Positions 1 through 64,000 of a DNA stretch of 64,000 nt are shown here, piece after piece. The position numbers were made by a program, and so were the translations under genes. The notes beneath the pieces are model-generated. The model worked only from the letters and a program-made list of their open reading frames with translations. It had not been told where the DNA came from and searched no databases. Each line of letters opens with the position of its first letter. The first letter of the stretch is position 1. The DNA is from Nanobdellota archaeon (GTDB lineage Archaea; Aenigmatarchaeota; Aenigmatarchaeia; QMZP01). The stretch spans positions 470,834 through 534,833 of the forward strand of contig JAHIVW010000003.1 of NCBI GenBank assembly GCA_018816245.1, in the 5' to 3' direction.

Positions 1-787
1 CCTGAAAACATGGTTGTCGCGCCTCCTTACGTGGTGTCAGCAAAACTATAAACCTCACCCTGGTAGGAAGATTGATGAGTTCCTGTTCTCGCGCATGCAG
101 GGCTATGTCGAACGGGCACAACAAGCGTATGAAACAGGCCGATTCCGAACAGCGCTGCAAGCAGCCTTCTTCAGTCCAGTAAACGACATCCGCTGGTATC
201 TCCGCCGCACGGACACGGTTGGCGAAGCGCTGCCGTATGCCCTTGATCTCGTTGTCCGCATGATTGCACCTGCAGTGCCGCATGTTGCTGAAGAATGCTG
301 GAACCGCCTCGGCAACACCGGCTTTGTCTCAACAGCAGTGTTCCCGACATTACAATCAGACCTGATCTCCGAGGTTGCTGAAGCCGCTGAAGCCCTTATT
401 CAGCAAACCGCTCAGGACATCACCGAGGTCCAGAAGATTGTCGGGAAGAAACCGAAGAAGATCGTTATCTACGTCGCAGACTTCTGGAAGTACGACGTCT
501 ATGCCACCATGGTCAAGGGAGCAAGCAAGGGTAGTATTGCGGATCTCATGAAAAACCCGGAGATCAAGAAACACGGCAACGACGTGATCAAGTTCGTGGA
601 GCGCCTCAAGAAGACCAAACTCACCCAGCTTCTCAACCACGACGAAGAGCTCGCCGCTCTTAAGGATGCGACACCATTCTTTAGGAAAGAATTTGATGCT
701 GAGGTCGAGGTCCGCAGTGCCCGGGATGTGGATGATCCCAAGGCGAAGCGAGCGGAACCCGGCAAGCCAGGGATTGTATTCACCTAA
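1..787 (+). CDS. leuS: Leucyl-tRNA synthetase, C-terminal part. 5' end lies outside the window; the reading frame is open from nt 2.
   Basis: Translation ...KIDEFLFSRMQGYVERAQQAYETGRFRTALQAAFFSPVNDIRWYLRR... matches the archaeal LeuRS anticodon-binding/C-terminal region. No stop codon upstream of the TTG at nt 14. Confidence 0.6.
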   Translation, partial: LKTWLSRLLTWCQQNYKPHPGRKIDEFLFSRMQGYVERAQQAYETGRFRTALQAAFFSPVNDIRWYLRRTDTVGEALPYALDLVVRMIAPAVPHVAEECWNRLGNTGFVSTAVFPTLQSDLISEVAEAAEALIQQTAQDITEVQKIVGKKPKKIVIYVADFWKYDVYATMVKGASKGSIADLMKNPEIKKHGNDVIKFVERLKKTKLTQLLNHDEELAALKDATPFFRKEFDAEVEVRSARDVDDPKAKRAEPGKPGIVFT

Positions 788-1114
788 GTGATTGTCATGT
801 CATTCATGCTTATCATACTCGGAGCAATCGATATCATTGCAGGCATCGTGCTCACCCTCACGGGTATTGTTTCCTTTGCTGACAATCAGCTTGTGTTCAT
901 CCTCGCTATAATCTTCATTCTCAAATCGCTCTATTCCCTGGTGACGGCCATGGCAGCCGGGTTCTTCTTTGATGTGCTCGGCTGGTTTGATTTGTTCGCT
1001 GGGTTCATTCTGCTGCTTGCAACCTGGGAGATCACCTTCGGGTTTGTCATCTGGATCGGGATCATCATGATCATCAAAGGGATCTATTCCATTGTCATGG
1101 GACTCGTCGCATAG
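788..1114 (+). CDS. Small hydrophobic membrane protein (about 3 TM helices), function unknown. GTG start immediately after the leuS stop.
   Basis: 108-aa ORF, strongly hydrophobic (ILGAIDIIAGIVLTLTGIV..., GFILLLATWEITFGFVIWIGIIMII). Confidence 0.4.
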   Translation: MIVMSFMLIILGAIDIIAGIVLTLTGIVSFADNQLVFILAIIFILKSLYSLVTAMAAGFFFDVLGWFDLFAGFILLLATWEITFGFVIWIGIIMIIKGIYSIVMGLVA

Positions 1115-1122
1115 CGTCCCAG

Positions 1123-4122
1123 TTACCGAGAACCACCCTTTTGCAGATCATACATTTTTTTTATTCTGTTGAGATCGTCAGCAGTATGGACGTCTTTATC
1201 TGTCCGTATCCTGACAACGCGCGGGAAACGGAGCGCGTAGCCAGAGGTATAGGTCGGACTTTTCTGGATTTCTTCATATGCCACCTCAACCACAACATCC
1301 GGCTTGATGACGACACGGTTTCCCGCTTCTTTCTGTATCAGTGGGGTAAGGAGTTTTGTCAGTTCCTGGAAGGTAACCCCTTCAACCGCTGCTTTCTCCT
1401 TGATACCGGTTCCGATCATGCCGCATTCGAGAAATCGTCCAGTTTCAGTGTCTCGCACACCTAACACATAACTTCCTAACCATCCTGTCCGCTTTCCCAT
1501 TCCCCAGGTTGCGCCGATGATCACGAGATCCAGATTCTCCATGGTTGGTTTGACTTTCAACCAGAAACCAACGCGCCTGCCAGGCTGGTAGTGCGCCTCC
1601 AAGTTCTTCACAATGAGCCCTTCCTGATGCGCCTGCAATGCTTCCTTGTAGAATGCGGTTGCGCGCTTGAGGTCCGTTGTCTCAAGATGTTTCGAGAGTT
1701 GGAACTTACCAGGAATCGGTCGAATGATTCGCTTAAGCGTTGCCCACCGCTCCTGTAACGATGTCATAAAGAGGTTCTTTCCTTCGAGGTAGACCACGTC
1801 GAACAAATTCACCTGCACCGGAATCTCTTTCGCAATCTTCTCGATGTCATACTTGCGCTTGATCCGTTGAGAGAGGAACTGAAAAGGCATGGGAATGTTT
1901 TTCCGGAACCCGAGCATCTCTCCTTCAACAATTGCTTTCTTTGCCGTGATTCCCTCTCGTGCCCACGAGACAACTTCAGGAAACTGCTTGGTCACGTTTT
2001 CCAGTCGGCGCGTAAAGAGCCAGATCTTCTTTCCATCCTTATGAATAGAACAATTGTGGAGAGAAACAAAATTCGAACAATAACTTTCATCTCCTTCTAC
2101 TTTGAAATTGAACACTCTTGCACGTGGATCAATCTCTCGAGGATTATGACGCCGAAGCTCCCTTTTTCGCAATATCTTTACAAAAAGTTTGTCCTTGATT
2201 ATCTTTGCATGTTTCTTGTTTTTGGGAATGATAAGTTTGAAATACGTTCCACCAGAGACGGTTATCCTTCTCACCCCCATAACAATACCAAATCGCAAAC
2301 CTATGAGTTGTGCGAACGTTGCAAGATTGCTTTCTTTTGTAATAATGCTTGTTCTCCCTAGCTTGTCAGTATGACCGTCAGCTTCTTTCCATCCTTGAAG
2401 GAAGGAAAGAAAATGTTCCTTTGAAATATTCCAAAACCAGCTGGGAAGTGTTTTTCCTCTCCAGCCCGTTTTCCTGCGATTTCTGAAATTCTTCGAAAGC
2501 CAAAGTAGGAAAGGTCTATCCGTCCAGTAGAGACATAAAGCACCACGAAGCGGGCTTTCTGAGATACGCGTAATTCCAAAATCGTTAGTAATTATCTTTT
2601 TATAATATTGACAGAGCTCCTTTTCTGTTTTCCGATTGAACATTAAATCTATTCGGTATGTTTTGTTTGTCGTATTTGTATAACCGTCACCGATCCAGAA
2701 TCCCAAGAATCTGAAAAAGTTTTTATTTAAGATAAATTCCTTTCGGTAGCCGTCAATTGTTTTCAAACTGATTTTCTTTGAAAGTCGCTTGACAGGAAAA
2801 CGAGGAACAGGAAAAACCACTTCAGCATCACGAGGGACAAATTCAATAGGCAACCAACAAATAGCACCTTTCACCGAGACGAGAATTCTGTGCTTCTCCG
2901 TAATTCTGAATTGATTGCCTAGAAATGTCTGAAATTCGAAAACTCGTTCTGCTTTATCGATATATCTCCTATTTTTTTTCATGATTTTTTTATATCTGCC
3001 CGTATGGGTCAGCACGAAATCACCAACAGTTACATATTTCGCAGAAACGAGTCCTCTATCCTTTACGAACAAAGGAGTATCTCCTGAAATGCATCGAACG
3101 CCATCATACTTAAATTCGAGAGCAGGATGTTTGTATGATTGTAATGCACTCTTCAGGGACGGAGCTTTCTCTGATAACAGGACGTGGTAGGGCTTGCCGA
3201 CTTCGAGGCTCACGTGCTGCAACCCAGCAATCCCTTCCTCCTTTGCAAGCCGTGCCACCTCTCCGTAATCAGGTTGCAGAAACCATGCCCGTTCAACAAC
3301 ATCGCTGAGTTGCTTCTTCAGATTCGATCCTATTGCTGCATCAGCAATAAGGACGTAATCCTGTCCCCGGTTTGCGTTCCACAGATCCGCAAGCTCGATC
3401 TTCTTTTTTGTCACGTGATTGTGTTTTTTGAATGTTTCCACTTCTCGTTCTGTGATGCGTTTCTTTGTGACGAGAACAGCAAGAACATCAGCGTCAATGA
3501 GAACATGTTTGTTCCGTTCCTTGGTAAGGAGAGAGACAAGGTGTTTGTCCTTCGGTTCCTTTCCCGGCCACAGAATTTCCGCGAAGAAGGCGTTGACAAT
3601 AGCATCCCGAATCATACCTTCAGCAACGCCGACGCGAAGATCGCCGAGCACGGTTCGCACAAGATATTTCGCTTCTCGGGGTGTTGCTGTACTGATCAGT
3701 TCGGATACCAATTGGGATTTCCGTTCCTGTGATCCCTTGCCCTCCACAACAACAAGTTTTTGGATGTTTGTTGTCACCTGTTCTATGGTCAGTGTTTTCC
3801 GAAAGAGGGTTGCCTGCTTCTTTTTCTTGATCAGCTCTTCGATGACGGAGCCGTAGTCACCGCTTTTTCTGAACTGGGCAACGACCTGTGTTTCAGTGAA
3901 TCCTGTTGTACTGGCAATAATCTTGACCATGACGTGGCTGGCAATTCCAAGTTCTGCCGCTTCCCAGGAAGGAAACACGGTCCCTTGGAGCAATCGTACC
4001 ACACGCGGTAATTCTACCGTGGATGTTTCCTGTAGGAACGTGGCAAGGAGATCTGTTTTTGCGAGCTTGCTGGAAACAGTACTCAGCTTCTCGTAGAGCT
4101 CGGCGAGCGGGGCGTAGTGCAT
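1123..4122 (-). CDS. lig: ATP-dependent DNA ligase interrupted by an intein. Likely start is the Met at 4122 (MHYAPLAELYEKL...); the six-frame ORF extends to 4188.
   Basis: N-terminal DNA-binding domain resembles archaeal Lig. Adenylation motif EFKYDGVR is followed directly by CISGDT (intein N-terminus). After ...FVSLHN the extein resumes as CSIHKDGKKIWLFTRR, a KYDG-xR-x-x-IHKDG ligase motif. TATA-like AT-rich elements lie inside the 4123-4188 extension. Confidence 0.85.
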   Translation of the reverse strand: MHYAPLAELYEKLSTVSSKLAKTDLLATFLQETSTVELPRVVRLLQGTVFPSWEAAELGIASHVMVKIIASTTGFTETQVVAQFRKSGDYGSVIEELIKKKKQATLFRKTLTIEQVTTNIQKLVVVEGKGSQERKSQLVSELISTATPREAKYLVRTVLGDLRVGVAEGMIRDAIVNAFFAEILWPGKEPKDKHLVSLLTKERNKHVLIDADVLAVLVTKKRITEREVETFKKHNHVTKKKIELADLWNANRGQDYVLIADAAIGSNLKKQLSDVVERAWFLQPDYGEVARLAKEEGIAGLQHVSLEVGKPYHVLLSEKAPSLKSALQSYKHPALEFKYDGVRCISGDTPLFVKDRGLVSAKYVTVGDFVLTHTGRYKKIMKKNRRYIDKAERVFEFQTFLGNQFRITEKHRILVSVKGAICWLPIEFVPRDAEVVFPVPRFPVKRLSKKISLKTIDGYRKEFILNKNFFRFLGFWIGDGYTNTTNKTYRIDLMFNRKTEKELCQYYKKIITNDFGITRISESPLRGALCLYWTDRPFLLWLSKNFRNRRKTGWRGKTLPSWFWNISKEHFLSFLQGWKEADGHTDKLGRTSIITKESNLATFAQLIGLRFGIVMGVRRITVSGGTYFKLIIPKNKKHAKIIKDKLFVKILRKRELRRHNPREIDPRARVFNFKVEGDESYCSNFVSLHNCSIHKDGKKIWLFTRRLENVTKQFPEVVSWAREGITAKKAIVEGEMLGFRKNIPMPFQFLSQRIKRKYDIEKIAKEIPVQVNLFDVVYLEGKNLFMTSLQERWATLKRIIRPIPGKFQLSKHLETTDLKRATAFYKEALQAHQEGLIVKNLEAHYQPGRRVGFWLKVKPTMENLDLVIIGATWGMGKRTGWLGSYVLGVRDTETGRFLECGMIGTGIKEKAAVEGVTFQELTKLLTPLIQKEAGNRVVIKPDVVVEVAYEEIQKSPTYTSGYALRFPRVVRIRTDKDVHTADDLNRIKKMYDLQKGGSR
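2053..3093 (-). mobile_element. Intein (347 aa) with a LAGLIDADG homing-endonuclease domain, inserted in the DNA ligase adenylation domain just after KYDGVR
   Basis: Starts with Cys (CISGDTPLFV), ends ...VSLHN with +1 Cys. Two LAGLIDADG-type blocks (FLGFWIGDGYTN and FLQGWKEADGHT). The segment is visibly more AT-rich than the flanking extein sequence. Confidence 0.75.
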
Positions 4123-4186
4123 ACTGATTCTTCGTTCTTGAGACATTAAAATTGGTGATTTAAGCAGGGAAGACCAACTCCTTTTC

Positions 4187-4924
4187 ATGACCTACCCGGT
4201 GACAAAACTGATCATTGCTATCAATGTGATCGTTTTTCTCCTCGTGTTTTCGTTCCCTGAAACCGCCCGGGAACTGATCTTCCTCTCCTTCAGCTTCTCC
4301 GCCGGCACCTCGGGAGAGATCTGGCGATGGATTACCAGCATGTTTCTCCATGTGAGCGCGAGCCATATCGTCCTCAACATGCTGGGACTCTGGTACTTCG
4401 GGAAGGTTCTCGAACGGTCAGTATCGCGGCAATGGTTCTTGGCCATCTACTTCATCTCCGGGCTGCTGGGGAACTTCGCGTTCATGATGACGTCAGGTGC
4501 ACCGGTTGTTGGGGCATCAGGAGCAGTCTTCGGTGTCCTTGGTGCAGCGATGCTCCTGAATCCGATGAAACCGGCAAAGATCTTCATCTTCCCGCTCCCG
4601 CTGGGTATTGTCGGGATCCTGTTTCTCTTGTTTGAAACCATGGTCATTTTCTTCCAACCTGTTGAATTCGGGCATGTTGCAACGATTGCACACATTGCCG
4701 GTGTGATTGCCGGCGGGATGTTCGGGGCCTTCTATAAACCGAAACAAGCGCTGAAAAGTAGTTTGTTTCTTGCGGTCTCGCTGATCCTGCTCATTGCACT
4801 GAATCCCATCTTCTCGCTCATCACGAGTGTTGGTGGGTTTATCCACTGGATCATCGAACAAGTTGCTGGTCTTGTCTTGTACACCTTAGCGGCACTCCTT
4901 TCCTATGTTTGGGCGGCTTTCTGA
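4187..4924 (+). CDS. Rhomboid-family intramembrane serine protease
   Basis: Polytopic membrane protein with the GxSG active-site motif (GASGAVFGVLGAAML) and the downstream catalytic His helix (HIAHIAGVIAGG). Confidence 0.8.
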   Translation: MTYPVTKLIIAINVIVFLLVFSFPETARELIFLSFSFSAGTSGEIWRWITSMFLHVSASHIVLNMLGLWYFGKVLERSVSRQWFLAIYFISGLLGNFAFMMTSGAPVVGASGAVFGVLGAAMLLNPMKPAKIFIFPLPLGIVGILFLLFETMVIFFQPVEFGHVATIAHIAGVIAGGMFGAFYKPKQALKSSLFLAVSLILLIALNPIFSLITSVGGFIHWIIEQVAGLVLYTLAALLSYVWAAF

Positions 4925-5224
4925 ATAGCGTTCTTCGAGTTTAGTCCAGGCATGCCGCCGCCGGCCCCAGTAAAAAATGACCAAGGCGAGGATGATCGCG
5001 CCAATGACCAAGGCGAGGATGAGCTGCGTTTCCTGGATTGTGGGAAAGAGGGAGAAATCAGTGGCAGGAACCTGAGCTCCGGAGGTACCGCAATCAGTGG
5101 AACAGATCCCCCGTTCCTGGTAGTGGCAGATGCCGTCGCCGCACACTGACACGGTTGGACCGCCGATGTCCGGTTGCACGGGCCCGAGGACCGCAAGTAT
5201 GAGGAGAATGGAAAACGCGATCAT
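4886..5224 (-). CDS. Small secreted Cys-rich protein with a CGDGxC...DCG module and a C-terminal TM anchor plus basic tail
   Basis: N-terminal hydrophobic signal (MIAFSILLILAVLGPVQP). VCGDGICHYQERGICSTDCG shares the motif of the three modules in the 1539-aa protein. C-terminal TM LILALVIGAIILALVIFYWG followed by RRRH. Confidence 0.5.
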   Translation of the reverse strand: MIAFSILLILAVLGPVQPDIGGPTVSVCGDGICHYQERGICSTDCGTSGAQVPATDFSLFPTIQETQLILALVIGAIILALVIFYWGRRRHAWTKLEERYSESRPNIGKECR

Positions 5225-5226
5225 GG

Positions 5227-7893
5227 CTACACCTGAAAGAAGTGCTCAGTAAAGGCAGGATAGAAATTATCCGGCTCGATTGTTTCGATGGTCAACACAT
5301 GGGTGAGTTGGTTGTTCCAGACCAGCTCGGTCTGGAGGTACTGGTTCCAGAGGGAAAGGGTTGCACTTGCTGTTGTATCCGGTTGAAGAGCATCAATAGT
5401 GATTTTACCCTGAACGGTTTCAAATAGTTGTCCTGGATCAATAACAAAGAACTTTTCTTCACCTTGTTGTTTGAACTGGATTTCATGGCATGTTTGTTTG
5501 CTAATGAATGTTTGGCATTCAGGATTGCCAGTAACCGTTAAGGTGCATGCAGGAGCAGGAGCAACATCGTACGAACATTGAATATCTGCTACAGTGGAAG
5601 GTTTCACAGTCGCCCTAAACGCGAGATCCAGCCCTATCACCTTTCTGTTCATGAGATTTTGGAGTTCTTCTCCGGGCTGGGTGTTTGCCGTAATGTCACA
5701 GGTGAGGGTGTCATCTACATTCATAAAGAATTGCGAGCAGTCAACCCGGTCTCCCCGGCGTTTATACAACGTGATATCATTGAGACGGTAGTCGAATGCA
5801 TTTTCATCAACAAGTGGATAGGTGTTCATCATTCTGATTTTCAATTTCAGATTTGCGTTCCCGCCGACGATAAATTCGATTTCAGGGATAATATAGACGG
5901 ATAAGATTTTTTCAGAGTCTGTTCGTTGGCTCGGAATCTCCAGCTGGGTGAGGTACATCTTTGACGTCCCGGGATAGATCATCCCGCTTCCGGCTTGCCA
6001 TTGTTTCTTGACAAGATTTGTTGCAGGATCAACAGCAAAAAGAAGGTCGCGAACTCCCAAGGCATAGGCATTTTCCGTTTCCGGACGGGCTGCTGATAAT
6101 ATTGAAGAAAAGGTGATCTTGTCGCCATCGCTAATCTTGCTGAAATCAGTTGCAAGATCAGTGAATTTCCAGTATATTGACTTCACACCAATAGCGCAAT
6201 ATCCTGAGATGTCGGCACTTTCTCCGCATACCTTGTCTGGACGGGATTGAATCGGTCCGATGCCGGTATTAAAGGCGATTAACGAATCACCCTGGAGATC
6301 AAAGGCAAACGGGATAAAGGACGCTCCTTCAACGGTTGTTGTTGTTCCAGCAGCAACTGCTGATACTCTTAGGATATAGGTTTTTTCTTGGTAGAAATCC
6401 TCTTCTTCGATACCGTATCTCTCTCGTAATGCGTCCTTGATATCGTCGAGTGAGAACTGAATGCTTGTTTGGATTGTTGTTTCATCTTCAACGAAATAAA
6501 CTGACTCATTCGTTATCGTGAACAGTTGATAAGGGATACATGCTCCTGTATCTGAAGTCTTAACGCAGCCGAGATAGGGATCTTCTGTGGTGGATTGAAA
6601 CATGAGTAAAACCTCTGCGTTCGTCTTGACAAAGGTTGGACTTGACCCTTTATTGTATATTTGAATCGGAACCGTAATGACCTGGTTGTTCGCATCGTAC
6701 AGGGGGTTTCCGGTCGTCTCCGGGGGAATAGTATCAATGTTAATACCGTCAATCCCGTCCGATGATTGTGGTGAATCAACAACAAGGTCTACCAATCCCT
6801 CTTTGCAGGGCGCTGTAATAACGTTGGGTGCGTTCTCCCCATCGTCTTTGCAGGAGAGCGTGAGTTTTTCTATCGACTCCGCAAGTTTCGCTCCTTCTTC
6901 GGTAGTGTAATTGACATGATAGGAGGTGCCGAACCAGTAATCATTTATATTGTATGAATCAAAAACATTTCTATTCTTTACCACGAGTTTCTGTGTTTGG
7001 TCAAACGAGAGCTCCGTTGGGGTAATCCCCCCATCTGACGGGACAATGTCCTTGTATCCATAGATCGCCGTCTGATTCGATAGTATGAGATAGGGATTTT
7101 GTGTCCCAACGATAAGCTCGTGTCCTCCATCAAAAATAGATGGGGTAATATATTTCGCCTGTGAAAATGGCTGGATGATTGTATCGCTTGTGGGTGTTTG
7201 AAGAGCGATCTCCGCTTCCCAGTATTGTCCCGGGTAGAGATTGCAGAACCCACCAGTTCTACATCCTTCTTCATCCCATGGTTGTGGTTCTGTTGTGAAT
7301 TCGCCGTTTTCATCTGTAAAAAGAGGATCTTCATCTGTTCCAAGTTCTATAATGGGCTCATCATCAAGATATGAGTCTTCTGGATAATTGTCAGGAACCT
7401 TGTAGACGGTAAACTTAATTCGTTTGTTTGTATACAGTTGCCCGCTTCCATCATTCAGCTCAACGTAGCCGGTGAATTCAATCGTCGGTAACGACCCAAG
7501 GGTAAAGATAGGCTCGTTGAGATGGATCACCCATCCCCGGTCAACATCGAACTGCATCTCATCAATCGCATTCCCAGTGAGCACCCGAATCACTCGGAGC
7601 TTATCATTTGGAAGAAAATGGAGCTGGTAATCCCGTGATTCGCCAACAGGAATAGACCGGTCGGTCTGGAAGGTTCCCACCGGCACACCGTTGATGGTTA
7701 CGGTAAATGTCGGAATGTCTTTTGAGCCGCAATTCTGCAGGGTCATCGCCCCTTCATCAAAGCCGACGATCTTGACGCATGAACTGTAGGGATCAAGAAC
7801 CTGCGGGAAATAAAGTGCCGCAAAGCTGCTGAGGACGATAAGGATAACCGCGAGTAAGACCACAGCGAGGATTGTTGACGATCCCTGTTTCAT
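5227..7893 (-). CDS. Large (888 aa) secreted or surface protein with a pilin-like (class III-like) N-terminus, function unknown
   Basis: N-terminus MKQG/SSTILAVVLLAVILIVLSSFAALYF (basic-x-Gly then hydrophobic helix). Rest is Thr/Ser/Asp-rich extracellular-type sequence. Co-directional with and immediately upstream of the small CGDG protein. Confidence 0.7.
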   Translation of the reverse strand: MKQGSSTILAVVLLAVILIVLSSFAALYFPQVLDPYSSCVKIVGFDEGAMTLQNCGSKDIPTFTVTINGVPVGTFQTDRSIPVGESRDYQLHFLPNDKLRVIRVLTGNAIDEMQFDVDRGWVIHLNEPIFTLGSLPTIEFTGYVELNDGSGQLYTNKRIKFTVYKVPDNYPEDSYLDDEPIIELGTDEDPLFTDENGEFTTEPQPWDEEGCRTGGFCNLYPGQYWEAEIALQTPTSDTIIQPFSQAKYITPSIFDGGHELIVGTQNPYLILSNQTAIYGYKDIVPSDGGITPTELSFDQTQKLVVKNRNVFDSYNINDYWFGTSYHVNYTTEEGAKLAESIEKLTLSCKDDGENAPNVITAPCKEGLVDLVVDSPQSSDGIDGINIDTIPPETTGNPLYDANNQVITVPIQIYNKGSSPTFVKTNAEVLLMFQSTTEDPYLGCVKTSDTGACIPYQLFTITNESVYFVEDETTIQTSIQFSLDDIKDALRERYGIEEEDFYQEKTYILRVSAVAAGTTTTVEGASFIPFAFDLQGDSLIAFNTGIGPIQSRPDKVCGESADISGYCAIGVKSIYWKFTDLATDFSKISDGDKITFSSILSAARPETENAYALGVRDLLFAVDPATNLVKKQWQAGSGMIYPGTSKMYLTQLEIPSQRTDSEKILSVYIIPEIEFIVGGNANLKLKIRMMNTYPLVDENAFDYRLNDITLYKRRGDRVDCSQFFMNVDDTLTCDITANTQPGEELQNLMNRKVIGLDLAFRATVKPSTVADIQCSYDVAPAPACTLTVTGNPECQTFISKQTCHEIQFKQQGEEKFFVIDPGQLFETVQGKITIDALQPDTTASATLSLWNQYLQTELVWNNQLTHVLTIETIEPDNFYPAFTEHFFQV

Positions 7894-7934
7894 TGGGTAT
7901 TTATTTTGTAAAGAGAGTTAAATGTGAGATAGTT

Positions 7935-9026
7935 ATGAATCCACCGATCCTGATTCGGATGAAGCTTGTTGAGGTGCTCCGCCGCCCAGGCCCAAAGCGG
8001 TTGTTTTACCACCGCGACACGGATGGGACAGCGAGCGCAGCCCAACTCCTTCGGCTCGACAAGACCTTTCGTCCTGTCCCCCTGGAAAGCGCAAACCTCA
8101 CAAAAGCACAGATCACCGAGCTTACTGAAGAAAAGCCACAGGCAGTGGTGTTCGTTGACCTGCCCGTTGACCAGATCAATGACGTGCTCCAAGGACTTGC
8201 CGCAGCACTTCCTGAAACCATATTCCTCATCCTTGATCACCATATCATGACCAATCAGCTCACTGGGAAGAACATCACCTCTTGGAATCCCCGGCAGCAG
8301 GACCCAGAGGCATATATCCCTTCCAGTGCGCAGGTCTACTATCTCCTCAAGGTAGCGGAGAAGCAAACGGTTCCGTGGATCGCCGGCATTGGGGTTATCG
8401 GCGACTACGGGCACACAACCTGTGCTGATATCCTGGACGATGTGAAGGAAACCGATCCCCAACTCCTGCAGCCAGCAGGAGAACTTGCTGACCTGACCCG
8501 TGATTCTGCGTTTCAAACCACCCTCGCCTTCGGTGCAGAACTCGTGAATGCTGCCATCACGGTCAAGGGGGCGGACGGCACCGAGGATGCGCTTGCGGCG
8601 CTGGTCACAGCACCAGCATTTGAGGTGTTTGTGAAAACACCGTCACTTCGTGCAGCGTACGATGCATTGAAACGAGAACTCAAGAACGTTATGACAGCAG
8701 CAGAAAAGAAAGCTGAAATCAACGAGGAGCTCAACGTCGCCTTCTATCCAATTGAATCAACGATGTCACTTGCAGCAACCGTTGCAACGCTCATTTCAGA
8801 AAAGTACCCAGACAGAACCATCCTCATCAGGAAACGTTCCGGGAATGGATTCAAGGTGTCACTCCGCAACCAGGCAGGGCGAATCAATGTTGGAGAACTT
8901 GCGAAGCGTGCAAGTATTGATATTGGTTCTGGCGGCGGTCATGAGAAAGCGGCTGGCGCATTTGTGGTTGACTGGGAAGAATTTCACGACCGGGTACTCG
9001 CGTTCCTTGAGGAATGGCAGCGCTAG
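7935..9026 (+). CDS. DHH-family phosphoesterase (DHH plus DHHA1; RecJ/NrnA-like nuclease)
   Basis: Motifs HRDTDG, ILDHH and GGGHEKAAG (DHHA1). Probable start MNPPILIRMKL at 7935, divergent from the 888-aa gene with about 40 bp between them. Confidence 0.75.
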   Translation: MNPPILIRMKLVEVLRRPGPKRLFYHRDTDGTASAAQLLRLDKTFRPVPLESANLTKAQITELTEEKPQAVVFVDLPVDQINDVLQGLAAALPETIFLILDHHIMTNQLTGKNITSWNPRQQDPEAYIPSSAQVYYLLKVAEKQTVPWIAGIGVIGDYGHTTCADILDDVKETDPQLLQPAGELADLTRDSAFQTTLAFGAELVNAAITVKGADGTEDALAALVTAPAFEVFVKTPSLRAAYDALKRELKNVMTAAEKKAEINEELNVAFYPIESTMSLAATVATLISEKYPDRTILIRKRSGNGFKVSLRNQAGRINVGELAKRASIDIGSGGGHEKAAGAFVVDWEEFHDRVLAFLEEWQR

Positions 9027-9676
9027 TCAAGCCTGAGGACCAGAAACAGGTGATCCTTTTCGTAAGGATCAAGGACAACTTCTTCAACGATGGTGAAAAC
9101 CCGCTGCAGTTTTTTCTTTTCCTGTGCGTACACCTCTCGCGGTTTTTTCACAACGTTGATACTCCGGGCCTTGATCACCATCATGGCCGTCCCTCCTGGT
9201 GCCAAAAACTTCTCGGCGTTTTTGATCATGATCTCGGCCTGATCGTCTGTTGCCACGTCCTGGAAGAGGAGATCAACTGGCTCAATCCAGCCGTACTCCT
9301 GCGGTTTCTTTGCGTTCGCGAGAATCGGGACAATATTCAACCGCTTTTCTGCAAGCCGGGTCAGATCGCGGATCGACCGCTCGGATACCTCAACACCGTA
9401 GATGGTGCCATCCAGACCGAAGATGTCAGAGAAGTAGGATGCAGTTGACCCAGAGGCGATTCCCAGGTAGAGCATGGTCTTTCCCGGTGCAACGGGAAAG
9501 GTTTTGAGGCCCTTTTTGATCGCTGCCGCTGGCTTGCTCTTGTTCGGATCCCAGACGCGGTATTCCTGCTTCCCGATCGTGAGGAGCTTCTCGGAGAGGG
9601 ACCGGTAGCCAGGGACAAGGTTCCTCGTGACCAAGAGCTTGTTGTGCTTCCACACTCCCGGGAAGAGAGGAATCAT
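9023..9676 (-). CDS. flpA: Fibrillarin-like rRNA/tRNA 2'-O-methyltransferase
   Basis: EYRVWDPNKSKPAAAIKKGL...MLYLGIASGSTASYFSDIFGLDGTIYGVEVS matches fibrillarin across its whole length. Confidence 0.9.
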   Translation of the reverse strand: MIPLFPGVWKHNKLLVTRNLVPGYRSLSEKLLTIGKQEYRVWDPNKSKPAAAIKKGLKTFPVAPGKTMLYLGIASGSTASYFSDIFGLDGTIYGVEVSERSIRDLTRLAEKRLNIVPILANAKKPQEYGWIEPVDLLFQDVATDDQAEIMIKNAEKFLAPGGTAMMVIKARSINVVKKPREVYAQEKKKLQRVFTIVEEVVLDPYEKDHLFLVLRLD

Positions 9677-9698
9677 GACACAGGTTAGTGGTTCTGCT

Positions 9699-10031
9699 TT
9701 AAGACGTCGAGCGAACGAGGGGCACGATCAGGGTTTTTGCCACAAGTCCGTAGATCGTTGCAGTGAAGTTCCCCCGCGGTTCTTTCCGGATCGGCTGAAT
9801 GATCCCAGCAGTATGGAGCTGTTTGATTGTGTAATAGACGGTCTGTTCATGGACTCCCAGGGAGCGGGCAAGATCAAGAGGGCACTGTGGGGTACTAGCG
9901 AGCTGAGCGAGAATCCTGCGAGCGAGGTTGTTCGAGAGAATCCGCAGCGACGCAGGGTCACGGCGAGCGGTTGGTACAGGACCGATCGAAGCGCTCATAG
10001 GGAGACCGGCACCGTCACAGGAGTATGTCAA
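9699..10031 (-). CDS. Winged-helix (ArsR-type) transcriptional regulator
   Basis: LARRILAQLASTPQCPLDLARSLGVHEQTVYYTIKQLHTAGII is a HTH_20/ArsR-like fold. TATA-like cttttaaaaag sits about 25 nt upstream of the start. Confidence 0.6.
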   Translation of the reverse strand: MTYSCDGAGLPMSASIGPVPTARRDPASLRILSNNLARRILAQLASTPQCPLDLARSLGVHEQTVYYTIKQLHTAGIIQPIRKEPRGNFTATIYGLVAKTLIVPLVRSTS

Positions 10032-10176
10032 TCTTGATCTTCACTTTTAAAAAGCCATATGATCATGATTCACTCCCTAACCGCAACAACGCTGGGAAAG
10101 CCATTTATACCCAAGATTGAATAGATTGTCTGCTCCGAGACGGGTGGAACCTTCATGATTGCGCGAGTAGCAGCAT

Positions 10177-11355
10177 ATGACAGCAAAGAAAAAGATCTCG
10201 ATTATTGCAACCGGAGGCACCATTGCAAGTAGCATTGGTGAGAAAGGACTTACCCCAACCTACAAACTTGTGAAACTTCTTGAACAGATTCCCGATATTT
10301 TCGAATTCGTAGAGATCCATCCTGTTCAACTCATGAACAAAGACAGTTCAGACATGCAACCTGAGGATTGGGTCACAATTGCAAAGCAGGTCTGGGAAGA
10401 ATTGGAAAAATGTGACGGTGTTGTGATTGTCCATGGAACCGATACCATGGCGTACTCCTCATCGATTCTCTCGTTCATGTTGGGAAATATCAAGAAACCG
10501 GTGATCCTAACAGGATCGCAACGACCGTGGACAGAACCCAACAGCGATGCGCGACAAAATCTGATCGATGCTGTCCGGACAGCATCATATGGAACAGAAC
10601 ATTCGTTGAAAGGCGTCTATGTGGTGTTCCATGGAAAAATCATCAAGGGGTGCCGAACCCGAAAATCGAAGTATCTCGAACGCTCTGAACTGGACGCCTT
10701 TGAGACCGTCAACTATCCGCTCGTCGGGATGGTGAGCAAGGAGCGGATCATGATCAATCCTATTCTATTACAGACGATGCAGCCCCACGAAACAAATGAA
10801 GCCGCGATGCTTGATACCAAGATCGGGCGTAATGTCCTCATGGTGACGTTGACACCGGGGCTGAACCCGCTCATCTTCGATTCGATCCGGAACAAGTGTG
10901 ATGCGATCATTATCCAGGCATACGGCCTTGGTGGCATGCCGATCCACGGCAAAGAAACCCTGCTTCCCATGGTCAAACAGTGGATCGATTCAGGGAAGAT
11001 TGTCGCGATTACGTCGCAAGCCTGTTACGAAACAGACCTCTCCCAGTACGAGGTTGGCCGACGGTTCCTTGAACTCGGTGTTATTCCGACACTGGACATG
11101 ACGTTGGAATCAGCATATACCAAGTTAATGTGGGTCCTAGGACACACCAAAGATCAGGAAGAAGTTAAGAAGATGTTGTGGAAGAATTATGTTGGTGAAA
11201 TCTGGCCGCTGAACGGTGAGAAAGGCAGACGGCAGGTTGATGTCATGAGTGAAATGGCGCGGTCACATGAACTGACCCGCATCTTGTATGAAAGCAACAA
11301 CCAACTGATGAATGTAATGGCGGATATCTACACAAAGACACAGCATCAAATCTAG
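10177..11355 (+). CDS. L-asparaginase family protein (type I asparaginase-like, with a C-terminal extension)
   Basis: IIATGGTIAS at residue 8, HGTDTMAYSS and TGSQRP motifs. No N-terminal GatD-specific domain. Confidence 0.75.
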   Translation: MTAKKKISIIATGGTIASSIGEKGLTPTYKLVKLLEQIPDIFEFVEIHPVQLMNKDSSDMQPEDWVTIAKQVWEELEKCDGVVIVHGTDTMAYSSSILSFMLGNIKKPVILTGSQRPWTEPNSDARQNLIDAVRTASYGTEHSLKGVYVVFHGKIIKGCRTRKSKYLERSELDAFETVNYPLVGMVSKERIMINPILLQTMQPHETNEAAMLDTKIGRNVLMVTLTPGLNPLIFDSIRNKCDAIIIQAYGLGGMPIHGKETLLPMVKQWIDSGKIVAITSQACYETDLSQYEVGRRFLELGVIPTLDMTLESAYTKLMWVLGHTKDQEEVKKMLWKNYVGEIWPLNGEKGRRQVDVMSEMARSHELTRILYESNNQLMNVMADIYTKTQHQI

Positions 11356-11822
11356 AGTTTCTTTTTCCCTTGCTGAGCTTCATTCGCTGACAGAACGATC
11401 ATGGTTTGGGAGTTCTCAACACCTTCAATGTTCCGGAGATCGTGGATCACGAATTGATTGAGTTCATCAATGTTCTTAACCCGGACCTTGATGATGATGT
11501 CCGTGCCTCCAGTGACAATGTAGATCTCTTCGACCGGCGGGAGGCGGGAGATGGTTCTTGCCAAATCTTCCTGGGAGATATGGTCTCCATCAGCAGTGTA
11601 GTACCGGACTGTGACGAGAATGAACGAGAGGATCTCCTTCCCGAGCTTTCGGTGATCGATCAACGCGACATAGCCTTTGATGTAGCCTTCTTTCTCCATC
11701 TTCTTGATGCGGTTATGAACTGTGGTGATGGGAACGAGGAGCTTCTTCGAGATCTGCCGGGACGTCAGCTTGGCATTCTTCTGAAGGAGATCGAGGATTT
11801 TCTGGCTTTTCTCGTCAAGCAT
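11352..11822 (-). CDS. lrp: Lrp/AsnC-family transcriptional regulator
   Basis: N-terminal HTH (KILDLLQKNAKLTSRQISKKLLVPITTVHNRIKKMEKEGYIKGY) plus a C-terminal RAM/AsnC domain. Confidence 0.85.
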   Translation of the reverse strand: MLDEKSQKILDLLQKNAKLTSRQISKKLLVPITTVHNRIKKMEKEGYIKGYVALIDHRKLGKEILSFILVTVRYYTADGDHISQEDLARTISRLPPVEEIYIVTGGTDIIIKVRVKNIDELNQFVIHDLRNIEGVENSQTMIVLSANEAQQGKKKL

Positions 11823-12126
11823 AGGCCTTTTTTGAATGGAATATTTTTAAAGATTTTCTGTTCCATGAGACGATTTTCCTTTTTCTCTTTTTTTGCTGTT
11901 TTTTCTCCCACTTTCCCCTAGGTATGACCCCCATTTCCCACTGGTGGTACAAATAATTTCCATAATTATGGTTGAACTTGGAAAATATTCTTTTAATTAA
12001 CAGTGTAATACAGTTATAAATTTTAAAAAAAGAATATTTTTCCAATTTTTTTACCACTTTCTTTATATGTCCGCGCTTCAATTGTCTTCCAGATCCTTCC
12101 GGAACTGAAGTCTATGAAGAAGACGG
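11823..12126. promoter_or_regulatory. AT-rich (roughly 30% GC) divergent intergenic/promoter island between lrp and the Cys-rich paralogue array. Contains short perfect palindromes, candidate Lrp operators.
   Basis: GC drops sharply relative to flanks. ccataattatgg (12-bp perfect palindrome) and ttttaattaa are present. The only ORF across it (11815-12081) is low complexity. Confidence 0.4.
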
Positions 12127-12618
12127 GTGCTGAAAATGGAACGAAATCATGTCCCGATGTGCAGCTTGTGCAGAGAACCGATCACCAACTTTGTCTGCCA
12201 GGACCATTTAGCCCGGAATATCGCTCGCTGGCTCCCTGACGACGTGGTTCAGAGCTTTGATCGGTTCCACACCCGTCTTTCTCGCATGTTTTTTACGGCC
12301 GATTCGGTCGAGCAGCTCCCACTTGGGAAACAGGGGTGTACGTGCCGCACGCACGATCCCGTGTTGTGTGTGCACTGTTATACCAGGGAGGTCAATTCCT
12401 GGCTGACGCAGCGAAACCCTGGTCTCGCAACACAGTTTCGAGGAATTTTCTCCTTTGGATTCGCCCATGACGGGTCACCGCGATTCAGGCGCAACAATTC
12501 GTTGCGCCTTGATCACGACCCACCTGAGCATGAGTTTGGCCTGTGTGATGTGTGTGGTGAGTACGGTGATGAACTGACCCAGCAGAATGGACAGTGGGTC
12601 TGCCAGTCGTGTGAATAA
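12127..12618 (+). CDS. Cys-rich multi-zinc-ribbon protein, paralogue 1 (163 aa), function unknown
   Basis: CSLCx8CxxH at the N-terminus, CTCx7CVHC in the middle, C-terminal ribbon CDVCGEYGDELTQQNGQWVCQSC. Clear paralogy with the following two ORFs. Confidence 0.6.
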   Translation: MLKMERNHVPMCSLCREPITNFVCQDHLARNIARWLPDDVVQSFDRFHTRLSRMFFTADSVEQLPLGKQGCTCRTHDPVLCVHCYTREVNSWLTQRNPGLATQFRGIFSFGFAHDGSPRFRRNNSLRLDHDPPEHEFGLCDVCGEYGDELTQQNGQWVCQSCE

Positions 12619-12630
12619 ACGAGGTGTCAA

Positions 12631-12972
12631 ATGCAACAAGAACCTTCAGTGTGTCGAAATTGTAAGGTACCGTTTCGGCAGTTCATGTGCACCAGCTGTC
12701 TTTCGAGTAATATCAAGATACGGCTCCCTGGAACCGTGCATGCCTCGTTTGATATGTTTATACAAACGATGAATAAAGCTTATTACCAACAGGGCGCCCA
12801 GCTTGAACATTGTGTCCACTGTACACGACTTGTTCAAGCGCCTGTCTGCCAATTCTGTTACCTTGTCGAGGCATCGCGATGGTTGAAGGAACATGAAACA
12901 CATTCGCCACGATTCCTCCGATCACCGATGTTGCAAGCACCGCAAACCCCTGGAATCCAGGAAGGTGGGTGA
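12631..12972 (+). CDS. Cys-rich zinc-ribbon protein, paralogue 2 (N-terminal and middle modules only)
   Basis: CRNCKVPFRQFMCTSCLSSNIKIRLPGTVHASFDMF aligns with CSLCREPITNFVCQDHLARNIARWLPDDVVQSFDRF of paralogue 1. SPRFLRSPML aligns with SPRFRRNNSL. Ends with TGA two nucleotides before the next ATG. Confidence 0.6.
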   Translation: MQQEPSVCRNCKVPFRQFMCTSCLSSNIKIRLPGTVHASFDMFIQTMNKAYYQQGAQLEHCVHCTRLVQAPVCQFCYLVEASRWLKEHETHSPRFLRSPMLQAPQTPGIQEGG

Positions 12973-12973
12973 T

Positions 12974-13075
12974 ATGGACGATGCAGAAATATGTGACGAG
13001 TGCGGCGGTCCAGCAGAGGAATTGTACGTCAAGAATGGTCGCTGGGTCTGTGATATCTGCTGGTTCGGCGGCTAG
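12974..13075 (+). CDS. Mini zinc-ribbon protein (33 aa) equivalent to the C-terminal ribbon of paralogue 1. Possibly the detached 3' part of paralogue 2.
   Basis: MDDAEICDECGGPAEELYVKNGRWVCDICWFGG versus CDVCGEYGDELTQQNGQWVCQSCE. ATG lies 2 nt after the stop of 12631-12972, in a different frame. Confidence 0.45.
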   Translation: MDDAEICDECGGPAEELYVKNGRWVCDICWFGG

Positions 13076-13109
13076 GTCTTAAAAAGGCCCCTTGCCCATA
13101 ATACTCTTC

Positions 13110-14945
13110 ATGCGCGGGGTGCTGCTTGCTGTTTTTCTTGCAAGTATTCTAACGATGGCAGGATCAGCAGCAGCACAAACGCCGCAACTCACGTTCATCC
13201 CGCAGCAATTTTCCGCAAACGCGAGTTTTCTGGTGTATGCCACAACCTCTGTTCAGGAACCAGCGCGCCTCACCTACTCTGTTGCTGGCTCCTATGGTGG
13301 CGGTGCAGCAGCGGCAACCGGGAGTATCCCGTTTGACGGAGACCGGTTCTTCTGCTATTTCTCCCACACTGATGCTGACGCAACCTGCGGCCCGAGCCCG
13401 TTCACGATCATCACAACTGAGTTCGGTCCTGACACCTTTTTCGACATGATTACCCTCTTCCAGACAACCGATGACCCTGGCACCGAGACCGCGTTCCAGG
13501 TTGCCACAGGATCCATTAGAATTGTTCCAACGATCTCAATCTCGGATAACGGTACGGTGAGCGTGCTGGCATCAACATTAACTATTATTGGCAATGCTGG
13601 TGCTCTGGTAAACGGGATGACAATTGAGATCTACCATGAGAACCTGACCCTAGTGAAGGTAATCGCTCCAACGTTCAACCAGATTACCGGGTTCTGGGCA
13701 ACAAACTTCCAACTCAAGCCGGGGAAGTACTACCTCTCCTTCTTCGCCCCGTCCCAAGCTGATCCAGATGATTTCGGTGGGGAAGTGTTCCCCATCACTG
13801 TGCCCGGGACAGAAGGAACGACCTGCACCTCCACTGCTGCAGTGGAAGGTAATCTCCCGCTTGTTGTTGAACCAGCAGTGTTTGATGCGGTTATTAGTGC
13901 GAACACACCGTTCACCAAAAAAGGATTCAAGATCACCAACCTCGGCGGGAGCACGCTTCCCAATATTTCAGTGACGATTCCAAGCGCGTTTGCGTCTTAT
14001 CTTTCCATTTCCCTTGGCAACAGCACGACACTGGCACCCAACGCGAGTATGCTCTACTCCGTGACGATTCTGAGTCTTCAGGACGCGGTGAGCATCAACG
14101 CATTCATCAACCTGACGAGCAACGGCACCTTGGTCGGGCAGATTCCTGTGACCATTGGAACGATCCTCCTTGATTCTGATACTGCCTCCTGTCCGGGGGT
14201 TGCTGGTGAATTCACCGTGACCCCGTCGACCTGGTTTGCCCAAGGCGTTGTTGGAGAAACACTCACCAAGGAATTCACCATCAAGAATAATGCCGACAAG
14301 GCCATGGAAGTCAAGGTCACCACGTCGACAAGCCTCACTGATGCGACGTACGAGCCCCTGACTGTGCAGGCAGGGAAGACTGACACACTTACAGTTACCC
14401 TTGAGCCAGACACCGCGAAGACCTACCAAGGAACCCTTTCGATTGGTGATGTCGCCGGGGTCATGGGAACACAGTCCATTGGGGTGAGTCTACAGGTGTT
14501 CGATGATGTGAGTTCGCAACTCGACGGGCTCCAGGAAGACCTTGATTATTTCGAGCTCTCCTTGTCTTCGACGACAGCGAATCAGTTGGCATCGGTCATC
14601 AGCGACATCCAGGACCTGATTGATGATGCACAGAACAATATTGCGATCAAGCAGTATGGTGTTGCAGCTGAGACCTACAGCATTGCCCAGGAGAAGTTCA
14701 ATTCTCTGGATGCCGTGAGTCCGTACCTTGGCACCGTGACACCAATCAATGGTGATACAGGTGAAGGCCTTGATCTCTTCACGTTCGTGATTCCTGCTGT
14801 TGTTGTTTTGGTCGTGCTTGCTGTTCTCATGATCTTCCTCAAGAAGCGGAAATCGAAGGTCTCCAAGGAAGAATCCATTCTTGAGGACGAGTTCCAGGAA
14901 GAGCCACAAGAAGAATCCAAGGACGATTTTGAAGAAGAGTTCTAA
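13110..14945 (+). CDS. Secreted surface protein (about 610 aa) with N-terminal signal peptide and C-terminal TM anchor plus acidic tail
   Basis: MRGVLLAVFLASILTMAGSAAAQ signal peptide. Thr/Ser-rich beta-type sequence. C-terminal FVIPAVVVLVVLAVLMIFLKKRKSK then an E/D-rich tail. Confidence 0.7.
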   Translation: MRGVLLAVFLASILTMAGSAAAQTPQLTFIPQQFSANASFLVYATTSVQEPARLTYSVAGSYGGGAAAATGSIPFDGDRFFCYFSHTDADATCGPSPFTIITTEFGPDTFFDMITLFQTTDDPGTETAFQVATGSIRIVPTISISDNGTVSVLASTLTIIGNAGALVNGMTIEIYHENLTLVKVIAPTFNQITGFWATNFQLKPGKYYLSFFAPSQADPDDFGGEVFPITVPGTEGTTCTSTAAVEGNLPLVVEPAVFDAVISANTPFTKKGFKITNLGGSTLPNISVTIPSAFASYLSISLGNSTTLAPNASMLYSVTILSLQDAVSINAFINLTSNGTLVGQIPVTIGTILLDSDTASCPGVAGEFTVTPSTWFAQGVVGETLTKEFTIKNNADKAMEVKVTTSTSLTDATYEPLTVQAGKTDTLTVTLEPDTAKTYQGTLSIGDVAGVMGTQSIGVSLQVFDDVSSQLDGLQEDLDYFELSLSSTTANQLASVISDIQDLIDDAQNNIAIKQYGVAAETYSIAQEKFNSLDAVSPYLGTVTPINGDTGEGLDLFTFVIPAVVVLVVLAVLMIFLKKRKSKVSKEESILEDEFQEEPQEESKDDFEEEF

Positions 14946-16372
14946 GCGAGCTCGTCCAGCGGCGTGTCCTTCGGTGATTTCTTTCTCAGGACGAAGACAA
15001 CCACAATGAGGAGAATAACCGCAATCGGGACAATGAAGGTGATAACAAAAGAGAAGATGATGTTGGATGCCCCCTTACCAGGTTCTTCCGCAGGAATTAC
15101 GTGTTGTTGGTCAACTGGTAATTTTTCCGTGGTTTCATTCTCCAAAGACGCCAGCTGGTTTTGGACAGCGCCGTACTGGTCGAGGTTTGATCCGTACTGA
15201 GCGTTTTCGTAACTCGTGTACCATGCATCTGCAATCTCGTTTGCCTGCTCTTTCTGATCAGCTGACAAATTGGGATCAGCTTGGAGTAAGGCAAGCTGAT
15301 GTTGAATGTCACTGACGAGCTCGTCAGTGGTGAGAGCAGCTGACGCCTTCTTGACCACATCGCCGCTTGTGCCGATCGCGGTAATACCATAGAATGCGTT
15401 CGGGTCATGTGGGGTGATCGTGAACGGCACGGAAACGAATTCCCCTGTACCGAGGGTCACGTTCTGCTCTGTCATAGAATAGGTCAAGCCAGGGAACTCG
15501 ACAAGCTTGATGGCGACCGTGAGTGGAGTCTGGCCGTTCTTGAGCTGCAATGAGAATTCAGCAGGCTGCTCGATCGGAACATCAAGGCTTTGCGGAAAAA
15601 GGGACATGGTGAAGGTTGGGGGAAGCTGTTGTTGTTCTGAAACGTGCAGGGTCGCGGTTGTTTGCTTGGTGCAGCTGGTTCCTGTGCACTCGGTCATGGT
15701 TGCCGTAACCGTGATCGAGTAATCGCCTTCTGTTGCTGGCGCCGTGACTGTGACAGGGATGCTGACGAGTGGATTGAAAAGGTCTGTTGTCACACGGGTT
15801 GTCTGCAGGGATGCATCGATTGCTGACGTGATACTCAGATCAAATGCTTGCTCTGCAAAAGACTCAAGGCGGAACTCAAGTGAGTGGGAGGTTCCTAGTT
15901 GTGCTGTAGGGTGGGAATCAAGGAACCCGATGGCAAACAGGTCGTTGTTCCCAAGCGGGTCGTTCGGTTCTTGGGGTGTGCCGATGTCAACATCGCCGAT
16001 GGTGGAAGAACACACCTGGAGAGTATAGGTTTTGGTGAATGCAAGCGCTGGTGCGGTTGCGGTGACCGTGAACGGGCCAGTGCAGGCAGTTTCATTGGCT
16101 TGGCCGAAGAAGCAGATCGGCACAATGACGGTGTTGTTGTCGTCGGTCCCGAAGTTGGCAGTGGTGAGGTCGTCCCACTCGGACGAGGCGCTGCTTTCGA
16201 GGGTGTAGTTGATCTTTTGGTCAGTGAAGACGCCGAGATCGTCGGGGAGGGTGATAGAGACACAGGAGACGTTCCCGGGCGGGACCGTGAAGACGAGGTT
16301 GTCGGTGAGGGGGAGGGCCTGGGCCACTGTTGGGAGAAGGAACACGAGGAAAAGGGAAATGATTTTTTTCAT
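14942..16372 (-). CDS. Secreted surface protein (476 aa) with signal peptide and C-terminal TM anchor. Last gene of the surface-protein operon.
   Basis: MKKIISLFLVFLLPTVAQA signal. C-terminal IIFSFVITFIVPIAVILLIVVVFVLRKKSPKD. Confidence 0.7.
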   Translation of the reverse strand: MKKIISLFLVFLLPTVAQALPLTDNLVFTVPPGNVSCVSITLPDDLGVFTDQKINYTLESSASSEWDDLTTANFGTDDNNTVIVPICFFGQANETACTGPFTVTATAPALAFTKTYTLQVCSSTIGDVDIGTPQEPNDPLGNNDLFAIGFLDSHPTAQLGTSHSLEFRLESFAEQAFDLSITSAIDASLQTTRVTTDLFNPLVSIPVTVTAPATEGDYSITVTATMTECTGTSCTKQTTATLHVSEQQQLPPTFTMSLFPQSLDVPIEQPAEFSLQLKNGQTPLTVAIKLVEFPGLTYSMTEQNVTLGTGEFVSVPFTITPHDPNAFYGITAIGTSGDVVKKASAALTTDELVSDIQHQLALLQADPNLSADQKEQANEIADAWYTSYENAQYGSNLDQYGAVQNQLASLENETTEKLPVDQQHVIPAEEPGKGASNIIFSFVITFIVPIAVILLIVVVFVLRKKSPKDTPLDELA

Positions 16373-16376
16373 GGGG

Positions 16377-19300
16377 TTAGGTAAACGTGACGGTTATTTC
16401 TTTTGGTTGTGCGGCAAAGGTGTCTGTTGTTTTATCATAAACGTCGACTGTAATGGTATATGTTTTAGCTTGATTAACAGGATAGCTACAAACATATTCA
16501 ATTATTTTTTGGGATTGAAAAGGCTCGAGAAGCGTATTGCCATGATTATCTTTTTCACAATCAATTTCCACTGCATATTCATGCGCTGTTTGGAAATTAT
16601 CAATTGTAAGGATGAAGGGAATGTCACGGTAGTTTGTAGAATCCGCTTCAGAAGCAAAGGTAAATGTTTCAGGAGAAAGGCTGAATTGGGGAACACAAAC
16701 GTCACCAGATGTCTCATTACATGGTTCACTAGAACTCGAGGTTCCGCTATCACCCGGCGACGTTCCCCCGCCGCTTGTTCCGCTCAGTTCTTCTATTTTT
16801 GCCGCAAGAAGATTGTCAATGACAGTTTGAAGTGTAGTGTCCGCGTTGGGTGGAGCCTGTCCAGCTTCAAGGAAGGCGATGAACTCCGTCATTGTCGGCA
16901 ACACGGCATTTAATTTATCCTTAACACTTGTCTTAGTTGTCTTCTCAATCGCGGCATTCACGGTTTGTTGCGCTGCTTTGAGGGCAGTTGCTGCATCAAC
17001 AGGTTTGGGAGAGGCAAGCTGCTTTGCCTTCCCAACAGCGAGGATCGCACTGTTGATCATCTCAGCAGCAGTCGTTGCCGTCACCGTCCCGTACCCGGAC
17101 GGAAGGCTGCTCCCACATTCTCCCCAAGCAGTAATACACTCGTCCTTTGGATCCGCAGTCCCGGTTTTTAAGCAGCCGCTCGTTGGGTCTCCGACACATA
17201 GGCAGACGGTGAGTGAGTCGACATACTCATTATTACAAATGAGCTTGAATGTTTTCGCGCTCTCCCCTTCAAATGCTGTAATTGCGTCAATATTTTTGTA
17301 CTCGCTAATCGGGATAAGCGATCCGTCCTCCTTCTGGATCATCGGGTTTTGGCACGGAACCGATGACTGATACTGGCTGACAAAGAGTGATAATTTCGAT
17401 CTTCCCAGGGTTGTGTAGCCCCCGCTTCCTCCAATAACAATCTGCTGTCCGACGTCGCCACCATACCCGCAGCACTTCGTCGCTCCTGGCACATCATTAC
17501 ATTTTGCGTACAAACTCGTCGTATCGCTCAGATCCTGAATAGATTCAATCGCATTCGCGAAGTTTCCGGCTGCCTGACCGAATTTCTGCGCCTCGGCTGA
17601 GATCACGTTCATGTTCGCCTGCATGTTCCCTATAATACCGTTGACCGACCCGAGGTTCACACACGCGAGCATGCCGTTGAAGCAGGAGAGATCCTTGCCA
17701 CAGTAGCCGGCGTCAAGCTGGTGCTGCTGGACCTGCAGGCAGGCTTCCATCTTCAGGAACTCGATCTCAATGTTCTCTGCATCAATCATGCTCTTCATCA
17801 TCGCAGACAGCATGTTGCAGATGCTGCCAATGGCAGTGAGCACAAAGGTCCCTGCGGCTGTATACGCGGTAATCGTGTTCTTGAATTCCCGGGAGCCGAG
17901 CTTGGACGTCATCTTCGAGATGCCGCTGTGCACTGCAGCATCATTGTTGCCGGCGATCTGGCCCTGGAATTCCGACGGCTTCAAGGCATCATAGAACGCG
18001 TATCCGATCCCTACGATCGTGAGCGCGGTTGCAGCAATCGATGCGTACAGGCAGAACTTCTGCAAACTGATGAGCTTCTGGGAAATTTCAAGGATGTCCT
18101 GGATTTTCTTCTGGATGTCTTGGATGAGTTCCTGGGTAATGTCAAACAAGGATGTGAACGTCTGCCGCACCTTGATGGCAGCATAGTCGTCGGTGAGCAG
18201 CAACAATTCCCGTTTTTGGGCGCCGTTGTTGTAGCTGATCAAAACCGAAATGTCGTTCGGCTCATAGGTGTTTGTATCACCCTTTGAACACTCAGGATCA
18301 GCAGGGATCGCAGCCGTACAGTTGAGGGTGAGGTTGCTCGTCCCGAACACGAGGACCTCCTGCTGGCAATAGATGTTCTGGGTCGATTCCCCGTCAAGGG
18401 TTCCGAAGATGTTCTCGATCTGGGTGCCTGACGGCTGATTCTTGATGTGTGCCTTGATGTTCACGAAGTGGGGGATCTCGCAGTTCTTGAAGCTGACCGG
18501 CTGGTTCGGATGATCAACAACAAGTTTGATGTCCCCTTTCTCCTGGCAGCTCCCAGCAATGTTGTCAACCCGATGGTAATCACAGTAGTATGCGTCTCCG
18601 TACATAGGATCCTTGGCACAGGGACAGTCAACGCAGGAGTTTGCTGCGCTTTCCCCGTACTGCGGCTCGCACACGCCGTTGTTCGGGTGGTATTGGGGAA
18701 CAAGGATGAGATCAGCAAAGGATGCGGTCAGATGCTGCTGGATGATTCCAGACGGATTGATATAGGAACCATCAGGATAGGAAATAGTAAGGTTCAGGGT
18801 ATTGGGACCAAGGGTTTCATAGGGCAGCGAACATTCAGGGATCGGAGGAAGGGTAAGTTGGCACGTCAAGAGGCCAGTCGGGCTGCCAACAACAACTTCC
18901 TTGCAGGTGATGGGATACGGTTGTGGTTCTCCATTCTTCATGTAGAAGACCGCAAGGATTTCTGATTCAGCGGGCTTGTTGATGATTTGGGTAGTGAGAT
19001 TGATCAGATGGGTCTGCGTACAGTCAGACACGTTCCGCGGGGACACGGAAAGGACAGTCAGGCCAACGTCATTGATGAGCTTGCATTGGGTAATTGCATC
19101 ACAATATTCACCAGCCCCAGCGCAGCCGCAGTCAACGCAACAGGTGGCGGCGCTTTCCCCCTTCTGGTTGTCACACAACCCGTCACCGCAGAGCGATGAA
19201 GGAACTGTGACATCGGAGAAGCCGCTCTTCAGATCCTTGGTAATCGTGATCGGGCCATCACTAAAGCTCGTCTTGAAGGTGATGCTGTTGCTTTGAATAA

Positions 19301-20930
19301 AGTAGGTGTTTTCTTTGCTGTAATCAGGAAGGAAGAGGGGGATGCTGCAATTGTACACATGATTTGGTGCCCCGCCAACACAGGTGATCGAGCCCGTAGT
19401 GGCCCCAACGGTTTCGTTCTTGTTCTCAATGATTTTCCCCAGTTGGTACTCAACATTCGTCACCGAAAGGTCCGTCGGCGGATTGTTGATTTTGGCAACA
19501 ATATCAATTGTGTCACCGGCGGGGTTGTAATCAGGAATAAAGGACGTGACCGAGAGCACGGACAATGAAATCGTTGCCTCTGATGAACAGACCTTGGTTC
19601 CGGCATTGCAGAAGAATCCTGACGGACAGCTGCAGTCGTAATTGACGGTGATATCAGGAATTACGGCAGTGAGTTCCTTGAGGATCGTGGTTGCCCCATC
19701 AGTGTAGGGGATGGTTGTACTTACCTTATTGGAATTGATAATGTAGCTTCCGAGCCCACATGACACCTTTGATGAGAGTTGTGTAACACAGGTGTAGGTG
19801 TTCCCGATGCCTTTTGGGCAGCTCACGGAGAACTGTTTCGCACCGAAGGAGAGGAGTGCAGTGATTTGTGCCGGGAGACTTGCTGGTGGATTGTTGATCT
19901 GGACGGTGACGTTGACTGGCACGGCCTGGTTACAATTAGTAACTGGGGAAACCAAGGCAGAGGTCACGGACATGGTGATGTCATTGGGGTTCTTGCAGCT
20001 GCCGGTTTCCGGATCACCGCCTGCAATATCACAGTAGGCGTTCAGCCCGCACCCGCAATCATAACAGCAACTGGTTGCGTCTTCACCGAGACTGCCTTCA
20101 CAGGTTCCGTCGCCGCAGGTGAAGGACGGGTTCTTGTTCAGGACAATAGGATTGCCGATTCCGCTTGTGGTTTTTGGAAATACGAAAAAGAAATCTTTAC
20201 TGATGGCCGTGATCGTGGTGCTGCTCGGTTGAGCAGTTTCAAAGCTGGGAAGTTCAATTTCGTTGGTGTCAGCGCCGATGCCAAACAAGGAGAGCGCACC
20301 GCTAAAGAGGACGCTCTCTGCCCAATTGAAGGGAAGCATCTGGAAATTGCTGATAAAGTTCTTTGTGGGGTTGAGGAACTGGGTATCAGCAACATAGAGA
20401 TTTGCATCCGGGAGTTCGTAGTTGAAGGTTTCAAATGCATTGTAGCTGATCCGGTTCACCGTGTCCCAGAACCCAAGCCAGGCAACCTGTCCTTCCTGAT
20501 CTTTCAATTTTACGAGCGTGAGAAGATTGGCTGTTTGGGGATAGGTTGGCCCTCCTACCTTTTGTGAAATATCATTCCAGAGGAGTTCAGTGTCGACGAA
20601 GGAATCGAAAATAATCGGCTCAGCTTGAACACATTGTGAAGGATTCAATGCCTTGCATTTGTAGAGGAAGATTTTCTCGATCGAGTGCGCCAAGCTGGCG
20701 CTGTTCACGGTGATGCCGACCTTGACCTTGCTCCATGAAATGTCCGAGGGGTCGTGGCTAACCGTAATCTGCCGGTTGATGAGTTTCGAGGGGGTGACGA
20801 TCAAGGAGTCCTCTTCATTCCCGTTAACAAAGAGATGGATGGTTGCGGCACTGGCCATGGGCATGGAGAGGACCAAGATGCTCGCTGCCACCGCAAAGGC
20901 AGGAATCAGGAAGAGGGAAACATTTTTCAT
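16377..20930 (-). CDS. Giant (about 1517 aa) secreted protein with three CGDGxC...CxDC(G/P)C Cys-rich modules. Probable start MKNVSLFLIPAFAVAASILVLSMPMASA at 20930.
   Basis: Signal peptide. Modules at roughly 20045-20125 (TCGDGTCEGSLGEDATSCCYDCGCG), 19110-19195 (LCGDGLCDNQKGESAATCCVDCGCAG) and 18615-18680 (GVCEPQYGESAANSCVDCPC). Long Thr/Ser-rich beta-like regions. Confidence 0.75.
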   Translation of the reverse strand: MKNVSLFLIPAFAVAASILVLSMPMASAATIHLFVNGNEEDSLIVTPSKLINRQITVSHDPSDISWSKVKVGITVNSASLAHSIEKIFLYKCKALNPSQCVQAEPIIFDSFVDTELLWNDISQKVGGPTYPQTANLLTLVKLKDQEGQVAWLGFWDTVNRISYNAFETFNYELPDANLYVADTQFLNPTKNFISNFQMLPFNWAESVLFSGALSLFGIGADTNEIELPSFETAQPSSTTITAISKDFFFVFPKTTSGIGNPIVLNKNPSFTCGDGTCEGSLGEDATSCCYDCGCGLNAYCDIAGGDPETGSCKNPNDITMSVTSALVSPVTNCNQAVPVNVTVQINNPPASLPAQITALLSFGAKQFSVSCPKGIGNTYTCVTQLSSKVSCGLGSYIINSNKVSTTIPYTDGATTILKELTAVIPDITVNYDCSCPSGFFCNAGTKVCSSEATISLSVLSVTSFIPDYNPAGDTIDIVAKINNPPTDLSVTNVEYQLGKIIENKNETVGATTGSITCVGGAPNHVYNCSIPLFLPDYSKENTYFIQSNSITFKTSFSDGPITITKDLKSGFSDVTVPSSLCGDGLCDNQKGESAATCCVDCGCAGAGEYCDAITQCKLINDVGLTVLSVSPRNVSDCTQTHLINLTTQIINKPAESEILAVFYMKNGEPQPYPITCKEVVVGSPTGLLTCQLTLPPIPECSLPYETLGPNTLNLTISYPDGSYINPSGIIQQHLTASFADLILVPQYHPNNGVCEPQYGESAANSCVDCPCAKDPMYGDAYYCDYHRVDNIAGSCQEKGDIKLVVDHPNQPVSFKNCEIPHFVNIKAHIKNQPSGTQIENIFGTLDGESTQNIYCQQEVLVFGTSNLTLNCTAAIPADPECSKGDTNTYEPNDISVLISYNNGAQKRELLLLTDDYAAIKVRQTFTSLFDITQELIQDIQKKIQDILEISQKLISLQKFCLYASIAATALTIVGIGYAFYDALKPSEFQGQIAGNNDAAVHSGISKMTSKLGSREFKNTITAYTAAGTFVLTAIGSICNMLSAMMKSMIDAENIEIEFLKMEACLQVQQHQLDAGYCGKDLSCFNGMLACVNLGSVNGIIGNMQANMNVISAEAQKFGQAAGNFANAIESIQDLSDTTSLYAKCNDVPGATKCCGYGGDVGQQIVIGGSGGYTTLGRSKLSLFVSQYQSSVPCQNPMIQKEDGSLIPISEYKNIDAITAFEGESAKTFKLICNNEYVDSLTVCLCVGDPTSGCLKTGTADPKDECITAWGECGSSLPSGYGTVTATTAAEMINSAILAVGKAKQLASPKPVDAATALKAAQQTVNAAIEKTTKTSVKDKLNAVLPTMTEFIAFLEAGQAPPNADTTLQTVIDNLLAAKIEELSGTSGGGTSPGDSGTSSSSEPCNETSGDVCVPQFSLSPETFTFASEADSTNYRDIPFILTIDNFQTAHEYAVEIDCEKDNHGNTLLEPFQSQKIIEYVCSYPVNQAKTYTITVDVYDKTTDTFAAQPKEITVTFT

Positions 20931-20934
20931 AGGA

Positions 20935-22788
20935 TCATGCGTCCAGTTCTGCCCACGTGACCGTGCAGGCCTTGTTTGCTGGGAACGGGGCCTCAAGGAC
21001 CGGACCGATACCGCAGCGCTTCAGGACTTCGGAGAGGATGATCATGCGGGCGACTGCTTCTTGTTCATTTCCGAAGCTGAACCCTAAATAATAGGGGAGA
21101 TACACGTAAAGGTCTTTGCCGTCCAGATCTTCGGTGATTTGGTAGTTTGTGGTCATGGCACCGTACATGGTGAAGTCCTCCTCGTCAAGGAGGAGGCCGT
21201 TGACGAAGTACTGACCAGGACTGATCTTGGGAACCGTGATCTGGGAGGTCAGACCGAACTCTTGGAGGAAATGCTTCCCGTTCTGGGACTCCAGGAACAG
21301 GTGCACTACTTCGGTGGGATACTTCGTCCGGATGGGATTGATATCATTCGTGAAGATCTGGTACGTCTCTGAAACGGTATTGTTCGTGATGAACACGTCA
21401 TAGAAGTTCAGGCGGATGCTTGGTTGCTTCTGAAGCGTCGCATGAACATCGACAATCTCAGCAGGATCTTTGTTCTGGAGGTAGTCTTCATAGTTTGCTG
21501 CAGTAATGCGCAACGGGCCGACACCACAGGGAACAAGGTTTGAGAATGTCCCGGTTGCATCTGTCTTACCCAAAGTGCAGCCAAGGTAGGTGACGGTTGC
21601 GTCCTTGATGGGAGAACCATCAGTTGTAGAAACGGTAATGGAACTGTAGCATAACGAGGAGGCACAGAGCGCCTGCTGTTCTTCAGGGATTGGTGACACG
21701 ATCGTTGCAGTGAGATCGGGTGTATTCTCCTTGATGGTGACATCCACAGCGAACTGGAAGATGTTGTCGGTCAAGGAATCCTTGACGCGGACAATGGCAG
21801 GATACGTCATACTATATTTCACGAGAATGGGATCACTGCGACACTTTCCTGTAAGCGGGACAAGTTCAGGAATGACCACCAAGGTGTTGGGATCAACCTG
21901 GAAGGTGCTGGGGTTCAGAGAGAACCCGTCCGGCAGGTGGAAGGAAACATCAAGCGCTTCGTAGATCTTGCCATTGATTTCAGGAAGCCCGTACTTTGGT
22001 GATGCAGAACTGGTGAACGTGTTCTGCGGAACCTTGTTTGGTAAATAGGTGTGGGCCAGGGTCACGGCAATTCGTTCCTCGACCGCTGTCCTGAACTCAT
22101 CATATGTCTTTGTGATATGATCACTACAATCGTACGTCGTCACCAGAAGTGGTGTGGTTTGGACTTTGTTTTCAAGTGGTGAAAGTGCCATGCTAATGAT
22201 GGTGAAATGTGCGAGGTAGGTCTTCTGCTTGTCACTCGTGACGTAGTGTTCAGCGAAGTCGAGTACTTCGCCAAAGGCTGTTGGAACCGTAACAGAGAAT
22301 GGTTTGTTGATGGCATACCCTTCGACACTCACGGGAAGCTGGACCGTGACCGCGATTTCCCCGCTTCTAATCGTGCTGTCAACAAGCGGCGAGCCAGTGA
22401 CCACGTTGGGAATGGTGAGTGACTCAATGGCACCGGGCAGGTTTGCTTCAAGATAGTCTGCCACGCCGACACGGAAGTTGCTTTCAACAGGCGGGATCGA
22501 GACAGCACCCTGCTTTGACCAATAGGTTACTTTCCTTCCAAGGAAGGAAACACCGTCTTGTGTTGGTGTCAGGAGTCCGCCGTTCCGGGAAAGTTTCTGG
22601 AGCGTGTCAATCACGGCACCATGGATCACGTTCTCGATGGTGGCTTCAACGGTTCGTTGCTTCTCAGCAACCCCAGAAGGAACTGGTGAGGGAGTCAGGT
22701 CGCCAGCGAGGAACGCATAGGCGATCACGACGACCGCAACAATGATGATACCGAGAATTGCAAAGAATTCGGTCTGCCCGACCCTCAT
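20935..22788 (-). CDS. 617-aa secreted or surface protein with a pilin-like (class III-like) N-terminus. First gene of the surface-protein operon.
   Basis: MRVG/QTEFFAILGIIIVAVVVIAYAFLAG (Arg-x-Gly followed by a long hydrophobic helix). TATA box tatatatat at 22811-22819, about 25 nt upstream. Confidence 0.7.
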   Translation of the reverse strand: MRVGQTEFFAILGIIIVAVVVIAYAFLAGDLTPSPVPSGVAEKQRTVEATIENVIHGAVIDTLQKLSRNGGLLTPTQDGVSFLGRKVTYWSKQGAVSIPPVESNFRVGVADYLEANLPGAIESLTIPNVVTGSPLVDSTIRSGEIAVTVQLPVSVEGYAINKPFSVTVPTAFGEVLDFAEHYVTSDKQKTYLAHFTIISMALSPLENKVQTTPLLVTTYDCSDHITKTYDEFRTAVEERIAVTLAHTYLPNKVPQNTFTSSASPKYGLPEINGKIYEALDVSFHLPDGFSLNPSTFQVDPNTLVVIPELVPLTGKCRSDPILVKYSMTYPAIVRVKDSLTDNIFQFAVDVTIKENTPDLTATIVSPIPEEQQALCASSLCYSSITVSTTDGSPIKDATVTYLGCTLGKTDATGTFSNLVPCGVGPLRITAANYEDYLQNKDPAEIVDVHATLQKQPSIRLNFYDVFITNNTVSETYQIFTNDINPIRTKYPTEVVHLFLESQNGKHFLQEFGLTSQITVPKISPGQYFVNGLLLDEEDFTMYGAMTTNYQITEDLDGKDLYVYLPYYLGFSFGNEQEAVARMIILSEVLKRCGIGPVLEAPFPANKACTVTWAELDA

Positions 22789-22810
22789 GGGTATAGAATT
22801 GCTTCGGCGC

Positions 22811-22819
22811 TATATATAT
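22811..22819 (-). promoter_or_regulatory. TATA box for the surface-protein operon (leaderless-type spacing to the start at 22788)
   Basis: ctatatatatt lies 23-31 nt upstream of the ATG of the 617-aa gene. Confidence 0.4.
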
Positions 22820-22822
22820 TCT

Positions 22823-24397
22823 CTAAGACGAGGAAAGCGCGTTTTTGAGGAGGGTTATGGCCCGTTTGACACCAAGCGCCTCGATGAGCGTGGTAAGACG
22901 GGGACCACGGGGTGCGCCGAGAAGTGCTTGGTAAACGAGCCCATAGAACTCCTTTGTCTCCATGCCATGTTTGTTTGCAAGCTCGCTGAACATGGTTGCG
23001 TCCGGGGTGCTTCGCTCGAGAAGGGTTATGAGGTCCGTGAGAACGGCCTTTTGTTCCTTGGTTAATGAGTGTTGTTCTTGTTTGGTGTCATCAACATCGT
23101 GGATCCAGGCAACGGCCTTTGCCGCAACATCCCGGACCGTGTCCGGGATGGGGATGTCTGCAAGTTTTGCCGCGATTGACACGACGGCGTCTTCGTCCTG
23201 GATGATTCGTGCAAGATTGATGAGTATTCGGAAGGGAACGTTCACTGGATATGAACTAGGCGGTTCCAGAAAATGTGCAAACTCGTAGAGGCGCTTTAGA
23301 TGGGCGCGCTCTTTCTCATTCGCCACCTTTTGCTTGTCGAAATACACAGCAGCAAGGTCGTCAAGTTCGTTCATGTACGCGGGAATGACGAGTGGATCGA
23401 CCACACGTGTTTTGGCGAGCTTTTTTAGGAATAGGAGACGGAGAGATTCAGGTGACCCGTACTGGAGCCAGAGTTGGGGGGTGAACACATTGCCGCGGCT
23501 CTTGGAAATTTTCATGCCGCTCCGTTCAGTGAATAATTCATAGAAGGAGTGCACCGGCGGTTCGAAGTGGAGGATCTTTTTGCAAAGAGCGTCATTGACC
23601 GCGACGGACTCAGCAATGTCCTTGCCATAGGCTTCATAGGTGATACCCAGTGATTGCCAGCGGGCAGCGAAATCAGATTTCCATACCAGCTTGCCGTCAC
23701 GAATGCCGCAGGTGCCGCTATGACCGCAGCCCTGTTTCACGATTTCTGTGCCAGCGGCATCCTTTCCGATGAATGTTCCAGAACAGGTATAGGTGATTTG
23801 GTTGGTTACAGGATCAAATGCAGTTGCTACGGTTGTGTTAACATTCCCACACGTGGCACAGATCGGCATGTAGGGAAGTTGTTGTTGGTATTTCGTCTGG
23901 CCTGTGAGCTTCTTGATAATGGTTCCCACGTGGGGTGCATGTGTCAGGAGGGTGATGATCGCTTTGTCCAGGGTGCCGTTCTTGTATTCCTCGCTTGCGC
24001 GCTTGAGGGTGAACCGGATGCCGAGCTGCTCAAACGCGTCCTGGAGGAGCGCGGTCATGTGATGCCCAAAGGATTGGTGACAGGAACCTTCGGGATCAGG
24101 GATCGTGGACACGGGCTTTCCGATGTGCTCGCTTAGTGCTGCAGGGAACCCGGTTGGCACCTTGCGCAACCCATCGAGATCGTCTGTGAATGCAATGAAC
24201 TCGCTCTGCTCGCCGAGCTGTTCCAATGTTTTGTGGACAACATAGCTCCGGACCCCGTCGCCTGTTGAGCCGATGTGGGGAATGCCTGAGGCACCAATCC
24301 CCATTTCGGTGCGGAGCTTCGGGAGGCCGCGGGCGAGTTTTGTTTCCCGGTCCTTGACCTGTCGCGCGATCTGGTCGACCCAGAAGAGGGACTCCAT
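22823..24397 (-). CDS. lysK: Class I lysyl-tRNA synthetase (LysRS-I)
   Basis: Class I aaRS: HIGH-like PHIGS, KMSKS as KISKSRGN. Length of about 524 aa and the N-terminus (LFWVDQIARQV) fit LysRS-I. Confidence 0.65.
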   Translation of the reverse strand: MESLFWVDQIARQVKDRETKLARGLPKLRTEMGIGASGIPHIGSTGDGVRSYVVHKTLEQLGEQSEFIAFTDDLDGLRKVPTGFPAALSEHIGKPVSTIPDPEGSCHQSFGHHMTALLQDAFEQLGIRFTLKRASEEYKNGTLDKAIITLLTHAPHVGTIIKKLTGQTKYQQQLPYMPICATCGNVNTTVATAFDPVTNQITYTCSGTFIGKDAAGTEIVKQGCGHSGTCGIRDGKLVWKSDFAARWQSLGITYEAYGKDIAESVAVNDALCKKILHFEPPVHSFYELFTERSGMKISKSRGNVFTPQLWLQYGSPESLRLLFLKKLAKTRVVDPLVIPAYMNELDDLAAVYFDKQKVANEKERAHLKRLYEFAHFLEPPSSYPVNVPFRILINLARIIQDEDAVVSIAAKLADIPIPDTVRDVAAKAVAWIHDVDDTKQEQHSLTKEQKAVLTDLITLLERSTPDATMFSELANKHGMETKEFYGLVYQALLGAPRGPRLTTLIEALGVKRAITLLKNALSSS

Positions 24398-24447
24398 GAG
24401 CTCTCATTGACTGGACGAATTATATAAGACAAGAAACGAAACAGATA

Positions 24448-24726
24448 GTGGGATTGTGGATGCGGATATTTGTCTTGCTCGGATTAATCGTGATTTTTCT
24501 GAGCAGCTACTTCACCTTCTTCGTATTTGACAATATTGTCAGCGGCTACATTGATTGCTTCAAAGAAGTCGACGCGATCACCTGTGACATCAAGGCAGCA
24601 GGGATCAATATGATCGGGGGCCTCTTCATCATCGGGTGCTTTGCCATGACTGCCATGACCGTGGTCTATGTCTTGATCAAACATGTGATCTTCCCCTCGA
24701 ATCCGTATGGCTCGCCAGGGCTCTGA
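24448..24726 (+). CDS. Small membrane protein (2 TM), hypothetical
   Basis: MGLWMRIFVLLGLIVIFLSSYFTFFVF... GGLFIIGCFAMTAMTVVYVLI. Only hydrophobicity supports it. Confidence 0.35.
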   Translation: MGLWMRIFVLLGLIVIFLSSYFTFFVFDNIVSGYIDCFKEVDAITCDIKAAGINMIGGLFIIGCFAMTAMTVVYVLIKHVIFPSNPYGSPGL

Positions 24727-24761
24727 ACGTTTAAAAATGCCATGGTATAATAGGAGCTCCT

Positions 24762-25181
24762 ATGCCAACGGTCAAAGACGTTGATCCGAACCTGTTGATC
24801 GCCGCAGCTGCTGCTGAGCTCGCCAAGAACGAGCACTGCAAGCCGCCTGCCTGGGCTGCGTTCACGAAGACTGGGACGTCGCGGCAGCGGCCGCCTGCCC
24901 AGAAAGACTGGTGGTATCTCCGGTCAGCAAGCATGCTCCAGAAGCTGGCCACGGGAAAGCCCATTGGGGTGTCCCGGCTTCGGACAGTCTATGGCGGCAG
25001 GAAGAACCGGGGCCATAAACCAGAGCGGCAACGGGATGCGTCCGGGAAGATCATCCGGACCGTGTTCCAGCAACTTGAGGCAGCCGGGTATGTCAAGACG
25101 GAGAAAGGCAAGGGGCGCGTGCTTACAAAGGATGGTCGTGCTGTCCTGAAGACCGCAATCCAGCTCGCAACAAAGGCGTAG
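24762..25181 (+). CDS. rps19e: Ribosomal protein eS19 (S19e)
   Basis: VKDVDPNLLIAAAAAELAKNEHCKPPAWAAFTKTGTSRQRPPAQKDWWYLRSASMLQKL matches the S19e family. Confidence 0.9.
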   Translation: MPTVKDVDPNLLIAAAAAELAKNEHCKPPAWAAFTKTGTSRQRPPAQKDWWYLRSASMLQKLATGKPIGVSRLRTVYGGRKNRGHKPERQRDASGKIIRTVFQQLEAAGYVKTEKGKGRVLTKDGRAVLKTAIQLATKA

Positions 25182-25182
25182 T

Positions 25183-26079
25183 ATGCTCGTCACAGTTGGG
25201 TCGCTCGCATTCGATGACATCACAACGCCGTTCGGCAAAGCAACCCGGGCCATTGGGGGAAGTGCAACCTACTTTTCACTCGCAGCATCGCTGTTTACCA
25301 AGGTCGGGGTGATCGCCAGTGTCGGGACTGATTTTCCGCAGGAGCAGTTGCAGGTCATGCGGCAACGCGGGATTGACACGAGCGGCGTCATCACCACAAG
25401 AGACAAGACGTTGCACTGGAGCGGATATTATGAGTACGACATGAACGAGGCACACACGAAGAGCATCGACCTCGGACCGTACGCGAACTTTGTGCCCACG
25501 GTTCCTGAAGCGTATGCGACTGCCGAGTATGTGTTCCTGGCAAACATTGATCCGAAAATGCAGCTCCAGGTGTTGGCAGGAATCAAGCATCCGAAGCTTG
25601 TTGCTGTGGACACAATGAACTTTTACATCGAGAAGGATCCGCAGGCAGTGAAAGATGTGATCAGGAAAGTTGATATTTTCTTTTGTAATGAGTGGGAGGC
25701 GCGCGAGTTGTTCCAGACCCCGAACCTGGTGAAAGCAGGAAAGGAAGCGCTTGCCCTTGGCGCGCGCTGGGCCGTGATCAAGAAAGGGGAGCACGGGGTG
25801 TTGCTGCTCTCCAAGGACTCGATTGTGTCGCTTCCTGGCTACCCGCTCGAGAACGTCGTTGATCCCACGGGCGCGGGTGACAGTTTTGCCGGCGGGTTCA
25901 TGGGCTACCTTGCGAGCACCGGTGATCTGAGCGAAGCTGGCATCCGGCGTGCTGCGGTCCACGGTACGGCGGTTGCGTCCTTTACTGCCGAGGGATTGGC
26001 AACGAAACGAATTAGTGAACTCACCAATGCAGAAGTGGACCAGCGAATTGCGGCGCTGAAACAGCTTGTGCACTTCTAA
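25183..26079 (+). CDS. PfkB-family carbohydrate or nucleoside kinase (ribokinase-like)
   Basis: Gly-rich N-terminal motif (GGSATYFSLAASLFTKVGVIASVG) and C-terminal DPTGAGDSFAGGF (PfkB signature 2). Confidence 0.8.
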   Translation: MLVTVGSLAFDDITTPFGKATRAIGGSATYFSLAASLFTKVGVIASVGTDFPQEQLQVMRQRGIDTSGVITTRDKTLHWSGYYEYDMNEAHTKSIDLGPYANFVPTVPEAYATAEYVFLANIDPKMQLQVLAGIKHPKLVAVDTMNFYIEKDPQAVKDVIRKVDIFFCNEWEARELFQTPNLVKAGKEALALGARWAVIKKGEHGVLLLSKDSIVSLPGYPLENVVDPTGAGDSFAGGFMGYLASTGDLSEAGIRRAAVHGTAVASFTAEGLATKRISELTNAEVDQRIAALKQLVHF

Positions 26080-27182
26080 GCGTCAACGCGGACGCCATCC
26101 CGGTCCAGGGTTGCATCAACCACGTAGATATTGTGTTCCTTCCAGCTGGTACGGACCTTGTTGGCGGTTTCTTCGTCAAAACAAACACCGATTCCGCAGT
26201 CGCCGCCGCCGGCACCGGAGAGCTTTCCGGCAGCACCCGCGGCGTTGGCAAGGTCGCTCATCTGTTTGAGCTCGGGGGTTTCGATGTTCACCCCGGAAAC
26301 GGTCCCGAGTTCACGGAGTGCGTCTTCATTGGTTTGGAGGGCGGCAAGGAACGCCTTAGTGTTATTGTTTTTCATTGCAGTTACCGCCTTTTTTGCAGCA
26401 GCAGCAACCGTTGTGATTGCATTGGTGTACGCGTCAGGTGTTGCTGCTTTGTATGCCTTCATTTGTTTCACCATGGTCGTGGTTGATGCGGACTCTTTCG
26501 TCCACCCAATGAGTAAATGGAAGGTGTCGGAAATAGAAAGTTCGTTCACAAGAAATCCTTCCCATTGTTTTGTCACAAGTTCATTTACTGATTGCCCAGA
26601 ATCGAGTTTTGCACTCAGCCACGTGGGATTGCTTTGGTATTCGAAAATACCTCCATACGTTGAGGCAGCAACATCGAATCCAGAACCGATTTTTCCTTGT
26701 GTCTTGAAGTGCGTCGCAAGGCTCAGTTTGTACACGAGATCCTTTGTTTCACGTTTTGAAATATCATGGCCGTGGAACTGGAGGATGGCACCGACAACAG
26801 CGACAACAGACGCTGCAGAGGAACCGAACCCGACTTTTCGTTTTTCACCGTCGATTTCAACAACAGTTTCATCGCCCCAGGTTCGAAGCCTGAACGGTTT
26901 ATCGTTTCCAAGATACGACGTGACGGTTTCAATGGCACCTTTCGTGAACATGAGTTTGTCACGTGTTGTTTGCTCTGTTGTATTCCATGTCAGGGTTCCG
27001 TTTTTTAGGGTGCCGGTTGCCTCAAGACCAAAGTCATCGAGTTTGACATGAATGGTTTCTGCTTCTTCAATTTCAACATACACTCGTTTTGAAATCGCCA
27101 TGACGAGTGCGGGGTTGCCGGGTTCGAGGATGGACCACTCACCAGACAACATGAGTTTGCCAGGAGCAGAAATGCTGGTCAT
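26076..27182 (-). CDS. Phosphomevalonate kinase, ERG8/bacterial type (GHMP kinase)
   Basis: Start MTSISAPGKLMLSGEWSILEPGNPALVMAI resembles the PMK N-terminus (GKLYWAGEYAILEPG type). GHMP Gly/Ser-rich loop further in. The ATG follows the stop of the upstream decarboxylase gene (verified on the reverse complement). Confidence 0.65.
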   Translation of the reverse strand: MTSISAPGKLMLSGEWSILEPGNPALVMAISKRVYVEIEEAETIHVKLDDFGLEATGTLKNGTLTWNTTEQTTRDKLMFTKGAIETVTSYLGNDKPFRLRTWGDETVVEIDGEKRKVGFGSSAASVVAVVGAILQFHGHDISKRETKDLVYKLSLATHFKTQGKIGSGFDVAASTYGGIFEYQSNPTWLSAKLDSGQSVNELVTKQWEGFLVNELSISDTFHLLIGWTKESASTTTMVKQMKAYKAATPDAYTNAITTVAAAAKKAVTAMKNNNTKAFLAALQTNEDALRELGTVSGVNIETPELKQMSDLANAAGAAGKLSGAGGGDCGIGVCFDEETANKVRTSWKEHNIYVVDATLDRDGVRVDA

Positions 27183-27183
27183 A

Positions 27184-28173
27184 CTAGAAGAGGTGCTCCT
27201 CCACCAACCGGGCCGCTTGTCCTGGTTTGCCGATGATTGTTTCCCTGACGCCGGGGATTTCTTGCAATCGTTTCTGGAGTTCTGGGACGTCTTTCTCAAG
27301 ACAGAACACTTTCACTTGCGGTCCAGCGTCCATAGTGAAGTAGGATTCAAGACCTTCGTCGCGCCAGTCCTGGATCGCGTGCATGATCGCGATTGTTGTT
27401 GGGTTCCAGTACAAAATAGTTGGGATAGTCGTAATCATGGTTGCGTGCATTTTCAATCCGTTTCGTTCTGCGGTTTCTCCAACTTTCGTGAAGTCTTTGT
27501 CGCGGATTCCTTGGCGAACGACGTCGAGATCTGCAGGAACCGTGTCAAGCCAGCCCTGATACATAGGCGACGTCTTGATGGTTTGTGACATGCCAGCTCG
27601 GCTCTTGATTTTTTTCTCACCTGTTGCGGTGATTGCAACGATCATGCGGAATGCTGGCCAGTGGTCCGGTGTGGCAACTTGTTTCCCGTAGGAATCGTCG
27701 CCATCTGCTTGTTCACCTTTCAACCATTCAATGAAGCCTGCGCCGACGGATCGTGATGCAGAACCAGAACCGCGTCGGGAAAGAATGGACAGTTGTTTTT
27801 CATCGAGGTCGAGGCCAGCTGCTTTTGCAGCTGCAACAGAGAGCGCGGCAAACCCGGATGCAGACGAGGCGAGGCCAGCTGCCGTCGGGAAGCTGTTTTC
27901 TGATGCGACCTTTGCTTTCTTGTTGATGTTCGCCATGCCGCGGACTAAATCGAGATGTTTGATAACTTGGTCAAGTTCCTTTCCTTCAACCGATTCTCCA
28001 TTCATGGTGAGTGTGTCGGCTTCAAAGTCGCCGAACTCGACAGTTGTTTTGGTGTGGAGGCCGTCCACGGTCATGGACAAGCTCCCGTTGTTGGGAAGCA
28101 TGAGATCTGCGTCTCGCTTTCCCCAGTACTTGATCAACGCAATATTCGCGTTTGCAATCGCCGTTGCTTTCAT
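27184..28173 (-). CDS. mvaD: Diphosphomevalonate decarboxylase family (MVD/PMD homologue)
   Basis: N-terminus ANANIALIKYWGKRDADLMLPNNGSLSMTVDG is the MVD family signature. Confidence 0.8.
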   Translation of the reverse strand: MKATAIANANIALIKYWGKRDADLMLPNNGSLSMTVDGLHTKTTVEFGDFEADTLTMNGESVEGKELDQVIKHLDLVRGMANINKKAKVASENSFPTAAGLASSASGFAALSVAAAKAAGLDLDEKQLSILSRRGSGSASRSVGAGFIEWLKGEQADGDDSYGKQVATPDHWPAFRMIVAITATGEKKIKSRAGMSQTIKTSPMYQGWLDTVPADLDVVRQGIRDKDFTKVGETAERNGLKMHATMITTIPTILYWNPTTIAIMHAIQDWRDEGLESYFTMDAGPQVKVFCLEKDVPELQKRLQEIPGVRETIIGKPGQAARLVEEHLF

Positions 28174-29198
28174 AGTTTCACTCCTTCGACCCCAAGGTCA
28201 ACTTCAATCGGCTCAAAGCCGAGGTTGGTGATCGTCTGTGCGAGCTTCACACGATCAGCATGATGACAGAGCATGATGCCCCCGCCGCCGGCACCGCAGA
28301 GCTTTGCTGCGCCGCCGATGTCGCGCACGGCTTCGGCGATTTTGTCAATCGTCGGTGTTGAGACGCCGAGTTCTGCGAGTGTTTTCTGCGTCAGGTTCAT
28401 CAGGGTGCGGACGGTGTTGTAGTCTTTGTTTTTTAACGCGGTTTTCATCTGCACGGTTGCTTCGCCGAGGGCTTTGACGCGAGGCGTGCGGAAGTCTTCT
28501 GGTTTGTCTTTGACTAATTGGACGAGTTCGCCGGTGTTCTTTTCTGGAGGGCCGGTGTAGACAAGGACGAAGTTTTCGAGTTTGTGGGGGATTTCGTCTT
28601 TGAGTGAGATGATGTCGTTTTTCGGTTGGTTCTTTCGGAACCAGATCAAGCCACCAAAGCAGCAGGCTGCATTGTCGCCGCCAGACGGCGTGCCGTGGAT
28701 GACTTGCTCGAGCTTGAATGCGATGTCATTGACGCGTTCAAGTGAGATGGACTTTTCGTAAACAGTTGCGATCGCCTTCACGAGCGCGACAGCCAAGGAT
28801 GACGAGGAACCGATACCGGCACCGACCATCCCAGCGCCGTCAATGGTGACAGAGACACCGCCGTGAATGCCAAGCTCGTGGAGGGTGATGCCGACGACGG
28901 CTTTGCGGTAGCCGCTGTAGCCGTCGCTCCGAACAAAAGCAAACAAGTCACTGAAAGTGCCCTTTTCCTTGCAGGAGTCCCAGAGTTTTTGAACCTGTTG
29001 TGTTGTTTCCACAACATCGTCGAGTGACCACTCCCGGGGGATTGGGCTAAATCGCTTGTCAAGGTAAGAAACGTTTTCTGCCTTCTCGGCCGTGACCGTG
29101 GTCTGGAGGCCGATGGCAGCGATGATCGCTGGTTCGCCGTAGACCACGCTGTGCTCGCCGATGAGGTGCACCTTTCCAGGGGCGGAAACCGTGACCAT
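28170..29198 (-). CDS. mvk: Mevalonate kinase (GHMP kinase). True start MVTVSAPGKVHLIGEHSVVYG at 29198; the six-frame ORF is over-extended to 29762.
   Basis: APGKVHLIGEHSVVYG (MVK motif 1), GSSSSLAVALVKAIA (GHMP motif 2). ATG verified on the reverse complement of 29187-29198. Confidence 0.8.
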   Translation of the reverse strand: MVTVSAPGKVHLIGEHSVVYGEPAIIAAIGLQTTVTAEKAENVSYLDKRFSPIPREWSLDDVVETTQQVQKLWDSCKEKGTFSDLFAFVRSDGYSGYRKAVVGITLHELGIHGGVSVTIDGAGMVGAGIGSSSSLAVALVKAIATVYEKSISLERVNDIAFKLEQVIHGTPSGGDNAACCFGGLIWFRKNQPKNDIISLKDEIPHKLENFVLVYTGPPEKNTGELVQLVKDKPEDFRTPRVKALGEATVQMKTALKNKDYNTVRTLMNLTQKTLAELGVSTPTIDKIAEAVRDIGGAAKLCGAGGGGIMLCHHADRVKLAQTITNLGFEPIEVDLGVEGVKL

Positions 29199-29210
29199 AC
29201 AACAGGGTAG

Positions 29211-29230
29211 ATATAAGTATTTAAATATTA
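29211..29230. promoter_or_regulatory. Bidirectional TATA element (atataagtatttaaatatta) between mvk (minus strand) and the divergent 329-aa gene (plus strand)
   Basis: TTTAAATA consensus at 29220-29227, about 23 nt upstream of both divergent start codons (29198 and 29247). Suggests leaderless transcripts. Confidence 0.5.
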
Positions 29231-29246
29231 GCCCGTAGATGGGGGT

Positions 29247-30236
29247 ATGTCTGAGCTGTATGTTCCTCGGCCGGTTGTTGGTGTTGCCTCCAGTTTTGAT
29301 GGGATTATCAACAACGCAGTTGACGAGTGTGCTGCAGTTTCTTTCGGGGCGTATGATGTTTTGAGCCCGGGAAAACTCAAATCTATTGGATTGGGTCGCC
29401 TTGCTCATCCAGCTGATCTGACACCCGACCACCGTGACCATCGTGGGTATGAGGCGTTCCGACGGCTTCGTCCGTTGGTTGCAAAAGCCGGTGACTATCT
29501 TCCTGTTGTGGAAATAATTCATGAGGAACCTGGAGCTATCGATCGCATGCTCGCTGATCCAAACAACCGCGAGGCCTATCAGGATGCAATTCAGGTATAC
29601 AAGACGAGATTGGAAGCAGCAAAAGCAGACGGCCGTTGGGAGAAGTTTGGACAAAAGAAAGTTGGTGTATTCTATATTGAACGTAACCGCCTGAAAACAC
29701 TTGATGAACAAGCATGGAACGGAATGCAGAGTCCTATGGCTCAAACAGTCCGTGAATTTCATACACTTGTTGATGCAGCTGAAGTTACTTCTGATGGGAA
29801 ATTTATTGATGGATACGCTCCTTTCTTTGCGTCATCAAAAGATCCAGTTTCTATTTTTGATCTGTGCCTTCTCTATTCCCGGGAAGACCGTCTCGAAACC
29901 GGTATGGTTGGTCCAGGAGCACAATGTGTTATCTCACGTGACCGAATCTATGGAAACGATGTAGGTGAAGGTGACAAGGTCATCCAACTCAGTAAGGTTG
30001 CATCTACGCTTCGTTCGTCACATGATAGGATCGTTCGTGTTGATGATCGGTTTGATAGAGAAGAAGTCGATGCACTAAGAGCTGCAGGCTTTGACCATGT
30101 TGTGGTTATGGAAGGCGGCTATGTGTTCCCATGGGATCTTGATGAAGCCCGGGAAGAAGGAAGCGGTGTGACCGTGCTTCCACGAGAAGGATTTGCACAA
30201 GCATTTTCTGACTATGCTAAAGCAGAAGGCTTCTGA
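29247..30236 (+). CDS. Hypothetical cytoplasmic protein (329 aa) divergent from the mevalonate operon. No family recognised.
   Basis: Good coding character, no overlap, own TATA box. No recognisable catalytic motif. Confidence 0.5.
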   Translation: MSELYVPRPVVGVASSFDGIINNAVDECAAVSFGAYDVLSPGKLKSIGLGRLAHPADLTPDHRDHRGYEAFRRLRPLVAKAGDYLPVVEIIHEEPGAIDRMLADPNNREAYQDAIQVYKTRLEAAKADGRWEKFGQKKVGVFYIERNRLKTLDEQAWNGMQSPMAQTVREFHTLVDAAEVTSDGKFIDGYAPFFASSKDPVSIFDLCLLYSREDRLETGMVGPGAQCVISRDRIYGNDVGEGDKVIQLSKVASTLRSSHDRIVRVDDRFDREEVDALRAAGFDHVVVMEGGYVFPWDLDEAREEGSGVTVLPREGFAQAFSDYAKAEGF

Positions 30237-30749
30237 TTAATCCAAATTTTCCAGAAACACCTTAAACGCTACCCGGCACGCTGGTGTAAATGCTTCTGGT
30301 TCCTTTTTCATCTTCATTTTTGCTTCGTCGAGCGTCATGATGACAAATTCCGTCGCTTCTTTACTCTTCACAAAGGGGCCATCAGACTGTGCGGAAAACA
30401 CCATCAGGTTCTGCATATGTTCCGGTTCGTAGCTTTTTGCTGGACCAAGTTTTTTCAGCGACACGGAAAGACCGGTTTCTTCTTTGAGTTCGCGTGCTGC
30501 TGCAGTTTCGTAAGTCTCGCCAGAATCAACGTGACCTGCGCCAGCTGCTGTCAGAAGATTTGGAAACGTATCAACCCAGGCAGCGCGTTTCTGAAGCACA
30601 ATCGAGCCGTCTGACTTGACAACGTAGATTTGAACAAGCCGGTGGATCAGCTGCTTTTCATGGCACTCCTTTCTCGTTGCCTTGCCAATGACCTCGTCGT
30701 TTTCGTTCACCACATCGTAGATTTCGGGCATGAAATTCCTTGTAGACAT
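30237..30749 (-). CDS. Nudix hydrolase
   Basis: Nudix box GHVDSGETYETAAARELKEETGL (Gx5Ex7REUxEExGU). Confidence 0.75.
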   Translation of the reverse strand: MSTRNFMPEIYDVVNENDEVIGKATRKECHEKQLIHRLVQIYVVKSDGSIVLQKRAAWVDTFPNLLTAAGAGHVDSGETYETAAARELKEETGLSVSLKKLGPAKSYEPEHMQNLMVFSAQSDGPFVKSKEATEFVIMTLDEAKMKMKKEPEAFTPACRVAFKVFLENLD

Positions 30750-30772
30750 TTTTTAAATATGAGACATCAGGT

Positions 30773-31414
30773 GTGATGATGAAACTTGCAATCTTTGACT
30801 ATAATGGCTTGCTCGTCAACGATCTTCCTGTCCACGAACAGGCGTATGTGGAACTCGCAAAACGGCACGGAAAATCATTCTCCCTCGATGACCTGAAACA
30901 GCTCATGCACACCCCAACAAGGAAGAAAGTAGAGTGGATCATTGGCTCGCCAGACGAGGAGAAGATTGCCGCTGCCCTGAAAGAGAAGCAAGACATTTAC
31001 ATCAACCTTGCGAAGAAGGGCGTCCTCTTCCCCGACACGCGAACCGTGATTGAATCGCTCTCTCAGAAATACAAGCTCGCCATTGTAAGTAATTCAACCC
31101 GCTACCAGATTGTTGAAGTGTTTCCAAAGGAGTTGCTGGAACACTTTTCAGTTGTTATGACCTACGAAGACATTACCAAACCAAAGCCAGCGCCCGATTC
31201 CATTCTCGACGTGCTCACGAAACTCAGTCTCCCGAACACCGAGGCGTGCTATGTTGGTGACGAGCTTTCTGACATCAAGGCAGGGAAGGCGGCGCAGGTC
31301 CTTGCAATCGGGGTTCCAAGCGGGTATCACTCAGCGGAAAAACTCAAAGCAGCAGGCGCTGATGTCGTCATTGGTTCGCTCTCGGAACTCGAAGCGGTGC
31401 TGGAAAAACACTAG
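30773..31414 (+). CDS. HAD-superfamily hydrolase (phosphatase or phosphoglucomutase-like subfamily)
   Basis: Motif I LAIFDYNGLLV, motif III VGDELSDIKAGKAAQ. Confidence 0.7.
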   Translation: MMMKLAIFDYNGLLVNDLPVHEQAYVELAKRHGKSFSLDDLKQLMHTPTRKKVEWIIGSPDEEKIAAALKEKQDIYINLAKKGVLFPDTRTVIESLSQKYKLAIVSNSTRYQIVEVFPKELLEHFSVVMTYEDITKPKPAPDSILDVLTKLSLPNTEACYVGDELSDIKAGKAAQVLAIGVPSGYHSAEKLKAAGADVVIGSLSELEAVLEKH

Positions 31415-32163
31415 TGAACAAACTGTTTGGCCATTTCTCGAATGTCTTCAAAATAGAAGTCTGCGCCTTCTCGTTTGAGGATTTCCCGGTCAGGAACTTC
31501 TGAAAGCGTTACAATCGAAACAACACCCGCGGCTTTCGCAGCTTGCACATCAACCGCAGCGTCGCCAACGTACGCGGTTTTCGCACGCTCGATGCTGAGA
31601 TCGTCACAGATTTTGAGAATGCCGTCCGGGCTCGGTTTCTTGATGTTCATGTCCTCTCCTCCCAACAAATACGAAAACCGGTCCAGATACGGACCAAGGT
31701 CACGATCAAGCGTCGAGGATGCGGCGTTGCTCCAGATAGCAAGCGTGTAGCGGTTCTTGAGTTCGTCAAGGACTTCAGGAATACCAGGAAGGACTCGAAC
31801 AAACTGCCCAGCAGCCTGGGAATAGAAGAATTCTTTGTAGACGTTTCGGGCATCTTTCATCTTTTCGTAATCTGCTTCTGTAACGTATCGTTCAAGAAGT
31901 GCGTCGCACGCTGCTTCTGGTGCTTCGGTTGCAACAAGCTTTTCAATTGTTGTTCCTGCCCTCTGGAGCGCGTACATCAAAGTGAGGCACTGCTGGCTGT
32001 TGTTGTATTTGCCAAGGGACCGCATCAAGCGATACTCTCGTTTGGTGTATGATGTGGGGACGCCGATTGCCTTCAGCCCACGGAGCATTCCTTCGAGTCC
32101 TGCAGGGGCGGAATCCCGGAGGACACCGTCCACATCAAAAATGAAGAGTTCAAGATCGGGCAT
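31411..32163 (-). CDS. HAD-superfamily hydrolase
   Basis: Motif I LFIFDVDGVLRDS, motif III YVGDAAVDVQAAKAAG. Confidence 0.75.
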   Translation of the reverse strand: MPDLELFIFDVDGVLRDSAPAGLEGMLRGLKAIGVPTSYTKREYRLMRSLGKYNNSQQCLTLMYALQRAGTTIEKLVATEAPEAACDALLERYVTEADYEKMKDARNVYKEFFYSQAAGQFVRVLPGIPEVLDELKNRYTLAIWSNAASSTLDRDLGPYLDRFSYLLGGEDMNIKKPSPDGILKICDDLSIERAKTAYVGDAAVDVQAAKAAGVVSIVTLSEVPDREILKREGADFYFEDIREMAKQFVH

Positions 32164-32265
32164 GCAAACGTACTGCAGGAAAGATAGATAAAAGATTCAT
32201 AACAGTGTTATACTCCCCTTTTAATAATCTTCTGACTAAACACCTCCGCCTGAGGTGAATATTGT

Positions 32266-33513
32266 ATGAGTAAGGTCAAAGACCCGTCGCTCGCCCCCCA
32301 AGGGCGGCTCCAGATCGAATGGGCAGCCAAGCAGATGCCCGTGGTCTCTGCGCTCCGCGAGGAGTTCGCGAAAACCAAGCCCTTCAAAGGCCTCGTGATC
32401 GGGGGCGCGATCCACGTCACGAAGGAGACTGCCAACCTGATCCTGGCCCTCCGGGACGGAGGCGCTGAGGTGGCCTGGGCAGCCTGTAATCCCCTTTCCA
32501 CACAAGATGACGTCGCAGCAGCCCTCGCCGAAGAAGAAAACGTCCACATCTACGCCTGGAAGGGTCTCACGAACGAGGACTACTACAAGAACATGGACAA
32601 GGTCCTCGAGCACAAGCCTGTGATCACCATGGACGACGGCGGCGACCTAGTCTTCCGGCTTCATGAAAAGCATCGTGAGTTGATCCCGTCAATAAAGTTC
32701 GGGACCGAGGAAACCACCACTGGTGTGGTCCGCCTGAGGAACATGGCAGCGGACAAGAAACTCGGCTACCCCGTCATCTCAATCAACGATGCAATCACAA
32801 AGCAGGATTTTGATAATATTTACGGTACAGCCCAAGGCACCTTCGACGCGATCATGCGCGCCACCAGTGTGCTGATCGCCGGCCGGACCGTTGTCGTCGC
32901 TGGCTTCGGGCACTGCGGCAAGGGCGTTGCGCTGCGCGCGCGGGGCATGAACGCGAACGTCATTGTCACCGAAGTGTCACCAGTCAACGCGCTCCGCGCA
33001 GTCATGGAAGGCTTCCGAGTCATGCCCATGAAAGAAGCCGCCAAAGTCGGCGACATCTTCGTCACGGCAACTGGTGTCAAGGACATTCTTACGAACGAAC
33101 ACTTCGAGCTCCTGAAAGACGGTGTCATTCTCTCGAATGTCGGCCACTTCAACCTGGAGATCCGGACTGACCAGCTCCAAGAAGCGAGCACGAGCAAGCG
33201 CACTATCCGTTCAGGAACCGAGGAATACACGTTGAAGAGTGGGAAGAAGGTCTTCCTGCTTGGCGAAGGCCGCTTGGCAAACCTCGCGTGTGCAGAAGGC
33301 CACCCATCTGCGGTCATGGACCTGTCCTTCGCGAACCAGCTCCTTTCGATCAAGTACTATCTCGACAAGAAACTGGAACCAGGCGTCTACTCGATTCCCA
33401 AAGGACAGGATGACGAAGTCGCCAGGAGAAAACTTCAGAGCATGGGATGTACTGTTGATGCTTTGACCAAATCACAGGAAGACTACATCACCTCCTGGTC
33501 AGAAGGAACGTAG
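32266..33513 (+). CDS. ahcY: S-adenosyl-L-homocysteine hydrolase
   Basis: FGTEETTTGVVRL, NAD-binding AGFGHCGKGVALRARGMNANVIVTEV. Archaeal-size protein of 415 aa. Confidence 0.9.
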   Translation: MSKVKDPSLAPQGRLQIEWAAKQMPVVSALREEFAKTKPFKGLVIGGAIHVTKETANLILALRDGGAEVAWAACNPLSTQDDVAAALAEEENVHIYAWKGLTNEDYYKNMDKVLEHKPVITMDDGGDLVFRLHEKHRELIPSIKFGTEETTTGVVRLRNMAADKKLGYPVISINDAITKQDFDNIYGTAQGTFDAIMRATSVLIAGRTVVVAGFGHCGKGVALRARGMNANVIVTEVSPVNALRAVMEGFRVMPMKEAAKVGDIFVTATGVKDILTNEHFELLKDGVILSNVGHFNLEIRTDQLQEASTSKRTIRSGTEEYTLKSGKKVFLLGEGRLANLACAEGHPSAVMDLSFANQLLSIKYYLDKKLEPGVYSIPKGQDDEVARRKLQSMGCTVDALTKSQEDYITSWSEGT

Positions 33514-33514
33514 T

Positions 33515-33781
33515 ATGGACCCCACTGAGCAACAGCAAGCTGCACTGCAGCTGGAACAACAGAAACGGGTCATCATGCTCAGGATTCTGTCGAAGGAGGC
33601 ATACGAACGGCTGGCGCGAATTAAGCTCGTGAACCCAGAACTGGCAGGGCAACTGGAACTGTACATCATGCAACTCGTCCAAGCCGGTCGGCTGACAGAC
33701 ATGGTCACTGACCAGAAACTCAAGGAGATTCTCAAGATTTTGAGTTCGCCTGTACGGAAGACCTCGATCAAGCGGCGATAG
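33515..33781 (+). CDS. PDCD5/TFAR19-like small DNA-binding protein (COG2118 family)
   Basis: QQKRVIMLRILSKEAYERLARIKLVNPELAGQLELYIMQLVQAGRL, typical of the archaeal PDCD5 homologue found next to rpl39e/rpl31e. Confidence 0.7.
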   Translation: MDPTEQQQAALQLEQQKRVIMLRILSKEAYERLARIKLVNPELAGQLELYIMQLVQAGRLTDMVTDQKLKEILKILSSPVRKTSIKRR

Positions 33782-33813
33782 TTTATAAAGAGAAACCCTC
33801 AACAAGGAGTCCT

Positions 33814-33981
33814 ATGTCACGGAACAAGGCATCCGGCCGCAAGCGTCGCCTCATCAATCGCGCAACCAAGCGGGACGCGCCGCGCTGGGCAGACATCAAG
33901 AAATTCGGTCTCAAGCGGGCTCGAACGCGACGAATCCGTGCCAGCCGCAGGAACTGGCGCCGTGACCATCTGAAGGTGTAA
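33814..33981 (+). CDS. rpl39e: Ribosomal protein eL39 (55 aa). Absent from the ORF track because it is under 60 aa.
   Basis: Translation MSRNKASGRKRRLINRATKRDAPRWADIKKFGLKRARTRRIRASRRNWRRDHLKV. Confidence 0.8.
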   Translation: MSRNKASGRKRRLINRATKRDAPRWADIKKFGLKRARTRRIRASRRNWRRDHLKV

Positions 33982-33983
33982 CT

Positions 33984-34487
33984 ATGGCCGACAAAGATAC
34001 CCGCGTGTACACTATTCCGCTTCGCGCTGACTGGCTCAAACAGTCCCGGAATTACCGGGCACCGCGCGCGATTTCGTTTATCCGCGGCTTTGTCCAGAAG
34101 CACACCCATGTCCAGAATGTTCTGCTCTCCGAACGCCTGAACAAGGAGATCTGGGCACATACTGTTTCTCGGCCACCAGCGAAAATCAAAGTCAGTGTGA
34201 AGGTTGTTGATGATGTTGCCCACGTCAAGCTGCCCTTTGAACCAGACTTCACGAAGAAGGAAGAGAAGAAAGGTGGTTTGAAGGAACGACTCTTAGAAAA
34301 AGCAGGTGCAACACCGTCAGGACCGACGCCGAAGGAACAGAAGAAAGAAGCAAAGAAGGCGAAGACTGAAATAAAGAAAACTGAAGAAAAACCAAACACC
34401 GCACCAACTGAGAAGAAAGAAACAGCACCTGAAGAGAAGAAAGAACAACCGAAAACAGAAAAACAACCAGAAACGAAACCCGCCTGA
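33984..34487 (+). CDS. rpl31e: Ribosomal protein eL31 with an unusually long Lys/Glu-rich C-terminal extension
   Basis: RVYTIPLRADWLKQSRNYRAPRAISFIRGFVQKH...LNKEIWAHTVSRPPAKIKVSV is the L31e core (about 90 aa), followed by about 75 aa of KKEEKK/EKKE low-complexity tail. Confidence 0.8.
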   Translation: MADKDTRVYTIPLRADWLKQSRNYRAPRAISFIRGFVQKHTHVQNVLLSERLNKEIWAHTVSRPPAKIKVSVKVVDDVAHVKLPFEPDFTKKEEKKGGLKERLLEKAGATPSGPTPKEQKKEAKKAKTEIKKTEEKPNTAPTEKKETAPEEKKEQPKTEKQPETKPA

Positions 34488-34489
34488 TT

Positions 34490-35296
34490 ATGTCCTTTCG
34501 CGACCAGCTTCTCGCGACCGTCCCTGAACAGCTGCAGGAACACCTTCCCAATACCTACCAACAGCTAGGATCGATTTGTATTTTTTCACTTCCTGCTGCA
34601 GTGAAATCATACAAACAGGCGATTGGTGATGCTGTTCTCAAAGTCTATCCGCGGTTCACAACCGTTTGTGTGCAGCGCGGTCCTATTTCTGGTGAACTGC
34701 GACAACCGACAATTGAACGCATTGCCGGGAACGGGACAGAGACCGTGCACAAGGAACATGGGATTCTCTTTCACCTTGATGTCACGAAGGTAATGTTTTC
34801 AAAGGGGAACCTTGCAGAACGGAAGCTATTGATTCCACTAGTGCAGCCGAACGAGGTTGTTATTGACATGTTTGCTGGCATCGGCTACTTCAGCCTGGGG
34901 ATTGCCAAGCAGGTTCCGGTGACGCTGTTTGCAATCGAGAAGAATCCGGACGCTGTGTTCTATCTCAAGAAGAACATTGTCGCAAACAAGATCACGAACG
35001 TCACGGTTGTCGAAGGGGACTGCCGGACGGTTTCGATTCCGCAAAAGGCTGACCGGATTCTCATGGGATACTTCCCGAATACAGCGCAGTTCTTGCCAAC
35101 GGCGTTCAGGATGGCGAAGGACACAGCAACCATCCACTACCATGATGTTGGCAAGCATTTGAGAGAGACCATTGAACGTCACGCGAAGAACGCGGGATTC
35201 ACGGTCACTGCGTTCTCTGAGCACATTGTCAAGAGTGTTGGCCCTCGGACGAATCATGTGGTGTGCGACGTGGTAGTGGAGAAAGGTTTACGTTAA
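34490..35296 (+). CDS. taw2: Trm5/TYW2-family SAM-dependent tRNA methyltransferase or aminocarboxypropyltransferase (Taw2-like)
   Basis: Met-10+ like core VIDMFAGIGYFSLGIAKQ. Size of 268 aa fits Taw2/Trm5 paralogues. Confidence 0.7.
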   Translation: MSFRDQLLATVPEQLQEHLPNTYQQLGSICIFSLPAAVKSYKQAIGDAVLKVYPRFTTVCVQRGPISGELRQPTIERIAGNGTETVHKEHGILFHLDVTKVMFSKGNLAERKLLIPLVQPNEVVIDMFAGIGYFSLGIAKQVPVTLFAIEKNPDAVFYLKKNIVANKITNVTVVEGDCRTVSIPQKADRILMGYFPNTAQFLPTAFRMAKDTATIHYHDVGKHLRETIERHAKNAGFTVTAFSEHIVKSVGPRTNHVVCDVVVEKGLR

Positions 35297-35482
35297 AACG
35301 CGGGGTCTCAGAAGTTTATTCCAAGTTTCATCTTCTTTGTTATCCCAAAGGACTTTGAGAGATGTTTCCGAAAACGTGAGGAAGTCGGCGAACTCGTCTT
35401 TAATATCCTTCGCGGAGTCGGTCATCCTTTCTGATCGTTTGCTTGTTTTGGGGTCCATATGAAAAGAAACGTCTTCTTCCAT
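35288..35482 (-). CDS. Small acidic hypothetical protein (64 aa), weakly supported
   Basis: ORF only. Convergent 9-nt overlap with the Taw2-like gene. Lies downstream of the ACP gene on the same strand. Confidence 0.25.
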   Translation of the reverse strand: MEEDVSFHMDPKTSKRSERMTDSAKDIKDEFADFLTFSETSLKVLWDNKEDETWNKLLRPRVLT

Positions 35483-35644
35483 AAATGGACATGGGTAGGT
35501 TGGTTTCTAAATTCCTTTTTATTCTAGCTAAAACCCGCTGGCTGATAGGATAACACTGTTATAAAGGGCAAGCCACAAGCAACGTCTTGGGGGGGGACGC
35601 TGCCTGTGGACCAAGGAGAACGAAACCGACTGCTAGCGTGGGGG

Positions 35645-35896
35645 TTACGCTAAAAGCTTGCTGACACAGACGACAGCATCGTTGACCGTCCGGATTCTCT
35701 CTCTATCCTCGTCAAGGATGTTGACGTTGAATTCGTCCTCGAGCTCCATCATCAGCTCGACGTGATCGAGCGAGTCGGCGCCGAGATCGTTGATGAAGTC
35801 TGTCTTGGAGTTGACGTTGTCGCGTGATACGCCCAACTGCTCGCAGACGCAGTTGATGACTCTGTCCTGAATATCCTGAACCGATTGCTTTGCCAT
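35645..35896 (-). CDS. acpP: Acyl carrier protein, bacterial AcpP type
   Basis: VCEQLGVSRDNVNSKTDFINDLGADSLDHVELMMELEDEFNVNILDEDRERIRTVNDAV carries the DLGADSLD phosphopantetheine-attachment Ser motif and aligns along its full length with E. coli ACP. Confidence 0.8.
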   Translation of the reverse strand: MAKQSVQDIQDRVINCVCEQLGVSRDNVNSKTDFINDLGADSLDHVELMMELEDEFNVNILDEDRERIRTVNDAVVCVSKLLA

Positions 35897-36099
35897 CGTA
35901 ACCCTTCCTTTCCATCAAAGACTGCAAAAGACGTCCAAAGAACCCGGTTTTCCATCAGCAACCGTCCTGCTGCTCCCCATGTCGAAACCTGTTCCGTGTC
36001 TTGGCTTCGGCCTGTGAATGATCACACCAGAGCAGGCATGACCGGACGATGCAATGATGGATAACCATGAACTATATCGTCAAGATATGACGGTAACGT

Positions 36100-37113
36100 T
36101 TATAACTGTTTCCTGCAGCAAGCGGCCTTGCACCAGTTCGGTTGCACAGTCCCTTCCCGTGCCAAGAGCACGCATCTCGACGGTACCATGCTGTCACGGA
36201 TCTTGTAGGAACTTGTTTTCTCGATTTCTTTTGCAAACGACACAATTTCTCGGTGATAGGGCATGTGGTCCTGCGTCAGCCGGTACTGCGACCCGCCGAC
36301 ATGCACGTAGCCCTTTGCTTCAAGGAAGCGTGGTGAAAACTGATCAGCAAGCTGCGCATATAGGTCAGGATGGAGGAGATTCAGTTTTCGTACCAGCGTG
36401 AGCCTCATTGTGGTTGTCGGGAACTTCTTAAACAATGATAATGATTCCATCAGAAGATCCCACGTATTCGGCAGAATGGGTTTTGTCACCTTCTTGAGAA
36501 TCTCGGGCGTTGGTCCGGCAACGGTCACGTACAGCTGCGTCGGTGGTGTCTTGACCAGTTTCCGTAGCATCGCTGGACTGGTGCCGTTGGTCACGAGGAA
36601 TGTTGTCATACCTCGCTTGTGAATTTCCTGGATCAGTTCAGGGAGGTGCGGATACAATGTTGGTTCACCAGAAAGGGAAATCGCGACATGCTTTGGCTGT
36701 TGCGCTTCTTTGTAAAGTTTTGTTGGTGTTTCTTCGTTGCCACCAAAGCCGCGCAACATCTTGACGTGTTCCTTGATCATGCCGTCGACGATGAATGCTG
36801 GTTCGTCCCAATCGTCCGCTGGGTTGTTATGGAATCGAAGTGTGCGCCAGCAAAAAGAACAGTTCTCGGTGCAGAACTGGACCGTCGGCGTGAACTGAAT
36901 GCACCGCCAGGAATCGATCCCGTAGAATTGTTTTTTGTAGCAAACGTTTTTTCCCCGCAACGACTGCTTGGTCCAGTTGCAGACCTTGATTGCGGAATGC
37001 TTACCGATCAAGCGGTACTGCTGCTTCTCGAGGTTCTTGATCTGGGATGTGGTGAGGGCGTTGGAGGCCATAGGAAGACGTGGCGACTTGGGTTTATGAG
37101 TGGTGTATAACAA
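36100..37113 (-). CDS. taw1: tRNA 4-demethylwyosine synthase Taw1/TYW1 (radical SAM)
   Basis: GKHSAIKVCNWTKQSLRGKNVCYKKQFYGIDSWRCIQFTPTVQFCTENCSFCWR is the TYW1 signature. Confidence 0.85.
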   Translation of the reverse strand: MLYTTHKPKSPRLPMASNALTTSQIKNLEKQQYRLIGKHSAIKVCNWTKQSLRGKNVCYKKQFYGIDSWRCIQFTPTVQFCTENCSFCWRTLRFHNNPADDWDEPAFIVDGMIKEHVKMLRGFGGNEETPTKLYKEAQQPKHVAISLSGEPTLYPHLPELIQEIHKRGMTTFLVTNGTSPAMLRKLVKTPPTQLYVTVAGPTPEILKKVTKPILPNTWDLLMESLSLFKKFPTTTMRLTLVRKLNLLHPDLYAQLADQFSPRFLEAKGYVHVGGSQYRLTQDHMPYHREIVSFAKEIEKTSSYKIRDSMVPSRCVLLAREGTVQPNWCKAACCRKQL

Positions 37114-37115
37114 TG

Positions 37116-37715
37116 TTATACGTCAACACGAATCGAGAATTGTACAAGATTATCACTGAACTGCTCAATCCCCCTATAGACAACTGCGTGCATCCCAACC
37201 TGCTTCGCCCCTTCCACAAACGTCTCACGATCGTCAACAAAGACGCATTCATCTGGCTTTAGGCCTGTCTCAAACACCTTCTGATAAAACCGCGGGTCCG
37301 GCTTCAGCAACCTTTCTTGGCACGAAAAGAGAATCGTGTCAAAGAGTGTATCAAACCCAAGCTTGGTGATTCGTTCAAAGAAGAAGGGATTGTTGTTCGA
37401 GAGAATGATCATTTTGTATCGCGGCTTCAGTTTTTTGATGATCCCAAGAAGCTCGGTGTTCGGTTTCAAATGGGAAAAATAAGTCTTCACATACTTTTTT
37501 TGGTCGATTGAAATTCCAAATTCCTTGTTCAAGCGTTCAAAATACTCGTCAATCGAAATCAATCCGCCATCGAACTTTTTTTCCCGCAGAGACAATTCGA
37601 AGTATGCAAACCGGTCGCGGTCAAGTTGATACTGTTCAGCAAGTGCCGTCCACATTCCTTCAGCATCGAAGAACTCCAGCACGTTTCCCCAGTCAAACAC
37701 GAGCGCCTTTATCAT
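37116..37715 (-). CDS. HAD-like hydrolase
   Basis: MIKALVFDWGNVL (motif I variant), FVDDRETFVEGAKQVGM (motif III). Confidence 0.6.
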   Translation of the reverse strand: MIKALVFDWGNVLEFFDAEGMWTALAEQYQLDRDRFAYFELSLREKKFDGGLISIDEYFERLNKEFGISIDQKKYVKTYFSHLKPNTELLGIIKKLKPRYKMIILSNNNPFFFERITKLGFDTLFDTILFSCQERLLKPDPRFYQKVFETGLKPDECVFVDDRETFVEGAKQVGMHAVVYRGIEQFSDNLVQFSIRVDV

Positions 37716-38220
37716 GGTCGATCTTCTTTCCTCGTTCCTGTGGAATAATCTTCCGCTTCGCATTTGAAAACGATGTCTGCAGCGATCGCTTCCCCAGCGT
37801 CAGATACAAAAACAATGACAGCGCTCCCACTTCCGAATGCGGCTGACTCGTCACTGCAATGTTTTTTGTTGCAAGTTGGTACACCTCAGGCTGCACCTTC
37901 TCTCCACCAACAACAACCAATAAGTCTTTCGTTGAAACGGTTTTTGCAACCTGTTCCACCGGCAACCCGTACACTGTCAGGTGCACGATCTCGCCCTTCC
38001 AGTCCTTGATGAACCGGATCGGATTCTTAACATGCTCCACCGTGAACGTCCCGCCGAACTCTGTTGCAATCCGTTTCGTTGATTGTTCGAGCCCGGTGTC
38101 TCGTTCCCCGGAATAAAAGCCGTTGACCACACCCATAGCGCGCGCAACGAGGAACACGTGCGTGCTCATCCGCTGGTCACGGAACACCCGGTGTCCCAGC
38201 CGCAAAATTGTGACAGTCAT
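37693..38220 (-). CDS. tRNA (cytidine56-2'-O)-methyltransferase aTrm56 (SPOUT)
   Basis: MTVTILRLGHRVFRDQRMSTHVFLVARAMG matches the aTrm56 N-terminus. Length about 175 aa. Confidence 0.7.
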   Translation of the reverse strand: MTVTILRLGHRVFRDQRMSTHVFLVARAMGVVNGFYSGERDTGLEQSTKRIATEFGGTFTVEHVKNPIRFIKDWKGEIVHLTVYGLPVEQVAKTVSTKDLLVVVGGEKVQPEVYQLATKNIAVTSQPHSEVGALSLFLYLTLGKRSLQTSFSNAKRKIIPQERGKKIDHDKGARV

Positions 38221-38555
38221 AACGTTGTGTGCAACAACGCGACAACCTTTTTTTCTTTCGCAAACGCGTTAAAGATGGCTGCTGCTTTTTTTGTCTGTTC
38301 AATGTAGAACTCAATATGTTTGTGCTCGAGCAACTCCTTTGCCCGTTCCTCAATGACAACACTCCCGTTCAATCCAATTCCGAGAATGAATGTGTCACAT
38401 AATGGATAGGTTTGCAGGATGGCAACAAGGTGTTCAATCGTAATCCGGTGCTGTTTCGACCGCATGGCGTATGATCCGTCCCACGCCACTAAGACGTCTC
38501 CCTCGATGATCGTTTCCCCGATCGTGGCTTCTCCGTACGAAACGTCGACATGCAT
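38217..38555 (-). CDS. Hypothetical protein (112 aa), possibly an Mth938-like domain
   Basis: ORF with coding character and an ATGA overlap with aTrm56. No diagnostic motif. Confidence 0.45.
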   Translation of the reverse strand: MHVDVSYGEATIGETIIEGDVLVAWDGSYAMRSKQHRITIEHLVAILQTYPLCDTFILGIGLNGSVVIEERAKELLEHKHIEFYIEQTKKAAAIFNAFAKEKKVVALLHTTL

Positions 38556-38557
38556 AA

Positions 38558-39175
38558 TTGTTCTTGGTCTGCAAAGCCTTAAGGCTTTTCTACTCTCAAG
38601 TCCAAAGACGTTCTATGCGCAGTGATCCGATCCTCTTCCTTGGCGTCTTTGGAATGGTCATTCCGTATGTCATGGGCATCATCTTCATCACCGGCACCAA
38701 AATCTTCCTTGCCGGTGAAACGCTTACCTCCCTACTGACAGTTTTTCTTATTGCAGCAGTTCTGCTCGGCCAACTCCTTGCCTTTTCCGGCTTCCAGCAA
38801 CTCGGCCGGCGGCGCCAAAGTCCGCTGCTGATCTTCGGGTCCGGGCTCGCCATGGTCTTGCTCTTCCTCTCTTTTGTCGCGACGTCGGTCTACAACGAAA
38901 CGTATAACCTCGCCTGGTTGGCAACCGGCTGGGAAGCAGCCTATATGGTTCTTGGGCTCTCGATTCTCGGAGCCCGCAACCGCCTTGACCGGTCCACGCA
39001 ACTCGCTGGCCTGCTCACGGTCATCTTTGTTGTGTTCTTGTTCCTGTCTCCACCGCTCGCGGCGCTCCTTGGCCTCTTCGCGATTCTGGCACAGTTCTGG
39101 GCACTCCTCAAAGCGTACCAACGCACGCTTACACGAGAACGCGCGCATCAACACAAATCGCACGCTTGTCGTTAA
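38558..39175 (+). CDS. Polytopic membrane protein, hypothetical
   Basis: Five or more hydrophobic helices. Start may be the internal Met (MRSDPILFLGVFGMVIPYV). Confidence 0.4.
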   Translation: MFLVCKALRLFYSQVQRRSMRSDPILFLGVFGMVIPYVMGIIFITGTKIFLAGETLTSLLTVFLIAAVLLGQLLAFSGFQQLGRRRQSPLLIFGSGLAMVLLFLSFVATSVYNETYNLAWLATGWEAAYMVLGLSILGARNRLDRSTQLAGLLTVIFVVFLFLSPPLAALLGLFAILAQFWALLKAYQRTLTRERAHQHKSHACR

Positions 39176-39779
39176 TCAGCACGGGGTTCAAATCAAGCTG
39201 CTTGATGTTCGATTTCTCAACCATCTTGGAAACCGTAAGAAGCAAATCTTCGAGGACCCGCAGGTTCACGGGCTTCTGTCCTCGGAAACCAGTCAGCAAT
39301 GCATTCCCTTTGATCTCCGCAATCATGGCCTGTGCATCCTCTCGCTCAATGGGGATCAACCGGAAGGACACATCCTTCAAAACTTCCACAAAGATGCCCC
39401 CGAGACCGAACATGAGCACGGGTCCGAACTGAGGATCCTGGATTGCCCCAATGACCACTTCCCTGAAATTGGTTCCCTTCACCTGCTCCTGCACAATCGC
39501 TCCGGTGATCTTTGCTCGAGGATGGTGCCGCCGGGCCCCTTTTGTGACCTGCTCGAAGCCGTCCTTGACCTCCTGCTCGTTTTTGAGGTCAAGGAGGACG
39601 CCCTCGGCATCAGTCTTGTGGATGATATCAGGAGAAGCCACCTTCAGCACCACTGGAAAGCGCAGGGTCTTGGCGTAGGTCACTGCCTCCCTGGCATTCT
39701 TCGCGTGAAAGAGTGCTGGGGTGGGGATTTTCCACTTTTTGAGGAGACGAGTCGTCTGGGCAGGGTCTTGCAGGTTCAT
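39129..39779 (-). CDS. ADP-forming acetyl-CoA synthetase beta-like ATP-grasp domain protein
   Basis: FPVVLKVASPDIIHKTDAEGVLLDL ... QLDLNPVLINDKRAICVDARVLV resembles the ACD beta / ATP-grasp_5 domain. No alpha subunit adjacent. Confidence 0.6.
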   Translation of the reverse strand: MNLQDPAQTTRLLKKWKIPTPALFHAKNAREAVTYAKTLRFPVVLKVASPDIIHKTDAEGVLLDLKNEQEVKDGFEQVTKGARRHHPRAKITGAIVQEQVKGTNFREVVIGAIQDPQFGPVLMFGLGGIFVEVLKDVSFRLIPIEREDAQAMIAEIKGNALLTGFRGQKPVNLRVLEDLLLTVSKMVEKSNIKQLDLNPVLINDKRAICVDARVLV

Positions 39780-39815
39780 TGAATTATACCTTGATCAATG
39801 ATATTAAAAAGCTGA

Positions 39816-39897
39816 CGCCGGCGGCAGGAGTCGAACCTGCATGTCCAGAGGACACTCGTTTTCGAGACGAGCGCGTTAGCCATTCCGCCACGCCGGC
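39816..39897 (-). tRNA. tRNA-Ser (anticodon CGA), class II with long variable arm
   Basis: Reverse complement GCCGGCG-UG-GCG..CGC-G-CUCGU-CUCGAAA-ACGAG-(14-nt variable arm UGUCCUCUGGACAU)-GCAGG-UUCGACU-CCUGC-CGCCGGC-G. All stems pair. 82 nt. CCA not encoded. Confidence 0.85.
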
Positions 39898-39937
39898 CTG
39901 TTGTTGATTTTAATAGTCTTCTATTAATGGTTTTGCT

Positions 39938-40138
39938 ATGCGTGTTATCCTTATTGTTAACAAGGAGAAGCGGGAATTGGACCTCCCCACAGGGAGCACG
40001 GCTGCCCAGGCCCTTGCCGCAGCCGGCCTGATCCCCCAATCCTACCTTGTTGCCAGGGGCAAGGCGATCATCCCGGACACCGCCGAGCTCCTCGAGCAGG
40101 ACCAGCTCACGGCAATCAAGATTGTTTCTGGTGGGTGA
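39938..40138 (+). CDS. ThiS/MoaD/SAMP-like ubiquitin-fold sulfur-carrier protein ending in Gly-Gly (TtuB-like)
   Basis: 66 aa, beta-grasp-like, C-terminal ...AIKIVSGG followed by stop. Confidence 0.75.
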   Translation: MRVILIVNKEKRELDLPTGSTAAQALAAAGLIPQSYLVARGKAIIPDTAELLEQDQLTAIKIVSGG

Positions 40139-40144
40139 GATAGT

Positions 40145-41053
40145 ATGGCATCCTGTTCCTGCGGCAAGCCCGCTGTATACTATAAGGCGTATGAGGCGCG
40201 GCTGTACTGCAAAGGTTGTTTCTGCAGAAGCATTGAAAAACGTGTGAAGAAAACGATCACCAAATACAAGCTGCTTCAGTCAAACGACACGGTCGCTGTG
40301 GGATTTTCCAGTGGCAAGGATTCCACATCACTGCTCCATCTCCTCCATGAAATCACCGGGCCCCGGCGCGACATGAAGCTCGTTGCCATCTCCATTGACG
40401 AGGGGATCACCGGCTACCGGGACACGAGCTTGAAGCTCGCAAAGCAGGTCTGTGCGGGGCTTGGTATCGACCATAAGATCGTTTCTTTCAAAGAGGCCTA
40501 CGGCAAGACCCTTGACGATCAGATACCAAAGATCGAACAGGGCAAGGCGTGTACGTATTGCGGGGTTGCACGACGGCAGCTCCTGAACTGGGCAGCCCGC
40601 GAAGCAGGAGCAACCAAACTTGCTGTTGGCCATAATCTCGATGATGAGGTGCAGGCAATTCTCATGAACTGGATCCGCGGTGATCTTGTCCGCGCCAGCC
40701 GTCTGGGAACGCGCACCGAAGGGAATGATCCAAATTTCATTCCCCGCATCAAACCGCTCCGCTTCATTCCTGAACGGGAAACCGCACTTTACGCGTCCCT
40801 GAAAGGGTTTCCTGTTCATCAAGGAGAATGCCCGCACGCAACTGGAATCCGCTTTGATATCCGCGACTTCCTCAACCAGCTTGAAACAACGTATCCCGGG
40901 ACGAAATTTTCCCTTATCGAAGGATTTGAAAAGATCCAACCGTTCCTCACAACAGCCGTTGCGAAAACAACACACCCGATCACACGTTGTGCTTCATGCA
41001 AGGAACCCTCGTCACAGGAACGCTGTAAGGCCTGTGAACTCTGGTCGTATTAA
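40145..41053 (+). CDS. tRNA 2-thiolation PP-loop ATPase, TtuA/NcsA (Ncs6/Ctu1) family
   Basis: N-terminal CxxC...CxxC zinc finger, PP-loop GFSSGKDST, Fe-S ligands CTYCGVARRQ, C-terminal CASCx9CKAC. Confidence 0.8.
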   Translation: MASCSCGKPAVYYKAYEARLYCKGCFCRSIEKRVKKTITKYKLLQSNDTVAVGFSSGKDSTSLLHLLHEITGPRRDMKLVAISIDEGITGYRDTSLKLAKQVCAGLGIDHKIVSFKEAYGKTLDDQIPKIEQGKACTYCGVARRQLLNWAAREAGATKLAVGHNLDDEVQAILMNWIRGDLVRASRLGTRTEGNDPNFIPRIKPLRFIPERETALYASLKGFPVHQGECPHATGIRFDIRDFLNQLETTYPGTKFSLIEGFEKIQPFLTTAVAKTTHPITRCASCKEPSSQERCKACELWSY

Positions 41054-41103
41054 TATACTTTATATAGCGAGCCTCACCAACTAGTATTTGGGGTTGTTGT
41101 GTC

Positions 41104-44100
41104 ATGAGGCTTGTGTGGGCAAGTTTCGTTCTTTTCGTCGTCCTTCTGAGTGTACCGGGGGTGAGTGCTGCATCACAGCTTTCATGCCGATTTACAACAC
41201 AAGGCGAAGTGTGCCAGAGCGCTCAGGGCGAGATCACCGTCTATCATTTGTTTGATGTAATGAATTCACATATCGAGATGCCATCGCAAACGAAATTCGC
41301 TCAAAACATCTCCTTTTGTTGTAAGGTCAACGACAACTCCAATGTTATTCTCCAAGGCGGCGCTTGTGCTGCCGGGCCCATCATGGGACAAGACAAGATG
41401 ATTCTCATGCGCCTTGCACAAGCAACGGACAGCCATGCACAAAAAACGACCTATACTGGTACCCCTTATACTACTGACCTCTGTCTCGGGATTGCCAATA
41501 CCGGAAAGGGAACCGGGGCCTCCTGTTCGTACAAAACAACCTGTTCGGGAGACGAACTGTGTTTTGGATCAATCAAACAGGATACCAACTCCCATGTTGG
41601 CGATTGTAGCAGCAGCGCCTATGCAACCAAGATCTGTTGTGACCTTGGGTGGGATGTCACTGGTCCGACGGTCCAGTTGGATCCTGTTTCCAGTCCGACC
41701 AGCAACACAGAACCAATCATCACTGGAACAGCAACCGATACCTCGCTTCCCATCTTCCAAGTCTGGGTCAAGATCAATTCAACAGTCACTGGTGACACGA
41801 TCATTGCTGGAAACGCAACGTTGAATACTCCAGGATCGCTGGTGACGAATTTTGTGTTTGCCCCGGAACTCACTACAGTCGATCATTCCTATCTCGTTAC
41901 AATCTATGCAGTTGATAACGGACAAAACAAGGGAGCCGCCAAGACAGCTCCTCTTGTCGTTGATGTAACACCCCCTGTGGTCACACTGAGTACAGCAGCG
42001 AGCGCGACTGCTGACACCACACCCGTATTCTCGTACACCGCCACTGATGCCACGACCCAGATCAAAACGCTCAAATACCAAGTCAAGAAAGCGACAGGAG
42101 GCACGGTTGTTATTGATTGGACAACGATCCAGACACCGAACACCTTCGAAACAGGAACCCTCACTGACGAGACGTATGTGGTCACGCTCCGAGCTACTGA
42201 CTCGGTCGATCTAAGTGCCACCGATGAAGAAATTATTATTATTGACACCAAAGCGCCCACGACCACAGACAATGTTGATGGCAGTGTTACCTATTCGCCG
42301 TCTGGTGTTACTTTTGATCTTAGCTGTAACGATGATTATGGAGGCGTTGCCGGAAGCGGCTGTGCGACCATCAAATGGTGCCTTGCCCCTGGCGATGCTC
42401 AAACACCCTGCACTGTTCAAGAACAGGGGAGCATCGTCGACGGAAAAGTTCTTGTCGCTCCCCCTGAATGTGTCAGTGGTGTCTGTACTTGGAAAATCTT
42501 CTATCGGTCCATTGATGGAGTGGGAAATACAGAAGCGATTAAACAATCAGCTATTATTGTCTTGGATGCCGAGAGTCCGACTTGTACTCTCACAGCGCTC
42601 CCCGCCTACACACCTACAAACACTGTTTCCTTGATATGGACAACAGAAACCGGCTCGTCGGGAACCCCGATTGAAAGTGTTGTGATCCGCTACAAGAAAA
42701 CAGGTGACACGAGTGAAACTGAAGTCCCAGCAACAATATCGCCAACAGCAATCGGGAATCTCGCAACCAACACGGAATACCAGTTTCGCTGTTTGGCAAC
42801 AAGCGGGACCGGGCAGACAGGTTCCAGCACTGCAGTCAAAACATATATCGACACGGTCCCGCCGCGCATCACCGTTTATCCTGTTCCATCGTTCTTGAAT
42901 ACGACCGAGGTTCCCATCTTCTGGCTCGCGAATGATACGAACACAAGTGTCTCCCCGCCAATCGGTTCTGGTGTTGTTTCTTTGACCTTCCAATACCGCG
43001 TGAATGGCGGGACATGGGCAACTTGGAAGGTATTGGAAAAAACAGATCCTGGCTTTTCGACCAACCCAACAACACCACAGAAATTTGGAAAGGATAACAT
43101 TCCTGTTTCACTCACTAGTGGAGCAACCTATGACATTCGTGTTCTTGCAACCGATGCAGCCGGTCATAACAGTCCTGTACCACCGCCAGCAACAGTGCTG
43201 ATTGATTTTGGCAAACCAGTGTGTTCCCTTGACGATCTCCCACCATTCGCGCCGCTTGACGGCGACGCCACGGTTTCGTGGACATCAATTGATACCGGCG
43301 GTTCTGGTGTGGCCTTTGCAACAATCAAGAAGAGTGCGAATCCTCCCAACTGGCAGGACATCCCTCCGGTTGAAAATGACCCAACAGGATCAGAGGTCAT
43401 CGACCTTGCGAACGGGCAAACGGTATTCTTCCAGTGCCGCGCTTTCGATTTTGCGGGAAACAAGGGGGACGCATCGGAGATTGTGTCGCTTTCTGCTGAT
43501 TATGCCGGCCCAACAATCGGCGTTACCACGGCAACGAGTGTAAAGCTGCTCGAAAACCTTTCCGTAGCAGCAACGATTCTTGATCACTTCAATGAAATTG
43601 AAAGTGTCTCATTAACCTTTAACGGGTCGACGGTTGTGACAACGTCAATAACCGCATCGTCTGATAACCAAACCTGGAACGTGACCTGGACAGTTCCGTC
43701 TGCAGGGAAGGGAAAGGGCATCTACTCCTTTTCAATCACGGCAACAGACGCTCTCGGGAACGAGAACACGACAACAAAAACCTTCTCAATCGTCACCTGT
43801 GTTGAAGGATCGACAAAATCATGCGGAAGTAATGTCGGCGTCTGTGAAGCAGGCATCCAACTTTGTGTGGATAACGAGTGGGAGGATTGTCAAAACCAGA
43901 CGTTGCCGACAGTAGAAGTCTGCAATAACAAGGATGATGATTGTGATGGCAGCGCTGATGAAAATCTCACAAAGTCGTGCGGTGGACCGAATATCGGTGT
44001 CTGCAAAGTCGGAATGCAGACATGCTTGGGTGGGGTATGGACCAACTGTATCGGAGCAGTCTACCCTGAAACAAGCGAATTCTGTGGCGACGATCTCGAC

Positions 44101-44541
44101 AATGATTGTGATGGGTCAACGGACGAGCTCTGTGCTTGTTCCCAGGGCGATACCCAAGCATGTGGGAGCGATGTTGGTGTCTGTTCCAAGGGAACCCAAA
44201 CTTGCACGAGTTCCGGTGTCTGGGGAGATTGTGAAGATTCTGTTGATCCTATTCAGGAAATTTGTGGAAACGGAAAGGACGACGACTGTGACGATAGTGT
44301 TGATAATGGTTGTGACGTCGTTGGAACCTGTTCCAACGGGTTTCAAGACGCCAACGAAGCTGGTGTTGACTGCGGTGGGGTGTGTCCAACCAGTTGCGAA
44401 ACCTCGCTCATCGACTCCCCATATTTCATTTTCACCTTGATCGGTGTTGTCATGCTTGTTGCGCTTCTTGGTGTTGTGTTGTTCCTTCGATCACGAGGGA
44501 AAGAATTAACGTGGGATGAAGTCCTGAGCCGCTGGTCGTAA
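41104..44541 (+). CDS. Giant (1145 aa) secreted surface protein with Ig-like beta regions, C-terminal MopE-like Cys-rich repeats and a C-terminal TM anchor
   Basis: Signal MRLVWASFVLFVVLLSVPGVSAAS. Repeats of CxxxxGxCxxGxQxCxxGxWxxC...ExCnnkDDDCDGxxDE at about 43800-44400. TM FIFTLIGVVMLVALLGVVLFLRSRGK. Confidence 0.75.
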   Translation: MRLVWASFVLFVVLLSVPGVSAASQLSCRFTTQGEVCQSAQGEITVYHLFDVMNSHIEMPSQTKFAQNISFCCKVNDNSNVILQGGACAAGPIMGQDKMILMRLAQATDSHAQKTTYTGTPYTTDLCLGIANTGKGTGASCSYKTTCSGDELCFGSIKQDTNSHVGDCSSSAYATKICCDLGWDVTGPTVQLDPVSSPTSNTEPIITGTATDTSLPIFQVWVKINSTVTGDTIIAGNATLNTPGSLVTNFVFAPELTTVDHSYLVTIYAVDNGQNKGAAKTAPLVVDVTPPVVTLSTAASATADTTPVFSYTATDATTQIKTLKYQVKKATGGTVVIDWTTIQTPNTFETGTLTDETYVVTLRATDSVDLSATDEEIIIIDTKAPTTTDNVDGSVTYSPSGVTFDLSCNDDYGGVAGSGCATIKWCLAPGDAQTPCTVQEQGSIVDGKVLVAPPECVSGVCTWKIFYRSIDGVGNTEAIKQSAIIVLDAESPTCTLTALPAYTPTNTVSLIWTTETGSSGTPIESVVIRYKKTGDTSETEVPATISPTAIGNLATNTEYQFRCLATSGTGQTGSSTAVKTYIDTVPPRITVYPVPSFLNTTEVPIFWLANDTNTSVSPPIGSGVVSLTFQYRVNGGTWATWKVLEKTDPGFSTNPTTPQKFGKDNIPVSLTSGATYDIRVLATDAAGHNSPVPPPATVLIDFGKPVCSLDDLPPFAPLDGDATVSWTSIDTGGSGVAFATIKKSANPPNWQDIPPVENDPTGSEVIDLANGQTVFFQCRAFDFAGNKGDASEIVSLSADYAGPTIGVTTATSVKLLENLSVAATILDHFNEIESVSLTFNGSTVVTTSITASSDNQTWNVTWTVPSAGKGKGIYSFSITATDALGNENTTTKTFSIVTCVEGSTKSCGSNVGVCEAGIQLCVDNEWEDCQNQTLPTVEVCNNKDDDCDGSADENLTKSCGGPNIGVCKVGMQTCLGGVWTNCIGAVYPETSEFCGDDLDNDCDGSTDELCACSQGDTQACGSDVGVCSKGTQTCTSSGVWGDCEDSVDPIQEICGNGKDDDCDDSVDNGCDVVGTCSNGFQDANEAGVDCGGVCPTSCETSLIDSPYFIFTLIGVVMLVALLGVVLFLRSRGKELTWDEVLSRWS

Positions 44542-45753
44542 CTACACTTTATAGCGAAGCACTGCCCCGATACCACCAAGTGCCGCAAGCTGTTCGCCTC
44601 TTGGGGTATCGGTTGATATAACCTCAACTGCTGTCCCCATCTGTTCTGCAATCTTGATGAGCTCTTCCGTGACCTCATGTTCGCTTGTGACAGTCATGGT
44701 AATACCACATTGTTCGCATTTTTGTTCAGGGAGCTTCTGTCTCGTGAGGGTCTTGGTCTCCTTCTTCTTGCACGTCGGACAGGTGAGGTCAACCGTTACC
44801 CAGTCGAATTTCTCGGATAGCAGAAGCAGGTCAACAGCACCTGCTTCAAGGATCTTCTTCACTTCTCGGAAGCCGTAGATCGCAAGCCCGGTGTCTTTTG
44901 CAAGCTCCTCGAAATAGCGTTCAAGGATCTGCCTTTCGTGAACTGCAGATGCTTGTTTGATGAGATCTTCACCCCGTTCAACGAGCTCGCGCAGACCGAT
45001 CTCACCGGTATAGGAGGTGCTCACAATCCCGAGGATTTGCTTCTGCAAGCGGTAATCGAGGAACTCCCCGTCAACGAACTGTTCTTTTACGGGCCCAGGC
45101 CCGCCGACGATGATGCCTTTCAAATCTTTCTCTTCCATGAATTTTTCCGAGGCAATAGCACCGACCTTTTTGATGAATTCATGCAACGCCTGTTCCCGAA
45201 TCCGTTCATACCGGTGCTGCGACCACCCACCTGCCTGTGTCTTTCCTGGAACTGTTGAGGTCAGGGTTTTGATTTTCTTGATGCGTTTGCCCCGGAGCAT
45301 GCCAATGGTCGCATCGCTCTTGTCAACAATAATCAGCCCGTAGATCTCGCGCTCCCGGATCATGTCCAGCAACGGGTCCACGATAAATGTCTGGTCGCAT
45401 CGGTACAAGCGAACCTGCAAGGGCTCTGGGGGTTCGAACGACCAGAGTTGGATATCATCCACCCCTTCCTTGTCAGATACGTTCCCGCACAGGACAACAA
45501 GCCCGTTTGGTGGTGTCTGGGAATGGGTCTTCAGATGCTGGAGGATCTTTTCCAGTGCACTGACAACATTCTTTCTGGTTGCCTTGCTCTTGATATTGGT
45601 TGCTGTGGACTGTTCAGAGCGCAATTGGTCCACGACCTTCGTCATTTGGTAGCCTGCAGGAATGTACACACTGACCAGTTCCGTGTGCCTTCCTCGCAGG
45701 ACTGCGAGCTCCTTTACTAAAGCTGTGAATTGGCGCTTTTTGGTGTCGTCCAT
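44542..45753 (-). CDS. prf1: Peptide chain release factor aRF1 (eRF1 family). The GGQ position reads GGW. True start MDDTKKRQ at 45753; the six-frame ORF is over-extended to 46068.
   Basis: NIKS motif (TATNIKSKATRKNV), YxCxxxF (YRCDQTF), domain-2 motif GKTQAGGWSQHRYERIR, C-terminal domain 3 with a zinc-ribbon insert (CPTCx14CEQC). Confidence 0.8.
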   Translation of the reverse strand: MDDTKKRQFTALVKELAVLRGRHTELVSVYIPAGYQMTKVVDQLRSEQSTATNIKSKATRKNVVSALEKILQHLKTHSQTPPNGLVVLCGNVSDKEGVDDIQLWSFEPPEPLQVRLYRCDQTFIVDPLLDMIREREIYGLIIVDKSDATIGMLRGKRIKKIKTLTSTVPGKTQAGGWSQHRYERIREQALHEFIKKVGAIASEKFMEEKDLKGIIVGGPGPVKEQFVDGEFLDYRLQKQILGIVSTSYTGEIGLRELVERGEDLIKQASAVHERQILERYFEELAKDTGLAIYGFREVKKILEAGAVDLLLLSEKFDWVTVDLTCPTCKKKETKTLTRQKLPEQKCEQCGITMTVTSEHEVTEELIKIAEQMGTAVEVISTDTPRGEQLAALGGIGAVLRYKV

Positions 45754-45786
45754 ACTCGTGTTGGTTGCTCTATGTTTAAGAAGAAC

Positions 45787-45794
45787 ATTTAATA
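45787..45794 (+). promoter_or_regulatory. TATA box upstream of the KaiC/FlaH-like gene
   Basis: atttaata lies 32-39 nt upstream of ATG 45826. Confidence 0.35.
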
Positions 45795-45819
45795 CCTCGC
45801 TCCCAATTAGTTCGCAAGG

Positions 45820-46515
45820 GTGTTCATGGACCGGGTGAAAACATACATTGAAGGACTTGATACGATTCTTAGTGGCGGCATCCCGGAAAATCAAGTCGTC
45901 CTCCTCACTGGAACGAGCGGTACTGGCAAAACTATCCTGTCCTCCCAGTACATGTACAACGGCGCCATGAAGAACCAGCCAGGCGTCTACCTCTCGTTTG
46001 AAGAGCCAGCCTCCATGATCCGGGAGAACATGAAGGAGTTTGGCATGGACTTCGCCAAACTTGAGCACGCCAAAAAGTTCGCCTTCATGAAATACGAGCC
46101 TTATCGTATTGAGGATATCAATGAAATGTTGGAATCAACTATTCGTGAGATTGGTGCCCGCCGGGTGGTTATTGATTCCGTTTCAGCACTCGGCCTTCAC
46201 ATCCGTGATCAGGCGGCACTCCGAGAATTGATCTTCAAACTATCGATCACACTCCGTAATTTAAATTGCACGACAATTATGGTCTCGGAAATTGTCCAGG
46301 GAAAAAGCCCTCGCCTCTCCCGTTATGGTGTTGAGGAATTCGTTGCTGATGGTGTGATTGTCCTTTATTACGAACGCTTCCAGAGCACCTTCAACCGCGG
46401 GATCCAGGTTTGGAAGCTCCGGGGAAGCAGCCATTCCATGAAGATTCATCCCTATGTTATTGACAAGAAGGGTATAACCGTCAACCCTGAAGATGATATG
46501 TTCATTCGAACGTGA
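45820..46515 (+). CDS. KaiC/RecA-superfamily ATPase, FlaH-like
   Basis: Walker A LLTGTSGTGKT, Walker B RVVIDSVSAL. Size of 231 aa and position directly upstream of a FlaI-like ATPase. Confidence 0.7.
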   Translation: MFMDRVKTYIEGLDTILSGGIPENQVVLLTGTSGTGKTILSSQYMYNGAMKNQPGVYLSFEEPASMIRENMKEFGMDFAKLEHAKKFAFMKYEPYRIEDINEMLESTIREIGARRVVIDSVSALGLHIRDQAALRELIFKLSITLRNLNCTTIMVSEIVQGKSPRLSRYGVEEFVADGVIVLYYERFQSTFNRGIQVWKLRGSSHSMKIHPYVIDKKGITVNPEDDMFIRT

Positions 46516-46548
46516 AAGGCCTTTTAAGGCCTCGTTTGCTCATTACAT

Positions 46549-48255
46549 ATGAGTATGCCTTCAATGAAGTTTTCAAAATTTCGGGGGTCACTTCGTAATA
46601 AAATCAAGCGTGTCACCACAACGAAGCAGTATCCTCCGTTCCAGGTCCGGGAAACCCGCCATCTCATCATTCTTCCCGCCTACACTGATTGTAAGAAGAT
46701 TGATGTTCGCTATCCGTTACTCGAGCCGTTCGCGCATGCCCACGTCTACTGGATGCCCGAGGAAAAGCGTATCCAGTATGATGTTGTGCAACCCGAACTG
46801 ACCGATGAAGACGAATTGAACCTTGATAAAATCGAAAAGGCGCTCCTTGAACTGATTGATGTCAAGATTTCCGTGGTCAAGGAAGAAACCGCGACAATTG
46901 AGTACCTTGAACAGAAAGTGACGAGCATTATCGACGAACTCGATATCACCCTGCCGCTCGATCGCTATGCGCGCATTATGTATTACATTTATCGCGACTT
47001 CTTCGGGATCAATGAACTCGAACCATTGATGCACGACCCGTACATCGAAGACATCGACTGTTCTGGTCTGAACAGCCCGGTGTTCATTACCCACCGCCGG
47101 TTCGGCAATATCCAGACCAATGTCATCTTTCAGGATGCTGATGTATTTTCCAAGTTCATTATTAAACTCTCCGAGCGCGCTGGCCGCTACATCTCCTATG
47201 CAAGCCCACTTTTGGATGGGAGCCTCCCCGATGGCAGCCGTATCCAGGCGTCCCTTGCCCGCGATGTCACAACGCGCGGTCCCACCTTTTCCATCCGCCG
47301 CTTCCGAAGGAATCCATTTTCCCCGATTGATATCATGAACATGAAGACTGCGTCTTCGCTTGTCATGGCATACATGTGGTTTGTCGTCCAATATAGTGCG
47401 AGCATCCTCATCACGGGCGGTGTTTCCACAGGGAAAACAACCCTGCTTAACACACTTTCGATGTTCATTCCTCCCGAAGACAGGATCATCTCTATCGAAG
47501 ATACTCGCGAAATCAACCTCCCTCACGAGAACTGGGTCCCGTCTGTGTCACGAACAGGGTTCGGTGTCCCACAAGCGTCAGGAAAAAAATACGGCGAAGT
47601 CGATCTGTTTGATTTGCTCAAGGAATCCTTCCGGCAGAACCCCGATTACGTGATTGTCGGAGAGGTCCGGGGAAAAGAAGCCTATGTCCTCTTCCAAGGG
47701 ATGTCCAGCGGGCACCCGTCAATTGGCACCATCCACGCCGGAAGTGCTGATGATGTTATCAAGCGTCTGGAAACCCCTCCCATTGAATTATCAACATCGC
47801 TCATCGAAGCGCTTGATGTGTTGGTAGTGATGACGTCTGCGCGCGAGAAAGGTGAATCTGCCCGCCGGATCAAAGAAGTTGTTGAAATCCAATCAATTGA
47901 CGCGAAAACAGGAAGGGCGCACACCATCAAGAGCTTTGGGTGGATCCCGTCAACTGATGCTTTCAAGGAAAATCTTATTGACTCCGAAGTGCTGAAGCGG
48001 ATTTCATTTGAGCGTGGCATGTCGTTCGCAACGATCCTCGAAGAAATCACCCGCCGGCAGCATATTTTGGAATGGATGCAGAAATTTAATGTTGTTCAGT
48101 TTGGTGACGTGGCTCAGCTGATCAATTTGTACTATAAGGATCCAGCGACTATCCTGAAATGGGTTTCAAGTGGAGAACCGCCAGTTCAGCGGACAACCAA
48201 GAAAGGGGTGCTTGAAACTACAACAACTGGTCTCAGGGTCCTGAGGAACCCATGA
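46549..48255 (+). CDS. Type II/IV secretion-system ATPase, archaeal FlaI/PilB (VirB11/TadA) family
   Basis: Walker A ITGGVSTGKTTLLNTLS, Asp box RIISIEDTREI, Walker B DYVIVGEVRGKEA, His box. 568 aa as for FlaI. Confidence 0.8.
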   Translation: MSMPSMKFSKFRGSLRNKIKRVTTTKQYPPFQVRETRHLIILPAYTDCKKIDVRYPLLEPFAHAHVYWMPEEKRIQYDVVQPELTDEDELNLDKIEKALLELIDVKISVVKEETATIEYLEQKVTSIIDELDITLPLDRYARIMYYIYRDFFGINELEPLMHDPYIEDIDCSGLNSPVFITHRRFGNIQTNVIFQDADVFSKFIIKLSERAGRYISYASPLLDGSLPDGSRIQASLARDVTTRGPTFSIRRFRRNPFSPIDIMNMKTASSLVMAYMWFVVQYSASILITGGVSTGKTTLLNTLSMFIPPEDRIISIEDTREINLPHENWVPSVSRTGFGVPQASGKKYGEVDLFDLLKESFRQNPDYVIVGEVRGKEAYVLFQGMSSGHPSIGTIHAGSADDVIKRLETPPIELSTSLIEALDVLVVMTSAREKGESARRIKEVVEIQSIDAKTGRAHTIKSFGWIPSTDAFKENLIDSEVLKRISFERGMSFATILEEITRRQHILEWMQKFNVVQFGDVAQLINLYYKDPATILKWVSSGEPPVQRTTKKGVLETTTTGLRVLRNP

Positions 48256-48398
48256 AGCGCTGCCCGGTGTGCAAAGGCACGGATATCACCCTCATGATTG
48301 GGGGCATCACTGGTAAGTTCCAGTGCCGCTGCGGCTATCAGGGCCCGCTCGTGATCGAAGACGAGAAGGGTGTTTATAAAAAGAAAGGCCATCATTAA
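48252..48398 (+). CDS. Small zinc-ribbon protein (48 aa), start overlapping the FlaI-like stop (ATGA)
   Basis: MKRCPVCKGTDITLMIGGITGKFQCRCGYQGPLVIEDEKGVYKKKGHH (CxxC ... CxC). Under 60 aa, so absent from the ORF track. Confidence 0.35.
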   Translation: MKRCPVCKGTDITLMIGGITGKFQCRCGYQGPLVIEDEKGVYKKKGHH

Positions 48399-48417
48399 TC
48401 TCAACCTTTGTGATCTC

Positions 48418-49953
48418 ATGGCACTCAAGGAATCCTATCTGCGGGTCTTAGAGCTCTTGCCTTCTATCCGGGACCCAGAACAAAAGCAATCTCTCCGCAC
48501 GCGGCTGAAGTGGACCGGGCTCATCCTGATCCTCTTCTTCATTATGGGGCAGACCTTTGTCTACGGGGTCGATCCAGGGAGTGCCCAGCAGCTCCGGTTC
48601 CTGGAGATTCTTTTGGGATCATCCTTTGGGTCGCTCATGAGTCTTGGCATCGGCCCGGTCGTGACCGCCAGTATCATCTTGCAGCTGCTCGTGGGATCAA
48701 AAATCATTCCGATTAACGTGACGTCGCCTGATGGGCGGCGGCTCTTCCAGGGAACACAGAAACTCTTGGCAATCCTCCTTTCCTTCATCGAAGGAGCGGT
48801 CTATGTGCTCTTTGGTGCTGTCCCTGCATCTGACCCGTCTTTCGTCTGGCTTGTGATCCTCCAACTCGCCGCCGGTGGTATTATTGTCGTCTACATGGAC
48901 GAGATCATCCAGAAATGGGGATTCGGCAGCGGGATCTCTCTCTTTATCGTTGCCGGTGTCGCCAAAACAATCATTGTCCGAACCTTTAATCCATTGACCC
49001 AAGCAGGAGGCTTCCCGGGACCAGGAAACCCACCATCAGGCATCATTCCCTTCATGATTACAACCATTATTGAGGGTCAACCTCTCCAGGCGCTCTTTGC
49101 AGCATTACCGCTTCTGGCAACCATTATCGTCTTCCTGATTGCGGTGTATGCCAACGAGATCAAAGTTGAAGTCCCGCTCGCATACGGCAACCTCCGCGGA
49201 TTCGGCCGCCGCTGGCCACTGAAGTTCCTCTACACGTCGAACATTCCTGTCATCCTGATTGCAGCGCTTTTGGCGAACATCCTCCTCTTCGGGAGAATGA
49301 TGGCAAACAGCGGCCAGGAATGGATCGGCCAGTTCGATGCCAATGGCAACCCTATTGGCGGCCTCATCTACCTCCTTACCCCACCCAGCACGATTGAGGT
49401 CACGGGTGTGATGATCACAATTGGGTTGTTCGCGCTCCTCGGTGCGTTTGTCGCGAACACGATCAAGCAGTCAGCCCTCAAGATCACCGCAGGGTTCGGG
49501 GTCCTTGGTATTGTTGTCTGGTATGCGCTAATATTTTCCCTCAATCTTTCGTCTCTTGCCGTCATCCCACTGATCGACTTCGCCCGGCTCGGGTTGTATG
49601 CCGCTGTCCTTATTGGCGGGTCAATGCTCTTCTCGTACTTCTGGATGACCACTGCGGGAATGGATCCAAAATCAGTCGCAAACCAGATCGACAACATTGG
49701 GATGCAGATTCCTGGCTACCGACGTGATGTGCGCATCATTGAAGGGGTCTTGCAGCGGTACATTCCTGCACTTACCATCCTTGGAGGTGCAGCAATCGGG
49801 ATGCTTGCCTCGTATGCAGATTTCACGAATGCGATTGGAACAGGCACGGGGATTCTCCTGGCAGCCTTGATCATTTACCAGTTCTACGAACAGCTTGCAG
49901 CGCAGCAACTCGAAGATCTGAACCCAGCGCTGCGGAAGTTCCTCGGGCAGTAG
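48418..49953 (+). CDS. secY: Preprotein translocase subunit SecY (Sec61 alpha)
   Basis: SecY signature SLMSLGIGPVVTASIILQLL, second signature region GSGISLFIVAGVAKTII, 10-TM topology, N-terminus like archaeal SecY. Start MALKESYLRVLELLPSIR at 48418. Confidence 0.9.
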   Translation: MALKESYLRVLELLPSIRDPEQKQSLRTRLKWTGLILILFFIMGQTFVYGVDPGSAQQLRFLEILLGSSFGSLMSLGIGPVVTASIILQLLVGSKIIPINVTSPDGRRLFQGTQKLLAILLSFIEGAVYVLFGAVPASDPSFVWLVILQLAAGGIIVVYMDEIIQKWGFGSGISLFIVAGVAKTIIVRTFNPLTQAGGFPGPGNPPSGIIPFMITTIIEGQPLQALFAALPLLATIIVFLIAVYANEIKVEVPLAYGNLRGFGRRWPLKFLYTSNIPVILIAALLANILLFGRMMANSGQEWIGQFDANGNPIGGLIYLLTPPSTIEVTGVMITIGLFALLGAFVANTIKQSALKITAGFGVLGIVVWYALIFSLNLSSLAVIPLIDFARLGLYAAVLIGGSMLFSYFWMTTAGMDPKSVANQIDNIGMQIPGYRRDVRIIEGVLQRYIPALTILGGAAIGMLASYADFTNAIGTGTGILLAALIIYQFYEQLAAQQLEDLNPALRKFLGQ

Positions 49954-49985
49954 GTTATTAAGATCCCTGCCAAATACAACCTTGG

Positions 49986-50576
49986 ATGGCAACGATTCTG
50001 TTGTTTGGTCTCCCTGATGTTGGAACAGAGGCACTCCTCCACTTGACTGTTTCCCATCCACGGGCGAACGGCCCGCAGTTCATGGTGCACCATCTGCTTG
50101 ATGCGGTCCCTCCACGGAAACGTATTACCCCGGAAAAGCTGCCGCTCATTGTTCGGTCGGTGACCGACAAATTCGAGCGGTTGCTCCACGCTGCAGCGAA
50201 CACCAACGAGAAACATATCCTGATTACCAGTCCAATCATCCTTCCCACACAACTCGGCTACAGCCCGCTCTTTCCAACAAAGATCTTCACCGGGCACAAG
50301 ATCGATCTGATTGTCCTTACTGAAGCGAAGACAACATTCATCAGGACACCAAGCGTCACCATGCTTCCAAAAGGATTTATCTCCTTTAAACAACTCGAGC
50401 AGCTTGAGGAGTTGCAGCACATTCAGCGCTCGCTTGCGGCCCATATCGCTGCACAATGTGGTGCGCCACTTGCTGTGGTGACGATTGACCGGAACAATAT
50501 GAAGCCAAGTGTTCACACTCTCCTTGATCTTCTGGATCTCGTGGCAAAACCATTTAAACCTTCCCGCGGAGGGTGA
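49986..50576 (+). CDS. Archaeal-type adenylate kinase (AdkA) homologue with a degenerate P-loop
   Basis: Occupies the canonical adk slot after secY. Aligns with AdkA (ILLFGLPDVGTEALL versus GxPGxGK/S-T-T; PTQLGYSPLFP versus PxGYLPGLP), but the P-loop Gly4 is replaced by Asp and the Lys/Ser-Thr positions by Thr-Glu-Ala. Confidence 0.55.
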   Translation: MATILLFGLPDVGTEALLHLTVSHPRANGPQFMVHHLLDAVPPRKRITPEKLPLIVRSVTDKFERLLHAAANTNEKHILITSPIILPTQLGYSPLFPTKIFTGHKIDLIVLTEAKTTFIRTPSVTMLPKGFISFKQLEQLEELQHIQRSLAAHIAAQCGAPLAVVTIDRNNMKPSVHTLLDLLDLVAKPFKPSRGG

Positions 50577-50580
50577 TGCT

Positions 50581-51207
50581 ATGGCACCGCTCCTCGAACT
50601 TGTCCTCTATTCACTCTTGCTTTCCTTTGTCCTCTCGCTCGCCTACCGGTTCCTCACGAATCCAGAGCACCTCCGCCAGTCAAAAGCGAACGTGAAGATT
50701 TTCCGAGAGAAGATGAACGACGCAAAGAAGGCAGGCAACACCCAAGAAATGAACAAGTACCTGAGCGAGATGATGAAGGCGAACCAAGTGCAGATGAAAG
50801 CGAACATGAAGCCGATGATTGCATCTATGATCATCTTTTTTATTGCCCTCGGTTTCCTTGCCTCGTTTGGGCCAAGCGTTGTTGCGGAACCACAAGACAA
50901 CATGCTCCAGTTCGGGGAACCGTTCAATGCCTCAGGAAGCCTTGAAGACGGTGTCCTGGCCCTTGACCAGAACGGGAACGGGGATGTGCATGACGATCCC
51001 CTCCTGATGAATGGTGAGGTGTTCCAGCGCGGCGAGTATTACTGGCAGGTCGAGCTTGGCGAGACAACGACGAAACTGAACGCGCAGCTTGCCCGGTCGC
51101 CGATCGAATTCCCCTGGCTCGGCCACTACCTGAACTGGTTCTGGATATATCTCCTGGTGACCATCCCGTTCACGATCGTCTTCCGGAAGTTGCTGGGCGC
51201 GGAGTAG
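50581..51207 (+). CDS. DUF106 (archaeal YidC/Oxa1/EMC3-like) membrane protein
   Basis: MAPLLELVLYSLLLSFVLSLAYRFLT... K/E/M-rich coiled hairpin (MKANQVQMKANMKPM) then TM. Conserved position after adk in the archaeal secY operon. Confidence 0.65.
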   Translation: MAPLLELVLYSLLLSFVLSLAYRFLTNPEHLRQSKANVKIFREKMNDAKKAGNTQEMNKYLSEMMKANQVQMKANMKPMIASMIIFFIALGFLASFGPSVVAEPQDNMLQFGEPFNASGSLEDGVLALDQNGNGDVHDDPLLMNGEVFQRGEYYWQVELGETTTKLNAQLARSPIEFPWLGHYLNWFWIYLLVTIPFTIVFRKLLGAE

Positions 51208-51239
51208 GATAAATCTTTGCTGTCCCAACAAAAGGGTGT

Positions 51240-51776
51240 ATGCGCTATCGTGCTTTTGTTGAACCAGAAGTCCGATTTGAAGGTATCCAGCTTCGCGTTC
51301 CGGAGATCAAGCTTCTTGACCAATCCCTGTATGAAGATCCTCGCCTCTATATTGAGCAAGGCGGTGGGGCGTATACAGCAGATATCTCGGCACGGAGCGA
51401 CGACTGTCCTCTTCCATGTGCTCTTTTACGAGAAAAATGCGTTCCGTATCTCGATGAGATTCAGGTATGGCGTCCCGAAACCCATCCATCTCGTAAGGAT
51501 TTCTTTCTTGCCTTTCCTCAAGAGAATGGTGTTGGGCCAATCGTGGAAGCGCTTGAGGAAGCGTATACCGGTCGTATCTTTGTCGCCTGTTTCCCGAGAC
51601 TCGTGGGGAAACGAAGAAACGGACGTGGAAGCCCACCGAAAGGAAAGATCCTGGTCATGGAAGGGTCCGCTGTTGATGCGTACCGCATTCAGTATGCTGT
51701 TCGAGAAGATTTTACCTTGACAAGCGGCGGCAACGCCATTGCGATCGAGAATGATCAATACGTTGCTTCGTTCTGA
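51240..51776 (+). CDS. Hypothetical protein (178 aa), weakly supported. Lies where cmk is usually found, but has no P-loop.
   Basis: Longest ORF with acceptable composition in a region where several frames are open. No motif. Confidence 0.3.
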   Translation: MRYRAFVEPEVRFEGIQLRVPEIKLLDQSLYEDPRLYIEQGGGAYTADISARSDDCPLPCALLREKCVPYLDEIQVWRPETHPSRKDFFLAFPQENGVGPIVEALEEAYTGRIFVACFPRLVGKRRNGRGSPPKGKILVMEGSAVDAYRIQYAVREDFTLTSGGNAIAIENDQYVASF

Positions 51777-51893
51777 GATCATAATGGACACTGCCACGCG
51801 GTATTCCCATCTGGTTGCCGCTGCTTTGGGGGATGATGGCACTGATGCTGCACCGGTTTGCCCGTTCGTTGCTGGTCGTGCTGCGCTGGAGTA

Positions 51894-51901
51894 CTTAAAT
51901 A
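51894..51901 (+). promoter_or_regulatory. TATA box for tRNA-Tyr
   Basis: cttaaata lies 25-32 nt upstream of the tRNA 5' end at 51926. Confidence 0.55.
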
Positions 51902-51925
51902 GTCACCGACCACACTATTCCTACA

Positions 51926-51997
51926 CCCGGGGTAGCTCAATGGTAGAGCAGTCGGCTGTAGACCGACGTGTTGGGAGTTCGATTCTCCTCCCCGGGA
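51926..51997 (+). tRNA. tRNA-Tyr (anticodon GUA), intronless, with the archaeal/eukaryal C1-G72 pair
   Basis: CCCGGGG-UA-GCUC-AAUGGUA-GAGC-A-GUCGG-CUGUAGA-CCGAC-GUGUU-GGGAG-UUCGAUU-CUCCU-CCCCGGG-A. All stems pair. 72 nt. Confidence 0.85.
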
Positions 51998-51998
51998 T

Positions 51999-52400
51999 AT
52001 GGATACTCCTTCACTCGATGAGATCATTGCAAAGAGTCCTGTTGTTGTTCATTCAGAGCGATTTGCGTATCTTCAGACAGACAACCCTCCTTCCGATGGA
52101 TGTTTTGCAGTTGTTACGGACGCCGACGAAACAACGGTGATCGCGCCGGAGAAACGAGTTCCTGACATCCCGCATCAGAAGGTAGAAAAATGGTTCCGAC
52201 TCTTGGAATTCCAGATTATTGTCCCGTTCAAGGGTGTCGGGTTCCTGGCAACGATCGCGAAAACGCTCGCTGACCAAGAAATGAACATTCTTATCTGTTC
52301 AACGTTCTCGAAAGATTTCTTCCTTGTTCACGAAGAAGATCTTGAAACAGCGGTCCGTGCCTTAATTGAACGCGGCTTTACGATCCATCAAGAAAATTAG
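51999..52400 (+). CDS. Hypothetical small cytoplasmic protein (133 aa), possibly an ACT-like regulatory domain
   Basis: ORF starts 2 nt after tRNA-Tyr. Beta-alpha-beta style pattern (IIVPFKGVGFLATIAKTLADQEMNILICSTFSKDFFLV). Confidence 0.45.
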   Translation: MDTPSLDEIIAKSPVVVHSERFAYLQTDNPPSDGCFAVVTDADETTVIAPEKRVPDIPHQKVEKWFRLLEFQIIVPFKGVGFLATIAKTLADQEMNILICSTFSKDFFLVHEEDLETAVRALIERGFTIHQEN

Positions 52401-53758
52401 CGAACAACAACCCGCTGGCTCTTCAGGTACTTCTTCTCGTCGCGGCTGTCAACGTAGCGCATCCGGGCAGGCGGCATCTTGAGCGCCCCGCCAACAAGCG
52501 TGTTCACTTTGTAGGAGAGCAAGCGCGTCTCGCGGGGTGCCATATCCCCGAGGTTCCACACCAGCTCGGTGCCATCCGGTGTCTTCCGAACAACCGGCTT
52601 CACGGACTCGTAGGCTGTATCATCGAGCTCAGCGAGCGGCGAGACCGTGTCGCGCACCATGACGTTCTTGATCCTGCGGCCAATTGGATTCCGCACCTCG
52701 ATTACGATGTGGTGGCGGTTCTTTCCCTTTCGCCGTGAGCCCTTCCGCATCCGCGGCCTGGTTTGGTGATAGATAAGCAAGGTCCCGGCAAGCACGATCA
52801 TGATCCCTCCAAGGGTCGCCTGGAGTACTGATGGCCATTTCTGGATGGCGTAGGTAAAGACAACTTCCTGACCAGGTCGCACATCGTTCTGTGCACTGAC
52901 GCAATCACGTTCACCCTGTGCATTGGTTGCAGTACAGACTGTTGGATTAACAGCAAAGCCACTGATAAGGTCCCGATCATGCACTGTTTGTTCAACGACA
53001 ACATCAGCCGGAACGTTCCCAACGTTTTCGTATCGGTAGATCACTTTTTTCTCCAGTGGTGTGTTCACTTCTTCAACGGTCCGGATGATTTTCTCAACAA
53101 CCGGAACGTCAAAGAATTCTTTTTTGAAGGTGTTTGGTGCAGACACGCGGATCGAATACCTGCCTGGAGAAGCATAGGGATCAAATGAAAATGTTGTTGC
53201 AACTGGTGTGTCTCCGTGTGCCGTGACTTGCGGGACAATCACATCCTCAAGCACAACGCCGTCTGGGGACATGAGTTCGATAAGGACATCTTCGGTTCGG
53301 GGATCAGTGGAGGCGATCACGGTGGTGACCTTCAATGTTGTTCCTTCCCGGACCATATCAATGGAATCAACCGCAAACCGCTTGAAGACGTCAATAGTGA
53401 ACGTGTCTCCTTTCTTCAATGCCGGATTCGTGAAAGACGTTGCTCTGATTGTGAACGGGAAGGTCCCAACCTCATCACCGCTGACATACACGCCGAGATT
53501 TATTTTTCTCGTTTCCTGGGACTTCATATTCAGGAGAATGTAACTCTGCGTCAACCATTCCTTATGCTTTCCTTCAATGTTGATGAGGTACTTATCAGCA
53601 CCATTCCCGGAGATCGTGGCCACAAATGTTCCGAAATCTCCAATCGCCATTGTTGCCTGGCGGGGAGCGACAACCACATCAAGCGCACTCGCGAACGGGA
53701 GGGCTACCAAGCTCAGAACCAATGCTGTCAAAAAGACCCCCACCACTCGCATACGCAA
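52397..53758 (-). CDS. Secreted, membrane-anchored protein (453 aa): signal peptide, Ig-like extracellular region, one TM, then a cytoplasmic domain of about 140 aa
   Basis: MRMRVVGVFLTALVLSLVALPFASA signal. TM LGGIMIVLAGTLLIY followed by a basic stretch and a structured C-terminal domain. Confidence 0.65.
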   Translation of the reverse strand: MRMRVVGVFLTALVLSLVALPFASALDVVVAPRQATMAIGDFGTFVATISGNGADKYLINIEGKHKEWLTQSYILLNMKSQETRKINLGVYVSGDEVGTFPFTIRATSFTNPALKKGDTFTIDVFKRFAVDSIDMVREGTTLKVTTVIASTDPRTEDVLIELMSPDGVVLEDVIVPQVTAHGDTPVATTFSFDPYASPGRYSIRVSAPNTFKKEFFDVPVVEKIIRTVEEVNTPLEKKVIYRYENVGNVPADVVVEQTVHDRDLISGFAVNPTVCTATNAQGERDCVSAQNDVRPGQEVVFTYAIQKWPSVLQATLGGIMIVLAGTLLIYHQTRPRMRKGSRRKGKNRHHIVIEVRNPIGRRIKNVMVRDTVSPLAELDDTAYESVKPVVRKTPDGTELVWNLGDMAPRETRLLSYKVNTLVGGALKMPPARMRYVDSRDEKKYLKSQRVVVR

Positions 53759-53860
53759 ACGCCCAAGACTGGTTTCTAATTAGCTGCGAGCTATTTAAAG
53801 GTTGTTTTATTACTCACCAACGAAAACCATGCTTAAAAGAGCAAGGAGCAAAGATACGAT

Positions 53861-54916
53861 ATGGCTCCTGAAACAAACTTCAGCGGAAAACAAACCAAGG
53901 CGCGGAAAGCCGATCATATCCGGATCTGCCTGACCAAGGACGTGAACTTCAAAAAAGGGGCAGGCTTTGACCAGTTCACCTTTGACGCGGTCTCCCTGCA
54001 ACATAATGCGCTCCCTGAAGTGAAACGTGCTGAGATCGACACGAGCACATCCTTTCTGAACAAACCGTTCCGTGCGCCACTGCTGATCAGCCCCATGGTT
54101 GGAGGAACCGAGGAAGCAGAACGGCTGAATAAGCACCTTGCAACAGCAGCTGAGCGGCTCGGTCTTGGAATGGGAGTAGGATCCCAGCGGGCAATGCTCA
54201 AGGATCCGAGTCTTGTCAAGACCTATCTCATCCGGGACGTGGCTCCCTCGATCTTCCTTGCCGGGAATATCGGCGGCGCCCAGCTCCTTGAGTCAACGCC
54301 AAAGGAGATCATTAACCTGGCAACGCAGATCGAGGCTGATGCCCTGTACGTGCACCTGAACCCCGCCCAGGAGCTGGCGCAGCCAGAAGGGGACACGGAC
54401 TGGCGGCAAGTAACCGAACGGATTCGCGTGTTAGCCAAGGCAGCCCCGTTCCCGATTCTCATCAAAGAAGTGGGGAACGGCATCTCTGGTGCTGTTGCCT
54501 CCCGGCTCGTGAAGAACGGTGTTGCGGCCATTGATGTCGCTGGTGCCGGAGGGACGAACTGGGTGAAGGTAGAGCATCACCGCCAGTCTGAAGGATCAGC
54601 ACGGGCAAAACCGTTTTTTGAATGGGGGGTGCCGACGAGCGACTGCATTATCCAAGTCCGGCAGGCAGAACCATTGATTCCCTTGATCGCGTCCGGCGGG
54701 ATCCGGACCGGGAGTGATGTTGCAAAGGCGATTGCACTGGGAGCAAACCTCGCAGGGATTGCAAAACCCTTGCTGCAACCAGCAACGGAAAGCGCGGATG
54801 CAGTGCAGAAAACCCTTGAAACCATTATTGAAGAACTCAAGGATGTGATGTTCTTGGTTGGGGTGAAGTGTATTGCGGATCTTGGAAGCGCAACAATTAG
54901 TGAGAAAGGGAAATAA
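53861..54916 (+). CDS. fni: Isopentenyl-diphosphate delta-isomerase type 2 (FMN-dependent IDI-2)
   Basis: KADHIRICL, ALPEVKRAEIDTSTSFLNKPFRAPLLISPMVGGTEEAERLNKHLATAAERLGLGMGVGSQR, and the glycine-rich FMN-binding C-terminal half. Confidence 0.85.
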   Translation: MAPETNFSGKQTKARKADHIRICLTKDVNFKKGAGFDQFTFDAVSLQHNALPEVKRAEIDTSTSFLNKPFRAPLLISPMVGGTEEAERLNKHLATAAERLGLGMGVGSQRAMLKDPSLVKTYLIRDVAPSIFLAGNIGGAQLLESTPKEIINLATQIEADALYVHLNPAQELAQPEGDTDWRQVTERIRVLAKAAPFPILIKEVGNGISGAVASRLVKNGVAAIDVAGAGGTNWVKVEHHRQSEGSARAKPFFEWGVPTSDCIIQVRQAEPLIPLIASGGIRTGSDVAKAIALGANLAGIAKPLLQPATESADAVQKTLETIIEELKDVMFLVGVKCIADLGSATISEKGK

Positions 54917-57296
54917 CAACGTCTTCTGGTTTCATCTTCTTGTATCGAATCTCCCCTTCAATCGAATGGGCTGCTCGGAAATCTGCTTCGATTGGTTTGA
55001 TTTCCTGTGGAAGCTCCTTAATTGTCACGGGCGTCCGCAGACTCTTTCCCGCCTGCTTCTTTGCTTGCCAGATCACGCTGTCAAGAGTTGTCAGCAGCAC
55101 GGTTGAAAGGGTAGATTGCGTTGTCCCTTGCTTCGGGAACGGTTCCTCGTGCACATCCTTCCCGCACCGATCCTTCATAATCTTCGCGGTAATGAATGGC
55201 AACACCGGCGCGAACGCGGTGAGTGCCGTGTCAAGGACGTGGTTCAAGGTGTACAATGCTGCTTCCTGTTCTTTCTTCGAAAATGTTCCTTCCTTATTGT
55301 AGGCCCGGCTCTTCACCAGCTCGATGTAATGGTCGGCAAAGATGTTCCACATGAACTCCCGGAGCGACATAATCGGTTGGTGGAAGTTGTAGTTCAAGAA
55401 TTCCTTGTTCGCCTCTGCAATGCGCTTGTCAAGTTCAGTAAGAATCCATGTATCGATGTCGAGCAGCGCCGGCTTCTTCGTAGGAGGATCAGGAAACATG
55501 CTGATGAACCGCGCGATGTTCCAGAGCTTGGTCAGGAACTTCCCAGCCCCGGCAATCCGTTCCGAGGAGCATCGCAGGTCGCCTTCCGTGATGTTCCCCT
55601 CGGTCGCAATCCATAGCCGGAAGACTTCAGCGCCGTATTGCTTGATGATGTCGTGCGGATCGATCACGTTCCCCACAGACTTGGACATCTTCTTGCCGTT
55701 CTCGTCAAGAATGTGGTAGTTGATCCAGACGCCGTCGAACGGGAGCTGGTCGGTCAGCTGATAGCAGCGCAGCAGGCTGTAGAACAGCCACGTCCGCACG
55801 ATCTCTTTCCCCTGGGGACGTAAACTTACCGGATACGCCTTCTTGAAGAACGTGGGCTTGTCCGTGTAGTGGAGAATATACAACGGGGAAACTGAGGAAT
55901 CAAACCACGTGTCAAAGACGCGCATCTCTGGCTCGAATTCCTTCCCCTTACATTTCGGGCAGGCCTTCACTGGCGGATCCTCTGCCCAAGGCCGGTAGTA
56001 CTTGCCCGGCGGCGGCACAATGGATGTTGAACAGGCTTTGCAGTACCAGAGCGGGATCTCTGTTGCATAGACCCTGCGACGTGAAATCGCCCAGTCCATG
56101 GTAACAGAATCAATCCAATCATTCAGGATCTGCTTGCTGTGCGGCGCATAGAATGGCGTAGCTTTTGATAATTTCTTGATGGTGTTCTTGAACTCGACCT
56201 GTTTGAGGTAATACTCTTTCATGGCAATGAACTCGATCTCGTGCTTCGACCGCTCGCAGATCGGCACACTATGCCGGATCTTTTCTTGTTTTACCAATAG
56301 TCCCTGCTCCTTGAGCAGCTCGATGATCTTTGCCCGCGCTTGCTTTGTGGTCAGACCTTCCAATGATCCGGTGATCGGCAGCATCTTTCCGTCTTCACCA
56401 ACTGACTGGACTGCTTTGATGTTCCGCTTGCGCAGGAATCGGACAGCGTCCTGGTCACCGGCTGACGCGCTCATGTAGGCGATGCCTGTGCCGAAGTCCT
56501 TGGCTGCCTCGCGGTCAGCAACGATCGGAACTTCGTGTCCATAGATTGGGGTAATCGCGGTCTTCCCATCAAGGTGCCGGTAGCGTTTGTCTGTTGGATT
56601 GAAGATGAGGATCGCGTTCGTGGACAAGAGCTCTGGCCGTGTTGTTGCGATCACGACGTCTTCGCCGGTTTCCTTGACCCTGACTTTGACATGGTTGAAG
56701 AATGCATCTTTTTCTTTTCGCTCGATCTCGGAATCAGCGATGGTTGTCTGGCAGCCGGGACAGAAGTTGTTCAGCCGCTTCTCTTCATACACCAGCCCCT
56801 TGTTCCAGAGATCGATAAACGTTGCCTGTGTCAACGCACGGTAAGTGTCGGAGTCAGTGTAGTACGCATCACCAAGCTTGGTTCCAAAGGACCATGAAGA
56901 GAAGCTGATGCCGAGCTTGGCAAAGCTGTCGATTGACTCCTCGGAGGATTCCTCGAGGACCTGGTTGCACATCTGGACGAACTTCTTCCGGGGCACCTCA
57001 TTTGCACCCATGTTGAATTTCTTTTCAGCTGCCATCTCAATCGGGAGGCCGTTCCGGTCAAGCCCAAGCGGGAAAAGCACGTGATGACCGGTCATGCGCT
57101 TGAACCGGGCAAAGAAATCCATCATGGCGTACGTCACGGCGTGCCCGATATGGATGGGCGAATTCACGTACGGTGGCGGGGTGTCAATCGAATAGATGGG
57201 GAGTGTTGTTTTCTCGTCGAACGGGTACTTGTTCCGCCAGCCTTTGTATAGGGGTTCCTCAAACGCTTTGTCCCAGCGCTTTTCATTTAGGGGCAT
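54897..57296 (-). CDS. valS: Class I aminoacyl-tRNA synthetase, most likely valyl-tRNA synthetase
   Basis: DTPPPYVNSPIHIGHA (HIGH), KMSKSVGNVIDP (KMSKS). 799 aa, with editing-domain-sized insert. LeuRS is separately present at the window start. Confidence 0.6.
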   Translation of the reverse strand: MPLNEKRWDKAFEEPLYKGWRNKYPFDEKTTLPIYSIDTPPPYVNSPIHIGHAVTYAMMDFFARFKRMTGHHVLFPLGLDRNGLPIEMAAEKKFNMGANEVPRKKFVQMCNQVLEESSEESIDSFAKLGISFSSWSFGTKLGDAYYTDSDTYRALTQATFIDLWNKGLVYEEKRLNNFCPGCQTTIADSEIERKEKDAFFNHVKVRVKETGEDVVIATTRPELLSTNAILIFNPTDKRYRHLDGKTAITPIYGHEVPIVADREAAKDFGTGIAYMSASAGDQDAVRFLRKRNIKAVQSVGEDGKMLPITGSLEGLTTKQARAKIIELLKEQGLLVKQEKIRHSVPICERSKHEIEFIAMKEYYLKQVEFKNTIKKLSKATPFYAPHSKQILNDWIDSVTMDWAISRRRVYATEIPLWYCKACSTSIVPPPGKYYRPWAEDPPVKACPKCKGKEFEPEMRVFDTWFDSSVSPLYILHYTDKPTFFKKAYPVSLRPQGKEIVRTWLFYSLLRCYQLTDQLPFDGVWINYHILDENGKKMSKSVGNVIDPHDIIKQYGAEVFRLWIATEGNITEGDLRCSSERIAGAGKFLTKLWNIARFISMFPDPPTKKPALLDIDTWILTELDKRIAEANKEFLNYNFHQPIMSLREFMWNIFADHYIELVKSRAYNKEGTFSKKEQEAALYTLNHVLDTALTAFAPVLPFITAKIMKDRCGKDVHEEPFPKQGTTQSTLSTVLLTTLDSVIWQAKKQAGKSLRTPVTIKELPQEIKPIEADFRAAHSIEGEIRYKKMKPEDVVISLSH

Positions 57297-57334
57297 GAAA
57301 TCACGTGTCCTAGAGCGAGTTGGTTGTTAGAACC

Positions 57335-58087
57335 TTAAATATTCCGGACGAGTTTCAGGATCTCGACCGCCTTTTTCGGGTCACCTCGTCCAACAGGAAA
57401 ATAGCAGGGAATCACATCCCCTGACGCGCAAGGATAGGTGCGGAGACGTTTTGTCTTCATCGCTTCGGTGTAGTAGTCCCGCAGTCTGATCGTCTTGTTT
57501 GTCAATGCCTCGAATGGAATGAGCCCAAAGGTCACGATGTATTCCGGCTGGACAAGTTCAATTTCCCGTTTCAAGATCGGAAGAAACAAGGCAATCTTTT
57601 CCTTTTCCGGAAGAGATCCGTCATGACCGGTCCACTTGACTATGTTTGTTGTGTAAATGTTCTGCCGTTCCATTTCCTTTCCGACTGCTTCTGCAAACGT
57701 CGGTGACCATGTTGTCGCGTGCTCGATGTGTTCCATGATCTTGTCGTCAAGAAATCCTGCCTGGTGCATGACCCGCCAGTGGTGTTTCCTTCCGATGAAC
57801 GGAAAGCGGGGACCAGTCCAGGTGGGATGAGAACTGATGTTTCCGATTGTCGGGTTGATCAGGACGAACATGATCTTTGGGTTCTTCGTTTTCCCGGCCC
57901 CGAGGATCGGCCGGAGTTCGTTTTCAGGGAAGTGCTTGGCATTCACGTCATCAACATATTTCCAAAGCTCAGCAAGGGTATTGCACTTGATCACGCTACC
58001 ACCCAAATTCGCTGTACAGTTCCTTCTTAAGGATCGACTGTATTCCCGACCGGACGTACGGAACCATGTTCTCCGGAAGCTTGTCAA
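57335..58087 (-). CDS. Uracil-DNA glycosylase superfamily protein (family 4/5-like). Start uncertain.
   Basis: ILGAGKTKNPKIMFVLINPT...FIGRKHHW resembles the UDG family-4 motifs GEGPxxAxIMFVGEAPG...FVGKAG. The ORF N-terminus overlaps the upstream Nudix gene by about 90 nt, so the true start is probably internal. Confidence 0.45.
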   Translation of the reverse strand: MTSFRRTWFRTSGREYSRSLRRNCTANLGGSVIKCNTLAELWKYVDDVNAKHFPENELRPILGAGKTKNPKIMFVLINPTIGNISSHPTWTGPRFPFIGRKHHWRVMHQAGFLDDKIMEHIEHATTWSPTFAEAVGKEMERQNIYTTNIVKWTGHDGSLPEKEKIALFLPILKREIELVQPEYIVTFGLIPFEALTNKTIRLRDYYTEAMKTKRLRTYPCASGDVIPCYFPVGRGDPKKAVEILKLVRNI

Positions 58088-58445
58088 CAGGAAACCACGA
58101 AATATCGTCGCACTTGCTCGGCTCCTTGTTCTGGATTTCCCCTGACCAGGTAGCTGTCGTCACAAAGAAATCAACGCGCTCGACAAGGTCTTTGTCTTTC
58201 TGTTCCTCTTTCCGGTGCATGACATGAACGATCACGAGATCTTCCTCGTTGATCTCGATTCCCGCTTCCTCCTTTGCTTCCCTGATCATCGCCTTCCGCA
58301 CGGTCTCGTTGCCATCGAGATGGCCAGCGATCACACTGTAGTCACCGTCGTACCAGCCCGTCTGGAATCGCCGGAGCAGCAGAACCTTTCCTTCTCTGAA
58401 AAGAACAAGATGTGTTGACGGGACAAGGCGGAACCGGGTCATGCT
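57996..58445 (-). CDS. Nudix hydrolase (start MTRFRLVPSTHLVLFREG at 58445)
   Basis: Nudix box GHLDGNETVRKAMIREAKEEAGI. The ATG overlaps the proS stop. Confidence 0.7.
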   Translation of the reverse strand, partial: SMTRFRLVPSTHLVLFREGKVLLLRRFQTGWYDGDYSVIAGHLDGNETVRKAMIREAKEEAGIEINEEDLVIVHVMHRKEEQKDKDLVERVDFFVTTATWSGEIQNKEPSKCDDISWFPVDKLPENMVPYVRSGIQSILKKELYSEFGW

Positions 58446-59874
58446 AGTACGCTTTCCCCACCAGAGCAACGGTTGTCGCCTTCTTGCCACACAAGACGCA
58501 CGATCCTGTTGCGTGCTCCCCTTCAGGCAGCACGCGGATGTCGGCTGCGAGCGGCTCGAGCTTCGTCTCACACTCGCCACCACACCAGTTCACCTTGGCC
58601 CACGAGAGTTTTTCAATCGCCTGCTTGATGTCCTCAACTGTTTTTGCAACAACCGTGTGCTCGTCCTGCCAGATTTTCGCCTTCTCGAATAATGACTTCT
58701 GAATCACCGTGAGCAAGCCAGCGATATGCGTTTCCAAATCTTTCAGTGAGAGTGCTGCTTTCTTTCCGGTATCCCGTCGAACTACAACAACCTGGTTCTT
58801 CTCGAGGTCTTTTGGTCCGATTTCGATGCGAAGCGGAACGCCTTCCAGTTCCCATTGATTGAACTTCCACCCGGAAGAATACTGGTCACGATCGTCCAGC
58901 ACAACCCGGAATTGTTTCTGCAATCGTGTTTCCAGTTCTTTTGCTGCCTTCAAGACAGCGGCTTTCGATTGCTCAAAAATAATCGGCACGATCACCAGCT
59001 GCGTCGGGGCAATTGCCGGAGGAAGCACCATTCCTTTGTCATCACCGTGCACCATCACGACCGCACCAAGCAATCGCGTGCTGATGCCCCAGCTGTTCTG
59101 ATGCGGAATCGCTTCTTTCTCGTTCCGATCAACGAAACGGACAGCAAACGGCTTGGAGAAGTTCGTGCCAAGGTAGTGGCTGGTTCCCATTTGCAATGCC
59201 CGTCCGGAGGGCATCAGTGCTTCAAGGCTTGTGGTGTACTCTGCACCGGCAAATGTTTCCTTCTTTGTTTTCTTTCCACCAACAACCGGGATCGCGAGCT
59301 GGGTTTCCATCAACTCTTTGTAGAGGTGGAGGATGTCCCAGACTTCCTTTTCTGCTTCTTTCTGGGTTTCGTAGAGGGTGTGCCCTTCCTGCCAGAGGAA
59401 TTCCCGTGTTCGCAAGAACAGTTTCGTTGCCTTGGTTTCCCAGCGGACAATGTTGCACCACTGGTTATATTTCAGAGGAAGGTCACGCCAGGAACGGATC
59501 CGTTTCGCAAACTCCTCGGTAATGATTGTTTCAGAAGACGGACGGAGTGCGTACTTCTCTTTCTCCCCGCCTTCTCCTGTTTCCTGAATGAACGCAACCT
59601 CAGGCACAAAGCCGGTGAAATGCTCGGCTTCCTTTTTCAGAAGCCGCTCAGGAATGAAGAGTGGAAAGTAGACGTTCTTGACACCCTGTTTCTTGATCCT
59701 GGTATCAAACCAGCTTTTCACAGCTTCCCAAAGAGCATAGCCCTGGGGCAGGATGACCATGCATCCAGCGACCGGCGCATAGTCAGCGAGCCCTGCCCGC
59801 TGGACAACCTCGTTGTACCACTCGGAAAAATCACCGCTCTTGGTCTGTTTCAGGGCCTGTTCGTCCTTGTCCAT
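58444..59874 (-). CDS. proS: Prolyl-tRNA synthetase, archaeal/eukaryotic type (class II)
   Basis: N-terminus FSEWYNEVVQRAGLADYAPVAGCMVILPQGYALWE, class II motifs, C-terminal zinc-binding domain ending ...VALVGKAY. Confidence 0.85.
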   Translation of the reverse strand: MDKDEQALKQTKSGDFSEWYNEVVQRAGLADYAPVAGCMVILPQGYALWEAVKSWFDTRIKKQGVKNVYFPLFIPERLLKKEAEHFTGFVPEVAFIQETGEGGEKEKYALRPSSETIITEEFAKRIRSWRDLPLKYNQWCNIVRWETKATKLFLRTREFLWQEGHTLYETQKEAEKEVWDILHLYKELMETQLAIPVVGGKKTKKETFAGAEYTTSLEALMPSGRALQMGTSHYLGTNFSKPFAVRFVDRNEKEAIPHQNSWGISTRLLGAVVMVHGDDKGMVLPPAIAPTQLVIVPIIFEQSKAAVLKAAKELETRLQKQFRVVLDDRDQYSSGWKFNQWELEGVPLRIEIGPKDLEKNQVVVVRRDTGKKAALSLKDLETHIAGLLTVIQKSLFEKAKIWQDEHTVVAKTVEDIKQAIEKLSWAKVNWCGGECETKLEPLAADIRVLPEGEHATGSCVLCGKKATTVALVGKAY

Positions 59875-59911
59875 AGGGCCTACTTTAATGCCATTGTCTT
59901 AAATTGCTGTC

Positions 59912-60511
59912 ATGGAGATCCGCGGCGCTGAGGCTGTCCTCACCGAGGAAACGTACGAAGGCAAGCCTGCAATCAGGAAGAACAGGATCAAGAAAGCCTA
60001 CCGGCTTCCTAAGCTTGACCAGACGATCCGGGGCGAGCGGACGCTTGCAGAGGAACGGCTCCTGGTCAGGGCGCGGCGAGCTGGTGTCCGCGTGCCAACG
60101 GTGTGGACACGGGACAAGACATCTCTGATTCTTGAGAAGCTTCCTGGAACACGGGTGAAGGAGCTCTTGGAGACAACGACCCGGCAGCGGGCGGTGGCAG
60201 CAGCAATTGGACGGGCTGTTGGCAAACTCCATCGAGCAGGGATCATCCACGGGGATCTCACCACGAGCAACATGATCTGGGACAAGGATATTGCCTTCAT
60301 TGATTTTGGTCTGGGAAAGATGTCTCGATCGGCAGAGAGTCAGGCAACGGATTTGTATGTACTGAAAGAGGCGCTGAACGCAGCACATTCAGCACACGCT
60401 GCTTCGCTGTGGGAAGCAATTGTCCATGAATATGAGAAGGAATATCCTGATGCGGCTCGGGTACTGAAACAATTTGCCATAATCGAGCGCAGGCGACGCT
60501 ATCGAGGTTAA
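59912..60511 (+). CDS. bud32: KEOPS subunit Bud32 (Kae1-associated kinase, RIO-like)
   Basis: Catalytic loop IIHGDLTTSNMIW, DFGLG. Size about 199 aa. Confidence 0.8.
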   Translation: MEIRGAEAVLTEETYEGKPAIRKNRIKKAYRLPKLDQTIRGERTLAEERLLVRARRAGVRVPTVWTRDKTSLILEKLPGTRVKELLETTTRQRAVAAAIGRAVGKLHRAGIIHGDLTTSNMIWDKDIAFIDFGLGKMSRSAESQATDLYVLKEALNAAHSAHAASLWEAIVHEYEKEYPDAARVLKQFAIIERRRRYRG

Positions 60512-60561
60512 TATATTATTATTTCAAAAAGGCCTATGGAGTACCTAATGGATTCATCCAT

Positions 60562-61869
60562 ATGGAGGCGGGAGCCAGTAATATGGTAACGTATCCAACC
60601 GGCTACGGAAACTTGAACATTCCAACCTTCAACACTTCTGATTTTGGTGCTGTTGAGATTGAGGCAACGGTCGCCTTGATCCAGAAGGCAAAGATCAATC
60701 CTATCTGGTTCGTTGATGTTGGCGGGAGTATCTTCAACGTTCCCCTTGCGTGGAAAGGGAAGATCTACGTGGGGGCGTGCGACAAGAACTTCTACTGCAT
60801 CTCGGAATGTGGGAAACTCGCCTGGAAATTCCAGACCAAAGATATTATCATATCATGTCCTGTGATTGCCGATGCTATCGTGTACTTCGGTTCATATGAC
60901 GGGAATCTCTACGCTCTTGACGCAACAACAGGTGAAGAGCGATGGCGATTCAAAACGAAGGGAAAAGTGTTCTCTACACCATATATCGACAATGGTGTCC
61001 TCTACTTTGGTTCAGAAGACAAGAATCTCTACGCTGTTAACGCCAAGACAGGAGAACGACTTTGGGCATTTCAGTCACAGAACTCGATCTGTTCATCACC
61101 AATTGTCTTTGGTGATACAATTTACTTTGGGGCAGACAATGACAATTTCTATGCGTTGCGGAAAGATGGTACCGTGAAATGGAAATTCGACGGAAAGAGC
61201 AGCCGTTACCTGAAAGCCGCCTGTGACGGTCGTTTGGTGTATATCGGTTCCATGGACAATAATCTTTATGCACTGAGTGCGGAAACCGGAGAGCTTGTTT
61301 GGAAATATACGACACGCGACAGCATCGCGACCGATGTCGTGTATGCAGACGAAGTCATTTATGTCGGATCGCGCGACTATGACATGTATGCATTCAAACC
61401 TGATGGAACGCTTCTCTGGAAGTTCCAGACACACAACGTGCTTGGCTGGGGAAGCACGGTCAAGAACGACATTGTCTATTTCGGGAGTTGTGATAATTAT
61501 TTCTACGCTGTTGGTGCAAAAACAGGACAACTTCTTTGGAAAGTCAAGACTAACGGGATTGTGAATTCTTATCCTGCGGTCACAGAGAAGGGAGTTTATT
61601 TCGGCTCCTGGGACTGCAATCTCTACGCCGTAGATCATCAAGGGCACATTCGCTGGCGTTTCCAGACTGCACTCTCGAACCAGTCCGCTTTTGAGACGCC
61701 GCCAGACCTTCTCCAGAAAACCGCCACGGTGACGGTCCACACAGAAGAAATAGGAGAATCCATCAACCGCTACAAGGACTCCTTCGCTGAGGAAGGAGGC
61801 CGCTCCTCAGTCTACACCTTCAAGTCCCAGTATACCAAGAAGCACCGCTATGGGGGCGGGAGCCAGTAG
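60562..61869 (+). CDS. PQQ-like beta-propeller repeat protein
   Basis: Eight tandem repeats of about 40 aa of the type YFGSxDxNLYAxxAxTGExxWxFxT (PQQ enzyme repeat / BamB-like). Confidence 0.75.
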   Translation: MEAGASNMVTYPTGYGNLNIPTFNTSDFGAVEIEATVALIQKAKINPIWFVDVGGSIFNVPLAWKGKIYVGACDKNFYCISECGKLAWKFQTKDIIISCPVIADAIVYFGSYDGNLYALDATTGEERWRFKTKGKVFSTPYIDNGVLYFGSEDKNLYAVNAKTGERLWAFQSQNSICSSPIVFGDTIYFGADNDNFYALRKDGTVKWKFDGKSSRYLKAACDGRLVYIGSMDNNLYALSAETGELVWKYTTRDSIATDVVYADEVIYVGSRDYDMYAFKPDGTLLWKFQTHNVLGWGSTVKNDIVYFGSCDNYFYAVGAKTGQLLWKVKTNGIVNSYPAVTEKGVYFGSWDCNLYAVDHQGHIRWRFQTALSNQSAFETPPDLLQKTATVTVHTEEIGESINRYKDSFAEEGGRSSVYTFKSQYTKKHRYGGGSQ

Positions 61870-61872
61870 GCA

Positions 61873-61880
61873 TTTAAATA
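61873..61880 (+). promoter_or_regulatory. TATA box for the rps5-rpl30-rpl15 mini-operon
   Basis: catttaaatact lies 36-43 nt upstream of ATG 61916. Confidence 0.5.
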
Positions 61881-61909
61881 CTGTATCGTGAAATAGGTAC
61901 GCCTCACGA

Positions 61910-62575
61910 TTGCGTATGAGACAACAAGAACAGCCCGAATGGTTCCCCAAGACTCATCTGGGGAAGCAGGTCCTTGCAGGGGCCTTCGCCAGTATCGACG
62001 ATCTCCTCCAGACGGGAGGCGTGATTCTCGAGCCCCAAATCGTGGACACCCTGATCCCTGACATCAAGCAGGATGTGGTCTACATTGGAGGCAGCCCTGG
62101 GAAGGGCGGTGGTATCCGACGGACCGCGACACGCCGAACGGTCCGCATGCACAAGAGCGGCCGGCGGTACAAACTCTCGGCAGTTGTCGTTGTCGGCAAC
62201 GAGAACGGTATCGTTGGGATGGGCTCAGCAAGTTCTCGAGAACACCGGGTTGCGCTGGACAAGGCAACTCAGCAGGCCAAGCTGAACGTCATCCGCGTCC
62301 GCCGCGGCTGCGGGAGCTGGGAATGCCGATGCGATGTCGGTCATTCGATTCCTTTTGCAACGAGCGCGAAGCTCGGCTCGATCACCGTCACGTTGTTGCC
62401 AGCACCAAAGGGTGTCGGCCTTGTGGCAAACGACACAGTCAAGAAGGTACTGGGACTTGCCGGCATCAAGGACATCTGGGTGAAGACGAGCGGCACCACT
62501 GCAACGCGAACGAACCTTGTGTTTGCTGTATTGAAAGCACTCGAAAATATGAACCGGACCCGAGGTGCATTATAA
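61910..62575 (+). CDS. rps5: Ribosomal protein uS5 (S5P). Start TTG 61910 or ATG 61916.
   Basis: RRYKLSAVVVVGNENGIVGMGSASSREHRVALDKATQQAKLNVIRV ... GVGLVANDTVKKVLGLAGIKDIW. Confidence 0.85.
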   Translation: MRMRQQEQPEWFPKTHLGKQVLAGAFASIDDLLQTGGVILEPQIVDTLIPDIKQDVVYIGGSPGKGGGIRRTATRRTVRMHKSGRRYKLSAVVVVGNENGIVGMGSASSREHRVALDKATQQAKLNVIRVRRGCGSWECRCDVGHSIPFATSAKLGSITVTLLPAPKGVGLVANDTVKKVLGLAGIKDIWVKTSGTTATRTNLVFAVLKALENMNRTRGAL

Positions 62576-62997
62576 TGTTCGCGATTGTTCGCATCCGGAA
62601 GGGATCGAAACCAAGCAAGCCGATGCAGGATACGCTCACGATGTTGCGGATCACGCGCATCAATCATTGTTCCATCATGCCAGAAACAGCAACGATCAAC
62701 GGTATGCTCAAGAAGGTTCAGAATTTTGTCACTTGGGGACCGATTACCGAGAAAACACTGACGGCCTTGATCGCGAAGCGCGGCCGTCTGGTTGGTGACA
62801 AGCGAATTCCTAAGAACGAGGCAGAACCCCTCGCAAAGCAGGTCCTTGAGAAAGGATTTGCCGCTGTTCCTCTCAAACCAGTCTTCCGGCTGAGCCCGCC
62901 CTCTAAAGGATACAAGAGCATCAAGTCTCTTTATCCAAAAGGTGATGCTGGCTTCCGGGGAGAGAAGATCGAGGAACTCCTCGAGAAGATGATGTGA
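62575..62997 (+). CDS. rpl30: Ribosomal protein uL30 (L30P)
   Basis: MFAIVRIRKGSKPSKPMQDTLTMLRITRINHCSIMPETATINGMLKKVQNFVTWGPI. The ATG overlaps the rps5 stop (TAATG). Confidence 0.85.
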   Translation: MFAIVRIRKGSKPSKPMQDTLTMLRITRINHCSIMPETATINGMLKKVQNFVTWGPITEKTLTALIAKRGRLVGDKRIPKNEAEPLAKQVLEKGFAAVPLKPVFRLSPPSKGYKSIKSLYPKGDAGFRGEKIEELLEKMM

Positions 62998-62998
62998 T

Positions 62999-63445
62999 AT
63001 GACCCAGAAACGCACCCGGAAAATGGTAAACAAACGGCGTGGGAGCCATACCCATGGCTGGGGATCCAAGAAGAAGCACCGAGGATCAGGAAGCCGTGGT
63101 GGCTGCGGCTATGCCGGTGTCCAGAAACACAAGAAGGTCTGGCTCCAGGTGAACGATCCAGGCCATCTTGGGAAGCTGGGCTTCAAGTCGCTTCGAAAAC
63201 GAAATCTCGCTCATCGACCAAAGGTCATCAACCTCCGCGACGTCATGCTCCTTGCTGAAGGGAAGGATGCAATCGATCTCGGAAAACTCGGCTACACAAA
63301 GGTCATTGGTACGGGCTTGGTGACGCGGAAACTTTCTGTGACTGCTCCTCAGTTTTCTACAAAAGCAAAAACAAAGATTGAACAGGCCGGCGGCAAGGCA
63401 GTCGGCCCTGTTGAAGAACCTCCTGCTACGCCCCCGGATACGTAA
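62999..63445 (+). CDS. rpl15: Ribosomal protein uL15 (L15P)
   Basis: MTQKRTRKMVNKRRGSHTHGWGSKKKHRGSGSRGGCGYAGVQKHKK. Confidence 0.85.
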   Translation: MTQKRTRKMVNKRRGSHTHGWGSKKKHRGSGSRGGCGYAGVQKHKKVWLQVNDPGHLGKLGFKSLRKRNLAHRPKVINLRDVMLLAEGKDAIDLGKLGYTKVIGTGLVTRKLSVTAPQFSTKAKTKIEQAGGKAVGPVEEPPATPPDT

Positions 63446-64000
63446 TGTGGATGAATGCCAGGAACAATATATTCAAGACCGGTAGCCCGATGAACGTAAT
63501 CACGGTAATCAACTCGTTAATCGTCAGGCCGAGAACCGTCCCGCCAATGATAGACATGATTCCCAGCACCGCGAGCAGCATGAGCGGTGCGGCAACAAGA
63601 AGCGCTGTATAAATGTCTGCGTACGTCGACAAGGTTTTCAGGTATTTCTCACGCTTGATCCGGTAGTCGAACAATGCTGTGTCTGCCATTTGCCGGAGAT
63701 AGTCGGTGAGGTTTCCTCCTTTTTCAATGGTCGCAGAAATCCCTGTCAGCAATTGGCGAAATTCTGGAGACGGGGTCCGTTTTGCAATGTTGTTGATCGC
63801 AGAGATGGAACTCATCCCGAAGGTTTTCATGTTCCGGACAATGAGTTCTGCTTGCCGAGAAATTATTCCATATTCTTTGTAATTCGCAAGCAAACCAAAC
63901 ATGAATTCCGGAGGAATGCCGCTGGAAACGATCGCGCTCATGTGGGTTGTCGCAAAAGGGAGGTCGTTTTCGATCTGACGGCGAATGGTATTCGCTCGCT
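63426..64000 (-). CDS. FlaJ/TadC-like (type II secretion system F domain) membrane protein. The C-terminal portion is in the window; the gene continues beyond the 3' edge of the window.
   Basis: ...SSGIPPEFMFGLLANYKE...FRQLLTGISATIEKGGNLTDYLRQMADTAL...YADIYTALLVAAPLMLLAVLGIM is a T2SS-F/FlaJ C-terminal repeat. The frame is open to nt 64000. Confidence 0.65.
   Translation of the reverse strand, partial: RANTIRRQIENDLPFATTHMSAIVSSGIPPEFMFGLLANYKEYGIISRQAELIVRNMKTFGMSSISAINNIAKRTPSPEFRQLLTGISATIEKGGNLTDYLRQMADTALFDYRIKREKYLKTLSTYADIYTALLVAAPLMLLAVLGIMSIIGGTVLGLTINELITVITFIGLPVLNILFLAFIHITYPGA

Follow-up and report, generated by a model that had tools for sequence, protein, structure and literature searches.

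A class 1 intein with an intact LAGLIDADG homing endonuclease was assigned, with a probability of about 0.93, to the ATP-dependent DNA ligase of a DPANN archaeon, where it directly follows the motif KYDGVR. The corresponding gene is located on a 64-kb stretch of DNA, which was analyzed as a whole and is referred to as the window. The intein is a genuine yet unremarkable case of such elements, since the same intein was known earlier at the same site from a salt-loving archaeon. It represents a further member of the known 'ligase' allele and is not new as a kind, and it leaves the current understanding of inteins unchanged. Splicing and endonuclease activity are activities that we infer only from conserved residues and the predicted fold.

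Host gene and insertion site

Judged from its sequence, the host protein is an ATP-dependent DNA ligase of the archaeal/eukaryotic Lig1 type, encoded by an uncultured DPANN ('Nanoarchaeota') archaeon. The Pfam models DNA_ligase_A_N (PF04675), DNA_ligase_A_M (PF01068) and DNA_ligase_A_C (PF04679) were each matched above cut-off, and the match to TIGR00574 reached 382 bits (cut-off 217.8). The open reading frame, on the minus strand, spans positions 1123..4188 and includes an upstream ATG at 4188; the probable start is located at 4122 (Table 1). The NCBI protein P0003, titled 'ATP-dependent DNA ligase [Nanoarchaeota archaeon]', also starts there with MHYAPL and comprises the identical 999 aa.

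For this gene, the initial annotation proposed a 347-residue in-frame insert at positions 2053-3093 behind the KYDG motif, and both frame and boundaries were reproduced. Across the two junctions the frame reads ...EFKYDGVR/CISGDT...FVSLHN/CSIHKDGKKIW (slashes mark the intein borders). The insert is free of stop codons, in frame and bordered exactly at codon limits. The Pfam DNA_ligase_A_M match was truncated in the presence of the insert (34-204, 151.8 bits) and became contiguous after its deletion (3-204, 171.6 bits). Furthermore, as had been suggested as a check, the spliced product was compared with intein-less ligases and aligned gap-free: zero gaps were observed within residues -15 to +20 of the junction among 57 aligned sequences, 56 of which represent intein-less relatives. 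The gap-free junction and the contiguous Pfam domain support the claim that removal of the insert restores the spacing of motifs I and Ia, but the label 'Ia' for IHK was not retained. IHK behind ligase motif I is the strand following this motif and not the usual motif Ia. In the window ligase, the latter is presumably represented by the downstream residues LFTRR.

Table 1. Positions of the ligase gene, its exteins and the elements of the intein within the window.
Feature	Position	Strand	Description
Ligase precursor gene	1123..4122	minus	999 aa plus stop codon
N-extein	3094..4122	minus	DNA-binding domain, lineage-specific insertion of ~90 aa, first part of the adenylation domain, through motif I
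Ligase motif I KYDGVR	3094..3111	minus	holds the adenylated lysine; the next codon is the intein start
Intein	2053..3093	minus	347 aa; HINT domain for class 1 splicing, interrupted by a LAGLIDADG endonuclease domain
Block A CISGDTPLFV	3064..3093	minus	Cys1 (3091..3093), first nucleophile; Cys1 in 104/104 members with a residue at this position
Block B GNQFRITEKHRILV	2878..2919	minus	T65-E-K-H68; H68 invariant, S/T at 65 in 105/105
LAGLIDADG homing-endonuclease domain	2209..2730	minus	approximately intein residues 122-295; from model secondary structure, Foldseek and Pfam LAGLIDADG_3
LAGLIDADG motif 1 FFRFLGFWIGDGYTN	2674..2718	minus	catalytic Asp136; model helix 124-136; D136 in 103/105
LAGLIDADG motif 2 FLSFLQGWKEADGHT	2368..2412	minus	catalytic Asp239; model helix 225-239; D239 in 104/104
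Block F RVFNFKVEGDESYCSN	2071..2118	minus	D335 in 94/105, S337 invariant; aligns with block F of PI-PkoII
Block G FVSLHN and C-extein +1 Cys	2050..2070	minus	H346 and N347 in 105/105; +1 Cys (2050..2052) in 104/104
C-extein	1123..2052	minus	remaining adenylation domain, OB-fold domain, stop codon

Splicing and endonuclease modules of the intein

Both LAGLIDADG blocks, the Cys at position 1, the terminal HN and the +1 Cys listed in the initial annotation were found in the sequence. The LAGLIDADG strings FLGFWIGDGYTN and LQGWKEADGHT correspond to intein residues 129-140 and 232-242, respectively. Acidic residues close both LAGLIDADG helices (FLGFWIGD136G and LQGWKEAD239G), and K214 is kept in all 105 members of the intein family. 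Moreover, the window intein possesses all four splicing blocks (A, B, F and G), which are near-invariant across approximately 105 homologues.

Profile searches, recommended for the detection of intein blocks, complemented these motifs in part. The window intein matched Pfam LAGLIDADG_3 (PF14528) with 30.2 bits (cut-off 22.5), as did 18 of 20 aligned family members, but reached only 14 bits with the intein N-terminal model TIGR01445 (cut-off 24.5). No match of the window intein to PF14890 (Intein_splicing) was obtained at E <= 0.1; it is the sole exception in this respect, as the other 19 of the 20 aligned family members match this model at E <= 0.01 (best 2.4e-12). Since the window copy stays below the cut-off of the generic splicing profiles, its assignment to the inteins is based on family, structure and motifs. 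Two observations had been named beforehand as speaking against an intein, namely a spliced junction that fails to align with ligase motifs and a lack of the intein blocks. Neither was encountered, and the overall interpretation stands.

The AlphaFold2 model of the insert (pLDDT 95.2, pTM 0.92) predicts a HINT plus LAGLIDADG fold. In a Foldseek comparison with the PDB, the top 16 matches were all intein homing endonucleases (TliVMA 7qsu with E = 4e-17, PI-SceI, PhoVMA, PI-PfuI, PI-TkoII), followed by I-DmoI (E ~5e-6, TM ~0.7 normalized by target). The best structural matches, with E values of 4e-17 to 1e-10 and TM values of ~0.5-0.6, were the archaeal VMA inteins (TliVMA 7qsu/7qss, PhoVMA 7qst) and PI-SceI (1vde, 1lws), which share the two-domain architecture of HINT and LAGLIDADG and gave profile-to-sequence E values of 1.5e-8 and 5e-4. 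However, these inteins are only 12-17% identical to the window intein and occupy another site in another host protein, the V-ATPase subunit A; PI-SceI is also larger and features an extra DNA-recognition region. PI-PfuI (1dq3) and PI-TkoII / PI-PkoII (2cw7) resemble the window intein in being class 1 inteins with LAGLIDADG domains in archaeal DNA-metabolism proteins, but differ in their hosts (ribonucleotide reductase and DNA polymerase B), low identity (~13%), larger size (454-537 aa) and extra domains. Among PDB sequences, PI-PkoII was the best match of the intein profile (2.4e-9), followed by the VMA inteins (1.5e-8); phmmer searches with the intein alone yielded marginal matches only (best E = 0.029). 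The central ~175 residues also superpose on the monomeric LAGLIDADG enzymes I-DmoI and I-Tsp061I (TM ~0.65-0.7 normalized by target, rmsd 3-4 A), which, unlike the window intein, possess no HINT domain and are encoded by rRNA introns rather than protein-spliced.

According to the mechanism proposed for class 1 splicing at this locus, translation would yield a 999-aa precursor with a split adenylation domain. Cys1 would perform an N-S acyl shift, and attack of the +1 Cys on the resulting thioester would produce a branched intermediate. Cyclization of Asn347, assisted by His346, would then release the intein, and an S-N shift would complete the ligase of 652 aa, with the junction ...KYDGVR-CSIHK.... 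Once released, the intein may act as a site-specific endonuclease cutting intein-less ligase alleles across the coding sequence of motif I, and repair of the cut allele would copy the intein into it (homing).

Distribution of the ligase allele

The initial annotation treated ligase as an uncommon intein host, and the novelty implied thereby did not hold. The 'ligase' intein allele of the ATP-dependent DNA ligase I from Haloterrigena (Natrinema) thermotolerans, whose strain is given both as DSM 11522 and as DSM 11552, was published by Soucy et al. 2014 (PMC4071816), and archaeal DNA ligase is also named as a carrier of inteins in PMC4760082. The GTDB genome scan also yielded this species, as locus L013. 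Its intein (349 aa, compared with 347 aa in the window) occupies the identical site (EWKYDGAR/CISGYTP...AVHN/CQLH, i.e., KYDGAR/C vs. KYDGVR/C), is 46% identical over the full length (E = 8e-119) and shares Cys1, the terminal HN, the +1 Cys and two LAGLIDADG motifs with the window intein. In contrast, its host ligase is only 37% identical to the window ligase and originates from another phylum and is high in GC, the intein being 18 GC points below its flanks there. The window ligase differs furthermore by its DPANN host and the extra insertion of ~90 aa. Literature searches on DPANN or CPR ligase inteins returned nothing specific.

A search by word index with a single sequence retrieved two homologues and suggested a very rare element. 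This was overturned by a profile search based on three sequences, which retrieved 127 proteins at E <= 0.001, and over 105 of these are ligases that bear an intein. These ligases, more than 105 clusters of 885-990 aa, carry inteins 40-65% identical to that of the window and all show the arrangement KxDGxR/C...HN/C, the motif KxDGxR/C occurring in each of the 106 long homologues. In the alignment of 105 members, all full-length inteins comprise 333-354 aa, the one entry of 298 aa (P0001) being an N-terminally truncated fragment, and no mini-inteins that had lost the endonuclease domain were detected among these members. In a search of representatives, roughly ten clusters at 50% identity were found to carry the ligase intein; as the profile used (674 positions) had retained C-extein columns, ordinary ligases filled its match list. 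Checking of the other long open reading frames of the window revealed no further inteins.

At this ligase site, the intein is carried by more than 100 protein clusters, which belong to DPANN archaea, to some CPR bacteria and to two haloarchaea. Moreover, an intein of 31% identity occupies the identical ligase site on a viral contig. The allele, initially described from one haloarchaeon, is thus common in DPANN archaea and also present in CPR bacteria, with a diverged form in a viral ligase. Due to this wide host spread, it is a potentially useful marker for tracing how genes move between ultra-small episymbionts.

Mobility and alternative explanations

The insert was stated to be richer in AT than the extein, which was borne out by GC contents of 0.384 for the intein, 0.495 for the N-extein and 0.494 for the C-extein, and by GC3 values of 0.36 for the intein vs. 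0.52 and 0.57 for the exteins. The intein represents the lowest-GC tile of 1041 nt in the window (38.4% vs. 49%; z = -4.3, 0.08% of tiles being as low), and at 37 of 37 loci its GC content is below that of the flanks. The low GC content could partly come from an amino acid composition rich in Lys, Asn, Ile and Phe and not from recent transfer. Relatives with empty sites, another check proposed at the outset, were found among the closest ligase relatives: only two of 120 clusters carry the intein, and the remaining sites are empty. The +1 residue at empty sites is I, V, L, T, A, M or F and never Cys. In addition, mean pairwise identity is 51% for the inteins and 43% for the exteins, and some pairs share 60% vs. 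33%. Near-invariant catalytic residues, a mean similarity that is higher among inteins than among their host ligases, and the empty sites together point to a class 1 intein with active homing. Homing would also explain why the distribution is patchy and crosses lineages, and why the composition is foreign and AT-rich.

A splicing-competent intein with an inactive endonuclease, inherited vertically as a passenger and persisting only because its precise loss is difficult, appears rather unlikely. Degenerate endonucleases are known in many archaeal inteins. Identities of inteins and exteins are positively correlated (Spearman 0.56), and much of the distribution is thus also compatible with vertical descent; for the intein nearest to that of the window (P0101, 64%), the host ligase is likewise diverged to a similar degree (60%). 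However, the two catalytic Asp residues, like Lys214, are conserved in 103-105 of 105 members, none of which has lost the endonuclease domain. The excess of intein over host similarity, reaching 60% vs. 33% in individual pairs, and the occurrence of the allele across domains of life also speak against a mere passenger.

Co-option of the intein as a conditional switch was considered as well. Here, a cue such as redox state (via a disulfide between Cys1 and the +1 Cys), temperature, or binding of DNA or ATP to the split adenylation domain would gate splicing and hence ligase activity. Such a switch is conceivable because the adenylation pocket is split five residues past the catalytic lysine, a position that guarantees an inactive precursor, and because both nucleophiles are cysteines. 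Other inteins of archaeal replication and repair proteins have been described to splice conditionally, e.g., the RadA intein (PMC4513877). Nevertheless, the closest ligase relatives manage without an intein, and the preference of homing endonucleases for conserved DNA explains the position equally well; co-option is considered very unlikely. The broader proposal that the motif-I intein serves as a conditional (e.g., redox- or stress-gated) ligase switch in DPANN archaea and CPR bacteria while also spreading across domains of life, possibly via viruses with an intein at the corresponding site of their ligase, is considered quite improbable. An assembly chimera in this metagenome-assembled genome, or a decayed mobile element rendering the ligase a pseudogene, would fit the sharp GC drop exactly over the insert but was rejected as having practically no probability, given the codon-exact frame free of stop codons, the intact catalytic residues in both intein and ligase, and the recurrence of the architecture in more than 100 independent assemblies and, with the same allele, in the isolate genome of Natrinema thermotolerans.

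For the homing intein as the preferred explanation, two practical aspects emerge. The database entry P0003 is labeled only as ATP-dependent DNA ligase of 999 aa, compared with 652 aa predicted for the mature enzyme, and recognition of the intein averts wrong inferences on its domains and length. Furthermore, the ligase intein might provide a new LAGLIDADG specificity, directed at the coding sequence of ligase motif I; in the window, the insertion site without the intein reads GAATTTAAGTATGATGGCGTTCGA joined to TGTTCTATTCATAAGGATGG over approximately 40 bp.

Insertion site and host ligase

The insert is held by a minus-strand open reading frame (1021 codons counted from the first ATG), which reads ...PALEFKYDGVR/CISGDTPLFV...SNFVSLHN/CSIHKDGKKIWLF... 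at the two junctions (slashes); the insert itself comprises exactly 347 codons, from Cys to Asn. Translation of this frame reproduced the coordinates and all peptide strings quoted in the initial annotation. The public protein P0003, which is encoded on a 555-kb contig, comprises 999 aa and is labelled 'MAG: ATP-dependent DNA ligase [Nanoarchaeota archaeon]', is identical to residues 23-1021 of the window frame, and therefore the Met at 4122 likely represents the start codon, as judged from sequence identity. The mechanically called frame runs 22 codons further upstream and would overlap the divergent rhomboid-protease gene; with the start placed at 4122, the two genes are separated by approximately 64 bp.

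Coordinates of features in the window and in related contigs
Feature	Location	Positions (strand)	Size
Ligase frame	window	1123..4188 (-)	1021 codons
Upstream extension of ligase frame	window	4122..4188 (-)	22 codons
Insert (intein)	window	2053..3093 (-)	347 codons
Extra ligase segment (P0003 residues 183-274)	window	3301..3576 (-)	~90 aa
Rhomboid-protease gene	window	4187..4924 (+)	
Long frame	window	5227..7893 (-)	888 aa
Long frame	window	16377..20996 (-)	1539 aa
Long frame	window	20935..22788 (-)	617 aa
Long frame	window	41104..44541	1145 aa
Levyibacteriota ligase with intein	L067 (JAZDGF010000001.1)	10001-12757	
Viral ligase with intein	L068 (IMGVR_UViG_3300003891_000030)	~1000-4626	

Removal of the insert heals the ligase. 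In the precursor, Pfam domains DNA_ligase_A_N, _M and _C were found, the adenylation domain being matched only from profile position 34 (151.8 bits); in the conceptually spliced 652-aa protein it was matched in one piece (positions 3-204, 171.6 bits). When the spliced ligase was aligned with its 56 closest intein-less relatives using MAFFT, none of the sequences was gapped from -15 to +20 of the junction. An empty site is seen in the closest relatives, the nearest of which, P0004 (64% identical), reads KYDGAR/LSIQKKG. The only systematic difference between occupied and empty alleles is the +1 residue, which is Cys in 106/106 occupied alleles, as splicing chemistry requires, and I, V, L, T, A, M or F in the 118 empty ones (Cys in none). 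The 'IHK' string, initially linked to motif Ia, is the strand following ligase motif I and does not belong to motif Ia in the strict sense; its naming leaves the argument unaffected.

An additional stretch of the host ligase, without a Pfam match, separates its DNA-binding domain from the adenylation domain. This segment is common to relatives of 637-660 aa (e.g., P0004) and absent from those of 565-585 aa and from the intein-bearing ligase P0101; the fragment P0002 features a zinc-ribbon-like CxxC...CxxC sequence at the corresponding position.

Assignment of the insert to an intein family

Taken alone, the window copy matches generic profiles weakly. LAGLIDADG_3 scored above its cut-off (30.2 vs 22.5 bits), TIGR01445 for the intein N-terminal region reached 14 bits (cut-off 24.5), and other NCBIfam matches were to intein-bearing parts of RNR, PolII, RFC and GyrA models. 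Sequence-based identification is settled by the family. A single-sequence word-index search yielded two homologues, compared with 127 proteins (E <= 0.001) for a three-sequence profile (A1); a profile from an alignment including one full-length host protein kept extein columns, and the exhaustive search was swamped by ordinary ligases. More than 105 of the 127 proteins are ligases of 885-990 aa, all reading KxDGxR/C...HN/C(Q)IHK, with inserts that cover 100% of the query and share 40-65% identity with the window intein.

Across the 105-member alignment A2, the intein-block residues asked for were invariant or nearly so: Cys1, S/T65-x-x-His68 (block B), Asp335 and Ser337 (block F), His346-Asn347 (block G) and the +1 Cys, together with Lys214 and both LAGLIDADG motifs (Asp136-Gly137, Asp239-Gly240). 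Full-length members comprise 333-354 aa, the sole 298-aa entry being the N-terminally truncated fragment P0001; among the 105 members, no mini-intein derivative was seen. Pfam Intein_splicing matched 19 of 20 members and LAGLIDADG_3 matched 18, and a profile of 20 trimmed inteins (A3) detected PI-PkoII (2.4e-9), VMA inteins (1.5e-8) and PI-SceI (5e-4).

An AlphaFold2 model based on A2 (pLDDT 95.2, pTM 0.92) features beta-rich N- and C-terminal parts (1-121 and 296-346) and an intervening alpha/beta domain containing the LAGLIDADG helices (124-136, 225-239). In a Foldseek search of the PDB, intein homing endonucleases took all of the first 16 places (TliVMA 7qsu, E = 4e-17; also 7qss, PI-SceI, PhoVMA, PI-PfuI and PI-TkoII), followed by I-DmoI and I-Tsp061I on the central domain. 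The initial observation is confirmed and its interpretation as an intein is supported.

Following established intein chemistry, translation would yield a ligase precursor in which Cys1 performs an N-S acyl shift, the acyl group moves to the +1 Cys by trans-thioesterification, Asn347 cyclizes with assistance of His346, and an S-N shift gives the mature ligase. Because the insert lies five residues past the adenylated lysine, no catalytic activity is expected of the precursor before splicing. Once released, the intein would cleave empty ligase alleles within the stretch that encodes motif I, and repair would then copy it into the cut allele.

Distribution, base composition and novelty of the allele

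When GTDB was surveyed with a single genome for each species, about 47 species proved to carry the allele (41-55% identity); they belong to Woesearchaeota, Pacearchaeota, Nanoarchaeota, Micrarchaeota, Iainarchaeum, Aenigmatarchaeota, Altiarchaeales, Nanohaloarchaea, the haloarchaea Natrinema thermotolerans and a Natronococcus, and the CPR bacteria Levyibacteriota and Daviesbacteria. Besides the Levyibacteriota locus, CPR copies were noted at three further loci (L021, L028, L036). Neighbors of the Levyibacteriota ligase are unmistakably bacterial (FtsH, Fpg, peptidyl-tRNA hydrolase Pth, 5'-3' exonuclease), and the allele therefore spans the boundary between archaea and bacteria.

Furthermore, the viral ligase carries a 31%-identical intein at the motif-I site (EIKFDGFR/C...LLHN/C), with a second intein upstream (...FVVHN/S), apparently within one long open frame; this frame also holds a nucleotidyltransferase-like region. 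More distant relatives (21-24% identity) reside in other host proteins, namely a Thermococcus Hel308-type helicase and an Acidimicrobiia B12-dependent ribonucleotide reductase.

Of the 120 clusters most closely related to the window ligase, only two are occupied. Pairwise comparison of 108 occupied alleles gave a mean identity of 51% between inteins and 43% between exteins (60% vs 33% in some pairs), and both identities are correlated (Spearman 0.56). Together, these distribution, occupancy and identity data fit a history in which vertical inheritance is mixed with recurrent horizontal homing, driven by an endonuclease predicted to be still functional.

As initially proposed, the insert is AT-richer than its flanks (GC 38.4% vs 49.5% and 49.4%; GC3 0.36 vs 0.52 and 0.57), and it represents the lowest-GC 1041-nt tile of the window (z = -4.3). 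Low GC is a family trait, since intein GC lies below the flanks in 37/37 related loci (mean drop 6.9 points). The largest contrast, 18 points, occurs in the two haloarchaeal genomes (Natrinema thermotolerans, L013, and Natronococcus sp., L044; inteins 48-49%, flanks 66-67%), which suggests that these inteins came from a donor of low GC content, for instance a DPANN episymbiont.

The implied novelty of ligase as an intein host did not hold. A then-new 'ligase' allele was described in 1/118 haloarchaeal genomes (Soucy et al. 2014, PMC4071816), the supplementary alignment giving EWKYDGAR/CISGYTPIY...AVHN/CQLHFDG for Haloterrigena thermotolerans DSM 11522, and archaeal DNA ligase was stated to contain inteins (Novikova et al. 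2016, PMC4760082). The H. thermotolerans intein occupies the identical site, and its full-length alignment with the window intein shows 46% identity (E = 8e-119). Hence, the window element is a member of a published allele, neither a new host nor a new kind. Among the papers in the collection searched, none dealt with ligase inteins of DPANN or CPR members; mildly new are only the breadth of the allele among these groups and the diverged viral intein at the same site.

Elsewhere in the window, the 1539-, 888- and 617-aa frames had no Pfam match at E <= 0.001, and the 1145-aa frame showed only Ig/FN3-like and MopE-type motifs. All four may encode large surface proteins of a kind common in DPANN genomes.

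Follow-up and report, generated by a model that had tools for sequence, protein, structure and literature searches.

A DPANN-specific zinc protein whose second copy is probably split at the linker into a body and a 33-residue acidic ribbon

The DNA analyzed here, a 64,000-nucleotide stretch of a DPANN archaeal genome (the window), likely contains a three-cistron operon encoding two versions of a DPANN-specific zinc protein, the second copy being split within its linker into coupled halves. Archaeal zinc-finger micro-proteins are numerous and mostly lack an established origin or role; this locus would provide a clean, datable example of how such a protein is born, with a domain freed at a disordered linker and the ancestral state displayed by the fused sister gene next door. 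The analysis also brings to light an unannotated family of cysteine-rich proteins, widely distributed among DPANN genomes of the Aenigmatarchaeota type, whose members are partly missed by annotation pipelines; the practical gain lies in better annotation and in a tractable body/ribbon pair for interaction tests.

The first cistron (forward strand, 12136–12618) encodes paralogue 1, a full-length family member of 160 residues and 12 Cys that is recognized by its ORF and motifs and by the family HMM (E = 1e-47, profile positions 2–156). Its start is placed at ATG 12136, which is likelier than GTG 12127 (163 residues) because it is the choice of three gene callers and fits the N-termini of the family. 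The protein consists of an N-domain with two predicted Zn-binding repeats (C9-x2-C12-x8-C21-x2-H24 and C68-x-C70-x7-C78-x2-C81), a disordered linker and a C-terminal Zn ribbon (C137-x2-C140-x15-C156-x2-C159), and has six out of six conserved Cys/His pairs, with His occupying the fourth ligand position. In its AF2 model, both N-domain and ribbon have pLDDT values of ~90, linker residues 110–133 fall below 50, and the ribbon strands span residues 148–150 and 153–155. An earlier note on this DNA, which had described a tandem array of Cys-rich paralogues, was correct about all of the ORFs and motifs and their placement; its view of the first two motifs as independent ribbons was wrong, as both belong to a single folded N-domain, within which they form homologous repeats.

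The second cistron, separated by a 12-nt gap from the stop codon of paralogue 1 and preceded by a Shine–Dalgarno (SD)-like GAGGTG (forward strand, 12621–12626) 4 nt 5′ of its ATG, encodes paralogue 2 (forward strand, 12631–12972). This is a 113-residue “body” with 8 Cys, made up of the N-domain and a disordered tail that is a remnant of the linker and ends with ...IQEGG before the TGA at 12970–12972. Paralogue 2 is 27% identical to paralogue 1 (E = 2e-10), with which it shares the SPRF(R/L)R stretch, and matches the family HMM over profile positions 2–91 only (E = 1.5e-26), keeping the conserved Cys/His pairs 1–4. Pairs 5–6 are found in the mini gene (forward strand, 12974–13075; ATG 12974, stop 13073–13075), whose 33-residue product is an acidic Zn ribbon (MDDAEICDECGGPAEELYVKNGRWVCDICWFGG) with a pI of 4.05 and a net charge of −6. 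The ribbon of paralogue 1 is 50% identical to the mini ORF (E = 5e-8), and a family HMM built without the latter matches it at profile positions 114–155 (E = 5e-7); alignment and HMM thus bear out the proposal of the earlier note that the third module, missing from paralogue 2, is encoded by this 33-residue ORF. At these E-values the similarities within the array are well above chance, and the HMM spans make the two adjacent ORFs jointly colinear with single-ORF homologs.

Body and ribbon meet at a fission junction (AGGTGG-G-TGA-T-ATG; forward strand, 12963–12976) in which a single T separates stop from start, so that the mini ORF lies in frame +1 relative to paralogue 2, and the SD-like AGGTGG is located 5 nt before the mini-gene ATG. 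SD-like motifs are present 5′ of both distal cistrons; SD use is not general across this genome, and in a window-wide background such a motif occurs at only 5.5% of internal in-frame start codons. The break falls in the region that is predicted to be disordered in the fused paralogue (residues 110–133), and the body alone folds confidently in its own AF2 model (pLDDT 85–94 at residues 1–95, below 50 in the tail, 98–113). Over 20 kb, including the junction, an independent Logan assembly shows no difference from the window sequence.

The same arrangement recurs on L051 and L052, metagenome contigs from two other samples, where a 58%-identical ortholog of paralogue 2 (P0009, ending with ...LEGG-TGA) has its stop at the matching place. 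Their junction, GGAGGGCGGGTGA-CCGGCA-ATG when aligned with that of the window, runs ...GAG GGC GGG TGA CCG GCA ATG GGG AAT ACC GAG CTG TGC GAC GAG TGC GGC GGA CC and is read as body-EGG*, a 6-nt spacer and then MGNTELCDECGG(P), the contigs covering just the first 13 codons of the ribbon ORF. Stop, SD-like sequence and ATG are conserved between the window and the L051/L052 genome, whereas the frame relation is not: behind the TGA, the ribbon ORF is in frame 0 in L051/L052 and in frame +1 in the window. Recoding of TGA, a candidate raised by the in-frame stop in L052, was rejected for the window, where readthrough meets further stops. The comparison of fused with split orthologous arrays to which the earlier note had pointed finds a fused single gene in ~45 related loci and the split again in L051/L052; to judge from the sequences, the split is old and maintained and represents a genuine gene fission.

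The detached ribbon is not decaying, since it shares 60–64% identity with its counterparts in fused relatives (L005, L026, L007), compared to only 27–34% identity of the body to anything outside its own ortholog group, and over the seven codons of CDECGGP the window and L052 show two synonymous and 0 non-synonymous differences. It also retains all four Cys, the CDxCG motif and the GxW (G-W) motif. Relaxed constraint may act on paralogue 2, which has diverged faster than paralogue 1 between the same two genomes (58% versus 74% identity, the latter for a partial ortholog on L051) and no longer has EPI and the W of WLP, residues typical of the family. Paralogue 2-like N-domains have a charge of +3 to +4, versus a family median of −1.

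Among the three explanations that the earlier note had offered for the split, the coupled arrangement gained support and both a recent pseudogenizing frameshift and programmed frameshifting lost ground. Programmed +1 ribosomal frameshifting at GGG-UGA would produce a fused protein of ~146 residues (...QEGG-DMDDAEICDECGG...), either by itself or alongside the short body, by slippage of Gly-tRNA from GGG to GGU at a poor stop, aided by AGGUGG. The prfB-type sites, which are well established, share with this junction an in-frame UGA after an SD-like sequence and a downstream domain in the +1 frame; in the window this frame is open from 12893, the P-site GGG is able to re-pair as GGU, and the SD-like sequence lies just upstream. 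We nevertheless regard such a mechanism as quite improbable: the ortholog has a different frame relation, its ribbon ORF lying in frame 0, so that a +1 shift would give GDRQWGIPS... and not the ribbon; the SD-like element abuts the slip codon, unlike that of prfB, which is 3 nt upstream of it; and an ATG preceded by a well-placed SD of its own is retained in each of the two genomes, a feature unneeded at a frameshift site. Even less credence, and the least of all, goes to the possibility that a plain second full-length paralogue was hit by a recent pseudogenizing frameshift or by a sequencing or assembly error. Frameshifted copies do exist in the family (in P0051 the tail SVMSAGST corresponds to CDECGEY read in frame +1, and L047 carries an in-frame TAG within the N-domain), and neither the NCBI annotation nor the Logan gene caller has paralogue 2 or the 33-residue ORF; against this, the independent assembly is identical, the position of the stop is shared with the 58%-identical ortholog from two other samples, and conservation of the ribbon equals or exceeds that of the body, with SD and ATG in both genomes.

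The body could also be the only functional product, with the 33-residue ORF being an untranslated or functionless remnant that is about to be lost, an explanation that we consider unlikely, though the strongest of the three rivals. It would make the body equivalent to the natural two-repeat, ribbon-less members of the family, as N-domain-only proteins account for 38 of ~190 family sequences; moreover, in L050 an N-only gene is followed by a convergent gene, and in L053 a paralogue 2-like body has no ribbon gene downstream and the paralogue 1-like copy has a truncated ribbon, which suggests that the ribbon is dispensable in at least one lineage. What argues against a functionless remnant is that the ribbon has kept its cysteines, motifs and identity to fused relatives although the body has diverged by 42% since the split, that two genomes provide its ORF with an SD and an ATG of its own, and that stand-alone ribbon genes exist in L003, where two ribbon-only genes, both preceded by an SD, lie after a full-length gene.

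The locus is best read as the outcome of a fission within the linker that left two cistrons in close succession, which are probably coupled. The ancestor would have been a single chain comprising an N-domain in which a CxxC-x8-CxxC-helix repeat occurs as two homologous copies, a disordered linker of 13–44 residues and an acidic C4 zinc ribbon. Following a tandem duplication in the lineage of the window, the second copy would later have undergone fission inside the linker, where a stop codon would close the body and an SD-like sequence and ATG directly 3′ would launch the ribbon as a 33-residue protein. Because stop and ribbon ORF share one frame in the relative, the most economical origin would be that a nonsense mutation came first and that translation then restarted at a Met close by; the spacer of the window, which is 5 nt shorter and places the ribbon in frame +1, would reflect a later, harmless indel. 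The distance from stop to start (a single nucleotide in the window, 6 nt in L052; both short enough for coupled gene pairs) suggests that body and ribbon are probably made in coupled amounts, by termination–reinitiation, SD-led initiation or both. Body (basic, +4) and ribbon (acidic, −6) are complementary in charge and would probably act together non-covalently, like the tethered domains of the fused protein. The acidic nature of the ribbon, together with a near-neutral helical N-domain, fits an adaptor that binds proteins better than a nucleic-acid binder.

As in other coupled split genes, the two ORFs are adjacent, co-directional and colinear with single-ORF orthologs, and the break lies between domains. 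In the reduced DPANN genome of Nanoarchaeum equitans, by comparison, split genes are reported to be mostly non-contiguous and to encode large enzymes; unlike in that organism, the halves described here are adjacent, the gene is tiny and an intact fused paralogue is found directly upstream, with coupling of the halves being probable. Split genes have been noted as a feature of Nanoarchaeota genomes (PMC3655853). Coupling by termination–reinitiation in Haloferax volcanii and E. coli requires overlaps or very short spacers, well under ~20 nt (PMC10666635), a range into which the spacers of the locus fall (1–6 nt), and subunits of heteromeric complexes are overrepresented among the products of genes paired in this way (PMC10666635). 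One-domain zinc-finger micro-proteins of <70 residues have been described as C(P)XCG proteins (PMC6562870, PMC10716476, PMC11241148); like H. volcanii HVO_2753 and HVO_0758 and Halobacterium Brz, the mini protein is a single C4 zinc-ribbon-like chain within this size range. Its first knuckle (CDECG) fits the motif, whereas the second (CDICW, that is CDIC-W) is without the G and is not CPXCG, and an HVO_2753-like chain shows no sequence relationship to the family profile (E = 0.37). Unlike the C(P)XCG micro-proteins, the mini protein has a traceable origin, as it appears to have been detached from a larger protein.

The earlier note recognized no homolog of these proteins; an exhaustive search of a library of 1.84 billion proteins, clustered at 50% identity, retrieves at least 105 clusters with E ≤ 1e-3 (representatives P0007–P0069 and P0111–P0138), 50 of which have E ≤ 1e-10, and all are unannotated. 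All members detected in this analysis came from DPANN MAGs, chiefly of Aenigmatarchaeota, and they make up a previously undescribed, unannotated family of predicted cysteine-rich zinc proteins of DPANN archaea. A word-indexed protein search with the family alignment as query yielded 36 proteins, all “hypothetical” or unnamed, and the same kind of search with paralogue 1 alone matched only itself. A scan of metagenomes with paralogue 2-specific patterns gave no match, and no family member was detected in the viral contigs scanned. No source examined calls the paralogue 2 body or the 33-residue gene as such: their sequences are absent from a collection of 15 billion proteins, and the GEM catalogue has only a 60-residue version of the ribbon ORF.

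The fused form is the common state of the family, and all six Cys pairs are present in 107 of ~190 sequences. Pairs 2 and 3 are lost jointly in 13 sequences and L008/L009 retain only pairs 1 and 4, a pattern suggesting that the N-domain may form zinc sites 1+4 and 2+3; alternatively, the sites may be local (1+2 and 3+4), as the organization into repeats and the x8 spacing would indicate. A broader and rather doubtful proposal, to which we give somewhat more weight than to any of the rivals above, is that the fused, split, ribbon-only (L003) and ribbon-less (L053) forms are variants of one interaction system. The family would then be lineage-defining for Aenigmatarchaeota-like DPANN and would combine a two-zinc N-domain fold absent from the PDB with an acidic ribbon that is detachable and trans-acting, so that free ribbons could compete with or replace tethered ones at a shared partner site, possibly with a link to a divergent HTH_20 regulator.

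The family is without structural or sequence relatives in current libraries. Pfam and NCBIfam searches with all three ORFs and 53 family members returned only sub-threshold matches to generic ribbons: the best Pfam scores are 14–17 bits, compared to gathering cut-offs of 24–31 bits (Zn_ribbon_RRN7, DUF7573, YjdM, DZR), and the best Pfam E-value among the 53 family members is 1e-5, reached for a few sequences only. In PDB sequence searches, the best E-value obtained from either of two profiles was 0.015, and Foldseek comparison of both AF2 models with the PDB and of the body model with BFVD gave no match with E < 0.05 (TM-score ≤ 0.41). The ribbon shares the CxxC-x15-CxxC two-knuckle β pattern of generic zinc ribbons (Pfam Zn_ribbon_RRN7/TFIIB-type, DUF7573, YjdM/PhnA and DZR; Spt4 and eL43 in the PDB), although these matches are weak, far below curated thresholds or with E ≥ 0.015, and the N-domain has no match at all.

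The array is divergent from an lrp/AsnC-family regulator gene (reverse strand, 11352–11822; Pfam PF01037, PF13412 and PF13404), whose identity, proposed in the earlier note, is confirmed by Pfam. Location next to lrp holds for the window and for the related contigs L026 and L053; about 20 other loci have an HTH_20 gene in this position, and lrp was rejected as a defining partner, being found upstream only in those three cases among the loci whose upstream flank was readable. The HTH_20 (ArsR-like winged-helix) gene is in fact the widely conserved divergent neighbor of the family gene (tblastn synteny, ~20 loci), in a setting that has fibrillarin and ATP-dependent DNA ligase nearby. The window also contains the HTH_20 gene (reverse strand, 9699–9998; Pfam PF12840), fibrillarin (9023–9676) and the ligase (1123–4188), with an asparaginase–lrp pair interposed between HTH_20 and the array and the ligase moved.

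Between lrp and paralogue 1 lies a divergent control region (11823–12135) that matches the AT-rich, palindrome-bearing island of about 300 bp described earlier: it is 313 bp long, with a GC content of 31–34% versus 51% for the window, and contains inverted repeats built on GGAAAATATTC, such as a pair with 20-nt arms at 11975–11994 and 12028–12047. It also carries a promoter block, TTTCCA..TTTTTTACC.CTTT.TTTATATG (12039–12069), that is common to the window and L053.

Judged from its sequence and those of its relatives, paralogue 2 of the array is a genuine, evolutionarily maintained gene fission, the predicted product of which includes a zinc-ribbon micro-protein of 33 aa. In the window, which comes from a DPANN archaeal MAG whose nearest syntenic contigs are Aenigmatarchaeota MAGs, paralogue 1 (12136-12618, + strand; 160 aa, or 163 aa from GTG 12127) carries all the Cys patterns listed in the earlier note; paralogue 2 (12631-12972, + strand; 113 aa) has only the first two and ends ...IQEGG-TGA, and the third module lies in a mini ORF on the + strand (ATG 12974, ending at 13075; 33 aa, MDDAEICDECGGPAEELYVKNGRWVCDICWFGG) that begins in the +1 frame, one T after the TGA. 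Both the ORFs and BLASTP bear out this picture of a Cys-rich array with an early-stopping second copy, the two paralogues being 27% identical (E=2e-10) and the C-terminus of paralogue 1 being 50% identical to the mini ORF (E=5e-8). Paralogue 1 is missing from the NCBI annotation of the MAG, the 113-aa and 33-aa sequences are both absent from a 15-billion-protein collection, and the sole call near the mini ORF is a 60-aa version of it, starting at 12893, in one catalogue (GEM).

Pfam, NCBIfam and PDB sequence searches gave no match above threshold, and a word-indexed protein search gave none besides the query protein itself. That no homologue is recognised, as had been stated, was overturned when 1.84 billion representatives were searched exhaustively by HMMER with a profile built from the three window ORFs: 105 clusters matched at E<=1e-3 and 50 at E<=1e-10. 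The majority (140-190 aa) cover the whole profile, a second size group (95-135 aa) covers its N-terminal two thirds only, and a few members (33-82 aa) cover only the ribbon part. No member is named beyond 'hypothetical protein', those with a stated organism belong to MAGs of Aenigmatarchaeota, Nanoarchaeota or 'uncultured archaeon', and none was found in the viral contigs scanned. This is a real, hitherto unannotated and DPANN-restricted zinc-protein family, and both the family and its N-domain are undescribed. The C-terminal tail of one library protein, P0051 (no locus), ...SVMSAGST..., is the +1-frame reading of the ribbon motif CDECGEY, so that the protein is either an assembly error or a frameshifted copy belonging to another lineage; a distant, low-GC member, L047, has an in-frame TAG (622-624) within the conserved I-x-x-WL helix of the N-domain, which could reflect a pseudogene, an error or recoding.

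A six-frame scan of 52 fetched loci with the family HMM identified a single fused gene in about 45, and tandem para1-like and para2-like genes only in the window, L051/L052 and L053. L051 and L052, short contigs from two different samples, contain the end of a paralogue 1 orthologue (74% identical) and a paralogue 2 orthologue, P0009 (58% identical), that terminates ...LEELEGG-TGA; 6 bases past this stop they continue ATG GGG AAT ACC GAG CTG TGC GAC GAG TGC GGC GGA CC, a restart ORF that reads MGNTELCDECGG(P) up to the contig end. The split is thus kept in the orthologous array. At the nucleotide level, the window and L051/L052 junctions align through a conserved GGA(A/G)GG(T/C)GGGTGA, a spacer of 1 nt in the window versus 6 nt in the relative, and a conserved ATGG...TG(T/C)GACGAGTGCGGCGG(T/A)CC, so that stop, SD-like sequence, ATG and ribbon ORF are all conserved, whereas the frame of the ribbon relative to the body is not (0 in L051/L052, +1 in the window). 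The mini ORF shares 60-64% identity with ribbons that other lineages carry in fused genes, which exceeds the identity of the body to any sequence outside its own orthologue group; at the sequence level, the ribbon is not drifting.

The earlier note had left three readings of the junction. A sequencing error or a recent pseudogenising frameshift is ruled out by an identical independent assembly and by the age of the split, which is shared with L051/L052 and older than the 42% divergence of the bodies. Programmed +1 frameshifting is brought to mind by the GGG-UGA of the window junction and the SD-like AGGUGG immediately 5' of it, which bear a superficial likeness to the in-frame UGA and upstream motif of prfB, a known programmed +1 frameshift gene. 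A +1 shift in L051/L052 would, however, miss the ribbon, and no recoding mechanism is therefore common to both genomes; for the window taken alone, frameshifting is an improbable reading. Separate, closely spaced cistrons fit everything: SD-like motifs precede both distal start codons (GAGGTG 4 nt before ATG 12631, AGGTGG 5 nt before ATG 12974), a feature shared by just 5.5% of the window's internal in-frame start codons, and the split persists in the relative. Spacers of 1-6 nt are within the working range of termination-reinitiation coupling in Haloferax volcanii and E. coli, where subunits of complexes are over-represented among closely spaced gene pairs of this type (PMC10666635). The break falls in a linker predicted to be disordered, a place where interrupting the chain would be expected to do folding the least harm. 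Mechanisms of this kind, in which a gene is split at a linker into cistrons that stay close together, are known.

Window and L051/L052 share the order para1, body, ribbon. L026 has one fused family gene behind asparaginase-lrp (lrp 62% identical), and L053, whose lrp is 67% identical, has a para1-like gene (671-1120) ending ...TDTNWI*, its ribbon without the last CxxC, and a para2-like body (1196-1564) followed by a convergent small membrane-protein ORF instead of a ribbon ORF. In the simplest history that we infer, the family gene would have been duplicated in tandem in the window's sub-lineage; copy 2 would have acquired a nonsense mutation in its linker, with translation resuming from a Met close by, as in the in-frame arrangement of L052; the window lineage would then have deleted 5 nt from the spacer, and the L053 lineage would have lost the ribbon gene. 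Elsewhere, in an uncultured-archaeon MAG, L003 carries two ribbon-only genes, of 59 aa (1792-1971) and 65 aa (2006-2203), directly 3' of a full-length family gene, and both have an SD-like sequence of their own; the ribbon has thus turned into a separate gene on more than one occasion.

Across the family, 12 alignment positions are Cys (rarely His) in >=90% of sequences. An AlphaFold2 model of paralogue 1, made with a 39-sequence alignment, consists of a confident helical N-domain (helices 22-32, 35-53, 79-93 and 95-104; blocks at pLDDT 87-96), a linker with pLDDT <50 (110-133) and a small beta ribbon, likewise confident (135-160). For paralogue 2 by itself, the prediction is the same N-domain (pLDDT 85-94 up to residue ~95) with a disordered tail (98-113). 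In Foldseek searches of the PDB neither model had a significant neighbour, and a search of BFVD with the body model gave none either. By profile-profile comparison, modules 1 and 2 are homologous (94.7% probability, E=5.9e-8), each a repeat of a CxxC-x8-CxxC unit followed by a helix with WL at its end, and the C-terminal ribbon is unrelated to them. Of the three zinc modules proposed earlier, the Cys patterns stand and three independent ribbons do not: the predicted architecture is therefore an N-domain with two zincs, itself the product of a duplication, joined by a linker to a zinc ribbon.

Cys pairs 2 and 3 are lost together, with pairs 1 and 4 kept, in 13 degenerate family sequences, and the collapsed genes of L008 and L009 retain just pairs 1 and 4 plus the ribbon. 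This joint loss points to one zinc ion shared by pairs 1+4 and another by pairs 2+3; alternatively, the repeat structure and x8 spacing suggest local zinc sites. The collapsed members (L008 3851-4132, 93 aa; L009 ~3938-4234, 98 aa) join one hybrid N-terminal unit, made of the first and fourth CxxC, directly to the ribbon, and adjoin a 307-aa long form of an HTH_20 protein.

The linker varies from 13 to 44 residues; the N-domain is near neutral and the ribbon acidic across the family (mean net charge -4.2), and this acidity argues against direct nucleic-acid binding by the ribbon module. Para2-like bodies have net charges of +3 to +4, versus a family median of -1, and the mini protein one of -6; these opposite charges are soft evidence for a non-covalent body-ribbon pair. 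The most likely mode of action, proposed with low confidence, would be that of an adaptor for protein interactions, stabilised by zinc, in which the two domains cooperate either in cis or in trans.

The lrp/AsnC gene (11352-11822, - strand) lies as previously described, divergent from the array across an AT-rich, inverted-repeat island (313-bp spacer, 31-34% GC). Adjacency to lrp holds in the window but not as a general partnership: about 20 loci have the family gene divergent from a small HTH_20 (ArsR-like) gene, fibrillarin lying upstream and ATP-dependent DNA ligase downstream, whereas in the window asparaginase and lrp sit between the HTH_20 gene (9699-9998) and the array, making lrp a sub-lineage feature. 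Since these small genomes are syntenic over the entire neighbourhood, conserved neighbours alone do not indicate function.

Within the lrp/para1 control region (11823-12135) are a 20-nt inverted pair, GGAAAATATTC / GAATATTTTTCC (11975-11994 and 12028-12047), a degenerate third copy, ATGGAATATTTTT (11836-11848), and a palindrome, CCATAATTATGG (11960-11971); a 9-mer, AATTTCCAT, recurs in the equivalent regions of L026 and L053. These elements are candidate Lrp operators. The para1 promoter block TTTCCA..TTTTTTACC.CTTT.TTTATATG is common to the window and L053. Directly downstream of the array, a cluster of large predicted surface proteins (13092-24397; 617, 476, 1539, 617 and 524 aa) begins with two (13092-14945 and 14942-16372) that both show a signal-like N-terminus and a membrane anchor at the C-terminus; the former, of 617 aa, has weak Ig-like/ASH domain matches and a 49%-identical homologue at the same position in L053. 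Finally, the ATP-dependent DNA ligase (1123-4188, - strand) has 1021 aa in the window versus 567 aa in relatives, its adenylation domain being broken by an insertion of ~320 aa (residues ~392 to ~714) that holds a LAGLIDADG_3 match (594-655) and is probably an intein with a homing endonuclease.

Follow-up and report, generated by a model that had tools for sequence, protein, structure and literature searches.

Four genes of a DPANN archaeon, here termed A, B, C and D, encode real, conserved proteins whose order is maintained among relatives. Aenigmatarchaeota-type DPANN share a conserved cluster of about 11 genes (s1-s7, A, B, C, D), of which A-B-C and the convergent D make up the distal part. 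Export or anchor signals and conserved even-numbered sets of Cys residues are found in all four proteins. We give an even chance to the explanation that they form a pilus-linked, disulfide-rich adhesive surface structure, in which A is a pilin-like large subunit, B an adhesin rich in Ig-like domains, and C and D are anchors, the whole being linked to a type IV filament; cleavage, assembly and function we infer. A dedicated cell-surface structure, as proposed in the original prediction, is still the best reading of the locus; the "fibre or sheath" suggested with it was unsupported or overstated, and no sign of polymerisation was seen in B.

Locus organisation and conservation in related genomes

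The window, i.e. the whole stretch of 64,000 nucleotides that was analysed, contains the features listed in Table 1.

Table 1. Positions of the cluster genes, their protein features and candidate filament genes in the window
Feature	Position	Strand	Size	Remarks
Gene A	20935-22788	minus	617 aa	ORF list; start MRVGQTEFFAILGIIIVAVVVIAYAFLAG
Gene B	16377-20930	minus	1517 aa, counted from ATG	same product as NCBI record KKA90_03645
Gene C	14942-16372	minus	476 aa	ORF list
Gene D	13110-14945	plus	611 aa, from ATG at 13110	convergent to A-B-C
TATA-like box	22811-22820	minus		AATATATATA; sequence read
A, class III-like N-terminus	22702-22788	minus	aa 1-29	MRVG/QTEFFAILGIIIVAVVVIAYAFLAG
B, Cys module 1	19983-20129	minus	aa 268-316; 8 Cys	PSFTCGDGTCEGSLGEDATSCCYDCGCGLNAYCDIAGGDPETGSCKNPN
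B, Cys half-module 2	19575-19646	minus	aa 429-452; 4 Cys	VNYDCSCPSGFFCNAGTKVCSSEA
B, Cys module 3	19071-19202	minus	aa 577-620; 8 Cys	PSSLCGDGLCDNQKGESAATCCVDCGCAGAGEYCDAITQCKLIN
B, Cys module 4	18534-18689	minus	aa 748-799; 6 Cys	HPNNGVCEPQYGESAANSCVDCPCAKDPMYGDAYYCDYHRVDNIAGSCQEKG
B, helical hairpin/bundle	17538-18149	minus	aa 928-1131	AF2 model and alignment
B, hairpin-tip hydrophobic segment	17982-18056	minus	aa 959-983	FCLYASIAATALTIVGIGYAFYDAL
Separate type I membrane protein	4886-5224	minus	112 aa	one related module, CGDGICHYQERGICSTDC; gene in public record
FlaI/PilB-type secretion ATPase	46549-48255	plus		Pfam T2SSE and PilB3_C; adjoins SecY
T2SSF (FlaJ/TadC-type) platform gene	63426-63941	minus		3' part; runs off the window

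The predicted arrangement of three minus-strand genes behind one TATA box was found as described. Both intergenic gaps, A-B and B-C, measure 4 nt, and there is a 4-nt overlap between the stop of D and the end of C. The TATA-like box (AATATATATA) precedes the ATG of A by 22-31 nt and follows the LysRS stop codon by 2 nt. This is the usual archaeal distance between TATA box and start, and the spacing indicates that the box is probably the promoter of a nearly leaderless A-B-C transcript.

A word-based search revealed 25 homologues of B. Among 1.84 billion proteins, 211 representatives were detected at E<=1e-3 and 124 at E<=1e-30; the 17 GTDB loci with a relative are nearly all titled Candidatus Aenigmatarchaeota. 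The order of A, B, C and D is kept in about 20 Aenigmatarchaeota-type MAG contigs, most of which carry seven small genes, s1-s7, immediately 5' of A. Wherever the contig is long enough, the recurrent order is s1-s2-(s3)-s4-s5-s6-s7-A-B-C<-D. The A-B pair is present in every related locus with enough sequence, and the two genes overlap in relatives, in contrast to the 4-nt gap of the window. This strict A-B-C-D synteny argues that the genes work together. HMMs of the s families gave no match in the window and the 10 kb past its right end, and the s1-s7 block is not among the gene calls for 6 kb beyond its left end.

A class III-like N-terminus in protein A

Protein A starts with the leader MRVG, followed by Q5-T-E7, a hydrophobic helix (aa 5-29) and a Pro-rich linker. 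The H-domain right after the putative cleavage site (marked by a slash here and below), FFAILGIIIVAVVVIAYAFLAG, reaches Kyte-Doolittle values of up to 3.1. In the structural model, an alpha/beta domain spans aa 38-185 and tandem transthyretin/Ig-like sandwiches span aa 372-617, with poor modelling of the part in between (aa 185-372); eight Cys residues are invariant.

All 18 distinct A orthologues with an intact N-terminus showed [GA]/Q-x-E-[FILV] and at least 22 hydrophobic residues, so the N-terminus of A is not a one-off. Position -1 is G or A in 18/18, position -2 is K or R in 15/18, and the +1 Gln, invariant in these orthologues, is also found in the s1, s6 and s7 families. The A of the window has Gly at -1, Val at -2 and Arg at -3, and its Val places it outside the strict rule of [KR] at -2. 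In relatives, the A gene lies immediately 3' of the small-gene block, four families of which likewise have a long hydrophobic helix immediately preceded by [KR][GA]/Q (or /A): s1 (RKG/QMF), s2 (RKG/AIELSLGF), s6 (RKG/QSEIMEY) and s7 (RA/QSS or RG/QSS). The processing sites of Methanococcus Epd pilins are KGQV, KGQI, KGQL and RAQI, and the peptidase EppA requires the +1 Gln in its substrates (PMC4371748).

The class III-like N-terminus of the original prediction is supported by its motif, which is conserved and matches the Epd sites, and weakened by the Val at -2 and by the Pfam search: Class_IIIsignal and Pilin_N gave no match to the N-termini of A or of s1, s2, s4, s6 and s7, even at E<=10. 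In the model, a Pro-rich stretch breaks the N-terminal helix of A, whereas the alpha-1 helix of known pilins is continuous. The best reading of the sequence is that A is a large pilin-like subunit, N-terminally anchored or pilin-like, with a predicted cleavage.

It is also possible, at distinctly lower probability, that the four proteins form an envelope or S-layer-like complex without any type IV filament, a stalked coat or canopy following the logic of SlaA/SlaB. Membrane attachment would then come from an uncleaved N-terminal signal anchor in A, the helical hairpin in B and a C-terminal TM helix in each of C and D, and [KR][GA]Q would be a mere anchor feature. Each of the four proteins indeed has its own membrane-anchoring segment, and the beta-sandwich matches of A in Foldseek include SlaB (8qox_B; TM 0.12); these matches are, however, generic, with TM near 0.1. 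The conservation of [KR][GA]/Q before a hydrophobic helix in five separate families of the cluster speaks against an ordinary signal anchor, which has no reason to keep the motif.

Protein B combines Cys modules, Ig-like domains and a helical hairpin

Only B is giant among the "three giant secreted proteins" of the original prediction; the other two are an N-terminally anchored or pilin-like protein (A) and a type I membrane protein (C). B is Sec-exported (signal peptide aa 1-28, ASA/A) and contains 62 Cys. Its AF2 model (pLDDT 77) shows an N-terminal beta domain (aa 29-265), four units of a Cys knot and an Ig-like domain (aa 266-922), the helical hairpin or bundle, and a variable Cys-containing C-terminus with a terminal beta-sandwich.

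Three Cys modules had been predicted in B. Their positions were right, and the protein has four, three full modules and one half. The pattern is C-G-D-G-x-C-x(8-10)-C-C-x-D-C-x-C-x(3-9)-[YF]-C-[DN]-x(4-10)-C, and the Cys, Gly, Asp and Glu positions of the three predicted modules do not vary among the 25 homologues. A regular expression for the module matched B at 20055-20117, 19128-19190 and 18618-18677, with no match in 30 shuffles of the window. Half-module 2 (YDCSCPSGFFCN...C), between modules 1 and 3, stands where the P0024 subfamily has a full module, and module 4 has eight Cys in most homologues compared with six here. An Ig-like sandwich follows each of the four. A related copy, CGDGICHYQERGICSTDC, in the separate 112-aa protein shows that B is not the only protein of this genome to use the module.

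The suggested search for the CGDGxC module in domain databases (Pfam, NCBIfam) revealed no described domain: modules 1, 3 and 4 matched no Pfam family at E<=10, and no full module matched NCBIfam. Half-module 2 showed similarity to EGF_4 (E 0.0013, 19 bits) under the Pfam cut-off of 27 bits, and one B homologue has a weak precomputed Notch/LNR match. As the Cys module matches no described domain, the original prediction withstands the two objections it had itself named, a well-described domain and an ordinary Sec signal anchor. The whole of B has no Pfam or NCBIfam match at E<=0.1 and no PDB relative; DUF2341, the PilY1 beta-propeller and vWA are absent from it by the same two databases.

Foldseek with the B model returned only tandem Ig-like strings. 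The best PDB matches are A2ML1, complement C3/C5 and CD109, and in two related loci a 2050-aa gene with an MG2 domain adjoins the s block, as would suit a protease trap of the alpha-2-macroglobulin kind, or some other Ig-string protein without an adhesive role, with unrelated membrane proteins as neighbours. This is the least probable of the explanations considered: the matches, at a TM of about 0.07, come from the repeated beta-sandwiches alone, B has no Pfam A2M, thioester or MG2 match, and the A-B-C-D synteny is strict.

The hairpin region consists of the helices 928-983, 1013-1073, 1080-1090 and 1093-1131, forms a hairpin of about 90 Å in the AF2 model and contains a conserved QHQLDxGxC...SCF...C motif in the alignment. 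Fifteen homologues give Kyte-Doolittle 19-mer scores of 1.2-2.85 where the tip segment FCLYASIAATALTIVGIGYAFYDAL lies, and a Gly-rich loop of low confidence follows the segment in the model. The segment is probably a membrane anchor or re-entrant hairpin. With a hydrophobic segment of its own, B may sit in the membrane of its own cell and never ride a filament.

A very unlikely alternative is a host-contact device, in which B is delivered to the host and the hydrophobic-tipped hairpin enters the membrane of the host cell. It would act in the manner of an alpha-helical pore former or the stalk of a fusion protein and open the cytoplasmic bridge needed by DPANN symbionts. The conserved, hydrophobic and Gly-rich tip on this long hairpin, flanked by heptad-like helices, would suit such a device, as would the two ends of B: both look extracellular, and the C-terminus is Cys-rich, with PKD/Big domains in homologues. 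The lineage is DPANN, and PMC11291902 describes every cultivated DPANN archaeon as a contact-dependent ectosymbiont. The B profile also gave a marginal match (E 0.004) to residues 24-154 of influenza HA2; yet it scores only 17.8 bits and falls in a helical, compositionally biased stretch. Foldseek searches against PDB and viral models (BFVD) give Ig-like strings and no fusion protein, no protease site, trimerisation motif or pore-former homology is evident in B, and an ordinary anchor in the own membrane explains the hydrophobic segment equally well.

Proteins C and D are stalked membrane proteins

C, a stalked membrane protein of type I, has a Sec-type signal (AQA/L), a beta-sandwich ectodomain, a helical stalk (aa ~345-415) and, as predicted, a C-terminal anchor, namely a TM helix at aa 434-466 with a basic tail. 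Its orthologues are syntenic in the related loci. D, predicted as a convergent neighbour of 610 aa with a TM helix and a charged tail, is one residue longer; it has the TM helix, and its tail is strongly acidic, with EEEF at the end. With its Sec signal, an Ig-like/ASH-type domain (aa ~372-452) and a helical stalk, it is a stalked type I membrane protein and part of the conserved cluster.

The plan of C (signal peptide, beta-sandwich, helical stalk, C-terminal TM) is that of SlaB, and in size B (1517 aa) and C (476 aa) resemble SlaA and SlaB, both points in favour of an envelope complex. Against it, C and D have no sequence similarity to any solved S-layer protein; profiles of both found no S-layer chain in PDB. 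The family is also rare, with its 211 representatives, whereas a main envelope protein would be expected in every genome of the lineage.

Candidate filament machinery

The original prediction had placed candidate machinery elsewhere in the window. The FlaI-like ATPase and a T2SSF fragment are present, 24 kb and 41 kb from the cluster, and their tie to it is only co-occurrence; no Peptidase_A24-type prepilin peptidase was found among the window ORFs scanned. The ATPase scored 373 bits with the NCBIfam FlaI model, under the cut-off of 550, and is a candidate for an assembly ATPase encoded in trans. Up to 10 kb past the window end lie a second T2SSF gene and a Pilin_N-type pilin, the latter a weak match (E 0.0014, 19.9 bits) under the 25.2-bit cut-off. 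In the 22 related loci, neither FlaI nor T2SSF was matched in the 10 kb on either side of B, and no related locus has a prepilin peptidase gene in the cluster or within 10 kb of it.

A cluster without assembly ATPase, platform or peptidase gene, and here without a small pilin-like block nearby, would suit an envelope complex. Archaeal pilins encoded apart from their machinery are known (PMC4858521), and TFF "system 1" of methanogens and DPANN has a split platform and many pilins (bioRxiv 10.64898/2026.04.22.720090).

A possible mechanism

If the cluster serves a pilus-linked structure, a prepilin peptidase of the EppA/PibD type would cut A after Gly4, and the N-terminal helix of A would join small pilin-like subunits in forming a short type IV filament or pseudopilus, using the FlaI-like ATPase and a split FlaJ-type platform, both encoded in trans. 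A and B would be made in a fixed ratio, given the 4 nt between their genes here and the gene overlap in relatives, and A would hold or position B. The rigid, disulfide-stapled Ig string of B may project the conserved N-terminal beta domain as a binding head, with B tethered through its own helical hairpin. C and D would brace or anchor the assembly, akin to the "S-layer-like" proteins of other archaeal pilus loci. Its likely role would be adhesion to a host cell or surface; if so, a tiny DPANN archaeon may grip its host or a surface by this structure.

Comparison with known systems

The Cys modules of B resemble EGF-like, Notch/LNR, disintegrin-type CGNG and MopE-type modules in being compact (40-50 residues, 8 Cys), in their conserved Gly, Asp and Glu and as spacers between beta-sandwiches. 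Their Cys pattern is, however, distinct, with no significant match to models of EGF, LNR, disintegrin, MopE or DUF4215. SlaA/SlaB of Sulfolobales likewise are a large outer protein and a partner of about 475 aa encoded together, the partner having a plan like C. In contrast to these, the cluster shows no sequence similarity to them, has pilin-like neighbours and encodes a B with its own anchor.

We take the operon logic of the bacterial minor-pilin/PilY1 genes fimU-pilVWXY1E and of the T2SS tip complex GspH-I-J-K to match that of the cluster, with about four small pilin-like proteins, an enlarged A (cf. GspK/PilX) and a Sec-exported non-pilin adhesin B (cf. PilY1). The cluster differs from both in lacking homology and in having C and D, which have no counterpart there; B is without beta-propeller, vWA and DUF2341 and carries a hydrophobic hairpin. 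PilY-type adhesins in archaeal loci have been discussed (PMC4858521; bioRxiv 10.64898/2026.04.22.720090).

The Epd locus of Methanococcus maripaludis, a TFF "system 1", is alike in its cluster of about 11 genes, where several small pilin-like genes are combined with others for large accessory or adhesin-like proteins, and in the [KR][GA]/Q processing motif with conserved +1 Gln (PMC4371748). System 1 has also been reported in DPANN with the platform split into two genes, and the source genome has two T2SSF genes. Differences are the Glu at +3 instead of +5, the lack of ATPase, platform and peptidase genes inside this cluster, the small pilin genes missing in the window, and the proteins themselves: no Epd protein or Pfam pilin family is detectably homologous to them, and B, C and D each form a separate family.

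Pilus-locus proteins of arCOG05616, arCOG07037 and arCOG05471 are similar in that an Ig-rich signal-peptide protein and membrane-anchored proteins with conserved Cys lie beside pilins (PMC4858521; bioRxiv 10.64898/2026.04.22.720090); the function of such proteins is likewise only predicted. They belong to another lineage than Aenigmatarchaeota, and 8-Cys knots alternating with Ig domains, together with a hairpin, are not described there. In archaeal pilus loci, minor pilins are known to occur with a large "adhesin" that has a signal peptide and with "S-layer-like" proteins that contain Cys and are anchored at the C-terminus (PMC4858521). On our best reading, A-D belong to an uncharacterised gene set whose family plan differs from known pilus loci, yet fits this predicted scheme of pilins, adhesin and S-layer-like proteins.

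Organisation of the gene cluster and its surroundings

Reading of the open reading frames bore out the original prediction's description of the three packed minus-strand genes A, B and C and of the convergent plus-strand gene D, but of the "three giant proteins" only B is giant. The spacers A-B and B-C are 4 nt each, and C and D share 4 nt where their ends meet. The product of B is identical to NCBI record KKA90_03645, encoded on a 555-kb contig of a MAG labelled 'Nanoarchaeota archaeon'. The upstream neighbour of A encodes a class I lysyl-tRNA synthetase (LysRS), and the AATATATATA element in front of A fits an archaeal TATA box, which would drive a nearly leaderless transcript.

Positions of the cluster genes and of further features in the window
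Feature	Position	Strand	Remarks
A	20935-22788	-	617 aa ORF
B	16377-20930	-	1517 aa counted from ATG
C	14942-16372	-	476 aa ORF
D	13110-14945	+	611 aa, converging on C
Cytoplasmic tail of D	14850-14942	+	
AATATATATA element	22811-22820	-	22-31 nt before ATG of A; 2 nt from LysRS stop codon
FlaI-like ATPase gene	46549-48255	+	stands alone beside SecY (SecY region to 49953)
T2SSF gene	63426-63941	-	cut by window end; one of two T2SSF genes of the source genome
ATP-dependent DNA ligase ORF	1123-4188	-	
112-aa membrane protein gene	4886-5224	-	
E888	5227-7893	-	
163-aa ORF	12127-12618	+	
113-aa ORF	12631-12972	+	
GHMP-kinase-family genes	26076-29762	-	
1145-aa surface protein gene	41104-44541	+	

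The remaining genes of the window are archaeal housekeeping genes (fibrillarin, L31e, eRF1, SecY, aminoacyl-tRNA synthetases, wyosine enzymes and mevalonate-pathway kinases) and mark the organism as an archaeon of DPANN type. Three GHMP-kinase-family genes in a row with overlapping ends form a compact mevalonate-pathway block; one of them is diphosphomevalonate-decarboxylase-like, and another encodes a kinase of 530 aa that has a long extension at its N-terminus. The DNA ligase ORF (1021 aa; 999 aa in the public gene call) contains a LAGLIDADG_3 homing-endonuclease domain (aa 594-655) between its N-terminal and adenylation domains, and this insert is probably an intein. Next to D, on its upstream side and in the same orientation, two small ORFs (163 and 113 aa) lie side by side; they carry many CxxC-type Cys pairs and have no Pfam match.

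Export and anchoring signals

The export and anchoring signals of the four proteins were computed and read from their sequences. In A, the opening MRVG-QTE leads into a hydrophobic helix of 22 residues. The Sec-type signal of B ends in ASA/A. C combines a Sec signal (AQA/L) with a C-terminal transmembrane (TM) segment at aa 434-466 and a basic tail, and D a Sec signal with a C-terminal TM segment and a very acidic tail ending in EEEF. The 8 Cys of A are all invariant in its family; B contains 62. Searches for paralogy detected no similarity between C and D or between A and the 888-aa protein E888.

The cytoplasmic tail of D-family proteins consists of a basic stretch and a very acidic run, an arrangement conserved in the related loci L001, L002, L003, L006 and L007. 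The acidic run usually finishes with an aromatic residue (EEEF, DEDFY, KEEFES), and the tail looks like a docking motif for a cytoplasmic partner.

The Cys modules of B

A pattern search recovered the three Cys modules of B at the positions originally proposed, and nothing comparable appeared in 30 shuffles of the window. Alignments of 15 and 25 homologues of B raised the count to four modules per B-type protein, three full 8-Cys units and one 4-Cys half unit. The full units follow the pattern C-G-D-G-x-C-x(8-10)-C-C-x-D-C-x-C-x(3-9)-[YF]-C-[DN]-x(4-10)-C, in which the Cys, Gly, Asp and Glu positions of the modules are invariant among the aligned homologues. The half unit (aa 429-452 of B) is complete in the subfamily that diverges most, and module 4 of the window's own B has lost two of its eight Cys. 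Behind every module comes a beta-sandwich that has 2-4 conserved Cys of its own. No described domain in Pfam or NCBIfam matched the CGDGxC module: the isolated modules went unrecognised even at E<=10, except for the half module with a sub-threshold EGF_4 match.

A type I membrane protein of 112 aa, encoded separately, contains a single related module; it is made up of a signal peptide, one CGDGICHYQERGICSTDC module, a TM segment and a basic tail. Its gene lies directly downstream of E888, and the pair is a small-scale echo of the A/B arrangement. E888 has no Pfam match and starts with MKQG/SSTILAVVLL, which is ambiguous between a class III-like signal and a plain signal anchor. The window also encodes a second, different Cys-rich surface protein of 1145 aa with a Sec signal, fn3/Big-type domains, C-terminal Cys-rich repeats and a C-terminal TM segment; three stretches of these repeats match the MopE 'putative metal-binding motif'.

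Structural model of B

Residues 1-1200 of B were modelled with AlphaFold2 from 25 sequences (mean pLDDT 77). The N-terminal domain (aa 29-265) is beta-rich and confidently predicted (pLDDT about 90), and aa 266-922 form four knot-plus-sandwich units. Two long helices (928-983 and 1013-1073) are joined by a Gly-rich, low-confidence loop, and two more helices span 1080-1090 and 1093-1131. The first long helix terminates in a hydrophobic segment (aa 959-983) that sits at the same place in 15/15 homologues examined, where its 19-residue Kyte-Doolittle mean reaches up to 2.85; the second long helix is only mildly hydrophobic at its start. Since the region after the helices is Cys-rich and contains PKD or Big domains in homologues, both ends of B look extracellular. 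The simplest reading of the hairpin is a membrane anchor, two-pass or re-entrant, that carries a coiled stalk.

Foldseek comparisons of B with the PDB and with viral models returned only strings of Ig-like domains (alpha-2-macroglobulin family, KIT, antibodies, phage Hoc-like proteins, herpesvirus gC), with TM scores near 0.07. An alpha-2-macroglobulin-like identity of B was rejected, as the matches are tandem beta-sandwich proteins only and their TM scores low (around 0.1 or less). In two related loci, L002 (1-3273, minus strand) and L007 (1-2914, minus strand), the upstream end of the small pilin-like block adjoins an opposite-strand gene of about 2050 aa, in which a weak MG2 (alpha-2-macroglobulin) domain is recognised. 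A profile of B against PDB sequences aligned its QHQLD helical region with influenza HA2 (17.8 bits, E 0.004); this likeness was unsupported by any structure search and was therefore dropped as compositional noise. PDB profile searches with alignments of B, A, C and D gave marginal noise only. Pfam and NCBIfam scans of the four proteins yielded generic Ig-like matches in D and weak CarboxypepD_reg and EGF_4 matches, and otherwise nothing.

The N-terminus of A and the small pilin-like families

The model of A is weaker than that of B (pLDDT 58.7, 6 sequences). It places an N-terminal helix at 4-27, followed by a Pro-rich break and a helix (38-68) packing on an alpha/beta domain (79-185, pLDDT about 80); the middle part (185-372) is unmodelled, and beta-sandwiches follow from 372 on. 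Foldseek against the PDB matched the sandwiches, with low TM scores (around 0.1) throughout, to transthyretin-like domains, to SlaB and to pilins and adhesins of Gram-positive bacteria.

The 18 distinct orthologues of A whose N-terminus is intact all have [GA]/Q-x-E-[FILV] followed by at least 22 hydrophobic residues, and 15 of them have K or R at -2; the window's own A has Val there. Canonical-looking signals are also present in four of the seven small gene families found upstream of A in related loci (s1 RKG/QMFI; s2 RKG/AIELSLGF; s6 RKG/QSEIMEY; s7 RA/QSS or RG/QSS). The Epd pilins of Methanococcus maripaludis are processed at KGQV, KGQV, KGQL, KGQI and RAQI, and their dedicated peptidase EppA needs Gln at +1 (PMC4371748). 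Pfam class III and pilin models gave no match to the N-terminal peptides.

Related loci

Gene neighbourhood and distribution are the most informative evidence. A phmmer search of 1.84 billion representative proteins found 211 relatives of B at E<=1e-3, 124 of them at E<=1e-30. Scanning one genome per GTDB species with a 6-sequence alignment gave 17 loci with a B relative, nearly all titled Candidatus Aenigmatarchaeota. The order A-B-C, with D converging on C, is retained in these loci and in six contigs fetched via individual homologues, so that D, originally proposed as a convergent neighbour, belongs to the unit. A adjoins B wherever a locus has enough sequence, in many cases with an overlap between the two genes.

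About 15 loci have seven small genes (s1 to s7, about 125, 200, 158, 165, 365, 165 and 170 aa) in a block that directly precedes A on the same strand. None of the seven has a Pfam match. The block was not found by tblastn and family HMMs in the window and the 10 kb beyond its right end, nor in the gene calls of the 6 kb beyond its left end. A word-limited database search with the s5 profile, which missed known members, returned no protein from the source contig.

Between the small pilin-like block and A, L001 (6556-7149, minus strand) and L003 (6495-7124, minus strand) have an opposite-strand gene of about 200 aa; L020 and L021 are the same stretch as L001. The product of this gene is basic at the N-terminus, probably has a winged helix at the C-terminus, lacks a counterpart in the window and may be a local regulator.

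Pilus machinery

The FlaI-like ATPase and FlaJ-like protein expected elsewhere in the window are present. Two separate T2SSF genes (292 and 288 aa), encoding FlaJ/TadC-type platform proteins, lie at and beyond the right window end (L004 12865-21063), in the same stretch as a Pilin_N-type pilin (MRKGISPIIAAILLVAI...) just beyond that end. With a lone ATPase gene and distant T2SSF and pilin genes, the pilus machinery of this genome is dispersed. No ATPase, platform or peptidase gene was found within 10 kb of the cluster in any locus.

Discussion

Little is known about the ways in which DPANN archaea recognise their hosts and hold on to them, and we know of no cultivated member of the Aenigmatarchaeota. 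The conserved cluster, which unites five pilin-like families, two stalked anchors and a disulfide-knotted protein rich in Ig domains, would supply specific candidates for the genes of this lineage's attachment apparatus. Its undescribed 8-Cys module and an undescribed N-terminal domain of roughly 240 residues join the catalogue of archaeal surface-protein building blocks.

The best-supported reading, to which we give about an even chance, is that the cluster encodes a module for surface adhesion tied to a type IV filament. In this module B would be the adhesin, rich in Ig domains, disulfide-knotted and anchored by its hairpin; A would be a pilin-like subunit of large size, and C and D would be stalked anchors. 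Several points do not fit: the ATPase, platform and peptidase genes are not nearby, s1-s7 are missing here, A has Val at -2, and there is no curated pilin match. Nor does the first helix of A fit, being interrupted by prolines. B has its own membrane segment and therefore need not travel on a filament. The main rival, a filament-independent envelope or S-layer-like complex, is possible but rather unlikely; if true, the cluster would define the envelope of the Aenigmatarchaeota lineage. Neither the filament nor the S-layer reading changes a general principle.

Very improbable in our estimate is that B is no passive adhesin but the contact or penetration element of a host-attachment organelle, its hairpin inserting into the host membrane. 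A and the small pilins would then prime a type IV filament that presents B, and the hydrophobic-tipped helical hairpin of roughly 90 Å would enter the host membrane and start the cytoplasmic connection on which DPANN symbionts depend. Such an archaeal membrane-insertion device, composed of Ig domains, 8-Cys knots and a helical hairpin, would be of a new kind.

A filament-linked adhesion module can be set beside known systems. Epd-type 'system 1', placed in methanogens and DPANN, has its platform protein split over two genes and many pilins (bioRxiv 10.64898/2026.04.22.720090, a 2026 preprint); the source genome likewise has two T2SSF genes. Archaeal pilus loci combine minor pilins with a large signal-peptide 'adhesin' and with 'S-layer-like' proteins that are anchored at the C-terminus and have conserved Cys (PMC4858521), the same general plan as the A-D cluster with its small pilin-like genes. 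The general kind is thus already predicted for archaeal pilus loci, without a characterised example; new here are the lineage-specific family, its 8-Cys module and its helical hairpin.
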